Below, in pieces: positions 1-64,000 of a DNA stretch of 64,000 bases (position 1 is its first letter; each line of letters begins with the position of its first letter). A program made the position numbers and the translations under genes. Source of the stretch: an uncultured Bacilli bacterium (GTDB taxonomy: Bacteria; Bacillota_I; Bacilli_A; RF39; UBA660); contig CATNCE010000003.1 of the NCBI GenBank assembly GCA_950097225.1, positions 28,493 through 92,492 on the forward strand. The letters run 5' to 3'. Below the pieces are notes generated by a model. The model saw nothing but the letters and a program-made list of their open reading frames with translations, made no database searches and was not told where the DNA came from.

Positions 1-874
1 AACCTTGATCAGTATTGCTTGGTTTAATGCCGGCATTATCGGCACTAATAAATACGGATGTACGCAAGTGATCAGCGATAATACGCATACTTTTTTCGTT
101 TCCTTCATATGGTTTTTTGGCAATTTGACTAATAAGCGAGATAACATCACTCCAAATAGATGATGCGTAGTTATCGTTAACGTTTTCAAGAATAGCAACT
201 GTACGCTCTACACCCATACCAGTATCGACATTCTTATTTGGAAGTTCAGAAACTGTTCCGTCTTCGTGTTTAACATATTGCATGAAAACGTCATTCCAAA
301 TTTCAACCCAACGTTCGTCATCGGGATCAAAAGTATCAGGAATTGGATCATTACTACGCCAATAAAACATTTCTGAGTCGCCACCACAAGGTCCAGTTTC
401 CCCAGCAATCCAAAAATTGTCAGCAAGCTTAGCGATTCGCTCTTCTTTGATTCCTAAATCGCGCCATATGGCGTATGATTCTTCATCAGCTGGAATATAC
501 TCATTTCCAGAAAAAATCGTAACAGCAAGACGATTAACAGGGATATTAAGAGTCTTAGTTAAAAATTCATAACTCCATGTTATAGCCTCTTTTTTAAAAT
601 AATCTCCTAAACTCCAATTCCCCAACATTTCAAAGAATGTATGATGATAAGTATCCCCTACTTCATCAATATCGTTAGTACGAATACATTTTTGATAATC
701 ACATAATCTCGTTCCATATGGATGAGGTTGCCCTAAAAGATATGGGATTAAGGGCTGCATCCCAGCTGTATTAAATAGTACCGATGGATCATTTTCTGGT
801 ACTACTGGGGATGAGGGAATTTGTTTATGATTTTTACTAACAAAAAAATCAATGTATAAATCCTTTAAATTCAT
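1..874 (-). CDS. alaS: Alanine--tRNA ligase, N-terminal part; the gene runs off the left edge of the window
   Basis: My own minus-strand translation from the ATG at 872-874 gives MNLKDLYIDFFVSKNHKQIPSSPVVPENDPSVLFNTAGMQPLIPYLLG..HHTFFEMLGNWSLGDYFKKEAI..GPCGGDSEMFYW..WNDVFMQY..DTGMGVERT..RIIADHLR. These are AlaRS signature blocks. The frame stays open to position 1, which explains why it is absent from the ORF track. An SD-like AGGAAGTGA lies upstream. Confidence 0.9.
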   Translation of the reverse strand, partial: MNLKDLYIDFFVSKNHKQIPSSPVVPENDPSVLFNTAGMQPLIPYLLGQPHPYGTRLCDYQKCIRTNDIDEVGDTYHHTFFEMLGNWSLGDYFKKEAITWSYEFLTKTLNIPVNRLAVTIFSGNEYIPADEESYAIWRDLGIKEERIAKLADNFWIAGETGPCGGDSEMFYWRSNDPIPDTFDPDDERWVEIWNDVFMQYVKHEDGTVSELPNKNVDTGMGVERTVAILENVNDNYASSIWSDVISLISQIAKKPYEGNEKSMRIIADHLRTSVFISADNAGIKPSNTDQG

Positions 875-926
875 AATTTTCACTTCCTAAATATATATCG
901 TGGTTATTATACCATATTTATTATAA

Positions 927-2210
927 TTAACATATTCCTAAATTGCATAGAAATGATTTTTTCTCGCCTTTTCTAGCGATCATGACTTTTTCTTCGCCAA
1001 TAAGATAAGAATGACTTCCATATTCGATGATGATGATATCTGTATAGTTGTCTTTATCTAATTCTTGATAATAATTATCACTTTTAGAGGTACTTAGTTG
1101 AACTAAGTTTTTTTCAGTAATTAAGGTATTGTCGAGATCTAAAAAGTAGTAGCTTGGTAGAGCTTCATCATAACGATATTCACTTTCAAATTCAATACGA
1201 ATAGGATTTTTTAGGCTGTAGTCCCCTTTTGCTAAGGCTGCACTCTCGGCATATTTAACCACATCGACATTAGTTGTGCGGTTCTTAGTTCGATCTAGTT
1301 CAAGATAAGTTATATCATCATCTTTCTTAGTATAATTTTGAACATCAAGACTAGTTATCTTATCATGAGTAACTATTTTTAAATTAGTTGGCTGTCCTGC
1401 TTCGTGTTTAATAAGATAAAAGGCCGAATCACTTGAGAAGTTACTTATTAAGTCTAAAAGTTCAGCATCGTTTAGGTCATGTTGATAAATTAATTTATAA
1501 GTAACTGTCAATTTTTTGCTGGCAATTAGCTCATCAAGACTCTTATTCGGAACAACATGAATATAATCAAGGAAGCGATTATACTCAGTATAATATTCTT
1601 GATAACTAGTTTCAATGGAATGCGTTATAAGACCAGGATTAGAGATGTTAGTACTTAAGTATGTAAGTAAGTCATTATTTAATTTAGAAGGGTTAATATC
1701 ATCCCCTAATAGTTCATTGTTAATACTCATCAGATGTTTTCCATCCTTAGTAGTTAAAAGATAAATGCCTGTATTTTTTGTTTCGTTATCTTCTTCACGG
1801 GTTAATTCAATTAAATCTACTTTTTTTAGTTTCTCGCCGTAGTGTTTCTTATAGTAGTCTTTAAATATGGGTTCTGTTACTTTCAATAATTCGCTTTTAT
1901 GGGCATTATAATAAACATTGGTGTAGATGATTGCGAATGTTGCAGCAAACACCATAATGAAAATCCCTGCAAACATTATTTTCTTTTCGGCTTTTTTACG
2001 GCTTTTTTCTTCTTCTAATTCGGATTCTGTTAAATAACTTTCGTATTCGATGTCTTCCTCGCTTTTATTTTTTAAAACGGCAAATACTTCACTTATTGAG
2101 TACTTAGAATCAGGAAATTCTGCTTCAATTCTCTTTTCTTCCTCGGCGATTTGCTTTAATAATTCTTTTTCTTTTCGCTTCTCTTCTCTGCGCTCTTTTA
2201 TCGTTTTCAT
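927..2210 (-). CDS. Hypothetical single-pass membrane protein: K/E-rich cytoplasmic N-terminus, one TM segment, about 330-aa extracytoplasmic domain
   Basis: A 427-aa ORF with a charged coiled N-terminus (KERREEKRKEKELLKQIAEEEKRIE) followed by the TM segment IMFAGIFIMVFAATFAIIYTNVYY. I recognised no family. Confidence 0.55.
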   Translation of the reverse strand: MKTIKERREEKRKEKELLKQIAEEEKRIEAEFPDSKYSISEVFAVLKNKSEEDIEYESYLTESELEEEKSRKKAEKKIMFAGIFIMVFAATFAIIYTNVYYNAHKSELLKVTEPIFKDYYKKHYGEKLKKVDLIELTREEDNETKNTGIYLLTTKDGKHLMSINNELLGDDINPSKLNNDLLTYLSTNISNPGLITHSIETSYQEYYTEYNRFLDYIHVVPNKSLDELIASKKLTVTYKLIYQHDLNDAELLDLISNFSSDSAFYLIKHEAGQPTNLKIVTHDKITSLDVQNYTKKDDDITYLELDRTKNRTTNVDVVKYAESAALAKGDYSLKNPIRIEFESEYRYDEALPSYYFLDLDNTLITEKNLVQLSTSKSDNYYQELDKDNYTDIIIIEYGSHSYLIGEEKVMIARKGEKKSFLCNLGIC

Positions 2211-2256
2211 ATGTTCACCTATGATAATTATAGCAAAGAAAAAAGACTTATAAAAG

Positions 2257-2991
2257 TCAATAATTTATCGTTTGATCGAGAAACTTTTTACTATGAATAT
2301 AAATTCCTGTGTACCTATCATAGTAAGACGTCATAAAGTTATTAATATTGGCAATAACATATTCCTTTATTTTTAACTCTTTAATGGTATCAATATCAAC
2401 TAAATAATACATGCGCAGCATTTTACGCGTTTTTTCATCGTAAATAGGCTCGTTAGTGTAGCAATTTTTGCAAATATAACCACCGATATCAGGATCAATC
2501 GTGACAATGTTTTTATTACTCCCACACTTAGCACAGGCGTTTAACTCGATTGGGCAACCAAGAAAGTCTAATAGTTTTATTTCGAGAATATTCATCATTA
2601 CAATTGGATTTAGCCCACTTTCTATTTTCTTGATAGTAGAAATATAAAGGTCGTAGATAAGTGGTTCAGGACTTTGAGTAAATACTTGTCGAACTAAATC
2701 TGTTAGGTAAATATAAACCGAATATGGAATAAGAGATGCGTCGGTACGAATATTAGTAAATTCATTTAGGATGTGGCCCTCTTTTAATGTCGATAATCGA
2801 TCACTATTGTGATAAATGGTAAACTCGGCATAGACTAGTTTCGATGATATTAGTCGCAAGGGACTCTTTATATTCTTACATCCCTTGGATGCAACCCCAA
2901 TTATCCCCTCTTTAGTCAGTATATTTAATATTTTGGAGTTTTCTTTGAAAGGAGTTTCACTAATGACAACTCCTTCAATATTTTTTAACAT
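2257..2991 (-). CDS. recO: DNA repair protein RecO
   Basis: The N-terminal OB region (GVVISETPFKENSKILNILTKEGIIG) and a C4 zinc motif (CAKCGS...ICKNC) match RecO. Its position downstream of era and yqzL matches B. subtilis. Confidence 0.85.
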   Translation of the reverse strand: MLKNIEGVVISETPFKENSKILNILTKEGIIGVASKGCKNIKSPLRLISSKLVYAEFTIYHNSDRLSTLKEGHILNEFTNIRTDASLIPYSVYIYLTDLVRQVFTQSPEPLIYDLYISTIKKIESGLNPIVMMNILEIKLLDFLGCPIELNACAKCGSNKNIVTIDPDIGGYICKNCYTNEPIYDEKTRKMLRMYYLVDIDTIKELKIKEYVIANINNFMTSYYDRYTGIYIHSKKFLDQTINY

Positions 2992-2995
2992 AAAA

Positions 2996-3073
2996 TCACT
3001 TCTTTTTATATTCTAAATAGTATTCAATTTTTCCTGTTTTTTTAAATAACTCCCATAATTCCTTTTTATTCAT
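2996..3073 (-). CDS. yqzL: YqzL-like micro-protein (25 aa), not present in the ORF track
   Basis: My own translation gives MNKKELWELFKKTGKIEYYLEYKKK. It matches the YqzL pattern (W..F..TG.I..YL.YK) and sits between era and recO as in B. subtilis. Its stop lies 5 nt before the recO ATG. Confidence 0.45.
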   Translation of the reverse strand: MNKKELWELFKKTGKIEYYLEYKKK

Positions 3074-3075
3074 AA

Positions 3076-3111
3076 AATAACACCCTTTCTACTTATATAA
3101 TGGGTGTTATT
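3076..3111 (-). terminator. Hairpin downstream of the 432-aa hypothetical gene
   Basis: Arms aataacaccc (3076-3085) and gggtgttatt (3102-3111) pair, and a T-run follows on the minus strand. The loop is large (16 nt). Confidence 0.45.
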
Positions 3112-3123
3112 TTAATTATTTAT

Positions 3124-4422
3124 TCATGCTGCAGGAATTTTTGGTATTTCTAGTTCAATATCATTAGTTTGATATCTCTCTTTTAAAGCATAGTACATCT
3201 CTTTAGAAAGAGGGATATTAGCATATTGAAGATAATCAATAAGGTCTTTATCAGCTTGTTCATCAAGGGATTTAACGAGCTCGCTTGTGTTATTAAAGGC
3301 CTTAGATGTTGTATATACACTAAGGATCATAAATAAGCGCTCAAGATCCTCTTTAGAACAGATGCGATAGGCAAATTTGATAATTGTTTCATTAGAATAA
3401 CCTTGTTTTAATAAGTACACATCATAATAATTTATTTCACGATAACCATTTCCATAATTAATTCCTTCATTGTATGCTCGTAAGATGTTCTCAATTATAG
3501 TTTTAAAGTTGGCAAGAACAACAGTATCTTTAGTTTGGTACTTATCGATGAGACTTTTTAAAAGTACATCCCGACTTTCTGCACCATCTTTCAAAACTTC
3601 CCTAAACTTATATTCGTTAAAATTATATTTAAGAAATAGTTCACTTATATCGAAGATGTCTTGAATTAAATATTCCTCTAAAATGCGATGAAGATTTAAT
3701 AAACGCTCACGCAATGTTTCGCGACGACTTTTTTGCTCGATAAATTTAACAACTCGATCGTTAAAACGAAATGCCTCTTTTAACATATATTCAAGGCGTT
3801 TTATTTCGGCGCGATTAGCTGGATATACAGTCTTATATTCATCGATTAATTTGCGCAAACTGATCTTGCTGATATTGATTTGATTGATGAAAGTTATTCC
3901 CGTTTTATCATCAGGCATTTGTAGTAAACGATTGATTAGTTCGATATCATATTTACCGCGTTTAGCTAAATCCATTACGTTTTGATAAGACATCTTAATT
4001 TCATTATTATTAGTATGACTTAAATAATAGTCGCGACATTTTATAAGGTATTTATCGTTATAACTAGATAGCTTGCCATCTTCTTCGGCATAAATGCGCT
4101 TATATCTACTAATGGCGTAGATGTTACCCTGACTTTGAATTAAGGCCCCAACGATTTCCTTACCGCGTTTAAAGATTATTTCACCAGGAATAAGCCTCGT
4201 CTTATTGTATGCATTCACTTCAGCATCCGTAATTAAATTACTCTTTATATATAAATCTAAATATTTAAATATATCTGTGTCGCTGTAGATAGTGTCATCT
4301 TCACTACTATATTTAGCAATATATGGTTTAAGGTCTACTTCGCGACCATTAGTTTCGACATAGGTGTTAAAAACTTCTTTTTGTCTTTTTATAAACTCAT
4401 CTAGTTTAATTACTTTAGCCAT
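3124..4422 (-). CDS. Hypothetical soluble protein (432 aa) inserted between era and yqzL-recO
   Basis: A long ORF with no TM segment and no motif I can assign. It begins 22 nt after the era stop and is followed by its own hairpin. Confidence 0.6.
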   Translation of the reverse strand: MAKVIKLDEFIKRQKEVFNTYVETNGREVDLKPYIAKYSSEDDTIYSDTDIFKYLDLYIKSNLITDAEVNAYNKTRLIPGEIIFKRGKEIVGALIQSQGNIYAISRYKRIYAEEDGKLSSYNDKYLIKCRDYYLSHTNNNEIKMSYQNVMDLAKRGKYDIELINRLLQMPDDKTGITFINQINISKISLRKLIDEYKTVYPANRAEIKRLEYMLKEAFRFNDRVVKFIEQKSRRETLRERLLNLHRILEEYLIQDIFDISELFLKYNFNEYKFREVLKDGAESRDVLLKSLIDKYQTKDTVVLANFKTIIENILRAYNEGINYGNGYREINYYDVYLLKQGYSNETIIKFAYRICSKEDLERLFMILSVYTTSKAFNNTSELVKSLDEQADKDLIDYLQYANIPLSKEMYYALKERYQTNDIELEIPKIPAA

Positions 4423-4444
4423 CGTGTTTACCTCCTTTTAATTG

Positions 4445-5326
4445 TTACTTTTCGTCAAAACCTAGTTCTACTAAGTATTTCTCCTTGTTGCGCCAATTTT
4501 TTACGGTTTTTACGAATAATTCTAAATACACCGGTTTTTCAAGCATGTGTTCAATATCTTTTCTTGCCTCTGTTCCAATAGTTTTTAGCATAGCTCCTTT
4601 TTTACCAATGATGATTTTTTTAAGAGAGTCACGAGCTACAATTATATCAACAGATATTTCAACGATGTTAGATTTTTCATGATAATTGGTTAAAAGACAC
4701 GTAATTGCGTGTGGTACTTCTTCCGTTGTTAAGTTTAAGATTTTTTCACGAACTAATTCGGCAATCATGAAGTATGGATCGTTGTTAGTTATTACATCAT
4801 CTTCATAATATTTTATAGAATCTTTTAAATATTTTTTAGTTAATTCAATCAAGCGTGGGATATTATCTTGTTTTAGGGCACTAATGGGAATAATATCCGC
4901 AAAATCAAAGAGATCTTTATAAGTATTAATGGACTTCATAATTCCATCTTTAGTAAGTTTATCAATTTTATTTAAAACGAGAATAACTGGTACTGTCGTA
5001 TGTTTTAATGCTTCAATTATAAATTTATCACCCTTGCCAAGTCCTGATGCGGCATCGACAACGAATAAAATGGCATCAATATCCTCTAAAGATTCATAAG
5101 TTTGTTTATTTAAATGTTTACCTAATTTATCAATAGATTTATGGATTCCAGGGGTGTCAACAAAAACTATTTGTGTGTTTTCGTCATGATAGACACCTTG
5201 AATGGTATTACGAGTTGTCCCAGCGACATTAGACACAATCGCGATATGTTCATTGATAATCGTATTGATTAAAGTACTTTTTCCTGTGTTTGGTCGCCCA
5301 ACGATGCTTACAAAACCACTTTTCAT
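4445..5326 (-). CDS. era: GTPase Era
   Basis: G1 motif GRPNTGKSTL, G3 motif DTPG and G4 motif NKID are present, with a C-terminal KH region (VEISVDIIVARDSLKKIIIGKKGAMLK). Confidence 0.95.
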   Translation of the reverse strand: MKSGFVSIVGRPNTGKSTLINTIINEHIAIVSNVAGTTRNTIQGVYHDENTQIVFVDTPGIHKSIDKLGKHLNKQTYESLEDIDAILFVVDAASGLGKGDKFIIEALKHTTVPVILVLNKIDKLTKDGIMKSINTYKDLFDFADIIPISALKQDNIPRLIELTKKYLKDSIKYYEDDVITNNDPYFMIAELVREKILNLTTEEVPHAITCLLTNYHEKSNIVEISVDIIVARDSLKKIIIGKKGAMLKTIGTEARKDIEHMLEKPVYLELFVKTVKNWRNKEKYLVELGFDEK

Positions 5327-5356
5327 ATATCCACTTCTCCTACGCTAATAATTATA

Positions 5357-5800
5357 TCATATATTTATGTTTAAATCATTCAAAATTTCTTCTTGTAAGC
5401 CAAAATGTATCTTTTCATCTTCCTTACTGCGGGTGTGATCATAACCTAGCAAGTGAAGAAGCCCATGCACAGTTAGGAAAGACAATTCTCTTTTTTCAGA
5501 ATGCTTGTACTCACATGCTTGGCTTTGCATTTTGGGTATAGAAATAAAGATATCGCCAAGTTCTCTAATAGGAGTCATTATACTGCTATTATCTTCAAGG
5601 GCAAAACTTAAAACATCAGTTGTGCGATCAATACTACGATACTCTTTATTTAACTCGTGCATTTTAGCATCATCAATAAAAATGACACTGAAAGAAGCAT
5701 TTTCTATATTTAATTTTTCTAAAGTGTGATTAATTACTGCATTTAGGTAGCTATAATCACTTTGATAGTCTGTTTCATTTATTATTGTAAATTCATTCAT
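5357..5800 (-). CDS. ybeY: rRNA maturation endoribonuclease YbeY
   Basis: It carries the zinc motif HGLLHLLGYDH, is about 147 aa long, and lies upstream of era. Confidence 0.9.
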   Translation of the reverse strand: MNEFTIINETDYQSDYSYLNAVINHTLEKLNIENASFSVIFIDDAKMHELNKEYRSIDRTTDVLSFALEDNSSIMTPIRELGDIFISIPKMQSQACEYKHSEKRELSFLTVHGLLHLLGYDHTRSKEDEKIHFGLQEEILNDLNINI

Positions 5801-6420
5801 TTAATCACCTCATAAGAAATTGCAAACAAGCCGATAATAATTAGAACACTCACAAAAAACATGATAAGTTTAAATCCATTTGTTTGATACTTGCTTGGAA
5901 AGCGTTCGTATATTTTATGACTTAAAACATATATAAGAAAACCAAAAACACCACCTGTAACGTTTAAGATAATATCATCAATATCAAAACTACGACCGAT
6001 AAACATCTGAATAGTCTCAATAGTTAATGATGTTAAGAAAATAATAAGCGTTTGAATAAATATATTGCACTTTCCTGCTTTTTCTTTAATCATATCCGTT
6101 ATTAGATAACCAAATGGGATAAAGATAGCAATATTACCTATTACATTACGAATGAATAAGAGATTCGTTGTTTTATAACGCATTATTTCTTTAAAAGGAA
6201 TAAAGTTATTAGAAAAACTTTCAAAATCAGTAGTCGTAACTAAATTGAATAAGGCAAAACAATATACGATGTATAATAAATTTTTTAGCTCTTTATAGAC
6301 GATAATTTTTTCTTTAGAGTATAACATTGTCACTAAACGTGTTAAAATCATCACAATTGAAAAAAGAATTATCATCGGTAAAAGATTAATTATTATATCG
6401 TATACTTTTGTTGGAATCAT
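5797..6420 (-). CDS. VanZ-like family membrane protein
   Basis: A multi-TM protein with the VanZ-type motif string NIAIFIPFGYL...IETIQMFIGRSFDIDDIILNVTGGVFG. Confidence 0.6.
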   Translation of the reverse strand: MIPTKVYDIIINLLPMIILFSIVMILTRLVTMLYSKEKIIVYKELKNLLYIVYCFALFNLVTTTDFESFSNNFIPFKEIMRYKTTNLLFIRNVIGNIAIFIPFGYLITDMIKEKAGKCNIFIQTLIIFLTSLTIETIQMFIGRSFDIDDIILNVTGGVFGFLIYVLSHKIYERFPSKYQTNGFKLIMFFVSVLIIIGLFAISYEVIK

Positions 6421-7545
6421 TTAATCACTACTTTCAGGTATTGTTGGTTGTCGTAGTTCATATTCTATCATTTCACCAATAGACTCATTTACACTTATAA
6501 ATAACTCTAATTCTATTGTACTATCATTTATGGTTTCTTTCAAAACTTTTTTATCAATTATGGTATTATTATGCCCAATTTTTTCAAGAATTTTATTTTC
6601 GGCAGCTTCGATGGCTTTTTTTCTTGTTTCATCATCGCTTAATTTAGTCTCTTTTTCGATGAATTCTTTTTGTTTAACAAGGCGGAGGTTGCCAATTTTT
6701 AGCATGATAGTTTCTTCATAGTTTTCATATAGACGCTTTTTTAAGTAGCGGTCATACACTTTGACATTGACTTTTTCGCGTTTGGTAAACTCCGTCTCGA
6801 TTAAAGTTTTTGGATATTTTATATTTACTTTGTACCAAGTATTGGCCCAAATAGTACCTGATGCACATATGTTGTCTTTTACTTCTTCATTTAAGATTAC
6901 TTCGCCAGATATTAATATATCTCCTGGTTTTACTAAATTGCCTTTTTCGACGATCGTTATTCCTTTTTTAGCCTCAATCCCAGTTATAACGCCTGATTTT
7001 TTTGCAATAATATGACAACGTTCCTTGGTTTCTTCTTCCGTCTTTATTATACGCTCCTCAACATTTACGATGTATTTCATTCCAGTCTTAGTTATCGATA
7101 TGAAATCAAGAAAGTCACGATTTTCGGCTAGTATCTGATCACTGATATTATTTAGTTCTTGATTATTTTTACTTAGAGTAAAGCGCTTTATTTTCTTGTC
7201 TCCAAGTAGAGTATCGATCTTTTTAATCATCTCTTTGTTTTCGTGTTTTATCTCAACACTGACGATAATATTGCTATAGAAGGTTATTAAAGAGATGAAA
7301 AAAATGAGCAATATAATATTATATAAATTGTGTCTTAGAAGAAGAATAAAATGCTTTTTGCCTAGTGTTTTATACTTAACTATTTTGGAATAATAATTTA
7401 ATTTCTTTACTCGTTCATAATCACTTTCTTTAATAGTAACGAGAATATAGTCTTCTTCATATTTAATTTCGTATAAATCGATATTATAACTTATACATTT
7501 TTTAATAAATAACTTAATATTATCTTGAACTCGAATAATTATCAT
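6421..7545 (-). CDS. yqfD: Sporulation protein YqfD (stage IV-type)
   Basis: It is 374 aa with a single TM segment near residue 80 and lies immediately downstream of a YabP/YqfC-like gene, overlapping it by 4 nt. It also sits upstream of ybeY and era, as in B. subtilis. Confidence 0.7.
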   Translation of the reverse strand: MIIIRVQDNIKLFIKKCISYNIDLYEIKYEEDYILVTIKESDYERVKKLNYYSKIVKYKTLGKKHFILLLRHNLYNIILLIFFISLITFYSNIIVSVEIKHENKEMIKKIDTLLGDKKIKRFTLSKNNQELNNISDQILAENRDFLDFISITKTGMKYIVNVEERIIKTEEETKERCHIIAKKSGVITGIEAKKGITIVEKGNLVKPGDILISGEVILNEEVKDNICASGTIWANTWYKVNIKYPKTLIETEFTKREKVNVKVYDRYLKKRLYENYEETIMLKIGNLRLVKQKEFIEKETKLSDDETRKKAIEAAENKILEKIGHNNTIIDKKVLKETINDSTIELELFISVNESIGEMIEYELRQPTIPESSD

Positions 7546-7775
7546 AAGTATTTTACGCTTTCTATTTTTCCTTTAATGGCAGCCTCTTTACTGACTATTT
7601 TATTTAAAACTAGATCTTCTCCTGTTATCTTTAATATTCGCCCATTAATTTCAACGACAGCTTCTTCACTATCGATGTTGAGGATTTTATTGTAATTTTT
7701 TAAATAAACGGCATTTGAGGTTAGAATTATGTAGTAAGTTTCTTTATTAAAATACGACTTTATGATATCTAGCAT
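7542..7775 (-). CDS. yqfC: YqfC/YabP-family sporulation protein
   Basis: A small protein paired with yqfD. I moved the start to the ATG at 7773-7775 (MLDIIKSYF...), which has GGTGA 5 nt upstream. The ORF-track start at 7808 is a non-ATG codon. Confidence 0.55.
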   Translation of the reverse strand: MLDIIKSYFNKETYYIILTSNAVYLKNYNKILNIDSEEAVVEINGRILKITGEDLVLNKIVSKEAAIKGKIESVKYL

Positions 7776-7805
7776 ATTATTCACCAATAAACTATATGCA
7801 AAACG

Positions 7806-7834
7806 CAAAAAAAAAGAAGATGTTATTCTTCTTG
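7806..7834 (-). terminator. Rho-independent terminator after rpsU
   Basis: The hairpin is aagaaga / tcttctt. An A-run on the plus strand gives a T-run after the hairpin on the minus strand. Confidence 0.6.
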
Positions 7835-7841
7835 TTCGCGA

Positions 7842-8039
7842 TTAATCATTCTTCTTTCTCTTGTTTCTCTTACGTGAATTCTTAATCATTTCTTTCTTAG
7901 CTTCTCTTCTTTTTACGCCTGGCTTTTGATATTCTCTGTGTTTTTTTAGCTCAGAAGGGACACCTGATTTAGCAACTTTCATTTTAAATCTTTTTAATGC
8001 ACCGTTAACGTCACCGTTTTTAACTTCAACTTTTGTCAT
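7842..8039 (-). CDS. rpsU: 30S ribosomal protein S21
   Basis: The sequence MTKVEVKNGDVNGALKRFKMKVAKSGV..KKHREYQKPGVKRREAKKE matches S21. I set the start at the ATG at 8037-8039, preceded by the SD GAGGAGGGAAG. Confidence 0.9.
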   Translation of the reverse strand: MTKVEVKNGDVNGALKRFKMKVAKSGVPSELKKHREYQKPGVKRREAKKEMIKNSRKRNKRKKND

Positions 8040-8152
8040 TTGCTTCCCTCCTCTCAGTTCAATTGTATTATAATACACTTTATGGCCCTTTGCAAGTTTT
8101 TTTCAAGGATTTAAGGTTATTTTTGGACAACAGAGAATGAAAAAGATGAAGG

Positions 8153-9700
8153 CTATTCTTCATCTTTAAAATCATATTTTTTAGTGCTCATCAAATCGAT
8201 TAAAGCTTCATCAACGTTCATTGTGGCATCTTCATCAACTGTGGCATCTTTTTTTATTGCTTCTTCTTCGATCCCGCTTTCATCAATTTCCGTAGTTTTC
8301 TCTAGTTCAGCATCGTTTTTAATTTCTTCTTTTTCTTCGTGTTTTTCGCTATCTTTAGGCTTTTTCTTTTTGAAAATAAGTATTCCTGAAATAATAATTA
8401 TTACAAGACCAGATGCTATTAATGAAACTATTAAAATTATATTTTTATCTTTCTTATCTTTTTTTTCTTCGTCTTTAGTTTCGTCTTCATCTTCAGTAAT
8501 GATATTTCCTTTATCGTCGAATTTGTATGTGCCATCTTTGATTTTGTCATACTCTTTTTCGTATTGTTTCTTGAACTCATCTTCATCTAGAGTATTTTGA
8601 ATTCCTTCACTATCACGGAAAGTTACTTCGCCATTTTTGTATTTTAATACTTCTATTTGTTGATTCGATAGTCTTGTAACGTTGATAGTATATGTTATAG
8701 TTTCAGAACCAGTAACATTATCAACTGTAATAGTTAATTTATTTTCACCTACTACAAAGTTATCTAATCCATCAATAGAGACTTTAGCATTTCCATCTTC
8801 AGATGTGTATTTCATATCTTTGACCAAAGAAGTAATGGTATTAGGCACTGTTAAAGTATACTCTTTTACATCTTTTGAAAAAGCGGGAGTAAGAGTATAT
8901 TCTCCAAATGTAAGAGTTGATAGTTTGGCAGAATTATAACCAGTGTCCCCACGAAGAACGTTTAGTTTATAGTTCTTTGTCTCTTCTCTATTTTCACTAG
9001 TAACAGAAATGGTTACCTCGTTAGCTCCTTGATTTAGGGTTACTTTAGAATTCCCTGATACCGATAATCCGCCTGATACTGTATAATCACATCCTGTTGT
9101 ACGACATGTTGGATTAATAGTTACTGAATTTATTGTATCAGCAATATCATATATAGTGTATTCTTGAATTTCTGGATTAAACTCTGGAGATAAACGTCCT
9201 TGTGATATCTTAATTGATCCTAAAAAAGCATCATTACTCTTTTCTTTTTCAACAAACTTAGCATTTATAGTTATATTGTTTTTATTTGGTAAAGTTATGC
9301 TAGATGTGCTAGAAATTGAAAACTCAACATTTTTTTGGATCGTTTGATTGTTTGTTAAAACGAGATCCCCTAAGGCTGTGTTGCCTGCTGGAAATTTACC
9401 TTGATCTGCAAGGGATGCGAATGCGGCTTTTTTACCTGTTGGAATGACTTTAGTATCCCCTGTTTGTTCAAAAGAACAATCGACATCTAATGTATCAGTT
9501 GAGCACGTTAGAGTAAAACCATCTAATGGTGCTTCAGTTTCTGTTACACTTAGCTTTAGAGGAATTTTTACAACTCCACCATCTTTAACTATTTTCCCTT
9601 CTTCATATTCTATAGAAGCTGCATCAACAGTAAAAGGAACTGCCGATAAAGCAAATATACTTACCCCTGAAATAATAATTTTCTTTATTATTTTACTCAT
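8153..9700 (-). CDS. Secreted, membrane-anchored surface protein with two cadherin-like beta-sandwich domains and an acidic cytoplasmic tail
   Basis: The signal peptide is ...FALSAVPFTVDA|AS. Two repeats fit the cadherin-like (PF12733-type) pattern: LGSIKISQGRLSPEFNPEIQEYTIY... and LSTLTFGEYTLTPAFSKDVKEYTLTV.... A TM segment (ILIVSLIASGLVIIIISGILIF) and a D/E/K-rich tail follow. Confidence 0.7.
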   Translation of the reverse strand: MSKIIKKIIISGVSIFALSAVPFTVDAASIEYEEGKIVKDGGVVKIPLKLSVTETEAPLDGFTLTCSTDTLDVDCSFEQTGDTKVIPTGKKAAFASLADQGKFPAGNTALGDLVLTNNQTIQKNVEFSISSTSSITLPNKNNITINAKFVEKEKSNDAFLGSIKISQGRLSPEFNPEIQEYTIYDIADTINSVTINPTCRTTGCDYTVSGGLSVSGNSKVTLNQGANEVTISVTSENREETKNYKLNVLRGDTGYNSAKLSTLTFGEYTLTPAFSKDVKEYTLTVPNTITSLVKDMKYTSEDGNAKVSIDGLDNFVVGENKLTITVDNVTGSETITYTINVTRLSNQQIEVLKYKNGEVTFRDSEGIQNTLDEDEFKKQYEKEYDKIKDGTYKFDDKGNIITEDEDETKDEEKKDKKDKNIILIVSLIASGLVIIIISGILIFKKKKPKDSEKHEEKEEIKNDAELEKTTEIDESGIEEEAIKKDATVDEDATMNVDEALIDLMSTKKYDFKDEE

Positions 9701-9759
9701 TTAATTACCCTTCTATCTTAATATAGATTCTAACAAATATATTAATAATAATCAATATA

Positions 9760-10842
9760 TTATATTAATTTAACAAGTATTTCATTCATGACGTAGATTT
9801 TACTTGGATTTACAAAAAGATATCCATCTTTATAAATTAGTTCTTTAGTTGCAAGCAATTCTTTGATGGGATAAACGTTTTGAATATTCTCATTGTATTT
9901 CTCGAAGAAGTCATCTAAGTTGATACCCTTCATTTTGCGGAGTCCTAGCATAAGTTCATTATCCATCTGATCTTTATAAGACATTAGAATTGATTCTTGT
10001 TTATAATTACCAGCAATATATTCATGGATATTGCGCGTATTAGTGTAGCGAAATGCATCTTTATATCCAGAGGCCCCTAAACCAAAACCATAGTATTCGC
10101 CGTTATTCCAATAATTAAGATTGTGTTTCGATTCATACCCATCTTTGGCAAAATTACTAACCTCATAATGGCTATAGCCAGCTTTTTTTAATTTAGCAAC
10201 AATGGTTTCATACATTTTACTATCTAAATCTTCACTGATGTATTCAACTTTTTCATTTTTTAGTTTTGTATGATCCTCTAATATTAAAGAATACGTCGAG
10301 ATATGAGTTGGATTTAATTTGAGTAGCTTTTTTATGTCTGTTTTTAAGACAGATAACTTCTCGTTAGGAATAGCATACATCAAGTCTAAGTTAATATTCT
10401 CGATACCACGCCTGCGGACCAACTCTAGTTTCTTAGCTACATCATCAAAATCAGCCTCGCGATCGAGAATTTTTAAGTTGGCTGGATCAAAGGATTCGAT
10501 CCCAATACTTATGCGATTAACGCCTCCAGTAACGATGTTGTCTAATAATTCTTCATCAATGTCTTTGGGATTAATTTCGAATGTGCATTCGCAATCTGGC
10601 GCGCGATTGAATATTGCAAGTATTCTAAATAATTTGATGCGCTCCTTTTTTGTCATACAGGAAGGTGACCCTCCTCCAATATAAATTGTTTTAATACGTT
10701 CCCCTTCATAATTTTCCTCTATTTCCTTTTGAAGACTTTCCAAGTAATCATCAACGAAAGAATCAATATGTAATACTTTAGGAAAATCACAATAAGAACA
10801 TATATGTTTACAAAAAGGAATGTGTATATATACTGATTCCAT
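9760..10842 (-). CDS. hemW: Radical SAM heme chaperone HemW (HemN-like)
   Basis: It carries the radical SAM motif YIHIPFCKHICSYCDF and lies downstream of lepA. I set the start at the ATG at 10840-10842, with AAGGTGG 5 nt upstream. Confidence 0.85.
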   Translation of the reverse strand: MESVYIHIPFCKHICSYCDFPKVLHIDSFVDDYLESLQKEIEENYEGERIKTIYIGGGSPSCMTKKERIKLFRILAIFNRAPDCECTFEINPKDIDEELLDNIVTGGVNRISIGIESFDPANLKILDREADFDDVAKKLELVRRRGIENINLDLMYAIPNEKLSVLKTDIKKLLKLNPTHISTYSLILEDHTKLKNEKVEYISEDLDSKMYETIVAKLKKAGYSHYEVSNFAKDGYESKHNLNYWNNGEYYGFGLGASGYKDAFRYTNTRNIHEYIAGNYKQESILMSYKDQMDNELMLGLRKMKGINLDDFFEKYNENIQNVYPIKELLATKELIYKDGYLFVNPSKIYVMNEILVKLI

Positions 10843-10915
10843 AATTACCACCTTACATCTAAATTATAATATTATTAAAGAAAAAAAACAATCTATATTG
10901 TTTTTTAAAGGAGGA

Positions 10916-12598
10916 TTAGCCAAGTAACACAAGACGAGCACTGTTACCGCTTCCGGAACCACCAGTGTACCTATTGAAGTTAAACTGTCCCGCGTAAGAA
11001 TCATTGGAATTGCGCCCACCGCGGTGGAACCAGGGATAAGAAGACTCTACAAAGCTCGAATAATCCTTATACCAGTTGTTATGATAACTACTTGCATAGT
11101 AAAATGGGCCAATTTCGCCTGTGGCATCTCCTAATATTCTATTACTATAGGTTGTTACTGCACTATTACTAGCATATACATCTATATATTTACTATAAGT
11201 ATTCCTTATTTCATCTAATGTTAATCCACTATTCTTGACATTTCCATCTATATATCCAGCTACGTATTCATAAGCTCCACCAGACATGTCGTAAATCCCG
11301 CTTATATTTCCAGTGGTCGATGCAAGATATCCTGTTTCTGTATTATATGATTGGGGTTCCGTTATACTTCCAGAAGCATCTTTAGTATTAGCTGCATATC
11401 CAGTTAGATAGTTTGAATTATTATTTATTCTTACTTCCTCGTTTATTCCATATTTAGAATGACTTAAATATGCTACTGCTCCCCATTCAGTATTCTTCAT
11501 CATATGCGAATCAAGTTCGCGATTATAATTATACATAGCTTTGAAAAAGTTCCCTACTGAATTATTTCTCCACGAATACACACTTGATTTTACCTGTATT
11601 TTTGTTGGATCACTTGAATTTACTTCCGAGGATGCTATACTTGTTGCTCCTTTATAGCCTGTTTCAAACTTACCTACCCATATACCATTTACATCGAAGT
11701 TTGTAAAAGCTGGATGCGTTAACCATTCTCCATCTTGAGTACCGGCAGATACAGGGGTTTCCTTACCTTCAAACTCAATCTCGATTTCTTGTGCGATGCT
11801 TTCTGATAATTTGTCAGTTACTCCATCTGCTGGATTCGCATGAAATAACTTATATTTATATCTCGGTATCCATACAAAGTATGACTCAATATCACTTTCC
11901 TGAATTGTATATCCTACATTATAACTTTTGCTTGGACTATCAATCAGTATAACTGCATTAGCCCATTTTTGTTCACAATAGTTATACCAAGACTCTCCTT
12001 TGTCAGAGTATGTGACAACACCATTATTGTCTAACTCAATAGGTATTAACTCACCATTTATTACAGGATCAGCTCCATTTAATGCATTGACACATGTATC
12101 AGTTATTACACCAGTTTCTTCTCTTTCTACTGGTGTTGCTATTAATTCACAGGTGAAATTTCCATCTATACTTTCAGTTACAACACTAGTCATTTCTATT
12201 TTGACTTCTCCACTTTTTACTTCATTACTTACTAAAGTGAAGTTTTTAGGCTCAACTGATATACTTACTAATTCTTTAATATTCTCTGATGCATTATCAA
12301 TACTACAAGATATAGTAGCTTCAACATCATACTGAGTATTTTCATTTTTTATCCAGAATGTTAAATTAGCCTCTTCATTTATACTAGTTAACTCCTTAGC
12401 TTCATAACTGATTGTTTTTCCATCTAAACTAATGGATGCCTTTCCATCAGTTTTAGTATTTATGAATATGACGTTATCTAGGAAAGCATTATTAAAACCA
12501 ATATTTAAAGTATTATTTATGATTAAATTTGCTGTTACACTAGCAAAACCAATTACAAGTACGATAACAAAGAAATATATGATACTTTTCTTTCTCAT
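10916..12598 (-). CDS. Surface protein: N-terminal signal/anchor plus about 150-aa beta-rich module, then a C-terminal FGE/SUMF1-like (sulfatase-modifying-factor fold) domain
   Basis: The N-terminus is MRKKSIIYFFVIVLVIGFASVTA. The C-terminal half shows FGE-fold-like blocks: HPAF..GIWVGKFETG, MMKNTEWGAVAYL, GIYDMSGGAYEYVAGY (compare GLYDMSGNVWEWV) and WFHRGG. I set the start at the ATG at 12596-12598, with AGGAA upstream. A paralog lies at 32749-34431. Confidence 0.7.
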   Translation of the reverse strand: MRKKSIIYFFVIVLVIGFASVTANLIINNTLNIGFNNAFLDNVIFINTKTDGKASISLDGKTISYEAKELTSINEEANLTFWIKNENTQYDVEATISCSIDNASENIKELVSISVEPKNFTLVSNEVKSGEVKIEMTSVVTESIDGNFTCELIATPVEREETGVITDTCVNALNGADPVINGELIPIELDNNGVVTYSDKGESWYNYCEQKWANAVILIDSPSKSYNVGYTIQESDIESYFVWIPRYKYKLFHANPADGVTDKLSESIAQEIEIEFEGKETPVSAGTQDGEWLTHPAFTNFDVNGIWVGKFETGYKGATSIASSEVNSSDPTKIQVKSSVYSWRNNSVGNFFKAMYNYNRELDSHMMKNTEWGAVAYLSHSKYGINEEVRINNNSNYLTGYAANTKDASGSITEPQSYNTETGYLASTTGNISGIYDMSGGAYEYVAGYIDGNVKNSGLTLDEIRNTYSKYIDVYASNSAVTTYSNRILGDATGEIGPFYYASSYHNNWYKDYSSFVESSYPWFHRGGRNSNDSYAGQFNFNRYTGGSGSGNSARLVLLG

Positions 12599-12622
12599 AA
12601 ACAACATTCCTATTCTGTTGAT

Positions 12623-12652
12623 ATTGTATCATAAAATCACTTCTGTTTACAA
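12623..12652 (-). promoter_or_regulatory. Sigma-A-type promoter of the FGE-like gene
   Basis: On the minus strand it reads TTGTAA, an 18-nt spacer, then TGaTACAAT (extended -10). The same architecture is conserved at 34455-34484. Confidence 0.5.
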
Positions 12653-12685
12653 CAAATACGCTGTAGTATTTTGTCGAATTAAACA

Positions 12686-12713
12686 AATAAAAATAGTACA
12701 CGATTGTGTACTG
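12686..12713 (-). terminator. Terminator after lepA
   Basis: The hairpin is agtacac-gatt-gtgtact, with an A-run on the plus strand before it (a T-run on the transcript). Confidence 0.55.
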
Positions 12714-12715
12714 AT

Positions 12716-14512
12716 TTATTTTTCTGTTTTTAAAACGCTTAGGAAGGCTTCAGGAGGTATTTCAACAGAACCCACCATTTTCATACGCTTCTTTCCTTCT
12801 TTTTGAGCTTCTAATAATTTGCGTTTACGAGAGATGTCTCCACCATAGCATTTTGCCAAAACATTCTTACGCATCTGAGAGATATTCTCTCGGGCAATTA
12901 CTTTAGATCCAATACTGGCTTGAATAGGAACTTGGAATAGTTGACGAGGAATAATCTCTTTTAGATTTTCAACAATTTTCTTTCCACGAGGATATGCAAA
13001 ATCTTTGTGAACAATTAAAGATAAGGCATCGACAACTTCTCCATTGATCAAGATATCCATCTTAACAAGATCTTGAGCCTTGTATCCACAGAGTTCATAG
13101 TCAAATGAGGCATACCCTTTGGTACTAGACTTCAAGCGATCAAAAAAGTCATATACTATTTCTGATAATGGCAAATCATAATGAATATTTACACGAGTGT
13201 CGTTAATATAATCTAGTGATTTATATATCCCTCTTTTATCTTGGCATAGTTCCATGATTGGGCCAATGTATTCACTTGGAACAAAAATATTAGTAGTAAT
13301 AAATGGTTCACGTATTTCTTTAATGCGCGCGCGATCGGGCATCTTTGTTGGACTGTCTAATAACATCTCTTCCCCGTTAGTTAACTCGATTTCATAGACT
13401 ACCGATGGTGAAGTTGCAATTATGTCGATTCCAAATTCACGAGTTATGCGTTCTTCAATGATTTCCATATGAAGAAGTCCTAAGAAACCACAACGGAAGC
13501 CAAAACCTAAGGCTTCAGAAGTTTCTGGTTCGAAAGATAGTGAGGCGTCATTTAGTTTTAATTTTTCTAAAGCTTCTTTTAACATTTCAAATTTATTTGG
13601 TTCGATTGGAAATAGTCCTGAATAAACCATGGGTTTCATTGGTTGGTATCCTGGTAATTGTTCTTTAGCTTCATGAGCTTTAGTAGTTATAGTGTCTCCA
13701 ACATTAACGGTATCAATTATTTTTATTGAAGCATTAATCCATCCAACTGTTCCAGAAACAAGTTTATCTAATGGCTCAGCTTTTGGCGTATTAACACCTA
13801 GTTCCACTACTTCATATTCAGCATTTGTAGCCATCATTTTAATAACATCTTTTTTAGTTATCTCACCAGAAAATACGCGAATAGAAGCGATAACTCCGCG
13901 ATATGGATCAAAGTATGAATCAAAAATCATGGCTTTTGCTTCGTTTGTATCACTTTTTTTAGGAGATGGAATGCGAGTGATAATGGTATCAAGTAACTCC
14001 TTAACACCAACACCAGTTTTTCCTGAACACAGTAAGATTTCATCTTCTTTGAAACCTAGAACATCAACTAATTCTTTCGTTATTTTAGGCACATCGGCAT
14101 TTGGCAAATCTATTTTATTAATAACAGGAATAATCGTTAAATCATTATTCATAGCTAAATATAGGTTTGCTAATGTTTGCGCCTCGATTCCCTGTGCTGC
14201 ATCGACGATTAAAATTGCGCCTTCACAAGCTGCTAAACTCCTTGATACCTCATAAGAAAAATCAACATGACCGGGAGTATCAATTAAATGAAGAACATAA
14301 TTTTCATTGTTATATTCATAATTTAATTCTACAGCATTTAATTTAATAGTTATACCACGTTCACGCTCAAGATCCATACTATCTAATACTTGATTTTTCA
14401 TATCATGCTTAGAAACAGCTCCAGTTAACTCTAATATGCGATCAGCAAGTGTACTTTTACCATGATCAATGTGAGCTATTATACTAAAATTTCTTATATG
14501 ATCTAAATCCAT
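12716..14512 (-). CDS. lepA: Translation elongation factor 4 (LepA)
   Basis: The N-terminus [29 protein letters not shown] and NKID match, and the C-terminus is LepA-specific ([33 protein letters not shown]). I set the start at the ATG at 14510-14512, with AGGTGA upstream. Confidence 0.95.
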
Positions 14513-14603
14513 ATCAATCACCTGTATTTGTATTTTAACATAGATGCGTTATTTTATAAAGTAAGTTAATAAAAAAACAGATATGCAATTATGCATACCA
14601 GTT

Positions 14604-16952
14604 TTAAACTGAAGTTGAGCGAATGGAATCAATGATATTCTTTTTACGAATTTTCTTACCAATAAAAGATGTTGCAATAAAAGTTATTATAATCGTGATA
14701 ATAATAGAAATTCCAATATATATCCAAGGGAACTCGATTAGTTTAACTCTAACGGTTGGATCACTTTGTAAGGATGATGCATACCTTAGAAGAAGAATTA
14801 AAATGGATGATACAGGGATGCTTATAAGAAGGGTTTTGACAAGGATAAAAACACTTTCAAGTTTTAACATGCGAGCTAATCTTTTTTTGCTAAAACCAAT
14901 ACTCCTTAGTATGGACATTTCCGTTTCTCTAATATTTAAGTTAGCGTTGATGGCGCTTAGCATTCCAGTAAGACTAATTATAGTTATAAAGCCTAAAACG
15001 GAATATATAATGACACACATCGTCGTATACTGCACTATTTTCTCATGATTTTCAAGGGCAGTATTGCTATAGCTAATTTCAACATTAGGATAATTTCTGA
15101 TAATTGTTTGCATCTCGTTATCAAATTTTTGGTATTTTTTAGAATTAATGTAGATTACTACACTATCAGTTGAGTTGTTTTTATTTGCTGATAAATATTC
15201 TTCATATATCTGATTATAAACTCTTTCGCTTAAAATAATAGTTGGCATTAGAAATAAGTCTTTGTAGGTTTTATCAGTGATGGTTAAATTATTAAATTCG
15301 TAAAAGCAAGTATCGAGATTACTAAATTCTCGACATATTTTTATGCTTTGGTTATTGATATATTGATTATTCGAAGATGGATTATAAAGAATTGCCTCAT
15401 CAGTAGTAATATTAAGTTCGTGTTTGTATTCTCTAAGAGATTTATCATCTAAACTGATGATGTTAACCATAGTTGAGTCAGTTAAAAAGTTATCTGATGA
15501 TACACTTCTAATGGAGGAATTCATTAACACTAACTCTTGATATGCTTTAATACTTTTTATGCGATTAATTATATCTTCATGATCAGTCATATAAATAGAG
15601 ATATCATAATTGTAATCACGTTCGTATTCATTTGTACTTATTATGTAATTGATGAATGTTGAAGTTATGATAAATAAAATAACACTTATTGATAAAGATA
15701 TGATTGTTGATGTATATTTTTTACCATTTCTTTTAATATTTTTATAAGCTACTTCCCCTTCTGTTCCAAAAACTCGTTTAATAAAAGGATAATGCTCTTT
15801 AGATTTTTTTACTCGCATATTATTTTGCTTAGTCAAAGCAGCAATCGGGCTTACTTTGCTAGCGGCACGAGCAGGCGTGATAGCTGAGATAATGATAGTA
15901 AATAAAACGAATAATAAAGATAAAAGTAAGAATGATGGATAAATATATACCTCTATGGAAGTTTTTATCATGGAATTTATAAAATTAACTCCTAAATATA
16001 TTAAACTGTAGCTAAGTAGGAAGGAGGCCGGAATGCTAATAAGACCTAATATAGTAATTTCTTTTATAACAAGGATGCGAATATGATTGATTGATGCGCC
16101 AATACTTCTTAAGGCTCCAAAACTACTCTTGCGTTCCGATAAGGATATAGAAAATGAGTTATAAATAATAAGAATGCAAAACAAACTCAAAACGTAAAGG
16201 ATGACGGCTAAAATGAGTTCTGAACGAATGCGAGCAAGGTCATCATCAGTAACACCATAGGCCTTAAGAATTGCAGTATTGGGTGATATATGGTTATGAC
16301 TACCAAGCGGATCTTTGTGATTATCAATTCCTAGCATTATGGCGTTTTCCTGAATTAAGTTGTAAGATTCGGAAATATTTTTGTAGGTTACATAGAATGT
16401 TGTATGCTCGTTTGTGGGATTTATGGGGTATCTACCATATGCAACAAAACGATTTTTGATAGTTTTATCATATAAAATGGTTGTGTTATAGATGCCAGTT
16501 ATCGTGAACTCGTCTATTCGTTCCCCAATTTGCAACTGATAATTAGAAGCTGTGTTACTAGATATGATAATCTCTTTATCATGCTTCGGAATATTCCCTG
16601 CTAGCAGATGAAAGTATGGTGTGAGGTCTTCTGGTGTGGTTATAAGCGTTATATGTTCATCACTTTCGTTAGTAAAAATAGAGCTATGGTTTTGAAACAC
16701 TTTTATATCTTTTATATTCGAGTCATTATTCAGATACTCATAGTTATCTTTATAGGCTATGTCATTAAATTGAACATGATAAGTTCCTCTGTAGGCAATA
16801 GATTCTTTAATGTTATTATTTTTGAAAGTTGAAAAGGCAATACCAATGGAAAACAGTAGGATACAAGCTAAACTGATGCTGATTAAAGTAGTAAATGTTT
16901 GCTTTTTATTTTTAATTAAGTTATTAATAACTAATTTATTTGGTATTCTCAT
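14604..16952 (-). CDS. ABC transporter permease, FtsX/MacB-type with two FtsX domains (782 aa)
   Basis: About 10 TM segments fall in two clusters separated by large extracytoplasmic regions. It overlaps the upstream ATPase gene by 4 nt. Confidence 0.8.
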   Translation of the reverse strand: MRIPNKLVINNLIKNKKQTFTTLISISLACILLFSIGIAFSTFKNNNIKESIAYRGTYHVQFNDIAYKDNYEYLNNDSNIKDIKVFQNHSSIFTNESDEHITLITTPEDLTPYFHLLAGNIPKHDKEIIISSNTASNYQLQIGERIDEFTITGIYNTTILYDKTIKNRFVAYGRYPINPTNEHTTFYVTYKNISESYNLIQENAIMLGIDNHKDPLGSHNHISPNTAILKAYGVTDDDLARIRSELILAVILYVLSLFCILIIYNSFSISLSERKSSFGALRSIGASINHIRILVIKEITILGLISIPASFLLSYSLIYLGVNFINSMIKTSIEVYIYPSFLLLSLLFVLFTIIISAITPARAASKVSPIAALTKQNNMRVKKSKEHYPFIKRVFGTEGEVAYKNIKRNGKKYTSTIISLSISVILFIITSTFINYIISTNEYERDYNYDISIYMTDHEDIINRIKSIKAYQELVLMNSSIRSVSSDNFLTDSTMVNIISLDDKSLREYKHELNITTDEAILYNPSSNNQYINNQSIKICREFSNLDTCFYEFNNLTITDKTYKDLFLMPTIILSERVYNQIYEEYLSANKNNSTDSVVIYINSKKYQKFDNEMQTIIRNYPNVEISYSNTALENHEKIVQYTTMCVIIYSVLGFITIISLTGMLSAINANLNIRETEMSILRSIGFSKKRLARMLKLESVFILVKTLLISIPVSSILILLLRYASSLQSDPTVRVKLIEFPWIYIGISIIITIIITFIATSFIGKKIRKKNIIDSIRSTSV

Positions 16953-17629
16953 GCTAATTCCTCATCACTTATGATAACTCCATCTTCTATGTGAATAAGT
17001 CTATTCGCATAGTTAGCTAATGATATATCATGAGTAACCATAATGATAGTTTGGTTGTATTTAAGATTAGCCTCTTTTAGCAGACGCATTATTTCTTGAC
17101 TATTTTTAGAATCTAGATTTCCTGTTGGCTCATCACATAATAAAATAGCGGGATGGTTAATCATAGCTCTAGCTATTGAAACACGTTGCTGTTGTCCTCC
17201 AGATAGCTCGTTTGGCAAATGCTTCTCACGATTTGTGAGTTCTAAAAGCTCAATTAAGCTCTGGAGATAATCATCATCTTTAAACTTACCATCAATTTCA
17301 CTTGGTAATATAATATTTTCACGAACATTTAGGGTTGGTATTAAATTATAAAATTGATAAATTAACCCGATTTCTGTTCTTCTTAGTAAGGATTGTTTAT
17401 TGTCATTTAGGGCATATAAATCTTCCCCATTTATGTAAACTTTGCCACTTGTGGGATTATCAACACCACCAATAATATGTAAAAGTGTCGATTTACCAGA
17501 GCCAGAACTACCGATAATCGCGATAAATTCTCCTTTTTTCACATCTAAATTAATATTATTTAAAGCTTTTACTTCATTTCCGTGAATCCCATAAATCTTA
17601 GATAGATTTTTTACACTTAAAACTTCCAT
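16949..17629 (-). CDS. ABC transporter ATP-binding protein (MacB/LolD-like)
   Basis: Walker A GSSGSGKST, signature LSGGQQQRV, Walker B ILLCDEPTGNLD and an H-loop VTHD are present. The likely start is the ATG at 17627-17629 (MEVLSVKNL), downstream of a TATAAT box. Confidence 0.9.
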   Translation of the reverse strand: MEVLSVKNLSKIYGIHGNEVKALNNINLDVKKGEFIAIIGSSGSGKSTLLHIIGGVDNPTSGKVYINGEDLYALNDNKQSLLRRTEIGLIYQFYNLIPTLNVRENIILPSEIDGKFKDDDYLQSLIELLELTNREKHLPNELSGGQQQRVSIARAMINHPAILLCDEPTGNLDSKNSQEIMRLLKEANLKYNQTIIMVTHDISLANYANRLIHIEDGVIISDEELA

Positions 17630-17725
17630 TATTATCATTCCTATTCTTATACTCATTATAGCATGTAATAAAAAGAGAGGAAATATTTTCAATAGTCAGT
17701 TTTGCTAGTTTCTGACTATTTAATT

Positions 17726-19174
17726 TTATTCCCTCGGAAGTTTATCTGCTGATAATTCTAATTTGTGAGTTTGCCCTGCATAAATAGGATATAGTTTTTC
17801 GTTTAAAAATTGATTTATTGCCTTTGGAATTCCACGATAGCCACTCTTTTCCTGATAAGCAAGTGCCGCTATTTCATCTATGAAGCTGCTTTCCACAGCT
17901 AAATCAATACCATATATTTCTAAATATTCACGTAGTAATTCTAGATAACTATATTCTGATGATGTTATTGCTGTTTTAAGGTCTTCTATGGTCGGTTCTT
18001 TAGTGGCAATTAGGCAATTTAAACGATTGGCTAATTGAGGTATCATACCATATTTAACAAGAGATTCATAATCGATTGACCCTGTTAGTTCTTCGAAGGC
18101 TCCAGATAAAACAAAGGTCATTTTTGATGTATCAATGCTAATGACTTTTTCAGTTAAACCGATACGCACCTTTTTGTTAATAACTGTCCCTTCCATAATT
18201 GTTAGCAAAGTATTTTGGACACTTTCTCTTAAGGCATTATCTTTTGGGTCTCCTTTTTTACATATTTTATCGAATTCATCTAAAAAGATAATGCTGTGTT
18301 CATATAATTCTTTATTCTCATCGTTTTGAAAATACAAATTGACTAAAATGTTTTCGATGTCTTCGCCTTGGTATGCATTTGGTGTATAACGCGTTGCATC
18401 TTCAATGGTATAAGGCACATCAAATTCCTTAGCAACATTTTTAATCATAAAAGATTTCCCTGTACCAGATCCACCAATTATGATGATGCCGCTTTTTAAG
18501 ATTTGGATTTTGTCTGGTGTTAAGCCAGAATATGAAAGTGTAATATTTTTAGTAATATTAGTAAGTAATGATTTTAATTCTTCATCGAGCCCGATTATTT
18601 TGCGACGCAATGAAGCATATTTTTCCTCTACTTTATAATCTTGAAAAGATTTGCGATGGGTATTAGCATCTTGAGTTAATAGACTGTTCGTCTTATTTAG
18701 AAGCTTCGAAGTAAGACTAGCAGGAATAGTAAATGAGTCGCTCTCACTTCCGGCTATTAAACTCGTAAGTTCTTTAGCTGTAGAAGGTGCTATTGCTTGG
18801 GCATATTGTTCGATTATTAATTTATCAAATATTTCTCTTTTGGATAAACGTTCTAATTCTTCATTGTATTTTAGTTGATAATATTCAGCTGCTTGAACTT
18901 GAGCAATACTCTCTTCTAATGATTCGTATGTTTGCTTTTTTGCTTCGGCAAGTTTGATTTCAGCGTCGGTTACCTCCATTGCAACAAAATCTTGATTCTG
19001 GAAGTTTTTTGTCAATTTAGGAATATACTTTCCTTTATATTTTCCAGATAAAATTTCATATTCATCCTGATTTGCTAGATTTGCTATGGCATTTGCTACT
19101 TCTTCACGATGAATAATATCGATAATTTGATCTTTATATTTTATTTTTTTATATGAATAGATATGTATGTACAT
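17726..19174 (-). CDS. ClpX-derived AAA+ ATPase without the zinc-binding domain or IGF loop, with a novel coiled-coil N-terminal region of about 230 aa
   Basis: Walker A is GGSGTGKS. AYQGEDIENIL stands in place of the ClpX GYVGEDVENIL, and Walker B is IIFLDEFDK. DTSKMTFVLSGAF resembles ClpX DTSKILFICGGAF, KYGMIPQLANRLN resembles KFGLIPEFIGRLP, and SGYRGIPKAI resembles TGARGLRSI. SD AGGGGGA precedes the start. Confidence 0.7.
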   Translation of the reverse strand: MYIHIYSYKKIKYKDQIIDIIHREEVANAIANLANQDEYEILSGKYKGKYIPKLTKNFQNQDFVAMEVTDAEIKLAEAKKQTYESLEESIAQVQAAEYYQLKYNEELERLSKREIFDKLIIEQYAQAIAPSTAKELTSLIAGSESDSFTIPASLTSKLLNKTNSLLTQDANTHRKSFQDYKVEEKYASLRRKIIGLDEELKSLLTNITKNITLSYSGLTPDKIQILKSGIIIIGGSGTGKSFMIKNVAKEFDVPYTIEDATRYTPNAYQGEDIENILVNLYFQNDENKELYEHSIIFLDEFDKICKKGDPKDNALRESVQNTLLTIMEGTVINKKVRIGLTEKVISIDTSKMTFVLSGAFEELTGSIDYESLVKYGMIPQLANRLNCLIATKEPTIEDLKTAITSSEYSYLELLREYLEIYGIDLAVESSFIDEIAALAYQEKSGYRGIPKAINQFLNEKLYPIYAGQTHKLELSADKLPRE

Positions 19175-19188
19175 AGTATCCCCCTAGA

Positions 19189-20760
19189 TTAATTATTTTT
19201 TATTATCGATTCGGCAACTTTCATGCCATCAATTGCTGATGTCGTTATGCCGCCTGAGTAACCAGAACCTTCACCAGCTGGGTATACTCCTTTGATGTTT
19301 GCACAATAGGCTGCATCTCTTATAAATTTAATTGGTGATGAGGTGCGCGATTCAACGCCAGATAAAACGGCATCTTCGGTATCAAAACCTTTTATTTTTT
19401 CGCCAAACTTTAAAATTGCCTCTTTAAATGCTATATTTAACTCACTCGGCAATATCCCGTTTAAGTCGGCAAAAGTGTACTGGCCTTTTATCTCTGGTTT
19501 TACACTTTTAAACGCAGTCGATATGGTGTTATTTAGATAGTCTCCTAATAATTGAACTGGTATCTTGCCTTTACCGATTTGGTAGGCTTTTTCTTCGATG
19601 TTTTTTTGAAAATCTAGCCCGGCAAATAGCGAGGTTCCATAAATATCTTTATTGACTGTAACGATGATGGCACTATTAGCATTTTTACTATCGCGTTTAT
19701 AGTTACTCATCCCGTTAGTGGCAAGGCGTCCTTCCTCACTGGATGCATTAACAACGTATCCTCCTGGACACATACAAAAAGAATATACACCATGATTATT
19801 ACTACTTTGATAAGTTAATTTATAAGATGCTGCCCCTAAATGATCTTTATACTTTAGTCCGTATTGGCTTTCGTTAATAGCGTCTTGTAAGTGTTCGATT
19901 CTAAATCCGACTGCAAAGGGCTTAGGTAACATTTCTAGCCCGTGTTTACGTAGCATCAAAAAGGTGTCGCGAGCACTGTGGCCGATAGCAAGAACTAGGC
20001 ATTCGCATTTAACCCATTCGCTATTATTTAGTTCGATTTCTGTTATTGTTTTGTTATTGCATTTAATATCTGTTAAACAGGTGTTATACCTGAATGTTCC
20101 ACCCTTTGCTATGATGTACTCACGCATGTTTTTTACAACGTTTCTAAGGATATCAGTTCCAATATGGGGTTTGTAGCTATATAAAATTTCTTTTGGTGCT
20201 CCAAATAACACAAATGTCTCTAAAACTTTTTGATGAGCCCCATCAGTGTCCTTAGTTAAAGTATTTAGTTTGCCATCAGAAAATGTTCCTGCTCCACCTT
20301 CCCCGAATTGAACATTAGAATTAGGATTTAAAATTGAATGCTCCCAGAAGGATTCAACGGTTTTAACTCTTTTGTCGATCTCCTCCCCGCGTTCAATTAA
20401 TATTGGTTTTAGTCCAGCTTCAACAAATGCATATGCAGCAAACAAACCTGCAGGCCCAGTACCTATGATATATGGCTGGATAGATGCGTTATGAGCTTTG
20501 GTAGTGAGATATTCGTTTCTAGAATAAGGAGTAATTAAATCGTTAAATTTTATTGACACAGATCCTTCTTTAACAAGGGATACTATTACATCATAAATAT
20601 ACATTATATGATTTTTATTACGAGCATCAATGGAAAGTTTAATGATTTGATAACCAGTGAGCATACTTTTGTTAATGCGTAGTAGTTTGCATATTTTCAA
20701 TTCGAGCATTTTTTCTTGATCTTCACAAACTTCAATTTTGATCTGACGAATTTTAATCAT
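19189..20760 (-). CDS. FAD-dependent protein of the COG2509 type (NAD(FAD)-utilizing dehydrogenase-like)
   Basis: It begins MIKIRQIKIEV...SIDARNK and has the dinucleotide fold IIGTGPAGLFAA. The start is the ATG at 20758-20760, overlapping the upstream stop in ATGATTAA. Confidence 0.7.
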   Translation of the reverse strand: MIKIRQIKIEVCEDQEKMLELKICKLLRINKSMLTGYQIIKLSIDARNKNHIMYIYDVIVSLVKEGSVSIKFNDLITPYSRNEYLTTKAHNASIQPYIIGTGPAGLFAAYAFVEAGLKPILIERGEEIDKRVKTVESFWEHSILNPNSNVQFGEGGAGTFSDGKLNTLTKDTDGAHQKVLETFVLFGAPKEILYSYKPHIGTDILRNVVKNMREYIIAKGGTFRYNTCLTDIKCNNKTITEIELNNSEWVKCECLVLAIGHSARDTFLMLRKHGLEMLPKPFAVGFRIEHLQDAINESQYGLKYKDHLGAASYKLTYQSSNNHGVYSFCMCPGGYVVNASSEEGRLATNGMSNYKRDSKNANSAIIVTVNKDIYGTSLFAGLDFQKNIEEKAYQIGKGKIPVQLLGDYLNNTISTAFKSVKPEIKGQYTFADLNGILPSELNIAFKEAILKFGEKIKGFDTEDAVLSGVESRTSSPIKFIRDAAYCANIKGVYPAGEGSGYSGGITTSAIDGMKVAESIIKNN

Positions 20761-21952
20761 GGCTAATGCTCCTTCCGCAAAGATATCCGGAAATGAAGGC
20801 AAACGCTAAATTGTATCCTCCACAAATACCATCAACATCGAGTGTTTCTCCAATAACATAGATATTAGGATATTTTTTTAAAGAGAAATCTTGGTTTATG
20901 TCATTCAAGGATACGCCGCCAGTTGATACTTGGGATTTTTCATAATCACATGTGTCTTTGATGAATACTGAGAAGTTTTTTATGGAAAAAACAAGTTTTT
21001 TTATGTCTTCATCAGTTAGTTTAGAACCCAAGTGCGCCTTGCGAATATTGGCTTTATTTAGAATAATGGGAATTAGTTTATAATTTAAAACAGTCTCTAG
21101 AATTTCTTCGATAGTATGATTTTGACTAAATGTTGTTTTAAATATTTTATCAAGATTTGCATCTTGGGGAGCGAAATCAATGTATAGCGATGGCGTTATT
21201 TTTTCTGCAAGTAAGCGAGATACTTTAGAGCTGATATTCAAGGTTACGATTCCACTTATACCATAATCAGTTAGTTGAATTTCCCCTTCTTCTTGACAGA
21301 TAAGTTCTTCTTTATCTTTTAGAGTTAATCTTACGATACTACGAAGTCCAGAACACTTAGATAGATGACTCTCTTCTAATATAAGTGGCACTAAAGCAGG
21401 ACGTAAAGGATTATAGGAGATGTTTAAATCATTTAAAATAGGATATATACTTCCGTTAGATCCGGTTTTAGGTGAAGCAAGGCCTCCACATGCTAGTATG
21501 ACTTTATCGACTATTAGTTCTTCACTATTGGTAAGTTCTAATTTGATTTTTTGTTTTTCTATTTGAATATTCTTTAAACTTCTATTATAAAGTATTTCGA
21601 TATTTGGTCTATTTAGAGCAAGTTCAAAAGTTTCGCGAATGCTACTAGCTAAATTGGAATTCGGATAATAATAGTTATTTTTATGATAAGAATATATCCC
21701 TAAATCGTCGATCAAGTATTTGAAAACTGAGTCTTGATGGGATAAAACACTATCTAAAACGGAAATGTTATCAGTGTTATACTTGGTTGTATTTATTTCT
21801 TTATTCCAAAAGTTGCATTTCCCATTTCCAGTAACGAGAAGTTTCTTGCCTATTTTATCATTTTGTTCAATTAAAATGACATTGTGGTTCTTTGGGATAT
21901 TTAAGGCTGCTAGAATTCCACTAGCCCCTCCTCCAATTATGGCGATTGTCAT
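20753..21952 (-). CDS. HI0933/BaiN-like flavoprotein (aminoacetone-oxidase family)
   Basis: The N-terminus is MTIAIIGGGASGILAAL...GKKLLVTGNGKCNFWN. The start is the ATG at 21950-21952, with AAAGGAG upstream. The ORF-track start at 21970 is TTG. Confidence 0.75.
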   Translation of the reverse strand: MTIAIIGGGASGILAALNIPKNHNVILIEQNDKIGKKLLVTGNGKCNFWNKEINTTKYNTDNISVLDSVLSHQDSVFKYLIDDLGIYSYHKNNYYYPNSNLASSIRETFELALNRPNIEILYNRSLKNIQIEKQKIKLELTNSEELIVDKVILACGGLASPKTGSNGSIYPILNDLNISYNPLRPALVPLILEESHLSKCSGLRSIVRLTLKDKEELICQEEGEIQLTDYGISGIVTLNISSKVSRLLAEKITPSLYIDFAPQDANLDKIFKTTFSQNHTIEEILETVLNYKLIPIILNKANIRKAHLGSKLTDEDIKKLVFSIKNFSVFIKDTCDYEKSQVSTGGVSLNDINQDFSLKKYPNIYVIGETLDVDGICGGYNLAFAFISGYLCGRSISHD

Positions 21953-21953
21953 T

Positions 21954-22610
21954 TTATCGACTCCTTTCAAGATATTTCCTTAATCGTTTAATCTCTAAAT
22001 CTAGTTTTAGTTGATATTTTAGCTTGTTATTGGGAATGAGTTTTTTTATTTTTAAACAGTTGTTTAACTCAAATTCTAAGTATTTAGGATCGTTTTTTAG
22101 GAATGGCCCATAATGCAAATCGTCTTTGTGATATTTCTTGTGTCCACGTTTAAAAACGATATTAATGTAGTTTTTATTAGCATCAACAAAGTATTCCTCA
22201 TCAGTAATATAAAAGCCCAACTTGATTACATGTGTTCTTAGTTCAGCATGATTATTATTAGATTGAATAATTAGCTTATTTATTTTCTCTAAATAGTCGT
22301 TATTTAATATTTCAATAATTGTATTAGTCCCCATTCCTGAGATGATTATGGTATTAATATCGTCTGATTCAGATAAAACTTCTAATCCTGCCCCTAATCT
22401 TGCATCAATTTTTTTAGTTAAATTAGCTGCTTTTATGTTTTTTTCTCCTGATTCTAAAGCAAGCTTGTGAATATCAGAGACAATCATATTGTTTACATAG
22501 TTGTTTTTTACGAGATCGATATCTAAAAGAGCATGATCACAGCCAATATCGATAATTTTATCTTCTTTTTCTACAAACTTTATTAATGATTTTAATCTAT
22601 AACTGAGCAT
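21954..22610 (-). CDS. trmK: tRNA (adenine22-N1)-methyltransferase TrmK
   Basis: LSYRLKSLIKFVEKEDKIIDIGCDHALLDIDLV matches the TrmK N-terminus and SAM motif. It lies near sigA and dnaG as in B. subtilis. The start is the ATG at 22608-22610, with GGTGA upstream. Confidence 0.75.
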   Translation of the reverse strand: MLSYRLKSLIKFVEKEDKIIDIGCDHALLDIDLVKNNYVNNMIVSDIHKLALESGEKNIKAANLTKKIDARLGAGLEVLSESDDINTIIISGMGTNTIIEILNNDYLEKINKLIIQSNNNHAELRTHVIKLGFYITDEEYFVDANKNYINIVFKRGHKKYHKDDLHYGPFLKNDPKYLEFELNNCLKIKKLIPNNKLKYQLKLDLEIKRLRKYLERSR

Positions 22611-22669
22611 TCTTTTCACCAACTATATAATAGCATATAAAAAGACAAGTTTCTAACTTATCTTTAATA

Positions 22670-23497
22670 TTAGCTTATTTTACGACAAATTTCTTTAATA
22701 AATGATTCGTAAGGAGCCATGTATGTAGCAAGATCTTTTTTCTCTTCAATGCGAACGTTATCAAAGTCAAGTCCTAAGTCATTAACTGGGATAAGTTCAT
22801 TATAGGATACATATGGAGCAGAAATTAAAGAGGCATCCCATGATGATTTGTTACACCCATCAATCATGATCTCTTGGTCATTTAGAGTAAATGAATATTG
22901 GTAATCACCTTTTAATGTTAAGTAACTAAGACTTGAGGTTTGACGACTATAGGAAGTGCTAATACCATAATGGTCAACTAAAACTTGATTGATGTAAAAG
23001 TCCTTCTCACCAGTTAGTTTTTTTACTTCTTTAGTTTCGTAATTATAAATTTTAATTAATGGTAAAGAACCATCAAATTTACGATGCTCTAAAACAAGAT
23101 ATGGACCGTATTGATGAAAATATAGGTTATACTTGTCGCTTTCTGTTAATTCATTAGCCCAATTGATTTTAATATCATTGATATAGATATTTAATTGAGA
23201 AAACTCTTTATCGATTGCCTGATATTGAAAGTTAATGATAAACATATCATTTAGTTTTACTTGTTGCCATTCTTGTGTTTGATAATCAAGAGTCTCTTTT
23301 TTTAATTTGTAGGCTGTATAGTTATCCTTAGTTTCAATTGTTTCTACATCGAGCTTTTTATAGTTGATTTCAGGGCTTGGATAATTATCTTTAATAGGTT
23401 CTCTTTTTACTATCGGTTTAATCAACAAGTAATTAACGAGAACGAATAAACCAATAGCAATGACAATATATAAAATATTATTTAGTTTTGTTTCCAT
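22670..23497 (-). CDS. Hypothetical N-terminally anchored extracytoplasmic protein
   Basis: A 275-aa ORF with the TM segment ILYIVIAIGLFVLVNYLLI. I recognised no family. Confidence 0.5.
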   Translation of the reverse strand: METKLNNILYIVIAIGLFVLVNYLLIKPIVKREPIKDNYPSPEINYKKLDVETIETKDNYTAYKLKKETLDYQTQEWQQVKLNDMFIINFQYQAIDKEFSQLNIYINDIKINWANELTESDKYNLYFHQYGPYLVLEHRKFDGSLPLIKIYNYETKEVKKLTGEKDFYINQVLVDHYGISTSYSRQTSSLSYLTLKGDYQYSFTLNDQEIMIDGCNKSSWDASLISAPYVSYNELIPVNDLGLDFDNVRIEEKKDLATYMAPYESFIKEICRKIS

Positions 23498-23539
23498 TTA
23501 GCACACCTCTATTATGTTTAAATTATAACACAAATAACG

Positions 23540-23568
23540 AAAAAAACAAGGCACTAATATGCCTTGTT
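23540..23568 (-). terminator. Terminator after sigA
   Basis: The hairpin is aacaaggc / gccttgtt, with a preceding A-run on the plus strand. Confidence 0.65.
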
Positions 23569-23570
23569 AG

Positions 23571-24665
23571 TTAATCTGCTATGAAATCTTTTAGTTTTTT
23601 AGCGCGCGATGGATGACGAAGTTTTCTTAGAGCTTTAGCCTCTATTTGTCTTATTCTCTCACGAGTTACGTTGAATCGCTTGCCTACTTCTTCTAATGTA
23701 TAACTAGTTCCATCTATTAATCCAAAACGAAGCTCAAGCACTTGTTGTTCTCTAGGTTGAAGAGTCGATAAAACTGCTTTGATCTCCTCTTTTAGAATTT
23801 CGTTAGTTGCGTATTCTTCTGGAGATAGTGATGACTCATCTTTAATGAAGTCGCCTAAGTGTGAATCATCTTCTTCGCCGATTGGAGTTTCAAGTGATAC
23901 TGGATCTTGACTTATTTTGATAACTTCTCGAACTTTATCTACCGATATTCCCATTTTCTTAGCAAGTTCTTCTTCACTTGGCTCACGATTTAATTCAAGA
24001 GTCATTTGGCGCTGAATGCGAGCCATTTTGTTAATTGTTTCTACCATGTGAACTGGCACACGAATAGTTCTTGCTTGATCAGCTAAAGCACGAGTTATAG
24101 CTTGGCGAATCCACCATGTAGCATAAGTTGAAAATTTAAAACCTTTTCCAAAGTCAAATTTTTCAACGGCTTTCATTAGACCAATGTTTCCTTCTTGAAT
24201 TAAGTCTAGGAATAAAAGCCCACGCCCAACGTAACGCTTAGCGATGGAAACAACAAGACGTAAGTTAGACTCGGCTAAGATGTTGCGAGCTTCTTCTTCG
24301 CCATTTGATACTCTTATAGATAAATCCATCTCTTCTTCAATACTTAATAAGGAAATACGCCCGATTTCTTTTAAGTACATGCGCACTGGATCGTTGATGT
24401 TGACATCTTTAGTCAAATCTTCGTCATTAAGGACAACGACCTCTTCTTCTTTTTTGCCTCCACCAGATTCTTCATCTTCAGTTATTACGCTGATACCAGC
24501 TTCAATAAAAGAATTATATAACTGATCTAGAGAATCAGCATCCATATCTAAACCTTTTAAGGCATTTGCTAATTGCTCAAAAGTTATATATCCTTTTTTC
24601 TTTCCTTCCTCGATTAATTCATTTTTTCTTTCTTCAAAAGTCTTTATTTCGTTAACTTTCTTCAT
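23571..24665 (-). CDS. sigA: Primary RNA polymerase sigma factor (SigA/RpoD)
   Basis: Region 2 reads [38 protein letters not shown], and region 4 reads [30 protein letters not shown]. Confidence 0.95.
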
Positions 24666-26388
24666 TTTGACACATCCTCTTTTTCATCTTCGCTATTTCA
24701 TCCATTAATTTTAGCTTTTCGTTTATATCTGTAATGCTCTTAAGCTTTGCTTTTAGTTCGTTGATTTTGTTTTCATCAATCCACATTTTTATTTTATTAA
24801 TAATTCCGACGTAATCAGCATCATTTAATTCAATACGTATATTATTATCGACGATAGCTAACACTTGTTCGTATTTATCACTGCTAATTTCATAAGTAAT
24901 AAAATCTGCTATATTAATATAATTGTATTTTAGGAAAAAAGCAAGTAAATCATTAGCAATATCGAGATATTTTTCATCGGGAATAAATCCTAATTCTTGT
25001 TCGTATAGTCTTATATATTTTGTATCATTCATCATATAATATAAAAGTATACTTGATAATTTTTGATTTTTTGATAATTTTTTTTCTTTTCGTGGCTCTA
25101 TTTTATTGACTTTGACGGGTTCAACTTTGATAATTTGATTAAGCAAAACATTTTTGTCAACTCCATATTCTTGAGATAATTCATTAACGGTTAAGTCAAT
25201 TAAAACTTGATTATTGCTCTTATTGAGTTCAGCTAGTACTTGGTTAATGTAATTAGAAACGTCTTCTACTTTGTTAAGATTTTTATCTTTTTTATAGTAA
25301 CTTAACTTAAAATCAAAATATGTTGCAGCATGTTTTACTGCATCCTCAAATTCTTCTTTAGAGTGTTTTAATATATATTCATCTGGGTCTTTAGCGCCAG
25401 TAATTCGCAAAATGCTCAAATCTACATTAGCTGATGATAAGGCCTCCCCATTTTGAATTGTAGCTTTTTCACCAGCGGTATCGTTATCCATGCAAAGAAT
25501 AATTTTGACATTTAATTTTTTTAATAATTTGATATGATCATCGGTTAAGGCAGTACCCATGGTTGCAACAACATTTTTAATGCCGCTTGCATATAGCCTT
25601 ATCGCGTCCATCTGCCCTTCTACTACAATTAAATATTTGAGTCTTCTTGCTTCATTCTGGGCTCGATGATAATTGAATAGAATTTTACCTTTTTTAAATA
25701 TAGGTGTCTCTTTAGTATTGATGTATTTAGCTTCATTAATATCTTCATAAATACGCGCTGAGAAACCGACTGGTTTGCCGCTTGGGTTGTGGATAGGAAA
25801 AGTTATACGATTCCGAAATAAATCATACAGAGTATTTCCGCGATTGGCAAGTCCTGTTTCAACCAATATTTGCTCATCAAAACCTTTGGTTGTAAGCAAT
25901 TTGCATATAGTATCGTAGTTGGTTGGCGCATAGCCGATGTTAAACTCTTCAATTATTTCATCATTAATACCACGTTTATTAAGATATTCTCGAGCACTGA
26001 GACCTTCTTGACTTTTTAGATTGTTTTGATAAAACTTTAATGTTAATTCTACGGCTTCATAGTGTTTACTATAGACATCTGTTTCTCTGTATCCAGTATC
26101 TATTTCGATACCAATTTTACTGGCAACTATGCGCACAGCTTCGATAAATGATACATTTTCAAAGTCTTGAACAAAGGAGAACACATTTCCAGTTTTATGG
26201 CATACAAAGCAAGTGAATAATCCTTTTTCCTCACTGACACTCATGGAAGGATTATGGTCATCATGGAAAGGACAAACGCCAAAATAGTTTTTTCCTTGTT
26301 TCTCTAAAGAAATATAGGAACTGATTATTTCGACAATATTAGCCTGTGATTGAATACGATTAATTTCTTCATTTGCTAATCCAGCCAC
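24652..26388 (-). CDS. dnaG: DNA primase DnaG
   Basis: The zinc finger [13 protein letters not shown]...[15 protein letters not shown] and a TOPRIM region (VVEGQMD...[12 protein letters not shown]) are present. It uses a GTG start with GAGGGTGA upstream. Confidence 0.95.
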
Positions 26389-26476
26389 AAAATCACCCTC
26401 TATATATACATATTAACGGGTATTACTATTTTTACTTTTATTTTTTACTTTTTTTGACATTTCACCTAAAAATCAT

Positions 26477-26502
26477 ACAAAAAAGGCACAAAATTGCACC
26501 TT
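26477..26502 (-). terminator. Possible terminator after the LRR surface-protein gene
   Basis: On the minus-strand RNA the hairpin AAGGUGCA-AUUU-UGUGCCUU needs two G-U pairs and is followed by UUUUGU. Confidence 0.4.
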
Positions 26503-26506
26503 CATA

Positions 26507-28081
26507 CTACTCTTTTATCATTACATTGGCTGTTGACCAAGCAGAGGGACGATCGCCGACTTCTAAATTCAAAATCCATTCTTGAAATGCAATATCTTTT
26601 ACATAAACTTTGGCATTATCTGGCATCGCAGAGAACATATTAACATCATCTATTACATTACTAGTATCAAAATTGCTTAAGTCCAAACTTGTTAAATTAC
26701 TACAACCATCAAACATACTTCTCATATCACTTACATTACTTGTATCAAAATTACTTATATCTAGACTTGTTAAACTACTACAATGAGAAAACATATAGTT
26801 CATATAACTTACATTACTTGTATCAAAACTACTTATATCTAAATTTATTAAATTACTACAACCATAAAACATATAGCTCATATTTGTTACACTACTTGTA
26901 TCAAAATTACTTACATCTAAACTTATTAAACTACTACAACCATTAAACATATAGCTCATATTTGTTACACTACTTGTATCAAAATTATTTAGATCTAAAC
27001 TTGTGATCTTACGACAACCAAGGAACATCAAAGACATATCAGTAACATTTCTTGTATCAAATGACTCTAAACCAACTATGTCACTCAATAAAGGATACGT
27101 ACTATAAGCACCATAAACACTAAACATCCCACTCATATTTACTACTTCTGAAGTATCAAAATTTGAAACATCTATAACCTGTAATTTTTCACACCAACCA
27201 AACATATTACTCATATTAGTTACATTTGAAGTATCAAAATACTCAAGCCCATCAATGCTCTCCAAACTAAAAAATGAAAAAAACAAATATGAACAATCTT
27301 TAGGAGCATAAATTTTTCCATCCGCTTGAATATACAAAGTATACTTCGAAGAAGCCCCCTCATTTTTAACCAAATAACTCATAACACTTTTATCTTGATT
27401 AGCAGATACATCAAAAATTAATTCATCAAGAGTTTCATGAGCTTGCATTTTATTTTCAAAAACAATCTTTGTTATATCAAATTTATAATCCCAAAAACAC
27501 CCAACTCGATGAGTTATATCAGTATCACTATGTGAATCAAATTCAGTAATCAGCTCCGAATTAGTCATTACGTTATAATTGTATGGAATTGCTAAATGTT
27601 CCTTTTCAATTGGTGTAGAGATTATCTCACATGTTAAAGATACTTCTTTACTCTCAGTTAATACTTTTATTAACTCTACTTCAATGGTTCCTTTTTTACT
27701 TGTTCCAGCTTCAACTATCATTTCACTTGGATTATTTCTTACATAAACGTACTCACTAGTATTACTATTTATACTACAATTTACACTTACATTTGCATCA
27801 TAATTTCTGCTTGTGTTTGCTACCATATACTCTAATGTAGTTTTATCATTTAGATCTAATAACTCTTTTGACTCAAACGTTATTGTTTTCTTATCACTAC
27901 TTATTAAACTATTATCTTTTCTTCCATCTAAGATAGCCTCAGTAAATATTATCTTAAAGTCATCTGCCTCACCTACTAACAAACCACCATTTAATACTAG
28001 TGTTGTTGTTACTGCAGCAAAACCTATTACCAAGATCAATACTGATAAAATAACAGCTATTCTTTTACTATTTTGTGTCAT
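26507..28081 (-). CDS. BspA-family / DUF285 leucine-rich-repeat surface protein carrying the same N-terminal module as the FGE-like proteins
   Basis: Repeats of the form FDTSNVTNMSYMF.GCS.L.SLD.SN have a 26-aa period, as in DUF285. The N-terminus MTQNSKRIAVILSVLILVIGFAAVTT plus a beta-rich module parallels 10916-12598. Confidence 0.8.
   Translation of the reverse strand: MTQNSKRIAVILSVLILVIGFAAVTTTLVLNGGLLVGEADDFKIIFTEAILDGRKDNSLISSDKKTITFESKELLDLNDKTTLEYMVANTSRNYDANVSVNCSINSNTSEYVYVRNNPSEMIVEAGTSKKGTIEVELIKVLTESKEVSLTCEIISTPIEKEHLAIPYNYNVMTNSELITEFDSHSDTDITHRVGCFWDYKFDITKIVFENKMQAHETLDELIFDVSANQDKSVMSYLVKNEGASSKYTLYIQADGKIYAPKDCSYLFFSFFSLESIDGLEYFDTSNVTNMSNMFGWCEKLQVIDVSNFDTSEVVNMSGMFSVYGAYSTYPLLSDIVGLESFDTRNVTDMSLMFLGCRKITSLDLNNFDTSSVTNMSYMFNGCSSLISLDVSNFDTSSVTNMSYMFYGCSNLINLDISSFDTSNVSYMNYMFSHCSSLTSLDISNFDTSNVSDMRSMFDGCSNLTSLDLSNFDTSNVIDDVNMFSAMPDNAKVYVKDIAFQEWILNLEVGDRPSAWSTANVMIKE
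26635..27274. repeat. Tandem coding repeats with a 78-bp period (the LRR units of the BspA-like gene)
   Basis: Units at about 26660-27000 are highly similar at the DNA level (...tatcaaaattacttacatctaaacttattaaactactacaacc...). They lie entirely inside the CDS. Confidence 0.8.
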
Positions 28082-28180
28082 ATCATATCACCTTTTTTGT
28101 TTATAATTAAACATACTTTCCTACTATAATTTAATCATACCCCTCCCGAAAAAATCAAGAGACTTGTTGAAAAAAGGGAC

Positions 28181-28194
28181 AATTTGACACACTT
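28181..28194. repeat. Left copy of a 14-bp direct repeat AATTTGACACACTT flanking the IS30-type element
   Basis: It is identical to 29785-29798, and similarity extends imperfectly to about 30 bp. Confidence 0.6.
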
Positions 28195-29784
28195 CGTAAA
28201 TTACGCAAATTATTTATTTAACGTCACGTTTTTGTTGACCTGTGACGTTACCATTTAAATATCGTGGGGAATATATAATGCTATAATATCTTATTGTATT
28301 TTGGCTTAAGTTTGAAAGGAGCTTATCATGAAAGCTAAAAAATACAAGCATTTATCTTTCGAAGATAGATGCATTATCGAAGAATACCTTAATCATAATT
28401 ATAATTTCACTCAAATTTCTAACAGACTTCAAAAAGACAGAACATGTATTTCTAAAGAAGTTCTAAAACATAGATTTTTAAGAGGAACTGCCTCTGCCGA
28501 AAGAGCTTGTTGCTTTGAATCTAAACCACCATATATTTGTAATGGCTGTGACAAATTTAATCATTGCAAAAAGCAAAAATACTCTTACTCTGCTCATATC
28601 GCTTACAACGAATACAAGCAAACTCTTATTTCAGAAAGAACTCATTTAAATATTACAAAGGAACAAATCGCTTCCATTAATGAAGTTATTTCTCCCCTTA
28701 TGATTTATAAAAATCATTCTGTAAATCAAGTTTATATGGAACATCCAGAATTGCTGCCTTTTTCCAAACCTACTTTTTATAAATATATTGATTTAGGTCT
28801 ATTAAACGTTAGAAATATTGACTTACAAAGAAAAGAACGATGGAAAGTTAAAAAAGAATATGATTATCATAAAGATAAAGTAAATACTTCGATCAAAGTA
28901 GGCCGCTTTTACACAGACTTTAAAGATTTTATGGAATTTCATTCAAATGCCTCTGTCGTGGAGATGGATACCGTAATTGGAACTCAAGGAGGACAAGGAG
29001 GTAAATGTATGCTTACCTTGCTTTTTAGACAATTTAATTTTATGCTTATTTACTTAATGCCATATAAAAAATCTGTATATGTAACTGAATTATTCAATCA
29101 TCTTAAATCTATTTTAGGCATTGAGGAATTTAAACGTTTATTTGAGGTTATATTAACTGATAATGGTACTGAGTTTTCTGATCCTGAGAGTATCGAAATT
29201 GATTTAAATACTGATGAAAAAGTTTGTTCTCTATTCTATTGTGATCCTAATTGCTCTTGGCAAAAAGGTTCTATTGAAAAGAATCATGAATTTATCCGAT
29301 ATATTTTGCCTAAAGGCACTTCCTTTGCATCTCTCAGCCAAGAAGATTGTTATTTAATCTCCTCACATATAAATTCTACTCCAAGATTGTCTCTAAATAA
29401 CAACTCTCCTTACGATTTGGCTTTATTGTTCATTGGAAAAAATAATATTAACAAACTTCAAATAAAAAAAATCGATTATGATAACATCGATCTTTCTTAC
29501 AGATTATTAAGAAAATAATCTAATATTAAAAAACTATTCAAGCCAAAATACAAACAATATTTCCTAACTTTTTAACGGGAAGTTACATTTTTCCAAAAAT
29601 TTTTTTTCAACTTCTCGTTCCTTTTATATGCAATAATTTCGGTTTGATTACTCTAAATTTTATCATTTTTTTAGATTTTTTCAAGTTTTTTTATTAATTA
29701 TCTCCCAAAATCACGTTTAAAACGAGACGTTTTCAATTAAAATACCTATTACTTTTTAGCGAGACATTATATTTTAATCTAACG
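28195..29784 (+). mobile_element. IS30-family insertion sequence; boundaries are tentative
   Basis: It holds a single transposase ORF. It is bounded by the 14-bp direct repeats, and the ends CGTAAATTA... (left) and ...TAATCTAACG (right; reverse complement CGTTAGATTA) form a short imperfect inverted repeat. Alternatively, a minimal unit 28294-29553 is bounded by a perfect 14-bp inverted repeat TTGTATTTTGGCTT. Confidence 0.5.
28328..29518 (+). CDS. IS30-family DDE transposase
   Basis: An N-terminal HTH (LSFEDRCIIEEYL..NFTQISNRL) is followed by the catalytic region VEMDTVIG...ILTDNGTEFSD...CSWQKGSIEKNHEFIRYILPKGTSF, which matches the IS30 pattern W.RG.nEN.NgllR...PKg. SD AAAGGAG precedes the start. 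Confidence 0.85.
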   Translation: MKAKKYKHLSFEDRCIIEEYLNHNYNFTQISNRLQKDRTCISKEVLKHRFLRGTASAERACCFESKPPYICNGCDKFNHCKKQKYSYSAHIAYNEYKQTLISERTHLNITKEQIASINEVISPLMIYKNHSVNQVYMEHPELLPFSKPTFYKYIDLGLLNVRNIDLQRKERWKVKKEYDYHKDKVNTSIKVGRFYTDFKDFMEFHSNASVVEMDTVIGTQGGQGGKCMLTLLFRQFNFMLIYLMPYKKSVYVTELFNHLKSILGIEEFKRLFEVILTDNGTEFSDPESIEIDLNTDEKVCSLFYCDPNCSWQKGSIEKNHEFIRYILPKGTSFASLSQEDCYLISSHINSTPRLSLNNNSPYDLALLFIGKNNINKLQIKKIDYDNIDLSYRLLRK

Positions 29785-29798
29785 AATTTGACACACTT
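29785..29798. repeat. Right copy of the 14-bp direct repeat AATTTGACACACTT
   Basis: It is identical to 28181-28194. Confidence 0.6.
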
Positions 29799-29854
29799 TG
29801 TGTAATGGCAAAAAGCCATCTTGTTTATAATAGGTATTTTATTTTTGATTATTA

Positions 29855-29899
29855 TAAAATAAAAAAGTGATATGTCTATTTTGAATATATCACTTTTTT
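29855..29899 (-). terminator. Terminator after mnmA
   Basis: The hairpin is aaaagtgatat / atatcactttt (29863-29873 and 29887-29897), flanked by A and T runs. Confidence 0.65.
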
Positions 29900-29926
29900 A
29901 ATAAAAATATACCTTTTAATTATGGA

Positions 29927-31036
29927 TTATAAATACCACAATTTCTGATCGTTTTTGCGGACTTCTTTAATAATTCCGCTTCCTAAACACTGTTCTCCTA
30001 AATATAAAACACAAGCTTGCCCAGGAGTTACAGCCTTAACTTTACTTGGATAGCGTACTCGTATTTCTCCGTTTTCTAAATATTCTAACATTACTTCATA
30101 ATCTGGCCCACGATAACGAAATTTAGCTGTGCAGAAAGCAGGATGATTTGGAGATATGAAGTTGATATTATCAATGATACATTCATCAGAATATAGAGTT
30201 TCTGGATCTTCGCCAAAAGCAACATATAATTCGTTCTTCTGAACATTTTTTCCAACAACAAAGTGCTTATCAGCATACCCTGAAATGCCTACATTACGAC
30301 GTTGTCCAATAGTATAATTCATTAATCCATCATGTGTTCCGATAATTTCTTTGGTATCAATATCAACAATATTACCTGGATTTGGTTTTAAGTAGTTTTG
30401 AATAAATTTTTGATAGTTGCGTTCACCAATAAAACATATTCCAGTTGAATCCTTTTTCTTAGCAGTTGGAAGGTTAATATTTTCGGCAATTTTGCGCACT
30501 TCGCTTTTGTCTAAATCACCGATTGGAAATAAGACGTCTTTAAATTGCTCTGCAGATACTTGTGCTAAAAAGTAAGTTTGATCTTTGTTTAAATCGGCTG
30601 CTCGATATAGTTTTACCCCTTCTATGCGTGCATAATGGCCAGTTGCTATATAATCAGCACCTAATTTGCGGGCTTCTTTAATAAAGACATCAAATTTAAT
30701 ATATTTATTGCACATTAAATCAGGATTAGGTGTTCTGCCTAGTTTTAACTCCTCTAAAAAATAGGTAAAAACATTGTCCCAATATTCTTTTATAAAGTCA
30801 ATACGATGTAATTTTATTCCTAAGTGATTGCATACTGCTAAGGCATCATTGTAGTCTTCTTCCTGTGGACAAATATTGTTACCTATATTAGGATTTCCTT
30901 CGATGTCATTGTTAATCATCGAATCCCAATTGCGCATAAATAATCCAATAACTTCATACCCTTGTTTTTGTAAAATATGGGCAGCAACTGATGAATCAAC
31001 TCCACCAGACATCCCAATAACTACTTTTTTAGCCAT
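29927..31036 (-). CDS. mnmA: tRNA 2-thiouridine(34) synthase MnmA
   Basis: The PP-loop reads VVIGMSGGVDSSVAA, with GRTPNPDLMCN and ATGHYAR also present. The start is the ATG at 31034-31036 (MAKKVV). Confidence 0.9.
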   Translation of the reverse strand: MAKKVVIGMSGGVDSSVAAHILQKQGYEVIGLFMRNWDSMINNDIEGNPNIGNNICPQEEDYNDALAVCNHLGIKLHRIDFIKEYWDNVFTYFLEELKLGRTPNPDLMCNKYIKFDVFIKEARKLGADYIATGHYARIEGVKLYRAADLNKDQTYFLAQVSAEQFKDVLFPIGDLDKSEVRKIAENINLPTAKKKDSTGICFIGERNYQKFIQNYLKPNPGNIVDIDTKEIIGTHDGLMNYTIGQRRNVGISGYADKHFVVGKNVQKNELYVAFGEDPETLYSDECIIDNINFISPNHPAFCTAKFRYRGPDYEVMLEYLENGEIRVRYPSKVKAVTPGQACVLYLGEQCLGSGIIKEVRKNDQKLWYL

Positions 31037-31056
31037 AATGATCACATCCAGTTTGA

Positions 31057-31602
31057 TTATAACATAAATACAAAATATTTTAATACCTTATTGGCAAAAA
31101 AGAAAATTAAAGTATCATTTAGTAAACTAATGACTAGTATTAAAGCATATTTTTTTATTAAAGGTTTTATAGAAACGTTGACCGAGTCGTTACTTTGTCC
31201 AAGAAGATTTTTTAATATTCTATTAATATACTTATATCCAACTATATATAGATATATTAATATTAGGATATATATTCCTTTATTTAGAAGGACATTAATT
31301 AAAGCGTATAATACGCCTGATAATTTATAATTTTTGTAAAAAACGGCTAATATAAACCCAATGCTAATTCCTTCAATGCTTAATATCACAGATTCAATTA
31401 TCATATTAATCAAAGACAATGTACTAAAGAAGATAACAACAATTGCAATCGTATGAATCAAAAATAAGGCATTGTTTCCGTTTAGAGTGTCTAAGTAGCC
31501 TTTTATATCAATACTGCTATAACTTCCATAAATAAATCCTGTTATTATAGATATTGTTAAAATTGTTGCTGCGATTAATGCTATTATTTTACTCTTTTTC
31601 AT
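31057..31602 (-). CDS. Polytopic membrane protein, possibly SpoIIM-like
   Basis: A 181-aa ORF with about 5 TM segments. The SpoIIM resemblance rests only on size and topology. Confidence 0.45.
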   Translation of the reverse strand: MKKSKIIALIAATILTISIITGFIYGSYSSIDIKGYLDTLNGNNALFLIHTIAIVVIFFSTLSLINMIIESVILSIEGISIGFILAVFYKNYKLSGVLYALINVLLNKGIYILILIYLYIVGYKYINRILKNLLGQSNDSVNVSIKPLIKKYALILVISLLNDTLIFFFANKVLKYFVFML

Positions 31603-31676
31603 AAATTCACCTAATAAATATTATTAAATACTTTAAAAGTTATGCTAAATATTATATAATTTATCTAGGTGGTCTT

Positions 31677-31871
31677 ATGAAAAACGAAAAAGATTATGAA
31701 TTAGTTGGCGATATCCGAATAAAGGAAAAGCCAAAGAAAAAAAAGAAGAAAAAAACTAGTGATTCTTCTCTATTAACAAAAATATTTGTATGGTTTATGT
31801 TTATTGCTATGTTTGCATCATTTATCGTACCTTTAATATTTTATTTAGTTACAATAATTAGTGAAAGCTAA
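31677..31871 (+). CDS. Small membrane protein with a poly-lysine tract (64 aa)
   Basis: A good SD (AGGTGG) lies 4 nt upstream and a TATAAT box is present. The K-run KKKKKKK is followed by the TM segment IFVWFMFIAMFASFIVPLIFYLVTII. Confidence 0.45.
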   Translation: MKNEKDYELVGDIRIKEKPKKKKKKKTSDSSLLTKIFVWFMFIAMFASFIVPLIFYLVTIISES

Positions 31872-31879
31872 TTATTTTT

Positions 31880-32667
31880 TTAGCTATTAATGATGCTTTC
31901 TACTTCTCCAACTGTTAAATTGGCAGCTTTAGCTATCGTCTCGATTGATACTTTTAGTGCATAAAGTGATTTTGCCATTTCTACACTTTTTCTTAACATT
32001 CCTTGCATTACACCTTGATTTAAACCTTCCTCGCGGGCTTCATAAAGTGCTGTGTTTCGGTCCATCTCATTCATCTTCTCAACACTCATATATCTTTGGA
32101 ACTCTTCACTCTCATTCATTTTTTCTAATTCACTTTTAATTCATTACTACTTCGTCCCCCCCTAATCTTATCTAACTCTTCTAAGTTCATATCTAACATG
32201 GCTATATACTTTAGCTTTTCATCGTTATAACAATTCTTCTTTATATATTCCATATTCGCCTCAATTATTTCTACATTATTTATATACCTTTTTCCTTCCG
32301 AGTTTTGGATATAATAATTATACTTGGCATAATTACCACTTACGCCCCATGTTAGATCAATATGAACATACTTTCTACTACTATCATAATATTCTGCTCT
32401 CCTTGTATCATTTGATATTATATTACTGAAAAAACAATAATTCCTAAACTTAGTTCTCTCACTTTTCGAACTATTTACTTCTACATGTATTACTTCATTT
32501 TCTTTTGTTTTTACAACCAAATCGACCATTTTGGTTCTACTACGAGTATTGTCAATATCTAACTCACTTTTCATGAATGTTATTATTTTATTTCCTTCAT
32601 TACATATAATTGATTTAAATACTCTATCTGTCTTAGCTGTATAAAATTCAGTTGTGTTTACCTTCAT
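31880..32667 (-). pseudogene. Rpn/YhgA-like PD-(D/E)XK nuclease family 'transposase' gene, split into 180-aa and 79-aa ORFs in different frames
   Basis: The N-terminal ORF has TAKTDRVFKSI...MVDLVVKTKENEVIHVEVNS (the D...E.V nuclease core). The C-terminal ORF has the family-typical tail ...ALYEAREEGLNQGVMQG...SVEMAKSLYALKVSIETIAKAANLTVGEVESI. The frame changes between 32119 and 32127, and the second ORF has no SD. Confidence 0.6.
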
Positions 32668-32748
32668 CTCCTTCTCTACTATTCTTATACCCGATGCAAG
32701 TTTATTTTACTTCAAAAAAGCACAAGATTTTTCTTGTGTTAATAATAT

Positions 32749-34431
32749 TTATCCTAAAAGAGTAATTCTTGAGCTGCGATCGAAATATAAATTACCTGGC
32801 ATTGGTGCAAAATGAAAAATCCCAGAACTAACTTGTTCCCTGAACCCACCTCCACGAAAAAACCATGAATTTGTTGCCTCTACAAAAAGAGAATAATCAT
32901 TGTACCAATTATTTTTATAGTTATCAGCTTTATAAAACGGTCCCATTTCTCCTGTTGCATCTCCTAGTATTCTTTTACTATATGTTGTTGCTGTTGAATT
33001 ACTTGCATATACATCTATATACTTACTATATGTGTTTCTTATCTCGGTTAATGTTAATCCACTATTTCCTACTGTTCCATCTCGGTATCCTGCTACATAT
33101 TCCCAAGACCCACCTGACATATCATAAATCCCGCTTATATTTCCGGTTGTACTTGCCAAATACCCTGTTTCTGTATTATATGGCTGGTTATTAGTTGTAC
33201 TTTGTCCTGCATCTTTTGTATTTGCTGCATACCCTGTTAGAAAGTTAGAATTATTATTTATTCTTACTTCTGTGTTTATTCCATATCTTGAATGACTTAA
33301 ATATGCTACTGCTCCCCACTCAGTATTCTTCATCATATGCGAATCTAACTCACGATTATAATTATACATGGCCTTGAAGAAATTCCCTAATGGATTGCTT
33401 CTCCAACTATATACATTTGGTTTTACCTGTATCTTTGATGGGTCGCTTGAGTTTACTTGTGCTGAGGTTGTGTTTATCGCTCCTTTATATCCGGTTTCAA
33501 ATTTACCTACCCATATACCATTTACATCGAAGTTTGTGAAAGCTGGATGCGTTAACCATTCTCCATCTTGAGTACCAGCAGATACAGGGGTTTCCTTACC
33601 TTCAAACTCAATCTCGATTTCTTGTGCTATGCTTTCTGATAATTTGTCAGTTACTCCATCTGCTGGATTCGCATGAAATAACTTATATTTATATCTTGGG
33701 ATCCACACAAAGTACGATTCAATATCATCTTCAATTATTGTATCTCCTACATTGTAAGTTTTACTTGGACTATCAACTAGTATAACTGCATTAGCCCATT
33801 TTTGTTCACAATAATTATACTAAGAATCACTCTCATCAGAATATGTGACAACTCCATTATCAGATAATTCAATGGGTATTAATTCTCCATTTATCACAGG
33901 CTCTGCTCCATTTAATGCATTGACACATGTATCTGTTATTACACCTGCTTCTTCTCTTTCAACTGGGATTGCTATTAATTCACAGGTGAAATTACCTTCC
34001 ATACTTTCAGTTACTACACTTTTTAACTTTACTTTTACTTCTCCAATCTCAACTTCATTTGATGCTAATGTAAAATTACTTGGCTCAATTGTTACATCGA
34101 CTAAATCAGTTAAGTTACTAGAAGTATTATTTAATTCACAATTGATTGTTACATCGGCATCATACTGAGTATTCTTATTCTTTACCCAGAATGTTAAAAT
34201 GGTTTCTTCATTTATATTAGTTAATTCTTTTGCTTCATAACTGATTGTTTTACCATCTAAACTAATTGATGCTTTTCCATCAGTTTTAGTATTTATGAAT
34301 ATAACATCATCTAGGAATGCATTGTTAAAACCAATATTTAAGTTACTATTAATTATTAAGTTAGTTACGACACTAGCAAAACCAATTACAAGTACGATAA
34401 CAAAGAAATATATGATACTTTTCTTTTTCAT
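32749..34431 (-). pseudogene. Paralog of 10916-12598 (FGE-like surface protein) interrupted by a single in-frame TAG
   Basis: ORFs 33820-34509 and 32749-33708 are in the same frame. The only interruption is a TAG at 33820-33822, where the paralog has TGG (Trp, 11987-11989). The start is the ATG at 34429-34431 (MKKKSIIYFF). Confidence 0.7.
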
Positions 34432-34454
34432 AAGCAACATCCTATTCTGGTAAT

Positions 34455-34484
34455 ATTGTATCATAAAAAGAGCCTCTTTTACAA
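34455..34484 (-). promoter_or_regulatory. Promoter of the interrupted paralog
   Basis: It reads TTGTAA, an 18-nt spacer, then TGaTACAAT, the same layout as 12623-12652. Confidence 0.45.
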
Positions 34485-34507
34485 CGATTATGGTGTAGTA
34501 TTTTGTC

Positions 34508-34541
34508 AAAAAAAGAATGTATAAATTATTTATACATTCAT
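34508..34541 (-). terminator. Terminator after frr
   Basis: The hairpin gaatgtataaa / tttatacattc spans the frr stop codon, with an A-run on the plus strand before it. Confidence 0.55.
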
Positions 34542-35072
34542 TAATTCTGTTTCTTTTTCTTTTATTTTTTCATCAACTTGTTTGTTATAAGTATTTATTA
34601 GTTCTTGAACATCATCAGTTAATGATTTTTGTTGGTCTTCAGTTAGAGAATCGTCTTTTTTAATCGCATTATTAGCATCTTGACGAGCATTGCGTAGTGC
34701 TATTTTGGCTTGTTCACCCATTTCACTAACTTGTTTAACGTAATTTCTCCTAGTTTCCTCTGTTAGTTGAGGTACAGTTAAAATAATCATTTCTCCATTA
34801 TTAGTTGGAGTAATACCAATATTTGCTTCATTAATAGCTCTTTCAATATCTTTTAAACTAGAACGATCAAAAGGTTTAATCATTAATTGACGAGCCTCAG
34901 GAACAGTGATATTAGCAAGAGCATTAATTGGTGATGATGCACCATAATATTCTACCATTATTCCATTTAGCATACTAGCATTAGCACGTCCAGCGCGAAC
35001 TGTGATTAATCTTGCTTCTAAGTTTTCGATTGCTTTTAACATACTCATTTCTGCTTCTTCAATATAATTCAT
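34530..35072 (-). CDS. frr: Ribosome recycling factor
   Basis: M..LKAIENLEARLITVRAGRANASMLNGIMVEYYG...IKPFD...PTNNGEMIILTVPQLTEETR matches RRF. Confidence 0.95.
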   Translation of the reverse strand: MNYIEEAEMSMLKAIENLEARLITVRAGRANASMLNGIMVEYYGASSPINALANITVPEARQLMIKPFDRSSLKDIERAINEANIGITPTNNGEMIILTVPQLTEETRRNYVKQVSEMGEQAKIALRNARQDANNAIKKDDSLTEDQQKSLTDDVQELINTYNKQVDEKIKEKETELMNV

Positions 35073-35110
35073 TATCTCTCTCCTTAAAATATATTATACT
35101 TATTTTATAA

Positions 35111-36448
35111 TTAGATATCAAGTCTTAAGAACATGAGGATAAACATTGCAATAGTGATTATTTCTAATAAAACTACGATGGTAGATATTCCCATATTGCT
35201 ATGTTCCTCTTTTAATTCTAATTTGCGTTCAAGACCATGATTTAATCCTAGAGAATTAGCTTTTTCCTTTTGTTTAATATATATTCTTGCAAATTCTTTT
35301 TCTAAATCGGTTAGTTCGTTTGGTTTTAATTCACCATCTTCAATGGATTCGAATGTAGCAATAATCGATGCTTTAGCGCCACGATTAGATTCCATTATAT
35401 TAGTGATTAGTTCACTTGTGTGATTAGCGATATCTTTATTGTTTATATCTCTTTCATGTTCCTCTAAAAGATATTTAACATAGACGTTAATAAGGTGTTG
35501 TTCATCACTTGATAGTTCTAGCTCGTATACATCGCGTTTAGATATCATGTTAAGTAACTCTTCTTCATTAAATGATTCTGTATTAATGTTTTCGATAGAT
35601 GCGTATGAATCTGCTGATATTGCAGGAGGTTCTTCTATTGGTATTGATGTAGTTGCACTTGGTTCATCTAATTCTTGCAATAAGTCTTCGTATTCCTTCT
35701 CTTTATTGATTGTTGGTTGTTTTAAAACTTCCATTTCACGAACTTCACCAACAGTATGGAAGGTTATTAAGCCGTCTCCTATACGATAAATGCGTTCCCC
35801 ATTATAGTCAATTGCAACATCAATAGGTTCTACTAAACCATATTTTTCTTTGTATTCTTCTACTCTATCTAATTCCATACGCTCCATTTCGGGATCATTT
35901 ACAATAGCGTTTTTACGTTTTTCACTATCCTCTTGTAAGGAAGATGGTGTCATGAATTCTACTGAGCGATGAACATATTCTTTGAAGTGATAAAAGATCT
36001 CTTCAGCGCTTAAACTTGGCAACTTGGCAACATTGGCTTGGATAAAGTTATTTAATTCGTTTTGTCCTTCACAGACAAGAAGGCTTATTTGCCCAGATGG
36101 ATCAGTATAGGTAAGATAATCAATATATTTACCAGAATCATTTTTAGAAGGCGGTGAACTAATAATACCTAAACTGCTATAGTTTTCACTGGTACCTTGA
36201 AGCATACGCAAAGTACTTAGGTTATTTTGTTCATGAGCTAAAGTCTCAAACTCAAGTATTTTGCTATCAATCAAGTTGATTAATTCCCCTTTGTTACTTA
36301 TATCGCGAGTAGAAAGACCATTTTTCAAGGTTTTTAAATGTTCAATTAATTGAGTATCTAATTTAGCTGTATTCATAAAATTGATGACATCTGTAAGATT
36401 AGTTATTTCATTGTCTAAAATATTAAGATCTATACTTTGATTAGGCAT
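35111..36448 (-). CDS. Hypothetical acidic, helix-rich protein with a C-terminal TM anchor
   Basis: A 445-aa ORF whose only TM segment is at the extreme C-terminus (ISTIVVLLEIITIAMFILMFL). The start is the ATG at 36446-36448, with AGGAAA upstream, and it overlaps the SEDS gene stop by 8 nt. Confidence 0.55.
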   Translation of the reverse strand: MPNQSIDLNILDNEITNLTDVINFMNTAKLDTQLIEHLKTLKNGLSTRDISNKGELINLIDSKILEFETLAHEQNNLSTLRMLQGTSENYSSLGIISSPPSKNDSGKYIDYLTYTDPSGQISLLVCEGQNELNNFIQANVAKLPSLSAEEIFYHFKEYVHRSVEFMTPSSLQEDSEKRKNAIVNDPEMERMELDRVEEYKEKYGLVEPIDVAIDYNGERIYRIGDGLITFHTVGEVREMEVLKQPTINKEKEYEDLLQELDEPSATTSIPIEEPPAISADSYASIENINTESFNEEELLNMISKRDVYELELSSDEQHLINVYVKYLLEEHERDINNKDIANHTSELITNIMESNRGAKASIIATFESIEDGELKPNELTDLEKEFARIYIKQKEKANSLGLNHGLERKLELKEEHSNMGISTIVVLLEIITIAMFILMFLRLDI

Positions 36449-37583
36449 CTTTGTTTCCTGCTTTCTTGATATGATTTTCAATAGCGACTCTTTGAGTTAG
36501 CGCTAGAAGAACTAATAAGTTAATCATGAAGCTTCCTCCATAACTTAAAAATGGTAGTGGTACTCCAGTTAGAGGTATTAAAGCTAGAAGGCCACCGATA
36601 TTAACGATGATATGGACAAGGATGAATGAAAAAGTTCCAAAGGCAATGATACTACCGCGTAAGCTTTTAGCATTACGAGCAATAACAAGAATTCGATAAA
36701 GAACGATTATATAGAAGATAAATACCCCGAATCCACCTATTAGGCCTAGTTCTTCTATAATAATGGGAAATATAAAATCGGTGTGTGATTCGGGTAAATA
36801 AAGGTTTTTCTGACTAGAACGGCTCAAACCAACTCCGAAAACACCTCCGTTGTTGATCGCGATATAACCATTACATACTTGATATCCAGTTTCCTCTAAA
36901 TAACGCTCACAAGGTTTTTTAAAGTTAAAACGACTGGCTTGACTCGATGTTAATAGTTCAGAGTTGCCATTTAAAAAAACTAATCCGCCAATACAAGTAA
37001 TTATAGTTATTACTTTTAGAGCTGTAATAATATAATTTTTACTAAATGGTAGTGAAAAAAAGATAAACATGCAAATAAGAGCAATTATGACTGCTGTTCC
37101 TAAATCTGGTTCACTAGCTACCAGGAAGAAAATTATTATACAGGGAATAAGAGGAATGAACACATCATAAATCGATTTAAACTTCTTTTTAGCACCATAC
37201 CAACAAGCTAAATACAAAATAATTGCCGTCTTAGCAAATTCACTTGGTTGAAAGGAAAATCCCATAATTTTAAACCAGGATCTTGCACTATTGGTGACAG
37301 TACCATAAGTTTTTAAGGATATTAAAACGACTATTATACCTACTATTCCAAGGATGGAGAGTTTTGAATACCACTCCGTTGGAATCAAGTAAATTATCAA
37401 GCTAGCGACTAGTCCCACTGCAATAAATAAAGCTTGTTTATTAAAGAAATAATATTCTGTTTGCTTATATTGTAAAACGGCAGCAATACTCGATGATGAA
37501 AAAATCATAACTAGTCCAAATATCGAAAGAACAATGGTTGCAATTAGTAAGGTTTTGTCAGTTTTCTTTAGAAGCTCTTTCAT
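36441..37583 (-). CDS. SEDS-family peptidoglycan polymerase (FtsW/RodA/SpoVE)
   Basis: It has about 10 TM segments and the motifs QPSEFAK, PDLGTA, LPESHTDFIF and LPFLSYGGS. Confidence 0.85.
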   Translation of the reverse strand: MKELLKKTDKTLLIATIVLSIFGLVMIFSSSSIAAVLQYKQTEYYFFNKQALFIAVGLVASLIIYLIPTEWYSKLSILGIVGIIVVLISLKTYGTVTNSARSWFKIMGFSFQPSEFAKTAIILYLACWYGAKKKFKSIYDVFIPLIPCIIIFFLVASEPDLGTAVIIALICMFIFFSLPFSKNYIITALKVITIITCIGGLVFLNGNSELLTSSQASRFNFKKPCERYLEETGYQVCNGYIAINNGGVFGVGLSRSSQKNLYLPESHTDFIFPIIIEELGLIGGFGVFIFYIIVLYRILVIARNAKSLRGSIIAFGTFSFILVHIIVNIGGLLALIPLTGVPLPFLSYGGSFMINLLVLLALTQRVAIENHIKKAGNKDA

Positions 37584-37663
37584 ATTCTCACCTAACTATA
37601 GTTTATCACAAATAAAAACATATTAAGATAATATGTTTTATATTTTTGTTAAGTTAATGTTAA

Positions 37664-38029
37664 CTAATCGATTAATTCATTACCATCGGAGTCTTTATTG
37701 ATATTACCAGTTAATATCATGATTCCTTCAATTAAGCCCCAGATACTCGCTACCATTGGTCCGATTCCACAAGCAATCCAGCCAACTAATGTAAGTAATA
37801 ATTGAGCAACAGCTTTTGATGTGAATCCTAAATAGAAGTTATGTACTCCTAAACTTCCTAAAAATATTCCTAGTAATCCAGCACAAACTTTACTTTTTGA
37901 TGATTTTTTTTGTGTATTTGGTGTATTATTAGTGTCAGTCTTATTGTCTTTCAAGTCCTTTCCACAAGATACACATTTATCTTGATTTTCTTCTAATTTT
38001 GCTCCACAATTAGTACAAAATTTTCCCAT
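37664..38029 (-). CDS. Zinc-ribbon plus TM2-domain membrane protein
   Basis: The N-terminus CTNCGAKL...CVSCG is followed by a TM2-like segment AGLLGIFLGSLGVHNFYLG. Confidence 0.65.
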   Translation of the reverse strand: MGKFCTNCGAKLEENQDKCVSCGKDLKDNKTDTNNTPNTQKKSSKSKVCAGLLGIFLGSLGVHNFYLGFTSKAVAQLLLTLVGWIACGIGPMVASIWGLIEGIMILTGNINKDSDGNELID

Positions 38030-38052
38030 TTAATTTACCTCTTTCTATATTT

Positions 38053-38955
38053 TTATTTGCTTATTTTTCTACAAATACGATCAATTAAATTATTAAGTAT
38101 ACTCACGATGATAATCGCGATAAATGGCGCTAGAACAGGATTTAAGAACCAGAATCCAAAGGTTATTAAACCGATTAATATTCCAAAGGCAATTTTGCCA
38201 TAATTGGTATAAGAACTAGTGACACTATCAGTTGCTATGTAGCTATAAATAAATAAATAATTATTTAAGAATAACATATTCAATATGCTTCCCTTTGTAA
38301 TTATAGCATATATTATAGCAATTAGGCTATATGTAAATATTGAAGCAATAGTAATTTCTGTTTTATTATTGTTTGTTATCGCAAGTGCTACAACAGATAT
38401 GAAAAGTAAGATTATATGATTAGAAGCGATTCCGCCAGGAGCTCGCCCAATTAAATAATCAAACAAATTAAGAGAGAATGTTTTACTTAGTTCATAGCTA
38501 CTTTCGAATATGTATGGTCCCATCGTCAAACTTATTAGGTAGATGGCGATAAAACACACAGCCATGATGTTAATATGATTATTAAAGAACTTGGATATAA
38601 AGAACAAGACAAATAGACAACCAGCAAAAATAGCTAAATTAGTATTAATACTGGATATACAGCCAAGAACAACACCATACTCAATATGAAAAGATGAAAA
38701 TAAGATCTCAGAAAGCGAATCCTTTTTATGTTTAATTAGTAATTCATATATTATGTTGACAATACCACCAATGAGTGCTCCTGTAAGAATAAGAAGTAGC
38801 GGTTTAAACATCATTAATAGGCTACAAAACTTATGAGTATATAGATATATTCCTGTTCGATAAAATCCATATATTATTAAAGGAACTAGGCATAAGATGC
38901 GCATGAGTGATATAGTTTTTATCGATTTTTTATTGCGAATGTAGACATTATTCAT
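38053..38955 (-). CDS. RnfD/NqrB-family-like polytopic membrane protein (divergent)
   Basis: The C-terminal block YIATDSVTSSYTNYGKIAFGILIGLITF resembles RnfD (F)MATDPVTSP.T..G...FG..iG.lt. GRAPGGIASNHIILLF resembles G..GSiGEtS. The start overlaps the RnfC-like stop by 8 nt. Confidence 0.55.
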   Translation of the reverse strand: MNNVYIRNKKSIKTISLMRILCLVPLIIYGFYRTGIYLYTHKFCSLLMMFKPLLLILTGALIGGIVNIIYELLIKHKKDSLSEILFSSFHIEYGVVLGCISSINTNLAIFAGCLFVLFFISKFFNNHINIMAVCFIAIYLISLTMGPYIFESSYELSKTFSLNLFDYLIGRAPGGIASNHIILLFISVVALAITNNNKTEITIASIFTYSLIAIIYAIITKGSILNMLFLNNYLFIYSYIATDSVTSSYTNYGKIAFGILIGLITFGFWFLNPVLAPFIAIIIVSILNNLIDRICRKISK

Positions 38956-40108
38956 TTTTCCCTCCTAAAAAAGGTTTAAAATTTATTTTAGAAGGACAAA
39001 TATACGTACATAAGCCACAATTAATGCATTTGCTTCGATCAGCACGTTTATGTTCTTTTATGTATTTAGGATTTAAACCCACAGGACACTTTTCATTACA
39101 TAAGCCACAATTGATACACTTTTTTTCACTAGTAGAACATTCACTATTTAGAAAAATAGAGTCGATATCATTTGTTAAGGGAGTATTAGCTGTAAGAAGT
39201 GTAGTCCCGGCTAGTAGACCATTCTTTACGATATGATATTTTTGTGATTTAATGTTACAACAATTTTTGATGATATCATTTAAAGAAACCCCTATTTTAG
39301 TTTTTATGACTTTGCCAGTTTCGATGGCATCTCCAGAAATAGTTATGTATTTTTCAATAATTGGTCGACGACGCTTTAAGGCGTTATATAAATTTAATAT
39401 ATCGTCGATATTTAAGAATATATATCCTTCTGCCAATTGTTTTTTATTTAAAACAGTTGGTGCTAAAAGTTCTTCTTTACTTATTGGATAAGATTCTGAT
39501 ATAAGTTTTAATTTAATATTGGGATATGTGCCAATATTATTGGTTAGATTGGTAACATTGTTGCTATCGTGATTGCTAATAGTAAAAATGGTAGTGCTAA
39601 TATTAAATGTTGTCACTATTGCATCGATAGTTTCTAGCAATTTACTACAATATTTATTTATAATAGTGCTATATGTTTTTTCGAACGGGTCAGAATCAAT
39701 CCCATTTATAATGATATTCTTTTTAGCATAATTTATCTCAGCTAAAAAAGGACAGTAGGTGCTAATAATATCATATAGTTCTGTTTGGGAATACTCATTG
39801 ATATATTTAACACATCCCTTTTTGTTTTTAATTTTCTCACGAAAGTCATTTTCAATTGCTAGGCAAGGTGTCGTCTGATTATTGATAACTAAAGTATTTA
39901 TTTTCCCAATAATTTTTCCAGAAACAGGACTAAAAATTGTTTTTTCTCCGAATTTTAAAACAGGATCTTCCTTATAGATAGTATCCCCTATCTCGGGAAT
40001 AATTTTAACATTTTCGTCAAGTGGGAAATAAATATAATCAGGATTTAAATACTCTTCAACTTCCGGTAAAATAGTAAAATTATTTTTTATGGTTACTGTT
40101 TTATTCAT
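38948..40108 (-). CDS. RnfC-like protein with 2x[4Fe-4S] ferredoxin motifs (divergent and short)
   Basis: The N-terminal barrel-like segment is IGDTIYKEDPVL...FSPVSGKIIGKI, followed by INGIDSDPFE and two CxxCxxCxxxCP motifs (CINCGLCNEKCP and CINCGLCTYICP). Confidence 0.6.
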   Translation of the reverse strand: MNKTVTIKNNFTILPEVEEYLNPDYIYFPLDENVKIIPEIGDTIYKEDPVLKFGEKTIFSPVSGKIIGKINTLVINNQTTPCLAIENDFREKIKNKKGCVKYINEYSQTELYDIISTYCPFLAEINYAKKNIIINGIDSDPFEKTYSTIINKYCSKLLETIDAIVTTFNISTTIFTISNHDSNNVTNLTNNIGTYPNIKLKLISESYPISKEELLAPTVLNKKQLAEGYIFLNIDDILNLYNALKRRRPIIEKYITISGDAIETGKVIKTKIGVSLNDIIKNCCNIKSQKYHIVKNGLLAGTTLLTANTPLTNDIDSIFLNSECSTSEKKCINCGLCNEKCPVGLNPKYIKEHKRADRSKCINCGLCTYICPSKINFKPFLGGKNE

Positions 40109-40116
40109 ATTTGCCT

Positions 40117-41010
40117 CTATTTATGATAATAAGCAAGGATGTCTTCGTATAAGTGAGAATTAAAGCTCTTATTTTTTATCATTTCAATTTCTTGTTTGTA
40201 TGGAGCATAATCTTTATTTACGTAAGGAGTTTCTAATATTTTGGGAACACTTTCTAAACGAGGGTTATAAATTACACTCATTAATTTATCAAAGCCAATT
40301 GTACCAAAGCCAATATTTTCGTGACGGTCCTTATGAGAGTTTATTGGGTTTTTAGAATCATTGACATGAATGCAACCAATCTTGTTTATTCCGATCTCTT
40401 TATCAAACTCATCAAGATAAGCATCGAATTCACCGATTTCAATACCTGAGTCGTTTAAATGACAGGTATCAATACATACCCCTATCTTATCTTGGTATGC
40501 AATATTAGATATTATTTCTTTTAATTCTTTAATATTGATTCCTAGTTCAGTTCCTTTGCCGGCCATAGTTTCAAGGAGAATAACAATATTATCTTCGGCT
40601 AACAAAATGTTATTAAGACTTCTAATAATGTTTTTAATAGCATAGTCACGATCTAGTTTTGTTGCACTTCCTGGGTGTAATACAATATATTTAACGCCAA
40701 GAGTGATGCAGCGGTCGATCTCTTTACGAAGGAAATCTTGAGCAAAAAGAAATTTCTCGTTATCTTGATCATTAGCTAAATTAACGATGTATGGAGCATG
40801 ACATATAACGTGTTCTAAGGCAATATTATTATCTTTTAAAATATTTAAAGCCTCATAAGTTTTTAAATCATCTATTACACCACGCATAGTATTTTGCGGA
40901 GCTCCTGTATAGAACATGAAGGCATTAGCTCCATATGATAAAGCCTCTTTAACGCTTCCGATTAATTGTGTATCATTTTTATAGGATACATGACTACCTA
41001 TTATTAACAT
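40117..41010 (-). CDS. nfo: Endonuclease IV
   Basis: IGSHVS, FMFYTGAPQN, HAPYIVNLA, VLHPGS, LETMAGKGTE, CIDTCH and HVNDSK match the Nfo metal-site blocks. Confidence 0.9.
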   Translation of the reverse strand: MLIIGSHVSYKNDTQLIGSVKEALSYGANAFMFYTGAPQNTMRGVIDDLKTYEALNILKDNNIALEHVICHAPYIVNLANDQDNEKFLFAQDFLRKEIDRCITLGVKYIVLHPGSATKLDRDYAIKNIIRSLNNILLAEDNIVILLETMAGKGTELGINIKELKEIISNIAYQDKIGVCIDTCHLNDSGIEIGEFDAYLDEFDKEIGINKIGCIHVNDSKNPINSHKDRHENIGFGTIGFDKLMSVIYNPRLESVPKILETPYVNKDYAPYKQEIEMIKNKSFNSHLYEDILAYYHK

Positions 41011-41087
41011 ATTACCACCTAAATTAGATTATACCATAATTAAAGCAACTATTATAGTTGCTTTATGTTTTTTTAATTTGTTTTTTA

Positions 41088-41597
41088 TTATGGTGCTTGA
41101 ATTAACCAACCATTTCTTGTATAACAAGATGTTCCACCAGCATTATGACATGCAGTGTATGGATGATCAGCTGGAGTTGTTCCCTTACCATATGTAGTTA
41201 TTTGTGGAGTGCTTGGTGTAGGCATTCCGTAGTCATTAATATTGTAGTTGTGTAAGATGTAGTTATCATCATATAATTCGATAATATATTTTACATCATC
41301 AACATCCATGGCATTAACTATTACGAATCCTTTATATGAGCCAGTTCCTGAATATCCTAAATCTTTTTGAATATCATATACATAGAATCCTGCTCCTGCT
41401 ATTGCTCCACTGTTAGAGTCATATACATATTGCTCTTGAGTATTTAAAACTACTTTTTGAGCATACATAGAAAACGACTTCTTACGAGCTTGGTTCATTA
41501 CATCTAGAACCGATGGAATAGCCAAAATCATTATAATAGCAAGTACAACGATAACTGCTAATAACTCAACTAAGGTAAAACCATTTTTCTTCTTCAT
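41088..41597 (-). CDS. Type IV pilin / pseudopilin-like protein (169 aa), candidate major subunit
   Basis: The class III signal reads MKKKNG|FTLVELLAVIVVLAIIMILAIPS, with G at -1, F at +1 and E at +5. The start is the ATG at 41595-41597. Confidence 0.75.
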   Translation of the reverse strand: MKKKNGFTLVELLAVIVVLAIIMILAIPSVLDVMNQARKKSFSMYAQKVVLNTQEQYVYDSNSGAIAGAGFYVYDIQKDLGYSGTGSYKGFVIVNAMDVDDVKYIIELYDDNYILHNYNINDYGMPTPSTPQITTYGKGTTPADHPYTACHNAGGTSCYTRNGWLIQAP

Positions 41598-41677
41598 AAT
41601 TCTTCCTCTTTCTATCATAATTTTATTATATATTTGAATACTATTTTAGTCAATATCATTTGTATTTATTTGACAAT

Positions 41678-43852
41678 CTAGACAATATTATCTTTTTGGT
41701 CATTTTCTGCGTTTTCGCTTTTATTTTTCTTTTTAATGACACTTAATTTTTGATGTTTATTAGCACGAATGATTATTAAACTCATAACAAGTATTACGCC
41801 TAAAACGATGGCGATATTGCGCAAGTACTTAGTTCTTGCTGAAGTCTTACGCGAATATCTTATAGTAATTTTATATGTTTTCTTATAATAACCATTTGGA
41901 CTTATTACATCAATTTCAACTACACTTCCATCTTGAAGATTTTCATTACCATTAACGGATGTTAAGGCAGCTTTAGCCATAGGCTCAATACTTAGGAGTA
42001 AATCGTCTAAAGTAAATACGGTTAAATCGTACTCATAAGTATTTGGATCAAAGGCAAATGAGTAGCCTGATGCCGTTAGAAGACGAAGTTGAGCATTTGA
42101 TTCATCAAGGGAAGGATCAGGTAATCCTGAGTCCGGATCCCAATCTGGCTCAACAGGTTTGGTTGCTAAAGTCACTTTATTTCCTTGAACATCTAGGCGG
42201 CTAACGACAATGCGATAAGTATTTTCTTTTTCTGTCGTCGCATTTTTAAGTTTGATTAATACGACATTATCCCCTACTTTTAAATCTGTATTACCAGTTA
42301 TCTCAACTGATGTTACATCTGGTGTACGAGCAACAGCATGAACTCCTATACTGGTTTGACTATTTGGAACATTTATTTCATAACTGAAACGAATTGAGAT
42401 GAATGGTAGCGCATAACCATCAACACTTAAATTCTCTAAAAGAATGGTATCATCAGTTAGATCGACTGGTTTAGTAGTGGTTGTATAATCAGTTGTTATT
42501 TGTTCATTCGCTGTAGTTGTTTCTTGAGTATAGGTTCCACGAGTTGTTGATGTATTTGTTTCATGTGAATATGTTGGATTTGTTGTTGGCGGTGTTGTTT
42601 GATGCGTATACGTTTGTGTTGATGTTGAAGTGTTATTTCCTGTATATGTATATGTTTCACGAGTATCTGCTGTTGTATTATCATGGATATAAGTTTGTGT
42701 CGTTGATGTTGAAGTGGCTGATTCATTAAGACGCCATTTAGCATATAAGTACACGTTTTCATAACCGATGACGCATCCTGCAGTATCCTTTTTCTCGACT
42801 TTTTCAACACGATTAGATTGATTTCCGCTTAGTTGTTTATTAAATGCTTTGTCATAATACCAGCCATCAAATACGTAACCTTTCTTCGTTGGTGATGGAA
42901 TTGTAGTATTAGCTTGACATCCTACGCATTGATTTATGACATTGTTGATATTTGGTGCGAATTCTCCACTGTTGGCATTTAAGACAATATTGAAATTCTT
43001 AGCAGAATCTGGAACGGCTGGACAATTACGATTAACTGTCGTTGTTGTATTTTTATTAACTCTAGTTGTCTTAGTCGTTGTTGTTCCTTTATAAGTTACT
43101 GGATCCCCCGCCTTACAAGTTGGAGAGGCAATCGCCATAGGATTAACTTTAATAGTTTTAGATTTTTCTTTGAATTTGTCGATACTCTTGTAAAAAGCAG
43201 TTTTGGTAGCTTGATTTTCGTCATTAAGGTTGACGTTTTCAACTCCAAAATCACGACTCTTCATGGTTACGATAACATCATAATCATAATCGGTTACAAT
43301 GTTAGCTGCTGCTCCATAAGATTGGCACTTTTTAGCAGAATTTACTAATTTCCCGTTTTCGCCATATTGGTATAAGGCACACATAGTTTGGTTCTCACCG
43401 ATAGTTTGAGTTATGGTGATAATTTTAGCTCCCTCTGGAAAACTGTAGGATGTATCTGGCGTACACGTACTGCCTTGAGCAATACAATAACGCACATATT
43501 CGATAGTTTTAGATGATGACAAGGAAACTGTGGCACTTTTCTTTTTGGAATCATTAATGGCGCGGCGATTGACTTTAACCCATCCTTCAAAGTCTCCTGT
43601 ATTTTTTATATCTAAATCGGTGCTAATATCATACACATTACAATCATTATTGACTGTGTTATCATCCATATCCTGTGTATATTTGGCAATGGCTTTACTT
43701 TGTAGGCTTTGTGCGTACTGATAAAAAGTTTCTTTTTTAGCTTTGTTGGCTGTCTCTAAGATGGATGGTATGGAAATAATTAGTATCAAAGCTAAGATGA
43801 CGATAACTGCTAGCAATTCCACTAAAGTAAAACCCTTATTATGTTTCTTCAT
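41678..43852 (-). CDS. Giant prepilin-type protein (724 aa): class III signal, Listeria-Bacteroides B-repeat, Thr-rich stalk, two cadherin-like domains and a C-terminal TM anchor
   Basis: The signal reads MKKHNKG|FTLVELLAVIVILALILIISIPS. The B-repeat reads KKGYVFDGWYYDKAFNKQL...VYLYAKW. A T-rich tract is encoded at about 42490-42733. Cadherin-like units begin LENLSVDGYALPF... and LRLLTASGYSFAFDPNTYEYDLTV.... The TM segment is NIAIVLGVILVMSLIII. The start was chosen at 43850-43852 because a sigma-A promoter lies at 43880-43908. Confidence 0.7.
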   Translation of the reverse strand: MKKHNKGFTLVELLAVIVILALILIISIPSILETANKAKKETFYQYAQSLQSKAIAKYTQDMDDNTVNNDCNVYDISTDLDIKNTGDFEGWVKVNRRAINDSKKKSATVSLSSSKTIEYVRYCIAQGSTCTPDTSYSFPEGAKIITITQTIGENQTMCALYQYGENGKLVNSAKKCQSYGAAANIVTDYDYDVIVTMKSRDFGVENVNLNDENQATKTAFYKSIDKFKEKSKTIKVNPMAIASPTCKAGDPVTYKGTTTTKTTRVNKNTTTTVNRNCPAVPDSAKNFNIVLNANSGEFAPNINNVINQCVGCQANTTIPSPTKKGYVFDGWYYDKAFNKQLSGNQSNRVEKVEKKDTAGCVIGYENVYLYAKWRLNESATSTSTTQTYIHDNTTADTRETYTYTGNNTSTSTQTYTHQTTPPTTNPTYSHETNTSTTRGTYTQETTTANEQITTDYTTTTKPVDLTDDTILLENLSVDGYALPFISIRFSYEINVPNSQTSIGVHAVARTPDVTSVEITGNTDLKVGDNVVLIKLKNATTEKENTYRIVVSRLDVQGNKVTLATKPVEPDWDPDSGLPDPSLDESNAQLRLLTASGYSFAFDPNTYEYDLTVFTLDDLLLSIEPMAKAALTSVNGNENLQDGSVVEIDVISPNGYYKKTYKITIRYSRKTSARTKYLRNIAIVLGVILVMSLIIIRANKHQKLSVIKKKNKSENAENDQKDNIV

Positions 43853-43879
43853 ATCTCTTACCCTCTCTATTATATTTTT

Positions 43880-43908
43880 ATTATAGTTTATTATCTTTTT
43901 TTTTTCAA
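43880..43908 (-). promoter_or_regulatory. Sigma-A promoter of the pilin operon, containing an A10 homopolymer
   Basis: The minus strand reads TTGAAA, a 17-nt spacer, then TATAAT. The -35 box and the first 7 spacer nt are part of a run of 10 A (plus-strand T10 at 43896-43905). Confidence 0.5.
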
Positions 43909-43929
43909 TATAAAAGGAATAATTATTCA

Positions 43930-44151
43930 TTATTCCATCATCTTTATGACATTTGATATTAGTTCTGCATTGTCAATGGCGTTATTGATTTTATCGAAAT
44001 GATTACTACGATTATATTTTTTATACTCACTTAATAATTCATCATAATATTTGGGGTTACGATTTAATTTTATATAATAGTAAGAGTGTTCTTTTAAATA
44101 GCGATGAAGTTTTTCATTCTCTTTAATTTTCAATGCTAGACTTACTTCCAT
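43930..44151 (-). CDS. ylbE: YlbE-like protein
   Basis: A 73-aa ORF. ...LHRYLKEHSYYYIKLNRNP..YDELLSEYKKY... fits the YlbE pattern (F.RE.P.WYR.LSR.P), and it is paired with ylbD. Confidence 0.6.
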   Translation of the reverse strand: MEVSLALKIKENEKLHRYLKEHSYYYIKLNRNPKYYDELLSEYKKYNRSNHFDKINNAIDNAELISNVIKMME

Positions 44152-44484
44152 TTAATCACCATATATTTTATTAATAGGATTTTCAACACTTATGGTTGCC
44201 TCTGGTGTTTTCTTGGTTAGTTCTTGAATTATGCCAATTACTTTTTGAGCGTTATTAACGTGGTGCTCAATTGAGTCAATATTGATATTTTTTAAAATAC
44301 TTCCTAGTTCTTTAATACGAGAGTCATCCTCCTCTACAAAATATTTACTCCAGGTCTTATCATCTTCTCCATATATGTCATAAATTTGATAAAAGTCTTG
44401 AAAAGTCATCTCTTTATTTTTTACGTATTTTAATAGTTCAGGATGTTTACCAATAAATTCTTTGAAATTTGCTTTTTTATCCAT
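44152..44484 (-). CDS. ylbD: YlbD-like (putative spore-coat-associated) protein
   Basis: FKEFIGKHPELLKYVKNKEMTFQDFYQIYDIYGEDDKTWSKY parallels B. subtilis YlbD FKEFVKKHPKMIQEVRNGKKTWQEFYEDWYLLGEDDDMWSDY, which I quote from memory. Confidence 0.7.
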   Translation of the reverse strand: MDKKANFKEFIGKHPELLKYVKNKEMTFQDFYQIYDIYGEDDKTWSKYFVEEDDSRIKELGSILKNINIDSIEHHVNNAQKVIGIIQELTKKTPEATISVENPINKIYGD

Positions 44485-44532
44485 ATAAAAACCACCTATT
44501 AATATATATTAATAAGCGGCTTAATTTATACA

Positions 44533-47016
44533 TTATATTTTAAAGTCATCGATAAATTCTTCTTTAGTGGTTGTTTTTTTCGCGTCCACTTTTTTATCCG
44601 CGATTTTTTCAATCTCAGTGAATTTGAAAGCATGATCAAATTTCTTTTTGGCTATAGCACTGCCAGTTGAGGCTAAATCCATGATTGGAATATCGGTATT
44701 TTTTACAATGCCAACATCTTCTAAATAGGAAAGCCCGATGGTATCTTTAGTATTAGTTATCAAGGCATTAAGTATTTCATAATTCGTCGTTTTAACTTTC
44801 TTCATTATCGTGCTTCCACGTTTAGCACGCGATAATGCCACAAGATCACCTAATTTAACACGTTTAGCCGTTTTTTGATTAGTAAATACGTCTAAGTATT
44901 CATCAGTTTCATTATAAGTTAGTCCAGATGTCACTTCATCGTCTTTTAAGTTAATGCCTTTTACACCACTAGCTTTACTAGATGCATATGGTATTTCCTC
45001 AGTCTTGTATGATAGATAATAGCCAGTCTTAGTAACAATCAATGTATTATCTTTAGTTGATACAATATTGACAATTTCATCGTCGTCTTTTAATTTCATA
45101 GCTGTATATGACTTTGTATAACGGAAAACAATGAAATCCGACAATTTGGTCTGTTTAACCATTCCAGTTTTGGTAAACATGACAACAGAACCTTCGCAAG
45201 CTGATTCATTAATAATGTATGAGGCAATTACTGCATCATCGGGAGGAATGGTAACTAAGTTACTTACGTGTTTTCCTAAATCTTTCCACTTACACCAAGG
45301 GATATCGTTAACAGGAATATATATGTAGTTGCCTTTTTTGGTAAATATAATCATTTTATTTAGTGTAGTAGTATCGTATATGCTAATTGGATAGTCCCCT
45401 GGTTTAACGGCTGTTTCATCTCCGTTTGCCGATGCATAAGATTTCATTGGGACTTTCTTTATATAACCCTCATTTGTTAAAACAATAACGACATTTTCTT
45501 TGATGATTAAATCCTCTGCAGAAATAGAAATATCTTTGATAGTAGCTGATACTTCGGTTTTACGAGGAAGCGCATATTCTTTTTTTATGCGTTTTAATTC
45601 ATCTTTAACGATACCAGATAGTTTTTCTTCACTACCCAAAATAGCTTCTAAACCTGCAATGATCTTATTAAGAGCGGCTAGACGTTCTTTAAGATCGATT
45701 ATATCTGTATTGGTTAATTTATATAGTTGCAATGTTAAAATTACTTCGGCTTGTTCGGCAGTAAAGTCATACTTACTAATTAAATTCTCTTTGGCATCCT
45801 TTTTGTTTTGACTACCACGAATAGTTGCGATTACTTCATCAAGGATACTAATGGCTTTTACTAATCCTTCAGTTAATCTAATCTCTTTTTTAGCTACATT
45901 TAAATCATATTCACTGCGCTTGCGAATAACTGTCTTGATATGAACGATGTAGGCATCTATTAGAGGCACTATACCTAATAATTTAGGACGGCGATTAACG
46001 ATTGCTACCATGTTGTAGTTGTAATTAGCTTGGCAATCGGTATTTTTAAGTAAATAGTTCATGATTAAATTCTTATCAGCACCAGATTTTAAATCAATAA
46101 CTATACGAACTTTAGCATCTTTATCGGATTCGTCACGAACCTCGGCAATACCAGCAATTTTATTATCAAGACGAATATCGTCAATGCGCTTTACTAGTTG
46201 TTGTTTATTGACTTCAAAAGGAATTTCACTGATGATTATTTGTTCTTTTCCTTTGTTTTTTTCAAACGTGTAACGACAACTAACTACGACTTTTCCACGT
46301 CCAGTTTCAAAGGCTTGACGAATACCATCTAATCCTTCGATAATTCCCCCAGTTGGGAAATCTGGCCCTTTAACGATCTCTAAAATGGTATCTAACCTGC
46401 AATTAGGAGAATCTATACGTTTTATCGTTGCATCAATTATCTCCCCTAAATTATGAGGAGGAATATTAGTTGCATATCCAGCGGATATTCCTGTTGATCC
46501 ATTTACTAATAAATTAGGGAATTTAGCTGGTAAAACGGTTGGTTCTAAGATGGTATCAGAGTAATTCAATACCATTGGAATAGTCTCTTTATCGATGTCT
46601 TTTAATAGTTCATCAGCAAGTTTAGCTAGACGAGTTTCTGTATAACGCATGGCAGCTGGTTGGTCTCCATCAATGGATCCGTTGTTGCCATCAACTTCAA
46701 TTAGCATGTGACTTTGCTTCCAATCTTGGCTCATACGAACTAAAGCTTCATATACAGAGGTATCTCCATGGGGATGAAATTTACCTAAGACATTTCCAAC
46801 TGCATTAGCACATTTTTTGAACGCTTTATCATGAGTATTATGGTCAATAAACATAGCATATATAATACGACGTTGAACAGGCTTTAAGCCATCGCGAACA
46901 TCAGGAATTGCACGATCTTGGATGATATATTTGGAGTACCTTCCAAAACAGCGCCCCATTATCTCCTCTATTGCATAATTATGAATTTTGCTTATTGCTT
47001 CTTGTGTATCGTTCAT
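44533..47016 (-). CDS. parC: DNA topoisomerase IV subunit A
   Basis: The N-terminus FGRYSKYIIQDRAIPDVRDGLKPVQRRIIYAM is ParC-type rather than the GyrA type (YAMSVI..RALPDVRDGLKPVHRR). The catalytic AAMRYTE is present. No parE gene is adjacent. Confidence 0.85.
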   Translation of the reverse strand: MNDTQEAISKIHNYAIEEIMGRCFGRYSKYIIQDRAIPDVRDGLKPVQRRIIYAMFIDHNTHDKAFKKCANAVGNVLGKFHPHGDTSVYEALVRMSQDWKQSHMLIEVDGNNGSIDGDQPAAMRYTETRLAKLADELLKDIDKETIPMVLNYSDTILEPTVLPAKFPNLLVNGSTGISAGYATNIPPHNLGEIIDATIKRIDSPNCRLDTILEIVKGPDFPTGGIIEGLDGIRQAFETGRGKVVVSCRYTFEKNKGKEQIIISEIPFEVNKQQLVKRIDDIRLDNKIAGIAEVRDESDKDAKVRIVIDLKSGADKNLIMNYLLKNTDCQANYNYNMVAIVNRRPKLLGIVPLIDAYIVHIKTVIRKRSEYDLNVAKKEIRLTEGLVKAISILDEVIATIRGSQNKKDAKENLISKYDFTAEQAEVILTLQLYKLTNTDIIDLKERLAALNKIIAGLEAILGSEEKLSGIVKDELKRIKKEYALPRKTEVSATIKDISISAEDLIIKENVVIVLTNEGYIKKVPMKSYASANGDETAVKPGDYPISIYDTTTLNKMIIFTKKGNYIYIPVNDIPWCKWKDLGKHVSNLVTIPPDDAVIASYIINESACEGSVVMFTKTGMVKQTKLSDFIVFRYTKSYTAMKLKDDDEIVNIVSTKDNTLIVTKTGYYLSYKTEEIPYASSKASGVKGINLKDDEVTSGLTYNETDEYLDVFTNQKTAKRVKLGDLVALSRAKRGSTIMKKVKTTNYEILNALITNTKDTIGLSYLEDVGIVKNTDIPIMDLASTGSAIAKKKFDHAFKFTEIEKIADKKVDAKKTTTKEEFIDDFKI

Positions 47017-47094
47017 ATTATCACCTAACTCATTATAACATAAATATTTTATTTGTGGCGAAAATTAGACATTTTTTAGACAGTAAATATCGGA

Positions 47095-47127
47095 GCAATA
47101 AAAAATATCCTAGCATCCAGGATATCT
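47095..47127 (-). terminator. Terminator after trmB
   Basis: The hairpin is atatcct / aggatat, with an A-run on the plus strand before it. Confidence 0.55.
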
Positions 47128-47128
47128 T

Positions 47129-47773
47129 TTAATCTTTAAATATAGCATCGACATAGTATATTGGTCGTTTTTCTTTAATGTATTGACGTTCAAAATCAGT
47201 AGCTACTTCTTCATCTTCGATACGACGTTCATCATTATGCAAGTCTAGACTGACTTTAGTGAAGGTATACCAATAATCACTTAAAGACTCTAGAGCTGAT
47301 GCAAATAAAATCTTATTGTCAGTTTTCATTATGATATGTTTATTCTTTTTATAGATGCGATCATATAGTTTTAAATAGTTAGTAGATGTAAAACGCTTTT
47401 TAGCATCTTTTTCTTTAGGCCACGGCTCTGAAAATGTCAAATATATGGTATCAATTTCTTTGCCAAACATATCGATAATGGTCGCAGCATCAGCACAGAT
47501 CATCTTTAAATTAGATAGTTTTTCTTTTTCAACATTTTTAACAGCTGTTGCTGTTTGATTAATATCTAATTCTAGACCTATATAATTGGTATTTGGATGT
47601 TTTTTTGCCATTTCGATAATAAAAGATCCCCTACCCATTCCTAGTTCTAGACATATAGGATTTTTATTACCAAATACTTCATGCCATTTATTCTTATAAT
47701 TATTAGGATTCTTAATTAAATACCCACTTGAACCAACTATTGCTTGGGCATTTTTTACAACATTATAGCGCAT
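47129..47773 (-). CDS. trmB: tRNA (guanine46-N7)-methyltransferase
   Basis: NYKNKWHEVFGNKNPICLELGMGRGSFIIEMAKKHPNTNYIGLEL...LTFSEPWPKEKDAKKR matches TrmB. Confidence 0.9.
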   Translation of the reverse strand: MRYNVVKNAQAIVGSSGYLIKNPNNYKNKWHEVFGNKNPICLELGMGRGSFIIEMAKKHPNTNYIGLELDINQTATAVKNVEKEKLSNLKMICADAATIIDMFGKEIDTIYLTFSEPWPKEKDAKKRFTSTNYLKLYDRIYKKNKHIIMKTDNKILFASALESLSDYWYTFTKVSLDLHNDERRIEDEEVATDFERQYIKEKRPIYYVDAIFKD

Positions 47774-47823
47774 AAGACACCACCTTTCTTAGAATTATAA
47801 CATAGTTAATCTATTCTAACAAG

Positions 47824-48720
47824 CTACTTAATGGGTTTAAATCCTCGGTATGCCAAGTGGATTGTAACTAAGGATGTTAGTGCTAAAATAAGTTCTAAAT
47901 GGCTACCATTAGTCTTAACAAGTATCGCGATGATACAAATCCACATTACACTGATTATTAGGGTAGTATATGGATATTTTATATAAATTAAAATTTTTTT
48001 AGGATCTTTCATTGTTGCATCTCCTTATATATACTTTGAAGCTTTCGCCTTTTTCATAATTGCTTAAAATATCTGACAAAGTAATTTCTTCAATAAACTC
48101 TTGAGCAATTACAAAATCGTTTGATAATTCTTCATACACACGAGGTATTACTACATAAGGATGATTTGAATATATATCGTCAAAATATTTTAAATTATAT
48201 ATTTCTCTTTCATAATCAGTTTCAGTTAAACAAATACTATTAAACTCATCAATTGCCTCATTAAAATCTAAAAACGAAGACGGCATAAAAATACTAACTA
48301 TTCTTACTAAGCGTTTAAGAGTTTTTAAATCGCGTTTTAGATTATGTATACACTGGGTTTTAATGTTTTCAAAGCTAAAACTTTGTATTTTTATTCTCCG
48401 CTTTGTATACTTGTGCGAAAGAGCCAGCAGCGATCGGTTCTTCTGCTATATATTTATAACTTTCATAACCGGGAACAACTTCTTTTATGTTTATATATTC
48501 TCTTTGTGCTTGATTATAAACAGCAAACTCTTTAGTCCCACTCCAACCTTCCATAAATTTATGAGTTATACACAAAACTTGAAGAAATTTATTATAAACT
48601 CCACCTTTAGCTTTTAAAAAGTAAAATAATTCTTTTTTATATAGATTTTCTTTGTCCTTTTTTTAGAAAAATATATGGGGATAAAATGAAATATTAGAGA
48701 TACTAAACTTTTTTTCATTT
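47824..48720 (-). pseudogene. Decayed UbiB/ABC1 (AarF) kinase-family gene: several frameshifts and stops, with the catalytic core deleted
   Basis: Fragments in three frames carry family blocks. They are ..KGGVYNKFLQVL.. (48600-48640), YIAEEPIAAGSFAQVYKAENKN (48375-48575), KVLALKTLKPSVY (my own translation of 48290-48375) and TETDYEREIYNLKYF...VVIPRVYEELSNDFVIAQEFIEE (47999-48286). No HGDPHPGN or DFG region remains. The 62-aa TM ORF (47824-48012) may be the former C-terminal anchor. Confidence 0.65.
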
Positions 48721-48916
48721 CTTTCCACCTATCCCTATTTCAAAAATGATAATAGTTGTAATATGTATCCTGTATAATTTAGTAGATAAATTAACATAGT
48801 TATAGATAGCCGTATCGCGACAATGCTTATTGTTACAAAGGCATAACGCATATTAAAGACCTCGCTTCTTGCTAATATTTTAGTATGAATATTATTTCTT
48901 TGTAAAGAAAAAGTGT

Positions 48917-49216
48917 TTACTTTGTTTCGTAAACACTAACTTTTTTCTTATCTCTTCCACATCTTTCGTATTTAACGACTCCTGTAACAAGAGCAAATAA
49001 TGTATGATCTTTTCCCATTCCAACGTTTTTACCAGGATAAATCTTAGTTCCTCTTTGTCTATAGATAATAGATCCAGCATTGATAACTTGTCCATCAGCA
49101 GCTTTAGCGCCTAGTCTACGTCCTTCACTATCACGACCATTGTGGGTTGAACCTTGTGCTTTAACGTGAGCAAAACGTTGAATATCTAAAGAAATTAAAT
49201 TAAATAATTCTTGCAT
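48917..49216 (-). CDS. rpmA: 50S ribosomal protein L27 with an N-terminal propeptide
   Basis: [54 protein letters not shown] matches L27. The propeptide is [15 protein letters not shown]|A (compare the B. subtilis propeptide MLRLDLQFF|A). Confidence 0.9.
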
Positions 49217-49218
49217 GG

Positions 49219-49512
49219 TTATTCCTCGCTTTCAATTTTAATATTTTTAGGATATTTTGAAGATAATTCTTTAAACAAAGATAACATATTGATAATCAGT
49301 ATTTCGGTTTCTTTTGTTTTTTTTAATACTTCTATAGAAACAACAAATTCATTATCTTGGTAGTTAATGCTGTTAGAGTCAAATCTAAGTAATGCATTAA
49401 CGGTTGTGTACATTATCGATGATACACTAGCACAGACAATATCGTCATGATCACGATAATTGGCATGTCCTTTTATAGTTATTAAATTATCTTCTTTTTT
49501 GATAATAATCAT
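49219..49512 (-). CDS. prp: Ribosomal-processing cysteine protease Prp (YsxB)
   Basis: It lies between rplU and rpm[24 protein letters not shown] contains the His and Cys dyad context. Confidence 0.85.
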
Positions 49513-49513
49513 A

Positions 49514-49813
49514 TTAACCTACAATTTTCTTAACAACAAGTTTTGTATATGGTTGTCTATGACCTTTAGTATTACGATATTTCTTTTTTGGTCGATATTT
49601 AAATACTACAATTTTTTTAGCTTTGCCTTGTTTTTCAACAGTACATTCAACTTTAGCTCCCTTAACGTATGGAGTACCAGTTTTATCGCCAACACATAAT
49701 ACTTCATCAAAGCTTATAGTTGCTCCAACTTCAGCATCTAGTTTTTCAACGTAGATAGTATCTCCTTCAGAAACATAGTATTGTTTTCCACCAGTTACGA
49801 ATATTGCTTTCAT
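49514..49813 (-). CDS. rplU: 50S ribosomal protein L21
   Basis: [25 protein letters not shown]...[28 protein letters not shown] matches L21. The start is the ATG at 49811-49813, with AAGGAGG upstream. Confidence 0.9.
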
Positions 49814-49920
49814 TACTATAACCTCCTTATAAATTTTTGAAGACTCGCCTTGAAGGTGTGAAAAATTCATCTTATGACCTTTTTAGTGCGGTTTGTAATG
49901 AATACTTACAAACATGTTAA
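49814..49920 (-). promoter_or_regulatory. 5' leader of rplU-prp-rpmA of about 100 nt, a candidate L21-leader-type autoregulatory RNA
   Basis: The untranslated leader lies between the promoter and the SD and contains a hairpin gtttgtaa...ttacaaac at 49891-49913. Bacillota have a described L21 leader, but I have not aligned this sequence to it. Confidence 0.35.
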
Positions 49921-49949
49921 ATGTTACCAAAAATATGGACTATTGTCAA
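49921..49949 (-). promoter_or_regulatory. Sigma-A promoter of the L21 operon
   Basis: The minus strand reads TTGACA (49944-49949), a 17-nt spacer, then TAACAT (49921-49926). Confidence 0.55.
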
Positions 49950-49954
49950 TGATT

Positions 49955-50671
49955 TTAGCCAAACTTCTTGGTAAAATACTCGCCCTCTTCAAGATATATA
50001 CTATCACATTTGATATAGTTTTTTCTACATTTATATAAATTATTTTCACTATTTATGTATTTTTTATGATAATAGTTAGGTGGGTATAAGTATCTTTCTA
50101 GTTTAAATTTATGAAATATGTATTTAAAATACATAATATTGTGAATATTCATATAGTAAAGGATGGTAAAAATGAAGATGTTTTTAGAGATGATGAAAAG
50201 GATGAAAAGGCAAGCAAAACTGATAATATTGACTATTATCAGAGTATAACGATATTTAATTGTAGTTTCAATTATACTTGTCAATATTTTACTACCATCA
50301 CTAGGAATGATGGGGAGTAGATTAAATACTATAATACTTAAATTCAGTTCCCGAAATATTTGGTAATTGTAGCTTGGGGCTTTAGGGCATACTAAAAGTA
50401 GCAGAATCTGCATCACTATACCAGCTATACTTATCAAGAAGAGTTTGGTTGATGGCAAGTTATAATTGATATTAGTTTTTATTATACCACCAAAAGGATA
50501 AATATGAATACTATCGATATGTAAGCGAAATATTTTAATCATTATGAAATGACCCATTTCATGAAAAAACATGATAATGAGATAGATGATGAGATAATTT
50601 ATATATCCAGACAAAATTAAAAGAAGATAAAAAAGATAAGTAAATATACTTATTTTATAAGAAGTCTTCAT
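49955..50671 (-). CDS. spoIVFB: Site-2 (M50) metalloprotease, SpoIVFB-like
   Basis: The HExxH motif lies in a TM segment (MFFHEMGHFIMIK), and the protein is polytopic. It sits directly upstream of rplU, as spoIVFB does in B. subtilis. Confidence 0.7.
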   Translation of the reverse strand: MKTSYKISIFTYLFYLLLILSGYINYLIIYLIIMFFHEMGHFIMIKIFRLHIDSIHIYPFGGIIKTNINYNLPSTKLFLISIAGIVMQILLLLVCPKAPSYNYQIFRELNLSIIVFNLLPIIPSDGSKILTSIIETTIKYRYTLIIVNIISFACLFILFIISKNIFIFTILYYMNIHNIMYFKYIFHKFKLERYLYPPNYYHKKYINSENNLYKCRKNYIKCDSIYLEEGEYFTKKFG

Positions 50672-51167
50672 AGCTCAAATAGGTATCGTGATTTTTAAAT
50701 TCTAGGTATAATTTATTTGTTATAGTGCTACCAATGATAGTGTCTTTATGGATGTAATCATATAATTTAACATTTATGTTTTCTAAGCCATCGTACACGA
50801 TATTTACTCCTTCATCTGAATTTATGATAATAGATGTCCCAAGATCACTTTTTTTACCAATAAATATTACTACCCCATTTTTAATACTTTTAATGACATA
50901 GTTTTTATCAACTTCTAATAAGTAACCATTATCTTGTTTAGATATATTTTTGTAGTTTATTTTTTCACTAGAAACATATTCGTTTTTTAAACTCTTCCCA
51001 AAAAGAATGCTACTCTTACTGCGGATATATGAAAAATCAATAAAATTATCAAAGAGAAGATGATGAGATATGATTCCTTGATCAATTAAAATGCACAACA
51101 AAAAAAATAAAATGAGTGATGCAAGCATGCGCTTTAAGAAATTTTTAACTTGATTTAATTTTTCCAT
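50655..51167 (-). CDS. spoIVFA: Membrane-anchored degenerate M23/LytM-domain protein, SpoIVFA-like by position
   Basis: A TM segment (LASLILFFLLCILI) is followed by a LytM-like C-terminus (GVVIFIGKKSDLGTSIIINSDEGVNIVYDGLENINVKLYDYIHKDTIIG) that lacks obvious metal ligands. The start is the ATG at 51165-51167. Confidence 0.5.
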   Translation of the reverse strand: MEKLNQVKNFLKRMLASLILFFLLCILIDQGIISHHLLFDNFIDFSYIRSKSSILFGKSLKNEYVSSEKINYKNISKQDNGYLLEVDKNYVIKSIKNGVVIFIGKKSDLGTSIIINSDEGVNIVYDGLENINVKLYDYIHKDTIIGSTITNKLYLEFKNHDTYLSYEDFL

Positions 51168-51510
51168 GTCCTCTCCTACTACTAACATGATATTTAGTTA
51201 ATTTTAAAATTATAACTAAAAAGATATTGAGAACAAAGAAGATGTCAATCTTATATAGGATATAATAAAAGCAAGCATAAAGGGCAAGTTCGAATACAAA
51301 TGAACGATTAATATATTTAAATATTAAGATATTAATGGTGTACATGATGGAGAGAATAATAATTAGGTTGATGTTTTCACTTAATAGAAATAAGATGAGT
51401 GATGAAGTAATATACTTTTTTAAATTCAAATGATTAAGAGCATATAGATATGTATTGATATTAAAACCAGTTATGCTATGGGTAAAAAAATCAATGAGAA
51501 TATATTCCAT
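51145..51510 (-). CDS. mreD: Rod-shape protein MreD (called by position and topology)
   Basis: A 121-aa polytopic ORF immediately after mreC. Confidence 0.5.
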   Translation of the reverse strand: MEYILIDFFTHSITGFNINTYLYALNHLNLKKYITSSLILFLLSENINLIIILSIMYTINILIFKYINRSFVFELALYACFYYILYKIDIFFVLNIFLVIILKLTKYHVSSRRGHGKIKSS

Positions 51511-51512
51511 AT

Positions 51513-52160
51513 TTAACTCACTACATATAAGTAATTGATGTTATCAAAATCAACATTACTTTTAATATAAATAGTTTTACTAATATCGTGCTCGTCTATT
51601 TTGGCAACTGTGCCAATGAATACAAGTTCGGTTACATCCCCTATTTTAGCAGTATATACTTTATCATTTAAATTAATATTATCATAATTTGAAAAGTCAC
51701 TAGCAATAAAGTAGTCGTTTTGATATTTACTAATTGTCCCAAATGCATCACCTATTTTAATACTTAGATTATTGATGTTTGGAAGCATTGTGCATTCGGA
51801 ATAATCTTTTTTTATATCCTTTATGATACCTACTAATCCATCCTGATTTACAAGTAAGTCATTTACTTGGTAAGAAGAGCCTGTGATATAAAAATCATAG
51901 CCACTATAAGGTATTCGATAGCTAAGTTTAGTTAATGGGTAGACATTGTTGATAGTTTCATTTAATTTAGTTACCTCATTTAAGCTATTTAGAAGTTCTT
52001 TATTTTTCTCTTTTAAGAGATTTATTTCAGTTTGATAGTTATTACTTGGTTTAGTAAGAAGAGAGTTAATATTAGAAGTAAAAGACACTAGCACTCCTTT
52101 ATATAAAAGAAGTAATAGTATGACTAAGTATACAATATTATTTTTTATAAAATTTGTCAT
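51513..52160 (-). CDS. mreC: Rod-shape protein MreC
   Basis: It has an N-terminal TM segment, a coiled coil (LLKEKNKELLNSLNE) and a beta-rich C-terminus (GLVGIIKDI...). It lies between radC and mreD. Confidence 0.75.
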   Translation of the reverse strand: MTNFIKNNIVYLVILLLLLYKGVLVSFTSNINSLLTKPSNNYQTEINLLKEKNKELLNSLNEVTKLNETINNVYPLTKLSYRIPYSGYDFYITGSSYQVNDLLVNQDGLVGIIKDIKKDYSECTMLPNINNLSIKIGDAFGTISKYQNDYFIASDFSNYDNINLNDKVYTAKIGDVTELVFIGTVAKIDEHDISKTIYIKSNVDFDNINYLYVVS

Positions 52161-52821
52161 AGAAACTATAGTAATCCTTTCCGTTAGTTATTAGATGATC
52201 AAGAAGTGGTATGCCGATTATGTCCCCGCATTCTTTGATTTTATTAGTAGTAGCAATATCGTCTTTACTAGGGCTTACATCACCTGTTGGATGATTATGC
52301 ATGATAATTAAGGAGCTTGCATGTACTTTGATAGCTTCATTATAGATTTCACGAGGATGAACTATGCTGCGATCGATCGTACCAATAAAGATAAATTTGT
52401 AGGCTATTAACCTTTTTTTAGTATCAAGGAAAATTGCGAGTAATTTTTCTTGAGTTGCACCTAGGAAAAGAGGTGCAAATGTCTCATTGATGGAGGTGGC
52501 ATTATTTAATTGCATATTGATTTCAATTTCTTTATTGAATACTCGCTTTCCTAGTTCGATTGCAGCTAAAAGACTAATAGCTTTAACCGATCCTACACCT
52601 TTAATATTAGATAACTCACGAATACCTATATCACTTAAACTATTAATATTGGCAACAGAATTTAAAATATTAGTAGCAACATCTTTGACATTGGCATCCT
52701 TAGTCCCTGTACGTATGATTATACTTATTAAATCGACATCGCTTAAATTTTCTACGCCATATTTAAGCATTCGTTCGCGTGGTTGACTATTTGCAGGCAA
52801 ATCTTTAACTTTCATGAGCAT
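52138..52821 (-). CDS. radC: RadC-family (JAB domain) protein
   Basis: PRERMLKYGVENLSDVDLISIIIRTG matches the RadC N-terminus, and the JAMM-like motif HNHPTGDVSPSKDD is present. Confidence 0.9.
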   Translation of the reverse strand: MLMKVKDLPANSQPRERMLKYGVENLSDVDLISIIIRTGTKDANVKDVATNILNSVANINSLSDIGIRELSNIKGVGSVKAISLLAAIELGKRVFNKEIEINMQLNNATSINETFAPLFLGATQEKLLAIFLDTKKRLIAYKFIFIGTIDRSIVHPREIYNEAIKVHASSLIIMHNHPTGDVSPSKDDIATTNKIKECGDIIGIPLLDHLITNGKDYYSFYDKFYKK

Positions 52822-53248
52822 TATTATACCCTTCTAATATTTTTTTATTTAATTGGTTGAAGGCAACAATTGAGGTAGAAGTCTTCATAAGGTCTTCGTA
52901 TTTGTTTAGAGTGTCTTTAAAATTATCAGGAATATCAATAGTTTTAATATAATAATAAACGTGTAAATCATCAAGATAATTTGTCATTTTTTCAATATTA
53001 TTATCATTGTTTAAAATCGATACATAGACATGATAATTATCATTATCAGCAACTACTATTCCCTTTTTTAAGCCAGCTTCTCTTGATGCCTCTTCAAAAT
53101 CACTATATGTTCCAGTCTGAAATGCTTTAGCAATATTTCCCTCTTTTAAAACTGGTACAACGTCCTCTTCACCAGAGACGTTTAGAAAAAGTGTTCCAAC
53201 GACTAGGGAGGCCATGATTGATATACATAAGTAAATAGTTCTTTTCAT
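52805..53248 (-). CDS. Small secreted or anchored protein, possibly SPOR-like
   Basis: It has a signal or anchor (IYLCISIMASLVVGTLFL) and a segment QTGTYSDFEEASREAGLKKGIVVADNDNYHVYVSIL reminiscent of a SPOR repeat. Confidence 0.4.
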   Translation of the reverse strand: MKRTIYLCISIMASLVVGTLFLNVSGEEDVVPVLKEGNIAKAFQTGTYSDFEEASREAGLKKGIVVADNDNYHVYVSILNNDNNIEKMTNYLDDLHVYYYIKTIDIPDNFKDTLNKYEDLMKTSTSIVAFNQLNKKILEGYNNAHES

Positions 53249-53411
53249 TTAATCACCATAGACATTGTAAGTGACTTGGCTTGCGTATTTTGTCGAACGA
53301 TGTTGGCTCGATAATATTCGGCAAAAATTTTACATAAAAATGTGCTTTTATCTTCCCTCTACTCTATATATACCCGAGTAACTTTCATTTTACTTTAAAA
53401 ATAATGATACA

Positions 53412-53438
53412 AATAAAAAAAGATCAGTTATGATCTTC
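53412..53438 (-). terminator. Terminator after mutS
   Basis: The hairpin is agatca-gtta-tgatct, with A7 before it on the plus strand. Confidence 0.6.
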
Positions 53439-53454
53439 TAAATCGAGTTTAGCA

Positions 53455-55998
53455 TTAGTGCTTCTTAGATAGCTCTTTTATTTCAAATAGAATATCCATA
53501 GCTTCTTTGGGAGTAGTATTCATAGGATCTAGCTTAGAAATAAATTCTCTTAGTTCGTCATTTTGAGGTGAATCAAGGTTGAATGTTATCTGTTCAATCA
53601 AACCATCTTGTTTCTTGTTATGACTCTGGCTTTCATAATAAGCAAGAAATTCATCGGCTTTAGCTAATAATTCTTCTGGAAGTCCTGCTAAGCGGGCTAC
53701 ATGAATACCATATGACTTAGAAACTGATCCTGGTAACACTTTATGAAGGAATGTAATTTTTCCATTATCATTAGTAGCATCAACGTGAACGTTTTTAATA
53801 GATTTATATTTTTCTTCTAAATCAGTTAATTCATGATAGTGCGTGGAAAATAAGGTTTTAGCTCCGATACGAGTGTTAACATATTCTAAAATAGCTCGTG
53901 CTAGACTCATCCCATCAAATGTCGATGTTCCTCTTCCGAGTTCGTCAAACAAGATAAGTGAATCTTTAGTGGCGTTGCAAATAGCGTTTTTAGCCTCGAG
54001 CATCTCAACCATAAAAGTAGATTCCCCACTGACTAAATCATCAGAAGCCCCAATACGCGTATAAATATGATCAAACACTGGCAATGATCCGCTTGAGGCC
54101 GGAATAAATGATCCCATCTGAGCAAGAATAACAGTTATTGCAAGTTGACGCATATAGGTCGATTTACCAGACATATTTGGTCCTGTTATTAAAAGGGTGC
54201 TTGTATCAGAATCCATGACAATATCGTTTTTGATATATTTATTTCCAGACACCTCTTCAACTACTGGGTGAAATCCGTCAATAATATTGATTTGCGCATT
54301 TGTATTTAAAGTAGGACGAATTAGATGATGCTCTTCAGAAACAACAGATAAGCTAGCTAGGCAATCAATTTCTGCAATTGATGCAGCTGTCTCTTTTAAT
54401 TTAAAGATATTTTGTTTAATTATCTCTCGAACTTCAGTGAATAGATTATATTCAAGTTCAATAATTTTCTCTTCGGCATTGAGAATTAGTTCCTCTTTTT
54501 CTTTTAATTCCGGAGTTATAAAGCGCTCAGCTCCCGTAAGAGTTTGTCTTCTTTCCCAACCAAATGATGGATCTATCTTGTCGATTTGTCCTTTGGTAAC
54601 TTCAATATAATAACCAAACACTTTGTTAAAACCGACTTTAAGGTTACTAATTCCCGTTTTTTGGCGTTCTTCTTCTTCAATGCGCGAAATAAATTCTTTT
54701 CCCCCGCTGCGAATGCTTTTTAATTCATCAAGTTCACTGTTGTAACCTTTTTTTATGATATTGCCCTCTTTTATAGAGATTGGCGGTTCTGGTGCAATGG
54801 CACTATCAAGTAGATCGTATAAATCTTTATGTTCATCTAAGGAAATTTCATAGTTAAGTTTTAAAAGAACTTCATTAATGCTTGGTAAAACACCTAATGA
54901 GTTTTTTATTTGTAAAACATCTCGGCCATTTAACGAGCCACATATAACTTTTCCACATAGACGTTCTAAATCGTATACTTCGTATAAGTAATTGCGCAAT
55001 TCTTCTCTACATAGGAAATTTTTATTTAATAAATCAATATAATCGTAGCGTTTTTCAATTTCTGCTTTATCCTTTAGAGGATGCATCAACCAATTTTTAA
55101 GACAACGGGCTCCAGGAGCAGTTTTAGTTTTATCAAGTAGCCATATTAGAGAATATTTTCGTTCTTTTAGGCGCAGAGTCTCAACTAGTTCAAGATTGCG
55201 AATAGTATGGACATCCATCTCTAAATAGTTATCTTTTTTTAATAATTTAACTTGGGATAAGTGAGATAAATCCTTAAGCTCTTTAATGTGTAGATAATAT
55301 AAAAGTCCTTTAATGGCATGGATAATGCGTTCATCTTCTTCTTCATCATATACGTGAGTAAATTTTCCCTCTAATAGTTCATCACATATATTAATACTTA
55401 TACTATATTTGTTTTTTAAGATATTAATTAACTCAACTGAGAAGTCACTTCTAATAATAAGTTCTTTTAAGTTTAAATTAAGTATCTCATTTAGAAGAGC
55501 ATCGTTATTGTGATTTAAATAAATTGCATTTAACTCTCCTGTTGAGATATCGGTATAGATAAGTAAGTAGCAATGTTTAAAGTCTAGGCAATAACCAATA
55601 TAGTTAAACTCTCTTTCGTTTAAGAATTCTAAATCAACTAATGTTCCTTTTGTAATAACTTCTATAACATCACGATGCACCATGGTTTTGGTAGTTTTTG
55701 GATCATCTAATTGTTCACATATAGCCACTTTATATCCTAAATTAACGAGCTTTTCGATATAACTCTTAGCTGAATGATGCGGTATTCCACACATAGGAAC
55801 CCGCTCTTTTAAACCAGCGTTCTTGCCAGTTAAAGTTAATTCTAGCTCATGACTTGCTAAATCAGCATCATCAAAGAATAGCTCATAAAAATCCCCTAAA
55901 CGGAAAAATAGCAATTCTTCCTGGTAACGCATTTTAATGTCGTAGTATTGTTGCATCATTGGAGATAACTCATCTCGTCTAACTTCACAAAGTTTCAT
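53455..55998 (-). CDS. mutS: DNA mismatch repair protein MutS
   Basis: TPMMQQYYDIK, FYELFFDDA, Walker A GPNMSGKST, DELGRGTSTFDG and STHYHEL match MutS. No mutL gene follows. Confidence 0.95.
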   Translation of the reverse strand: MKLCEVRRDELSPMMQQYYDIKMRYQEELLFFRLGDFYELFFDDADLASHELELTLTGKNAGLKERVPMCGIPHHSAKSYIEKLVNLGYKVAICEQLDDPKTTKTMVHRDVIEVITKGTLVDLEFLNEREFNYIGYCLDFKHCYLLIYTDISTGELNAIYLNHNNDALLNEILNLNLKELIIRSDFSVELINILKNKYSISINICDELLEGKFTHVYDEEEDERIIHAIKGLLYYLHIKELKDLSHLSQVKLLKKDNYLEMDVHTIRNLELVETLRLKERKYSLIWLLDKTKTAPGARCLKNWLMHPLKDKAEIEKRYDYIDLLNKNFLCREELRNYLYEVYDLERLCGKVICGSLNGRDVLQIKNSLGVLPSINEVLLKLNYEISLDEHKDLYDLLDSAIAPEPPISIKEGNIIKKGYNSELDELKSIRSGGKEFISRIEEEERQKTGISNLKVGFNKVFGYYIEVTKGQIDKIDPSFGWERRQTLTGAERFITPELKEKEELILNAEEKIIELEYNLFTEVREIIKQNIFKLKETAASIAEIDCLASLSVVSEEHHLIRPTLNTNAQINIIDGFHPVVEEVSGNKYIKNDIVMDSDTSTLLITGPNMSGKSTYMRQLAITVILAQMGSFIPASSGSLPVFDHIYTRIGASDDLVSGESTFMVEMLEAKNAICNATKDSLILFDELGRGTSTFDGMSLARAILEYVNTRIGAKTLFSTHYHELTDLEEKYKSIKNVHVDATNDNGKITFLHKVLPGSVSKSYGIHVARLAGLPEELLAKADEFLAYYESQSHNKKQDGLIEQITFNLDSPQNDELREFISKLDPMNTTPKEAMDILFEIKELSKKH

Positions 55999-56053
55999 AT
56001 TATCACCTGTATTTCTTATTATATAAAATTATCATGATTAAAAAAAGTCCAAA

Positions 56054-57058
56054 TTAGTTGTTTTCTAAATAAAGTAGGACATCATTAAATGTCGTTGCTT
56101 TAACAATTTCAATGTCGTAGTGATATTTCTCTTTTAGTTTAACAGCTTCTTCGTAGTTTTCATCAGGGGCAATAAATATGTCACTTTTCTTTTTTACAGC
56201 TCCGGATAATTTATATTTCACACCACCAATTGGCCCAACTTTTCCGTCAATGCTAATGGTGCCTGTTCCACTTATTTTGCGGCCGTTAGTTATATCTTTT
56301 TCTGTTAAGGCATTGTAGATAGCTAGCGATAACATTAAGCCGCCTGATGCCCCTGATTCTGATTGCTTTAGAGTATAATTTATATCAGGTTGTTTTTCAT
56401 ATTCATTAATAGCAACAAGACCAATAAACATCTTTTTCTCGCCATTATAATTACTAATTTTGGCAGTCGCCTCTTGTTCTTTTCCATCGCGTAAGATTGT
56501 TAAATTGATATATGTATCCACTTTAGAAGAAGCAATAATATTAGCAATACTATCAAAAGAAGTAATATCTTGATCATTTATTTTGATTATTTCATCCCCT
56601 ACTTTAAGGGTCGTATCAGCCATATCGTAAATATCGACAACATACTGATGAGCTTGTCTTATGGTTATGTTTTTATTCGCGTGAGTATAGGCAACAAAGT
56701 AAGCATTACTAACACTTTGATATAGTTGTAATCGTTCACGACGAATTGAATCTTCCAATGTTTCATTATCATAAGTTATATCTTCATTTTTAACGATGTC
56801 CCACTCAGGCATAATAGCGCCTAAAATTAGACTGGGTATTTTCCCTTCAATAAAGGTAACGTATGTTAAGTTAAACGAACCTTCTACATCATATTTATCT
56901 CCAGTTAAACGTGAATCGATGTTGATTAAACCGCCCGGTGTGTAAACTGACCAAGGAAGTCTCGCATTAAGAATGAAAAACAAAACAATAACAAAAAGAA
57001 AAAAACTCAAATTTTCTTTAATATATTTGCCAATTTTTTTATATAATTTATTATCCAT
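56054..57058 (-). CDS. ylbL: YlbL/SepM-type PDZ plus Lon-like (S16) serine protease
   Basis: An N-terminal TM segment and a PDZ-like region (LKVGDEIIKINDQDI) are followed by a Lon-protease-like C-terminus (SGASGGLMLSLAIYNALT...GTGTISIDGKVGPIGGVKYK). Confidence 0.8.
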   Translation of the reverse strand: MDNKLYKKIGKYIKENLSFFLFVIVLFFILNARLPWSVYTPGGLINIDSRLTGDKYDVEGSFNLTYVTFIEGKIPSLILGAIMPEWDIVKNEDITYDNETLEDSIRRERLQLYQSVSNAYFVAYTHANKNITIRQAHQYVVDIYDMADTTLKVGDEIIKINDQDITSFDSIANIIASSKVDTYINLTILRDGKEQEATAKISNYNGEKKMFIGLVAINEYEKQPDINYTLKQSESGASGGLMLSLAIYNALTEKDITNGRKISGTGTISIDGKVGPIGGVKYKLSGAVKKKSDIFIAPDENYEEAVKLKEKYHYDIEIVKATTFNDVLLYLENN

Positions 57059-57099
57059 TAAGCATCACAAAATGATTATATCATTAGAATAGGAAATTT

Positions 57100-57930
57100 A
57101 TGAGAAATTTTTTTATATTTTTGACTTTTTTTATGTTTATCGTGCGCAAAGAACAGGTTATTATTGGTGCTTCGACGGCTTTAAGTGTTTGGGCAAAAAG
57201 CATATTTCCTATACTATTTCCGACATTTATTGTTGCCGATTTATTACAGACTAATCAGCTACTTTTTAAAATATGCTATAAGTTAGGAGTTATTTTTAAG
57301 AAGTTATTTAAAACGAGTTCTTACGCTTTATACATATTTGTAATAAGTATGTTTTGTGGAACCCCCACTAATGCAAAGTGTTTAAAAAATTTATATGACA
57401 AAGGTCTGATTGAAGAAAAAACCATTTCCAAGATTTTAACATTTACGTTTTTCTTTAATCCCTTCTTTGTGCTATCATTTACCAATATCAAAGTTTTATT
57501 AATTCTATGGATTAGTAATATTCTTACAGGTATTATCTTAAGAAATAAGTACTCATCAGTTTATGATGTCAAAGATATCCCTAGGGCTAAGTTTAATTTA
57601 AATGCCTCAATTACTAATAATTTGCAAATAGTTATCAATATACTAGGAACTATAGCTGTATTTATGATTATCAGCTATGCTATTCCCTTTGTTAATCCTT
57701 TAGTTAATGCACTGGCAACGTCTTTTTTAGAGGTGTCTACGGCCTTATTTAAGATAAATATGTATTATAATTATGATTATTTTTATTTGATTGCCCTTAG
57801 TTTAGGAGGACTAAGTATTATCATGCAAATAAAAAGTATCATGAAAGATACTTTTATTGATTATAAATTAATTATGATATCGCGCATTTTAACTCTAGTA
57901 ATTAGTTTAATTATATGTTTTTTGACATAG
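57100..57930 (+). CDS. ylbJ: YlbJ-like nucleoside-recognition (Gate) domain membrane protein, shorter than B. subtilis YlbJ
   Basis: GASTALSVWAKSIFPILFPTFIVADLL matches the YlbJ N-terminal block, and the protein is polytopic. It is convergent with the pseudopilin operon and overlaps it by 24 nt. Confidence 0.55.
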   Translation: MRNFFIFLTFFMFIVRKEQVIIGASTALSVWAKSIFPILFPTFIVADLLQTNQLLFKICYKLGVIFKKLFKTSSYALYIFVISMFCGTPTNAKCLKNLYDKGLIEEKTISKILTFTFFFNPFFVLSFTNIKVLLILWISNILTGIILRNKYSSVYDVKDIPRAKFNLNASITNNLQIVINILGTIAVFMIISYAIPFVNPLVNALATSFLEVSTALFKINMYYNYDYFYLIALSLGGLSIIMQIKSIMKDTFIDYKLIMISRILTLVISLIICFLT

Positions 57931-58650
57931 AGCGGCACTAGAATCACAGCGACATTGGAACATATTATTATTACTAGTTTTACATTTAAAGTAGCTATTT
58001 CCAGTGAATATGAAGCCAAAGTTTAAATCATAATGTTCGCCATCACTATTGCGAATAGGTATGACTAATGATGCAGCATTTTGAGCTGAGCCAGATGCAG
58101 CAGTATAAAGCATGTAAGCACGCTCGCTTAAATCAACCTCATCAGGATACTCTTTCATATTTTGAGTTCCGTTCTTCCACGAGGTTAAGATTGGAACATT
58201 CCCACTATACTTAGTATATCTTCCACGAACATATTGAACCATCCATGTCGCTGAATCAGGACGCCCTACATATTTTCCATTTACAACATCGAATTTGGCA
58301 TAAGTATTATATATCATCAAGAAACCGATACGATCCTCAATATAGTCAGCTGCATACTCGATTTTTAGACATTTAAATTTGTTTTCATAGCCATGGTTTA
58401 GTAAATCAGTAGTTACATTAGCTTCTGATAGAACACATGAGCTAACACTTTTTATTCCAAAGTCACCTATATCATCTTCTACTTCTTTTATTATCGTCGA
58501 TTGATTTATGACATAATTAGATTGAATCTGATTGGATACATCTTCATTACGAACTTGAACTAATAAATTAAATAAGACGGCCATAACTAGTGCAATAATA
58601 CAAATACTTATTAAGACCTCCATAATTGTTGTTCCGTTTGGTTTACGCAT
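57907..58650 (-). CDS. Minor pseudopilin-like protein (247 aa)
   Basis: The N-terminus reads MRKPNG|TTIMEVLISICIIALVMAVLF, with G at -1 and E at +5. Its start is coupled to the upstream stop through TAATG. Confidence 0.6.
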   Translation of the reverse strand: MRKPNGTTIMEVLISICIIALVMAVLFNLLVQVRNEDVSNQIQSNYVINQSTIIKEVEDDIGDFGIKSVSSCVLSEANVTTDLLNHGYENKFKCLKIEYAADYIEDRIGFLMIYNTYAKFDVVNGKYVGRPDSATWMVQYVRGRYTKYSGNVPILTSWKNGTQNMKEYPDEVDLSERAYMLYTAASGSAQNAASLVIPIRNSDGEHYDLNFGFIFTGNSYFKCKTSNNNMFQCRCDSSAALCQKTYN

Positions 58651-59216
58651 TAGTTCACCTCCATTGATGCATGGAATACTTCATATGTTCCATCTAAGCT
58701 ATTATAAGTTTTTTTAAACTTTACAATTAAAATGTAATAATTGCTTCCTGGACCAATTTCACGGATATAATCAATTGTCGTCGCATCAAATTTATTTAGC
58801 CATTCAGTAGAGGATGCTGAATTAGTTACTTTGTTTGGATTAAGATAGTAAATCTTATCTATTTCAAAGGCTCTTTTTAATTGAGCTAAATACCCTGAGT
58901 ATGAGGGACTTGATAAATCACACGTGAAGCTTACATCAGATCCATATGTTAATTTACGACATTCACCAGATGATAGATTATGTTGCATATAATACTCAAC
59001 ACTATTACCTGTTCCGCCAGCAGCTATTTTATAATTATCCATTGCTTTTTTTACAAAGTAAGTTTTATAAATTGTCTCAGTTGTATCAAAAGTATTACGT
59101 TGACGTGATTTACGAAGAATATATGAATATGATGAAAATAAAAGTACTAATGTTATAGAAAGAATAGCTACAACGATTATTGTTTCCATAAATACAAATC
59201 CATTTTTCTTTACCAT
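58650..59216 (-). CDS. Minor pseudopilin-like protein (188 aa)
   Basis: The N-terminus reads MVKKNG|FVFMETIIVVAILSITLVLLF, with G at -1, F at +1 and E at +5. It is coupled through TAATG. Confidence 0.65.
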   Translation of the reverse strand: MVKKNGFVFMETIIVVAILSITLVLLFSSYSYILRKSRQRNTFDTTETIYKTYFVKKAMDNYKIAAGGTGNSVEYYMQHNLSSGECRKLTYGSDVSFTCDLSSPSYSGYLAQLKRAFEIDKIYYLNPNKVTNSASSTEWLNKFDATTIDYIREIGPGSNYYILIVKFKKTYNSLDGTYEVFHASMEVN

Positions 59217-60226
59217 TACTGCTTCACCCCATTCGTAAATATGAAAGGATCTAAGTATGTTCCCTTTCCTCCAGCAATATACGTATTATTACTAGTCGTA
59301 CTAAGTGTTTTTTCGGCAACTAAACGGAAATTATATAAATTACTTAACTTTGACGATAAGACATCGCTGGATTTAGATTCGGTGATATCAACGATCATGT
59401 CTCCGGCATTATGAGTATAGGCAATTGGAGATGCATAGTAACAAAAGCTAATATACTTGCTGTTGCGATCGATTGGCTCGTCTTGAACATTCATATAACC
59501 AAATGTATTACTAGATAAATACACGGCTTTAGAACCATTGAATGTCCCCCCACAATAGTTTTTTAGTAAATTCATTTGTGTCCCACTAGTAAAGTTATAT
59601 TTCTTTATTTCATAGTAAGATCCGGCCGGATAAGTTATAGTAGCACCATTAGCAGCAACTCCAGTTATGGCGCTATCAACATATACTAAGTAATTTCCGC
59701 CAGGATTAAAAATTTCAGCAGCAATGTATGGATCAGTAATTTCACTACGAATTCTATTTAAAAATGATGATGTAACCATATGAATATCAAACCCACCATA
59801 TTTTATAGCGTTAGTATATGCCCCATCAGCGCGTAACGTTTCATAAAAATTAACAGTTAAGGTGTGATATTTAGTAATTTTATCAGATCCAGCTATTTTA
59901 TAATTTATATTGACATTTTGCGTAGTTAAATCACTAATAAAATAGTACTTTTTGTTAGTGCCCGAAGTTTCAATTTTAGCAACTATCCAAGTTCCATCAG
60001 AATTGAGGATATTATCATCACTTGTAAATTTAATATGATCTCCTACACTTAAATCAGTTAGTTTAGTGTTATTAATAGCATAAATAGTGTCTTTAGAGGA
60101 AGTGTTAATTTTGGAAATAAGGATACGATTGTGTAAATAATTAGCTATTAGCGCAACAAAAAGAGAAAGGAATACTAGAAAAAAAGAATATAAAATACTA
60201 GTTGCAATAAAGCCATTTTTTTTCAT
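59216..60226 (-). CDS. Pseudopilin-like protein without E+5 (336 aa)
   Basis: The N-terminus reads MKKNG|FIATSILYSFFLVFLSLFVALI, which has the pilin-like charge/G/hydrophobic layout but S rather than E at +5. It is the first gene of the three-gene operon. Confidence 0.5.
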   Translation of the reverse strand: MKKNGFIATSILYSFFLVFLSLFVALIANYLHNRILISKINTSSKDTIYAINNTKLTDLSVGDHIKFTSDDNILNSDGTWIVAKIETSGTNKKYYFISDLTTQNVNINYKIAGSDKITKYHTLTVNFYETLRADGAYTNAIKYGGFDIHMVTSSFLNRIRSEITDPYIAAEIFNPGGNYLVYVDSAITGVAANGATITYPAGSYYEIKKYNFTSGTQMNLLKNYCGGTFNGSKAVYLSSNTFGYMNVQDEPIDRNSKYISFCYYASPIAYTHNAGDMIVDITESKSSDVLSSKLSNLYNFRLVAEKTLSTTSNNTYIAGGKGTYLDPFIFTNGVKQ

Positions 60227-60249
60227 AACACCTCTCCTATTCTATAATT

Positions 60250-60278
60250 ATTATAGAATAATAAAAAAATTTTTACAA
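60250..60278 (-). promoter_or_regulatory. Sigma-A promoter of the pseudopilin trio
   Basis: The minus strand reads TTGTAA (60273-60278), a 17-nt spacer, then TATAAT (60250-60255). SD GGAGAGG precedes the ATG at 60226. Confidence 0.5.
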
Positions 60279-60301
60279 TAAAAAAAGACATGATGTCTTT
60301 T
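60279..60301 (-). terminator. Hairpin and T-run (minus-strand sense) upstream of the pseudopilin promoter
   Basis: The hairpin is aaagaca-tga-tgtcttt (60284-60300), with an A-run on the plus strand before it. It would terminate minus-strand transcription coming from spoVID-ysxE. Confidence 0.5.
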
Positions 60302-60348
60302 CAAATAACAATCTATTTACTTCTTCATATATTATAGTAGGTGGTATT

Positions 60349-60546
60349 ATGTATAATAATTGTAATAACAACCATCATCATGGGGGCGGATTTATAACAG
60401 TACTAGCTATTTTAGTCTTAGCAGTTTTGATATTTTATCAAGTAATAATCACTTTAATCTTGCCTTTGCGATTTAATTTGTTTATTTTGCTAATCGAAGT
60501 TTTGTTAATGTTTTTCTTATTTTTTCGCATAATATGGCATTATTAA
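60349..60546 (+). CDS. Doubtful small membrane ORF (65 aa) with a YjcZ-like N-terminus
   Basis: NNNHHHGGGFITVLAILVLAVLIF resembles YjcZ-type sporulation peptides (GGGFALIVVLFILLII). The ORF overlaps the 3' end of ysxE and lies between that gene and its likely terminator. Confidence 0.3.
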   Translation: MYNNCNNNHHHGGGFITVLAILVLAVLIFYQVIITLILPLRFNLFILLIEVLLMFFLFFRIIWHY

Positions 60547-61347
60547 TTTCTCTGTTTTAAAGATATAGTCAAATAATCGACGCATTGCACTGACGTTTAA
60601 CATTTCGTCATTGTAGGGAATGATTTTCTCGGGAATTGCAATGTTTAGAAAAAGTAGTTTTTTTTCTTCTTCTGTTAATTGACATTTATCTAGGTATATT
60701 TTTAATAATGTATCGAAGTTAAGATGTTCCCATTCTTGATGATAGAATTTCGTGATATCTAGTATAGGTGAATCAAAGGTAGCGTTATCCCAACTTATTA
60801 GATACTCACGATTATTCTTTAATAGATGATTTAAGGTGATATTTCCGTGATTTAAACAAACCCGTTCTTTAGTTTTATCTTGAACCATTTCATACCAAGA
60901 AGAAGCCTCAGTTTTTAAGAAGGCAAATAACTCTAGTAATTTGGAGTAATTACGCAAGAATATTGTTTCACTTGGTGAGGGAAATTCAACTAATTCAATG
61001 TTCTCGAGCATACTAGCATAATATTGATCTAGGTAATTGGTATGCCCGATAAAGTTGTCATAAATGCTTTTATATTTATCTTTGCTAACTTCTTTATTAT
61101 AAGAAGTTTTATTATGCAATAATGCAACAATATTTATTAGGTCTTCACCCTTTTGATAGGAATCAAGAGATAAATCTTTAATATATGGATAAATCGACTC
61201 CTCTTGCTCGCGCTTTTCATAATTTAGATAATTGTTAAAATCACGAGATGAGAGATAAGAAAATAATTCTTCATTATCTTTATCGCGTTTTTTAACAATT
61301 TCGTCATTGATAATAGATACTTTGTTGATTTTTTTTATCTTATTCAT
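60517..61347 (-). CDS. ysxE: CotS/YsxE-type kinase-fold spore coat protein
   Basis: The phosphotransferase-like block is LNHGNITLNHLLKNNREYLISWDNATFDSPILDITKFY. It lies directly downstream of the spoVID-like gene, overlapping it by 8 nt. Confidence 0.55.
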   Translation of the reverse strand: MNKIKKINKVSIINDEIVKKRDKDNEELFSYLSSRDFNNYLNYEKREQEESIYPYIKDLSLDSYQKGEDLINIVALLHNKTSYNKEVSKDKYKSIYDNFIGHTNYLDQYYASMLENIELVEFPSPSETIFLRNYSKLLELFAFLKTEASSWYEMVQDKTKERVCLNHGNITLNHLLKNNREYLISWDNATFDSPILDITKFYHQEWEHLNFDTLLKIYLDKCQLTEEEKKLLFLNIAIPEKIIPYNDEMLNVSAMRRLFDYIFKTEKLIMPYYAKK

Positions 61348-62149
61348 CTTTTACAGGAATTATTAGTTTTAAACCAATTTTTATCTCATCAAATTCATTA
61401 TAGGCGCGAATCTCTTCTGTTGTCGTGTTGAATTTCTTAGATATTGATTCAAATGTATCATCGTTTTCACACACGTGTACATGATATGTTATATATTTTT
61501 CTTCTTTGTCAATATTTTTTAAGATTGTTGTCTCTACTGGATCATTGCTAATAATAGGTTCAAGATTTATTTCACGAGTTTCTTCTTTTATAACAGGCTC
61601 TAGAGTTTCTTCACGTGCTTCCTCTTTTATAGCAGGCTCTAAAACTTCTGGTTCACTAGCCTCTTCAACGCTTTCATTTCGGCAATCTTCTGGTTGTATT
61701 ATAGTATCTTCATCGAGTATTTCTAGATTATCTTCTAATTTTGGTTCTTTTTCTTCTTTAAACGATACGATATCAACTTCATGACTCTCTAAAAAACGAT
61801 TGAAAGCTTCTTCATCAAACTCTTCTTCAATTAATTCTTCTTCGTAAGTTATTTCATAATCAATATTGATTTTTAAAGTATTGTCTTCTAGTTCGTAAGT
61901 AAAATCTTCGATTTCTACTTTAGAAGATTCTTTGACTAAATTGGCTATCTCTTCTCTAAATGGTAGATCATATTTAAAACTTTTTTTGTTTAGAGATAGT
62001 TCATGCGATTTGTATGTTCCTTCAATTAAAAAGGAACCGTCAACTCGTTCATCATCTTCACTAAAGTTACATTCAAGGCTAATACTAGTTATGCTAGATA
62101 CTGTGTCATCAAAAGCTAAATCCTTCTTATAGTTTATTGTCTTTTTCAT
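61340..62149 (-). CDS. spoVID: SpoVID-like morphogenetic coat protein: SPOCS-like N-terminus, acidic repeats and a C-terminal LysM domain
   Basis: The N-terminus reads DLAFDDTVSSITSISLECNFSEDDERVDGSFLIEGTYK. The acidic repeats read EVLEPAIKEEAREETLEPVIKEETREINLEPII. The LysM domain reads YHVHVCENDDTFESISKKFNTTTEEIRAYNEF. Confidence 0.65.
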   Translation of the reverse strand: MKKTINYKKDLAFDDTVSSITSISLECNFSEDDERVDGSFLIEGTYKSHELSLNKKSFKYDLPFREEIANLVKESSKVEIEDFTYELEDNTLKINIDYEITYEEELIEEEFDEEAFNRFLESHEVDIVSFKEEKEPKLEDNLEILDEDTIIQPEDCRNESVEEASEPEVLEPAIKEEAREETLEPVIKEETREINLEPIISNDPVETTILKNIDKEEKYITYHVHVCENDDTFESISKKFNTTTEEIRAYNEFDEIKIGLKLIIPVKDE

Positions 62150-62179
62150 ATACTCAATCCTTTCTAATTTATGTATATG

Positions 62180-62209
62180 AAAAAAAAGAGTATAAATTAC
62201 TTATACTCA
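62180..62209 (-). terminator. Terminator after lon
   Basis: The hairpin agagtataa / ttatactc overlaps the lon stop codon, with an A-run on the plus strand before it. Confidence 0.55.
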
Positions 62210-64000
62210 AAATAAATGTTCAAATATTTCAATATAATTAGAAACACAAATGATTTCAATGTGTTTTTTGACTTCATCAGGAATACTCTCTAAATCATTT
62301 TTATTTTCTAAAGGAATATAGACTTTCTCAAAGCCATTATTGTAAGCGCCAATGATTTTCTCTTTTATCCCACCTACTTTGTAGATGTCTCCATGAAGGG
62401 TTATCTCGCCAGTAAAACCAATGCGATTATCTATTTCTTTATCTAATATCAACGATAATATAGAAGTTGTAAAGGCGATTCCTCCTGATGTGCCATCTTT
62501 TTTTATGTTGTACTTTAATGCATTAATGTGGATGTCATTGTTGCATAGGATGTCTTCTTTAATTTTGAATTTCTTATGATTGGCCTTGATATAGCTATAA
62601 GCAACTCGTACACTTTCAGAAATAGAGTCTTTGACATTCCCAGTTATAATGATATTCCCAGAGCCTTTGATAAAAATTGATTCAACAGAGATAATAGTCC
62701 CTCCATAAGGTGTGACTCCTAAAGTATTAACAGAGCCTGGATGTACTGGGCGGGTGTTATAGTAATCATGCTTAACAGGTCCTAAAATTTGCATAATAAA
62801 TTCGTGATTTATAGTTTTTACTTCTTTTTCAGAAATAATCACATTGCGGCAAAGTTTTTCTAAAACACGTGTGAGTTCGCGAACGCCTGATTCTTTAGTA
62901 AAGTAATTGATGATATACAACAATTCTTCATCGGAAATTTTTACCTTTTTTATATTATATTCTTTAATTATTCTAGGAATTATGTATTTTTTGGCAATAT
63001 CTATTTTTTCAAATTCTGTGTAAGAACTTATTTGAATTATTTCCAAACGATCTTTTAGAACAGTTGGAATAGAGTTTATATCGTTAGCTGTTAAAATGAA
63101 TAGGACTTTAGAAAGCGAAAATGGCTCTTCAATGTAGTTATCAGTAAATGTTTTGTTTTGATTTTGGTCGAGAATGTCTAATAAAACGGCTGAGGGATCT
63201 CCTTTGAAATCACTGACGATTTTATCTACCTCATCAATAAGAATTACTGGGTTTTTAGTTCCACATTTTTTTATACCTTGAATAATTTTCCCTGGCGATG
63301 AGCCAAGATATGTTCTCTTATGTCCAGTTAGTTCTGTGGCATCATTTAGTCCACCTACACTTATTTTATAAAATTCACGATTTAGTGCTTTGCTAATTGA
63401 AATTCCCAAAGTTGTTTTTCCAACTCCAGGAGGCCCGATAAGGCATATTATTGGTGCATTAATATCTGGATTATTCTTTTTTATGGCTATATATTCAATT
63501 ATACGCTGTTTTACTTCGTTTAATCCATAATGGTTCTCGTCTAGACTTTTTTTGATTTTACGACTATCAGTTTCATCTTTTGATTCAGTATTCCATGGAA
63601 GATTTAAAACTATATCTAAGTAATTACGAATAACTGATGAGTCTGGGTTTGCCTCAGAAGTATAAGAGTATTTGCGAACTTCCTCTTTAAATTTAACTTT
63701 AGTTTTAGTTGGCAAGGATAAGCCATCAATCGTCTCATTATATAGAGAAATTTCCGTTTGCTTATCAACATTAATCCCTAATTCTTCGTTTAATTTATTG
63801 ATTTTTTGTTTTAGGATGTAATCACGTTGTTCTTTATCAAATGCTTCACGTAATTCATCATCGATCTTGGTTTCGATATGAATAACTTGAAGCTCTAAGT
63901 TAATGTCTTTTATCAAACTATTGGCACGAATGACATAATCAAATTCATTCATATAAGAAACTTTTTTCTTTATATCAAAAGGCATATAATTCGTAATTAT
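62207..64000 (-). CDS. lon: ATP-dependent Lon protease; the 5' end probably lies beyond the right edge of the window
   Basis: Walker A is GPPGVGKTTLG and Walker B is VILIDEVDK. The protease site is KDGTSGGIAFTTSILS, with GGIKEK. The frame stays open from 63985 to 64000, and the LON N-terminal domain is missing from the 592 aa seen here. Confidence 0.9.
   Translation of the reverse strand: MITNYMPFDIKKKVSYMNEFDYVIRANSLIKDINLELQVIHIETKIDDELREAFDKEQRDYILKQKINKLNEELGINVDKQTEISLYNETIDGLSLPTKTKVKFKEEVRKYSYTSEANPDSSVIRNYLDIVLNLPWNTESKDETDSRKIKKSLDENHYGLNEVKQRIIEYIAIKKNNPDINAPIICLIGPPGVGKTTLGISISKALNREFYKISVGGLNDATELTGHKRTYLGSSPGKIIQGIKKCGTKNPVILIDEVDKIVSDFKGDPSAVLLDILDQNQNKTFTDNYIEEPFSLSKVLFILTANDINSIPTVLKDRLEIIQISSYTEFEKIDIAKKYIIPRIIKEYNIKKVKISDEELLYIINYFTKESGVRELTRVLEKLCRNVIISEKEVKTINHEFIMQILGPVKHDYYNTRPVHPGSVNTLGVTPYGGTIISVESIFIKGSGNIIITGNVKDSISESVRVAYSYIKANHKKFKIKEDILCNNDIHINALKYNIKKDGTSGGIAFTTSILSLILDKEIDNRIGFTGEITLHGDIYKVGGIKEKIIGAYNNGFEKVYIPLENKNDLESIPDEVKKHIEIICVSNYIEIFEHLF

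Follow-up and report, generated by a model that had tools for sequence, protein, structure and literature searches.

Few surface machines of prokaryotes are as widespread as type IV filaments. To our knowledge, the anchoring of these filaments in monoderm bacteria and the setting of their length are poorly understood. Pilins that carry grafted domains have been described as "modular pilins" by Raynaud et al. 2021 (PMC8179133), whose catalogue lists more than 1,200 proteins. The catalogue (Dataset S1) already includes the pilin module IPR012902 combined with the cadherin-like domain (IPR025883, once or twice) and with the InlB B-repeat (IPR013378), and the Streptococcus sanguinis proteins PilB, with a vWA module, and PilC, with a lectin module, are modular pilins (PMC8179133). 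The linkers in the described modular pilins are short, and the tip complexes of type IV filaments are capped by a subunit without Glu5 (PMC10191384). In archaea, a prepilin-type signal is found on surface proteins that do not form filaments, namely the class III-signal sugar-binding proteins of the "bindosome", and there are Sec-signal proteins with a glycosylated Ser/Thr stalk ahead of a C-terminal membrane anchor (PMC3387779). For the recognition of pilins, the PilFind criterion is exactly one transmembrane segment (PMC3244431).

The 64-kb stretch of DNA analysed here (the window) belongs to an uncultured gut Bacilli/Erysipelotrichales bacterium and carries two adjoining ORFs on its minus strand. 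The initial annotation had described them as a giant and an ordinary-sized pilin gene with nearly identical class III (prepilin) signals, and profile searches bore this out. The coordinates of the features are listed in Table 1. For the giant pilin gene, the preferred start is the ATG at 43852 (MKKHNKG/FTLVELL, the slash marking the predicted cleavage site), giving a protein of 724 aa. This start is preceded by a GAGGG ribosome-binding site 8 nt upstream, and all giant-pilin orthologs start 6-8 residues ahead of the Gly. An upstream ATG at 43930, previously considered as the possible true start, shares its first base with the end of the ylbE stop codon; it lacks conservation among the orthologs and was rejected. 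The small pilin gene starts at 41597 (MKKKNG/FTLVELL) and encodes 169 aa.

Table 1. Features of the pilin gene pair and of the further pilin-like genes in the window
Feature	Coordinates	Strand	Evidence
Giant modular prepilin, 724 aa (stop codon included)	41678..43852	-	Pfam and TIGRFAM matches, start-site analysis, homolog clusters
Class III signal leader MKKHNKG, predicted prepilin-peptidase cleavage after Gly7	43832..43852	-	N_methyl and TIGR02532 above cutoffs
Pilin module of giant protein, residues 8-245	43118..43831	-	AlphaFold2 model, identity to small pilin
First short Thr-rich linker, residues 246-290	42983..43117	-	Sequence; pLDDT
Listeria-Bacteroides (InlB B-repeat, Flg_new) domain, residues 291-375	42728..42982	-	PF09479, TIGR02543
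Thr/Ser-rich low-complexity stalk, residues 376-468	42449..42727	-	Composition
Cadherin-like beta-sandwich domain 1, residues 472-552	42197..42439	-	PF12733 best stretch
Cadherin-like beta-sandwich domain 2, about residues 585-672 (boundaries approximate)	41837..42100	-	Pfam second stretch
C-terminal transmembrane helix NIAIVLGVILVMSLIII, residues 679-695	41768..41818	-	Hydropathy, ortholog comparison
Basic low-complexity tail, residues 696-724, predicted cytoplasmic	41681..41767	-	Lys/Arg count
Sigma-A-type promoter-like site of giant pilin gene, TTGAAA-17-TATAAT	43880..43908	-	11/12 match
Small pilin, 169 aa, candidate major subunit	41088..41597	-	N_methyl match, homologs, AlphaFold2 model
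Sigma-A-type promoter-like site of small pilin gene, TTGACT-17-TATAAT, in 59-nt spacer	41625..41653	-	Ortholog comparison
11-bp hairpin just 3' of small pilin gene	41041..41065		Sequence
Pilin-like protein, 336 aa, MKKNG/FIATS..., without Glu5, candidate tip cap	59216..60226	-	N-terminus conservation
Pilin-like protein, 188 aa, MVKKNG/FVFMET	58650..59216	-	Homologs, hhalign
Pilin-like protein, 247 aa, MRKPNG/TTIMEV	57907..58650	-	N_methyl, motif

Both proteins matched Pfam N_methyl (PF07963) significantly, with 29.1 bits for the giant pilin and 32.1 bits for the small pilin (cutoff 21.2), and TIGR02532 with 23.0 and 27.2 bits, respectively (cutoff 16.3). Each has the features of the pilin superfamily, namely a short basic leader ending in Gly, about 20 hydrophobic residues and Glu at +5. 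The residues G7, F8, T9, L10 and E12 of the giant pilin are invariant in an alignment of 46 sequences, and the same motif (G, F, T, L, E) is invariant in the alignment of 60 small-pilin sequences. In mature numbering, Gly-1, Phe1 and Glu5 are thus invariant in both sets, and Pro22 is conserved. We infer from these signals that both pilins would be cleaved by a prepilin peptidase.

The N-terminus of the giant pilin and the small pilin are 45% identical over 104 aa, past alpha-1 and into the first strands. This identity exceeds what a plain membrane anchor would need, and by sequence the two N-termini are paralogs. In both AlphaFold2 models, a helix of about 54 residues leads into a beta-sheet. 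In the model of the giant pilin (mean pLDDT 84.3), alpha-1 spans residues 10-63, with Glu5 and Pro22 in mature numbering, and the module appears to contain an insertion of about 90 residues (97-185), as judged from a weak second BLAST segment against the small pilin. This insertion holds four of the Cys residues conserved in the alignment (C71, C123, C130, C158 and C176). In the small-pilin model (pLDDT 90.1) the helix spans residues 9-63 and a beta-sheet follows; C150 and C158, a pair that is invariant in the alignment, close a loop at the C-terminus. When the small-pilin profile was compared with PDB sequences, the best match was S. sanguinis PilE1 (E 1.3e-8, alpha-1 only), the major pilin of a type IV pilus in a monoderm. 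With Foldseek, neither model had a significant match in the PDB; the best E values were 0.016 (CBM-like beta-sandwiches) and 1.9. The pilin fold of both proteins, the "lollipop" of a roughly 53-residue alpha-1 on an antiparallel beta-sheet, is therefore suggested by secondary-structure topology and the alpha-1 sequence matches.

For the remainder of the giant protein, the initial annotation had listed a B-repeat, a Thr-rich stalk, two cadherin-like units and a C-terminal anchor with a basic tail, and all of these were recovered by domain matches, composition and hydropathy. Within the first linker, residues 259-276 have pLDDT below 50. The Flg_new domain scored 27.3 bits with PF09479 (cutoff 27) and 27.8 bits with TIGR02543 (cutoff 20.95), and it is missing in about half of the giant-pilin orthologs (P0025-P0049). 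The stalk contains 43-53% Ser/Thr in 30-residue windows over residues 376-465, and its length varies widely across orthologs, from 31 to 196 Ser/Thr-rich residues. Cadherin-like (PF12733) matched in two stretches with 42.1 bits (cutoff 24.2), and the second domain corresponds to profile positions 532-632. The label "adhesin domains" given earlier is weakened, although the domains are present, because the cadherin-like domains adjoin the membrane anchor and not the far end.

The C-terminal helix has a mean Kyte-Doolittle hydropathy of 2.94 and is followed by RANKHQK...KKK. Both anchors are kept in 48 of the 50 giant-pilin protein clusters, the other two being truncated proteins, and the helix was found in every giant-pilin ortholog from genome loci; it was not found in the other large prepilin proteins of the Bacilli loci. 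In the 48 clusters having the helix, the 12 residues past it contain 2-7 Lys/Arg, and by the positive-inside rule the tail is predicted to be cytoplasmic. The tails are long and variable among orthologs (18-85 residues), and a conserved TK-x-LR motif lies ahead of the helix. Neither the window protein nor its orthologs have an LPXTG ahead of the helix, and no C-terminal sorting-domain or sorting-signal model matched the giant pilin in the NCBIfam search. On these grounds a sortase-anchored (LPXTG) surface protein was rejected.

The giant pilin has about 50 homolog clusters (90% identity) of the same architecture and, among 1.84 billion proteins, about 30 full-length representatives at 50% identity; the small pilin has more than 1,200 homologs. 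In all orthologous loci examined, which come from at least 17 species-level metagenome-assembled genomes, the two genes lie side by side among the same housekeeping genes. It had been considered that the homologs might always lie within standard comG operons; in the orthologous loci examined they are never inside comG or pil operons. The pair had also been taken as an operon with its own canonical promoter. A promoter-like site is indeed present upstream of the giant pilin gene, and its hexamers, spacing and start-codon distance are the same in 14 of 15 orthologous loci, although the proteins encoded there are only about 45-55% identical. The 15 loci all share the same small-pilin site. As each gene has its own conserved site in all 15 of these loci, the pair is not simply one operon. 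It is uncertain whether the hairpin beyond the small pilin gene is the terminator of the minus-strand pilin transcript, because its T-run is on the plus strand.

As stated in the initial annotation, no PilB, PilC or PilD is encoded in the window. A motif scan detected neither Walker A nor GxGDxK motifs, tblastn with PilB, PilC and PilD from a more distant Bacilli metagenome-assembled genome (locus L081) gave no match, and HMMs built from four sequences of each protein reached at most 11.7 bits, with the top score on an ABC ATPase. No such Pfam family occurs among the annotated genes in about 7 kb and 10 kb past the window ends, and the fetched loci of this clade likewise lack PilB, PilC and PilD genes up to a distance of 10 kb from the orthologous pilin genes. 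In L081, pilC-pilD-pilB adjoins a related pilin gene, indicating that the wider group makes type IV assembly machinery.

Three more pilin-like genes of the window had been missed in the initial annotation. They form a conserved cluster (57907-60226), 14 kb from the pair and restricted to the same clade. The N-terminus of the 336-aa protein is conserved in the orthologs of two loci (L094 and L096), and no curated family matched this protein. The 188-aa protein has 88 homolog clusters, annotated at source as "type II secretion system protein" and "pseudopilin PulG"; curated models scored it below threshold only. G6 and E11 are invariant in the alignment of its family (37 sequences), and hhalign aligned this family with the small-pilin profile over the N-terminal 40 columns (96% probability, E 3.8e-9). 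The 247-aa protein scored 13.3 bits with N_methyl, below threshold, and its G-x4-E motif is kept in three orthologs. A three-gene cluster with one Glu5-less subunit fits the description of tip complexes (PMC10191384), and by analogy with their capping subunit the 336-aa protein may be the tip cap.

We propose, with about an even chance of being right, that these genes encode the dispersed pilins of a type IV filament, in which the giant protein would be a membrane-leashed modular minor pilin and the small protein the major one. The filament genes would be scattered round the chromosome of this lineage, with the ATPase, platform protein and prepilin peptidase encoded elsewhere in the genome. 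The small protein, probably the major pilin, would be made from its own strong promoter and polymerise, and the giant pilin module would dock into the same filament through its nearly identical alpha-1 helix. Because the remainder of the giant chain continues through the Thr-rich stalk and the two cadherin-like domains to the transmembrane helix and the cytoplasmic basic tail, an incorporated subunit would stay leashed to the membrane. The reach of the leash would be about 65 nm, a rough estimate that assumes about 155 disordered residues and three beta-sandwich domains, and the leash would anchor the filament or cap its length. The three further pilin-like genes would supply a priming or tip complex. 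It is possible, though doubtful, that this family defines a class of membrane-tethered pilins, in which a subunit, covalently joined by its flexible Thr-rich leash to a transmembrane anchor and cytoplasmic tail of its own, anchors the filament, caps its length or lets the cell sense tension on it, in a bacterium without an outer membrane; in the extreme version this clade may lack the classical PilB/PilC motor entirely and use its pilins another way. No literature description of such a leashed-subunit mode of filament control was found.

The giant protein might, on the other hand, never be in a filament and be a surface protein held in the membrane at both ends, with a prepilin N-terminus that serves for insertion and peptidase cleavage only; contact between its pilin head and the small pilin within the membrane would still be possible. 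The two membrane segments are in the correct positive-inside arrangement, the Ser/Thr-rich stalk ahead of a C-terminal anchor has a parallel in archaeal surface proteins (PMC3387779), and assembly machinery is absent nearby. Moreover, in related Bacilli metagenome-assembled genomes many other proteins have this pilin N-terminus joined to BspA/DUF285 surface-protein repeats, and a Sec-signal protein in the window pairs cadherin-like domains with a C-terminal helix. However, Glu5, Pro22 and the identity to the small pilin well past the hydrophobic segment would be needless for a simple anchor, the stalk separates the pilin module from the membrane-proximal cadherin-like domains, as if the pilin end were the part that moves off the membrane, and the giant gene is strictly co-inherited with the small pilin gene. 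We consider this reading unlikely. It is quite improbable that the C-terminal helix is a sorting signal cut by a protease, leaving an ordinary modular adhesin pilin displayed at the tip. The display of grafted domains at the tip is the known mode of modular pilins (PMC8179133), the helix with its basic tail resembles C-terminal sorting signals in general, and the conserved TK-x-LR lies ahead of it; but LPXTG is absent, no known sorting-domain model matched, the long and variable tails are unlike typical sorting signals, and the annotated loci show no sortase-like or rhombosortase-like gene linked to the pair.

It is likewise quite improbable that the genes belong to a short pseudopilus, as in competence (Com) or type II secretion, and not to a long adhesive pilus, with the tethered subunit as part of a piston crossing the cell wall. 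ComGC and GspG are the best NCBIfam matches of both N-termini, the source annotation of relatives reads "type II secretion system protein" or "PulG", and by our own estimate a leash of tens of nanometres suits a wall-spanning filament. Against this, the ComGC competence major pilin model (NF040999) gave 29.9 and 33.4 bits over the N-terminal 50-57 residues only (cutoff 75), and the GspG major pseudopilin model (TIGR01710) gave 28.4 and 27.9 bits (cutoff 88.85), so that both assignments were rejected; the matches are confined to alpha-1. The predicted beta-sheet head of the 169-aa pilin is unlike the helical head of the Com pilin (PMC10191384), and no comGA, comGB or comEA-type genes are linked in the annotated loci. 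As for a chance resemblance or a gene-calling artefact, short hydrophobic motifs are common at N-termini, and the bare class III motif yields many false positives (PMC3244431). The conservation data effectively refute this: the motif residues are invariant in three aligned families (46, 60 and 37 sequences), and starts, ribosome-binding site and promoter-like sites are all conserved; in addition, two libraries score above their curated thresholds.

A conserved pilin with a second membrane anchor breaks a working rule for recognising pilins. PilFind would reject the giant pilin on its size and its number of membrane segments, the second helix being present in 48 of the 50 clusters; the small pilin passes the one-segment criterion. 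The second anchor would force a specific mechanism, a leashed subunit, and should alter the way in which this subunit is taken up into a pilus. As this locus shows, the pilin genes of an abundant uncultured group of gut Bacilli lie scattered between housekeeping and sporulation-type genes, each under a promoter of its own, and operon-based pilus searches therefore miss such systems.

Compared with the known systems, the archaeal surface proteins carry the class III signal and the stalk with anchor on separate proteins, whereas here both are on one bacterial protein, together with a full pilin head. ComGC and GspG differ from the two pilins in size and predicted head fold, and the present genes are in no comG or gsp operon. 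The minor-pilin tip complexes (GspH-I-J-K, PilH-I-J-K and S. sanguinis PilA-B-C) resemble the three-gene cluster in being small conserved sets of pilin-like genes with a large Glu5-less subunit, and GspK has a domain inserted in its pilin sheet, as proposed for the giant pilin module; the cluster, however, has three genes and not four, matches no curated model and lies away from the machinery, 14 kb from the candidate major pilin. With S. sanguinis PilE1 and other type IVa major pilins (PDB 8pfb, 2hi2 and 5kua) our pilins share the short leader, Gly-1, Phe1, Glu5 and Pro22, an alpha-1 of about 53 residues and, in the small pilin, a C-terminal disulfide loop in the manner of the D-region, but the alignment is limited to alpha-1 and the globular head has no significant PDB match.

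The giant pilin is a conserved variation on the modular pilins. As in these, a pilin module with a class III signal comes first and non-pilus domains follow, in a monoderm organism, and the combination of N_methyl with Flg_new and two Cadherin-like stretches agrees with the definition of the class (an IPR012902 module plus at least one non-pilus domain). In the known modular pilins a short linker joins the modules and the chain has no membrane segment at its end, whereas the giant pilin has Thr-rich linkers of about 45 and 93 residues between its modules and ends in a conserved membrane helix and a cytoplasmic tail; in addition, the genes described here are not beside pil genes. We found no literature description of a conserved second anchor or a long stalk in modular pilins, and the word "transmembrane" is absent from the main text of PMC8179133. 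The suggestion in the initial annotation that the architecture is not a described system thus needs narrowing: pilins with grafted domains, including N_methyl with cadherin-like domains, are already catalogued, and the features for which we found no description are the conserved C-terminal anchor and the long stalk.

The pair of pilin genes consists of two neighbouring ORFs on the minus strand, together spanning 41088-43930 (see the table). For the giant pilin we preferred the ATG at 43852, since a ribosome-binding site, GAGGG, is located 8 nt upstream of it; in all giant-pilin orthologs the Gly of the prepilin motif follows the start by 6-8 residues. The initial annotation had left room for a start at the ATG at 43930, which opens a longer ORF and shares its first base with the end of the ylbE stop codon. 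This start was rejected for want of conservation, and because the ribosome-binding site suits 43852.

Curated models agreed with the domains that had been assigned to the giant pilin from the sequence. N_methyl scored 29.1 bits (cutoff 21.2), Flg_new 27.3 bits (cutoff 27) and Cadherin-like, in two stretches, 42.1 bits (cutoff 24.2), and the models TIGR02532 and TIGR02543 gave 23.0 and 27.8 bits, respectively. The Ser/Thr content of residues 376-465 is 43-53%. A stretch of strong hydrophobicity, NIAIVLGVILVMSLIII, covers residues 679-695, and the tail beyond it is rich in Lys and Arg. Models of known C-terminal sorting signals gave no match to the protein, and sortase anchoring was rejected because an LPXTG motif is absent. 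Elsewhere in the window is a protein of 515 aa whose signal is of the ordinary Sec type. It has a membrane helix at its C-terminal end, a long charged tail and cadherin-like domains (70.5 bits), and one of its repeats is 34% identical to the cadherin-like domain of the giant pilin.

The small pilin was matched by N_methyl (32.1 bits) and TIGR02532 (27.2 bits), and is 45% identical to the first 104 residues of the giant protein; the two N-termini are paralogs. In mature numbering, Gly-1, Phe1, Glu5 and Pro22 are invariant or nearly so in both families. Confident AlphaFold2 models, built on the two family alignments, gave, for residues 1-290 of the giant protein (pLDDT 84.3), a helix at 10-63 followed by a larger beta domain and, for the small pilin (pLDDT 90.1), a helix at 9-63, a beta-sheet and a C-terminal loop closed by the invariant C150-C158. 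Judging from a second, weak BLAST segment, about 90 residues (97-185), four of them conserved cysteines, seem to be inserted in the giant pilin module. The fold search proposed in the initial annotation spoke neither for nor against a pilin fold, as Foldseek found no significant match in the PDB for either model. When the small-pilin profile was compared with PDB sequences, solved pilins matched over alpha-1 only, the best being S. sanguinis PilE1 (E 1.3e-8). Since both comparisons leave the globular part unmatched, support for the predicted pilin fold comes from topology and helix homology.

Features of the window and of two comparison loci (a slash follows the Gly of the prepilin motif)
Feature	Position	Strand	Length	Remarks
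Giant pilin gene	41678-43852	minus	724 aa	MKKHNKG/FTLVELLAVIVILAL...; start ATG 43852
Promoter-like site, giant gene				sigma-A-type, near-consensus TTGAAA-17-TATAAT
Small pilin gene	41088-41597	minus	169 aa	MKKKNG/FTLVELLAVIVVLAI...; start 41597
Promoter-like site, small pilin gene				sigma-A-type, near-consensus TTGACT-17-TATAAT
Hairpin downstream of small pilin gene	41041-41065			T-run on plus strand
Three contiguous ORFs with prepilin-like N-termini	57907-60226	minus		
First of the three			336 aa	MKKNG/FIATS; no Glu5
188-aa protein			188 aa	MVKKNG/FVFMET
247-aa protein			247 aa	MRKPNG/TTIMEV
Sporulation-type genes	43930-44484, 57100-57930, 60517-62149, 6421-7545, 49955-51188			ylbD (coat protein family), ylbE, ylbJ-like, spoVID-like LysM, ysxE-like, yqfD, SpoIVFB-like M50 peptidase
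Cadherin-like protein with Sec-type signal	8153-9700	minus	515 aa	
DUF285/PARCEL-repeat surface protein (192 bits) and two paralogs	26507-28081, 10916-12607, 32749-33708, 33820-34509	minus		copy at 32749-34509 looks split into two ORFs
Putative IS30-family transposase	28328-29518	plus		
Compact pilC-pilD-pilB-pilin cluster	locus L081, 6065-10411			
Lone prepilin gene	locus L056, 6404-7021		205 aa	between engB and der

About 50 homolog clusters at 90% identity share the overall plan of the giant pilin. A search among 1.84 billion proteins yielded roughly 30 full-length representatives at 50% identity, the remaining matches being giant multi-repeat cadherin-like proteins. The prepilin motif is present in all 50 clusters and the C-terminal helix, with 2-7 basic residues directly after it, in 48; the two clusters lacking the helix are truncated proteins. 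The invariable core comprises the pilin module, the Thr-rich stalk, the two cadherin-like domains, the helix and the tail. Ser/Thr-rich content ranges from 31 to 196 residues, and about half of the orthologs have no B-repeat. Because the other large prepilin-type proteins in related Bacilli loci, many of which carry BspA/DUF285 repeats, have no C-terminal helix, the second anchor is specific to the giant-pilin family. We concluded that the feature is real, conserved and confined to one clade, and that its unusual part, the tethering of a pilin at both ends, holds up well in at least 17 species-level genomes. The observation in the initial annotation stands; its interpretation is partly supported, and the mechanism proposed below is one that we infer.

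Within the window, the DUF285/PARCEL-repeat surface protein and its paralogs share an unusual N-terminal signal-anchor and first domain; in related Bacilli metagenome-assembled genomes such repeats are fused instead to prepilin N-termini. The only sizeable plus-strand gene within the long minus-strand run looks by eye like an IS30-family transposase.

In every locus examined the small pilin gene directly follows the giant gene, and the usual order is parC, ylbD, ylbE, the pair, nfo, and rnfC-like and rnfD-like genes; one lineage keeps the pair among different neighbours. When one genome per species was scanned, 12 representatives had the pair. Apart from the metagenomic species "Firmicutes bacterium CAG:582", all are metagenome-assembled genomes, and they are labelled Erysipelotrichales, Bacilli or Firmicutes except for two labelled otherwise. 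Assemblies that carry the pair include GCA_022508565.1 (JAFLUY01), MGBC164624 (CAJUPN01), GCA_949456165.1 and one with a 1.44-Mb contig. An origin from a mobile element or prophage was rejected, as synteny with parC, ylbD, ylbE and nfo is kept throughout the clade.

The pair had been described as a single operon with its own promoter. This description proved oversimplified, since each gene is preceded by a conserved sigma-A-like site: hexamers, spacing and distance to the start codon are unchanged in 14 of 15 orthologous loci for the giant gene and in all 15 for the small pilin gene, at loci whose proteins have diverged to 45-65% identity. This is good footprinting evidence that the two genes are probably promoted separately, which fits a need for higher expression of the small pilin. 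The T-run of the hairpin downstream of the small pilin gene lies on the strand opposite to the pilin genes, and an extended -10-like sequence for nfo, TGGTATAAT, comes after this hairpin on the minus strand. Both pilin clusters directly adjoin sporulation-type genes (the names ylbJ, spoVID and ysxE come from reading the sequences only). Spore-specific expression, considered because of these neighbours, was set aside as improbable; the promoters, which look sigma-A-like, give no indication of a spore link.

The three contiguous pilin-like genes had not been mentioned in the initial annotation. Curated models gave only scores below threshold for their products, the N-termini of which are kept in orthologs. 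In each of the five loci checked the gene cluster is flanked by Lon and ylbL, and in most of them spoVID-like and ysxE-like genes accompany Lon. The family of the 188-aa protein has 88 clusters, in which Gly6 and Glu11 are invariant; sources name its members "pseudopilin PulG" or "type II secretion system protein". Over the N-terminal 40 columns, the family profile agrees with that of the small pilin at 96% probability. Those clusters that could be placed fall in the clade of the giant pilin, to which the family appears to be confined. Assembly of type 4 filaments begins from a minor-pilin tip complex with a cap subunit lacking Glu5 (PMC10191384), a description which the 336-aa protein fits as a candidate.

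The claim that the window encodes no PilB (ATPase), PilC (platform protein) or PilD (prepilin peptidase) was upheld by three approaches. Motif scans, tblastn searches with the PilB, PilC and PilD of a Bacilli pil cluster, and HMMs built from four examples of each all failed to detect them, both in the window and at orthologous loci; the highest HMM score in the window was 11.7 bits, for an ABC ATPase. Pfam-annotated genes about 7 kb beyond one window end and 10 kb beyond the other include no machinery, no PilB, PilC or PilD was seen within 10 kb of the pilin genes in the fetched loci of the clade, and loci of the most divergent members of the 188-aa family are likewise free of it. In L081, a locus from a more distant Bacilli metagenome-assembled genome, pilC-pilD-pilB adjoins a related 135-aa pilin; the ATPase has a variant Walker A, GATGTGKST, missed by the standard GPTGSGKT pattern, and the PilC is extended at its N-terminus by about 190 residues. 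The lone prepilin gene of L056, which is not in a comG operon, comes from a genome (MGBC164624) that also carries the pair; orphan pilin genes are thus scattered among housekeeping genes in this clade.

The simplest model using all the evidence is that of a type IV filament, and we regard its chances of being right as a whole as about even. The small protein would be the major subunit, the three-gene cluster would supply a priming or tip complex, and the assembly machinery would be encoded elsewhere in the genome. The giant paralog would enter the filament via its alpha-1 helix while staying attached to a membrane anchor of its own. Going outward from the C-terminal helix, the order is two cadherin-like domains, the long Thr-rich stalk, the optional B-repeat and the pilin module, which puts the flexible part between the pilin head and the domains close to the membrane. 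This would be expected if the head were carried off the membrane and the rest paid out as a leash. Assuming about 155 disordered residues and three beta-sandwich domains, the maximum reach of this leash is roughly estimated at 65 nm, enough to cross a Gram-positive wall, yet far shorter than a typical pilus. Once incorporated, a giant pilin would therefore either anchor the filament or set a limit to its length, whether at the tip or at the base.

The giant pilin might instead be a non-polymerising protein anchored at both ends that borrows the prepilin signal only. We consider this reading unlikely. In its favour, the C-terminal half is like the 515-aa protein and hence like a conventional surface protein of this organism; against it, the match to the small pilin continues beyond the helix into the first strands. 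Removal of the C-terminal helix by proteolysis, which would leave an ordinary tip adhesin, seems quite improbable. Slightly less probable still is a Com-like or secretion-like pseudopilus; curated models do not support either protein as an equivalog of ComGC or GspG.

Targeted literature searches brought up no prepilins anchored at the C-terminus and no work on pili in Erysipelotrichales. Pilins with grafted domains were described by Raynaud et al. 2021 (PMC8179133), who counted 264 architectures in more than 1,200 proteins. Those in their Dataset S1 include N_methyl with one or two copies of cadherin-like domains and N_methyl with an InlB B-repeat, and some of these entries may well be members of the giant-pilin family. 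Modular pilins have short linkers and tip display (PMC8179133, PMC10191384), and a second membrane segment is not discussed in these two papers. A single membrane domain is an invariable property of true pilins according to Imam et al. 2011 (PMC3244431), whose predictor demands fewer than 350 residues. The pair are not equivalogs of ComGC or GspG, and the giant pilin belongs only loosely to the modular pilins, with which it shares the grafted domains but not the short linker. It is a member of the prepilin superfamily, but one with two membrane segments instead of a single one.
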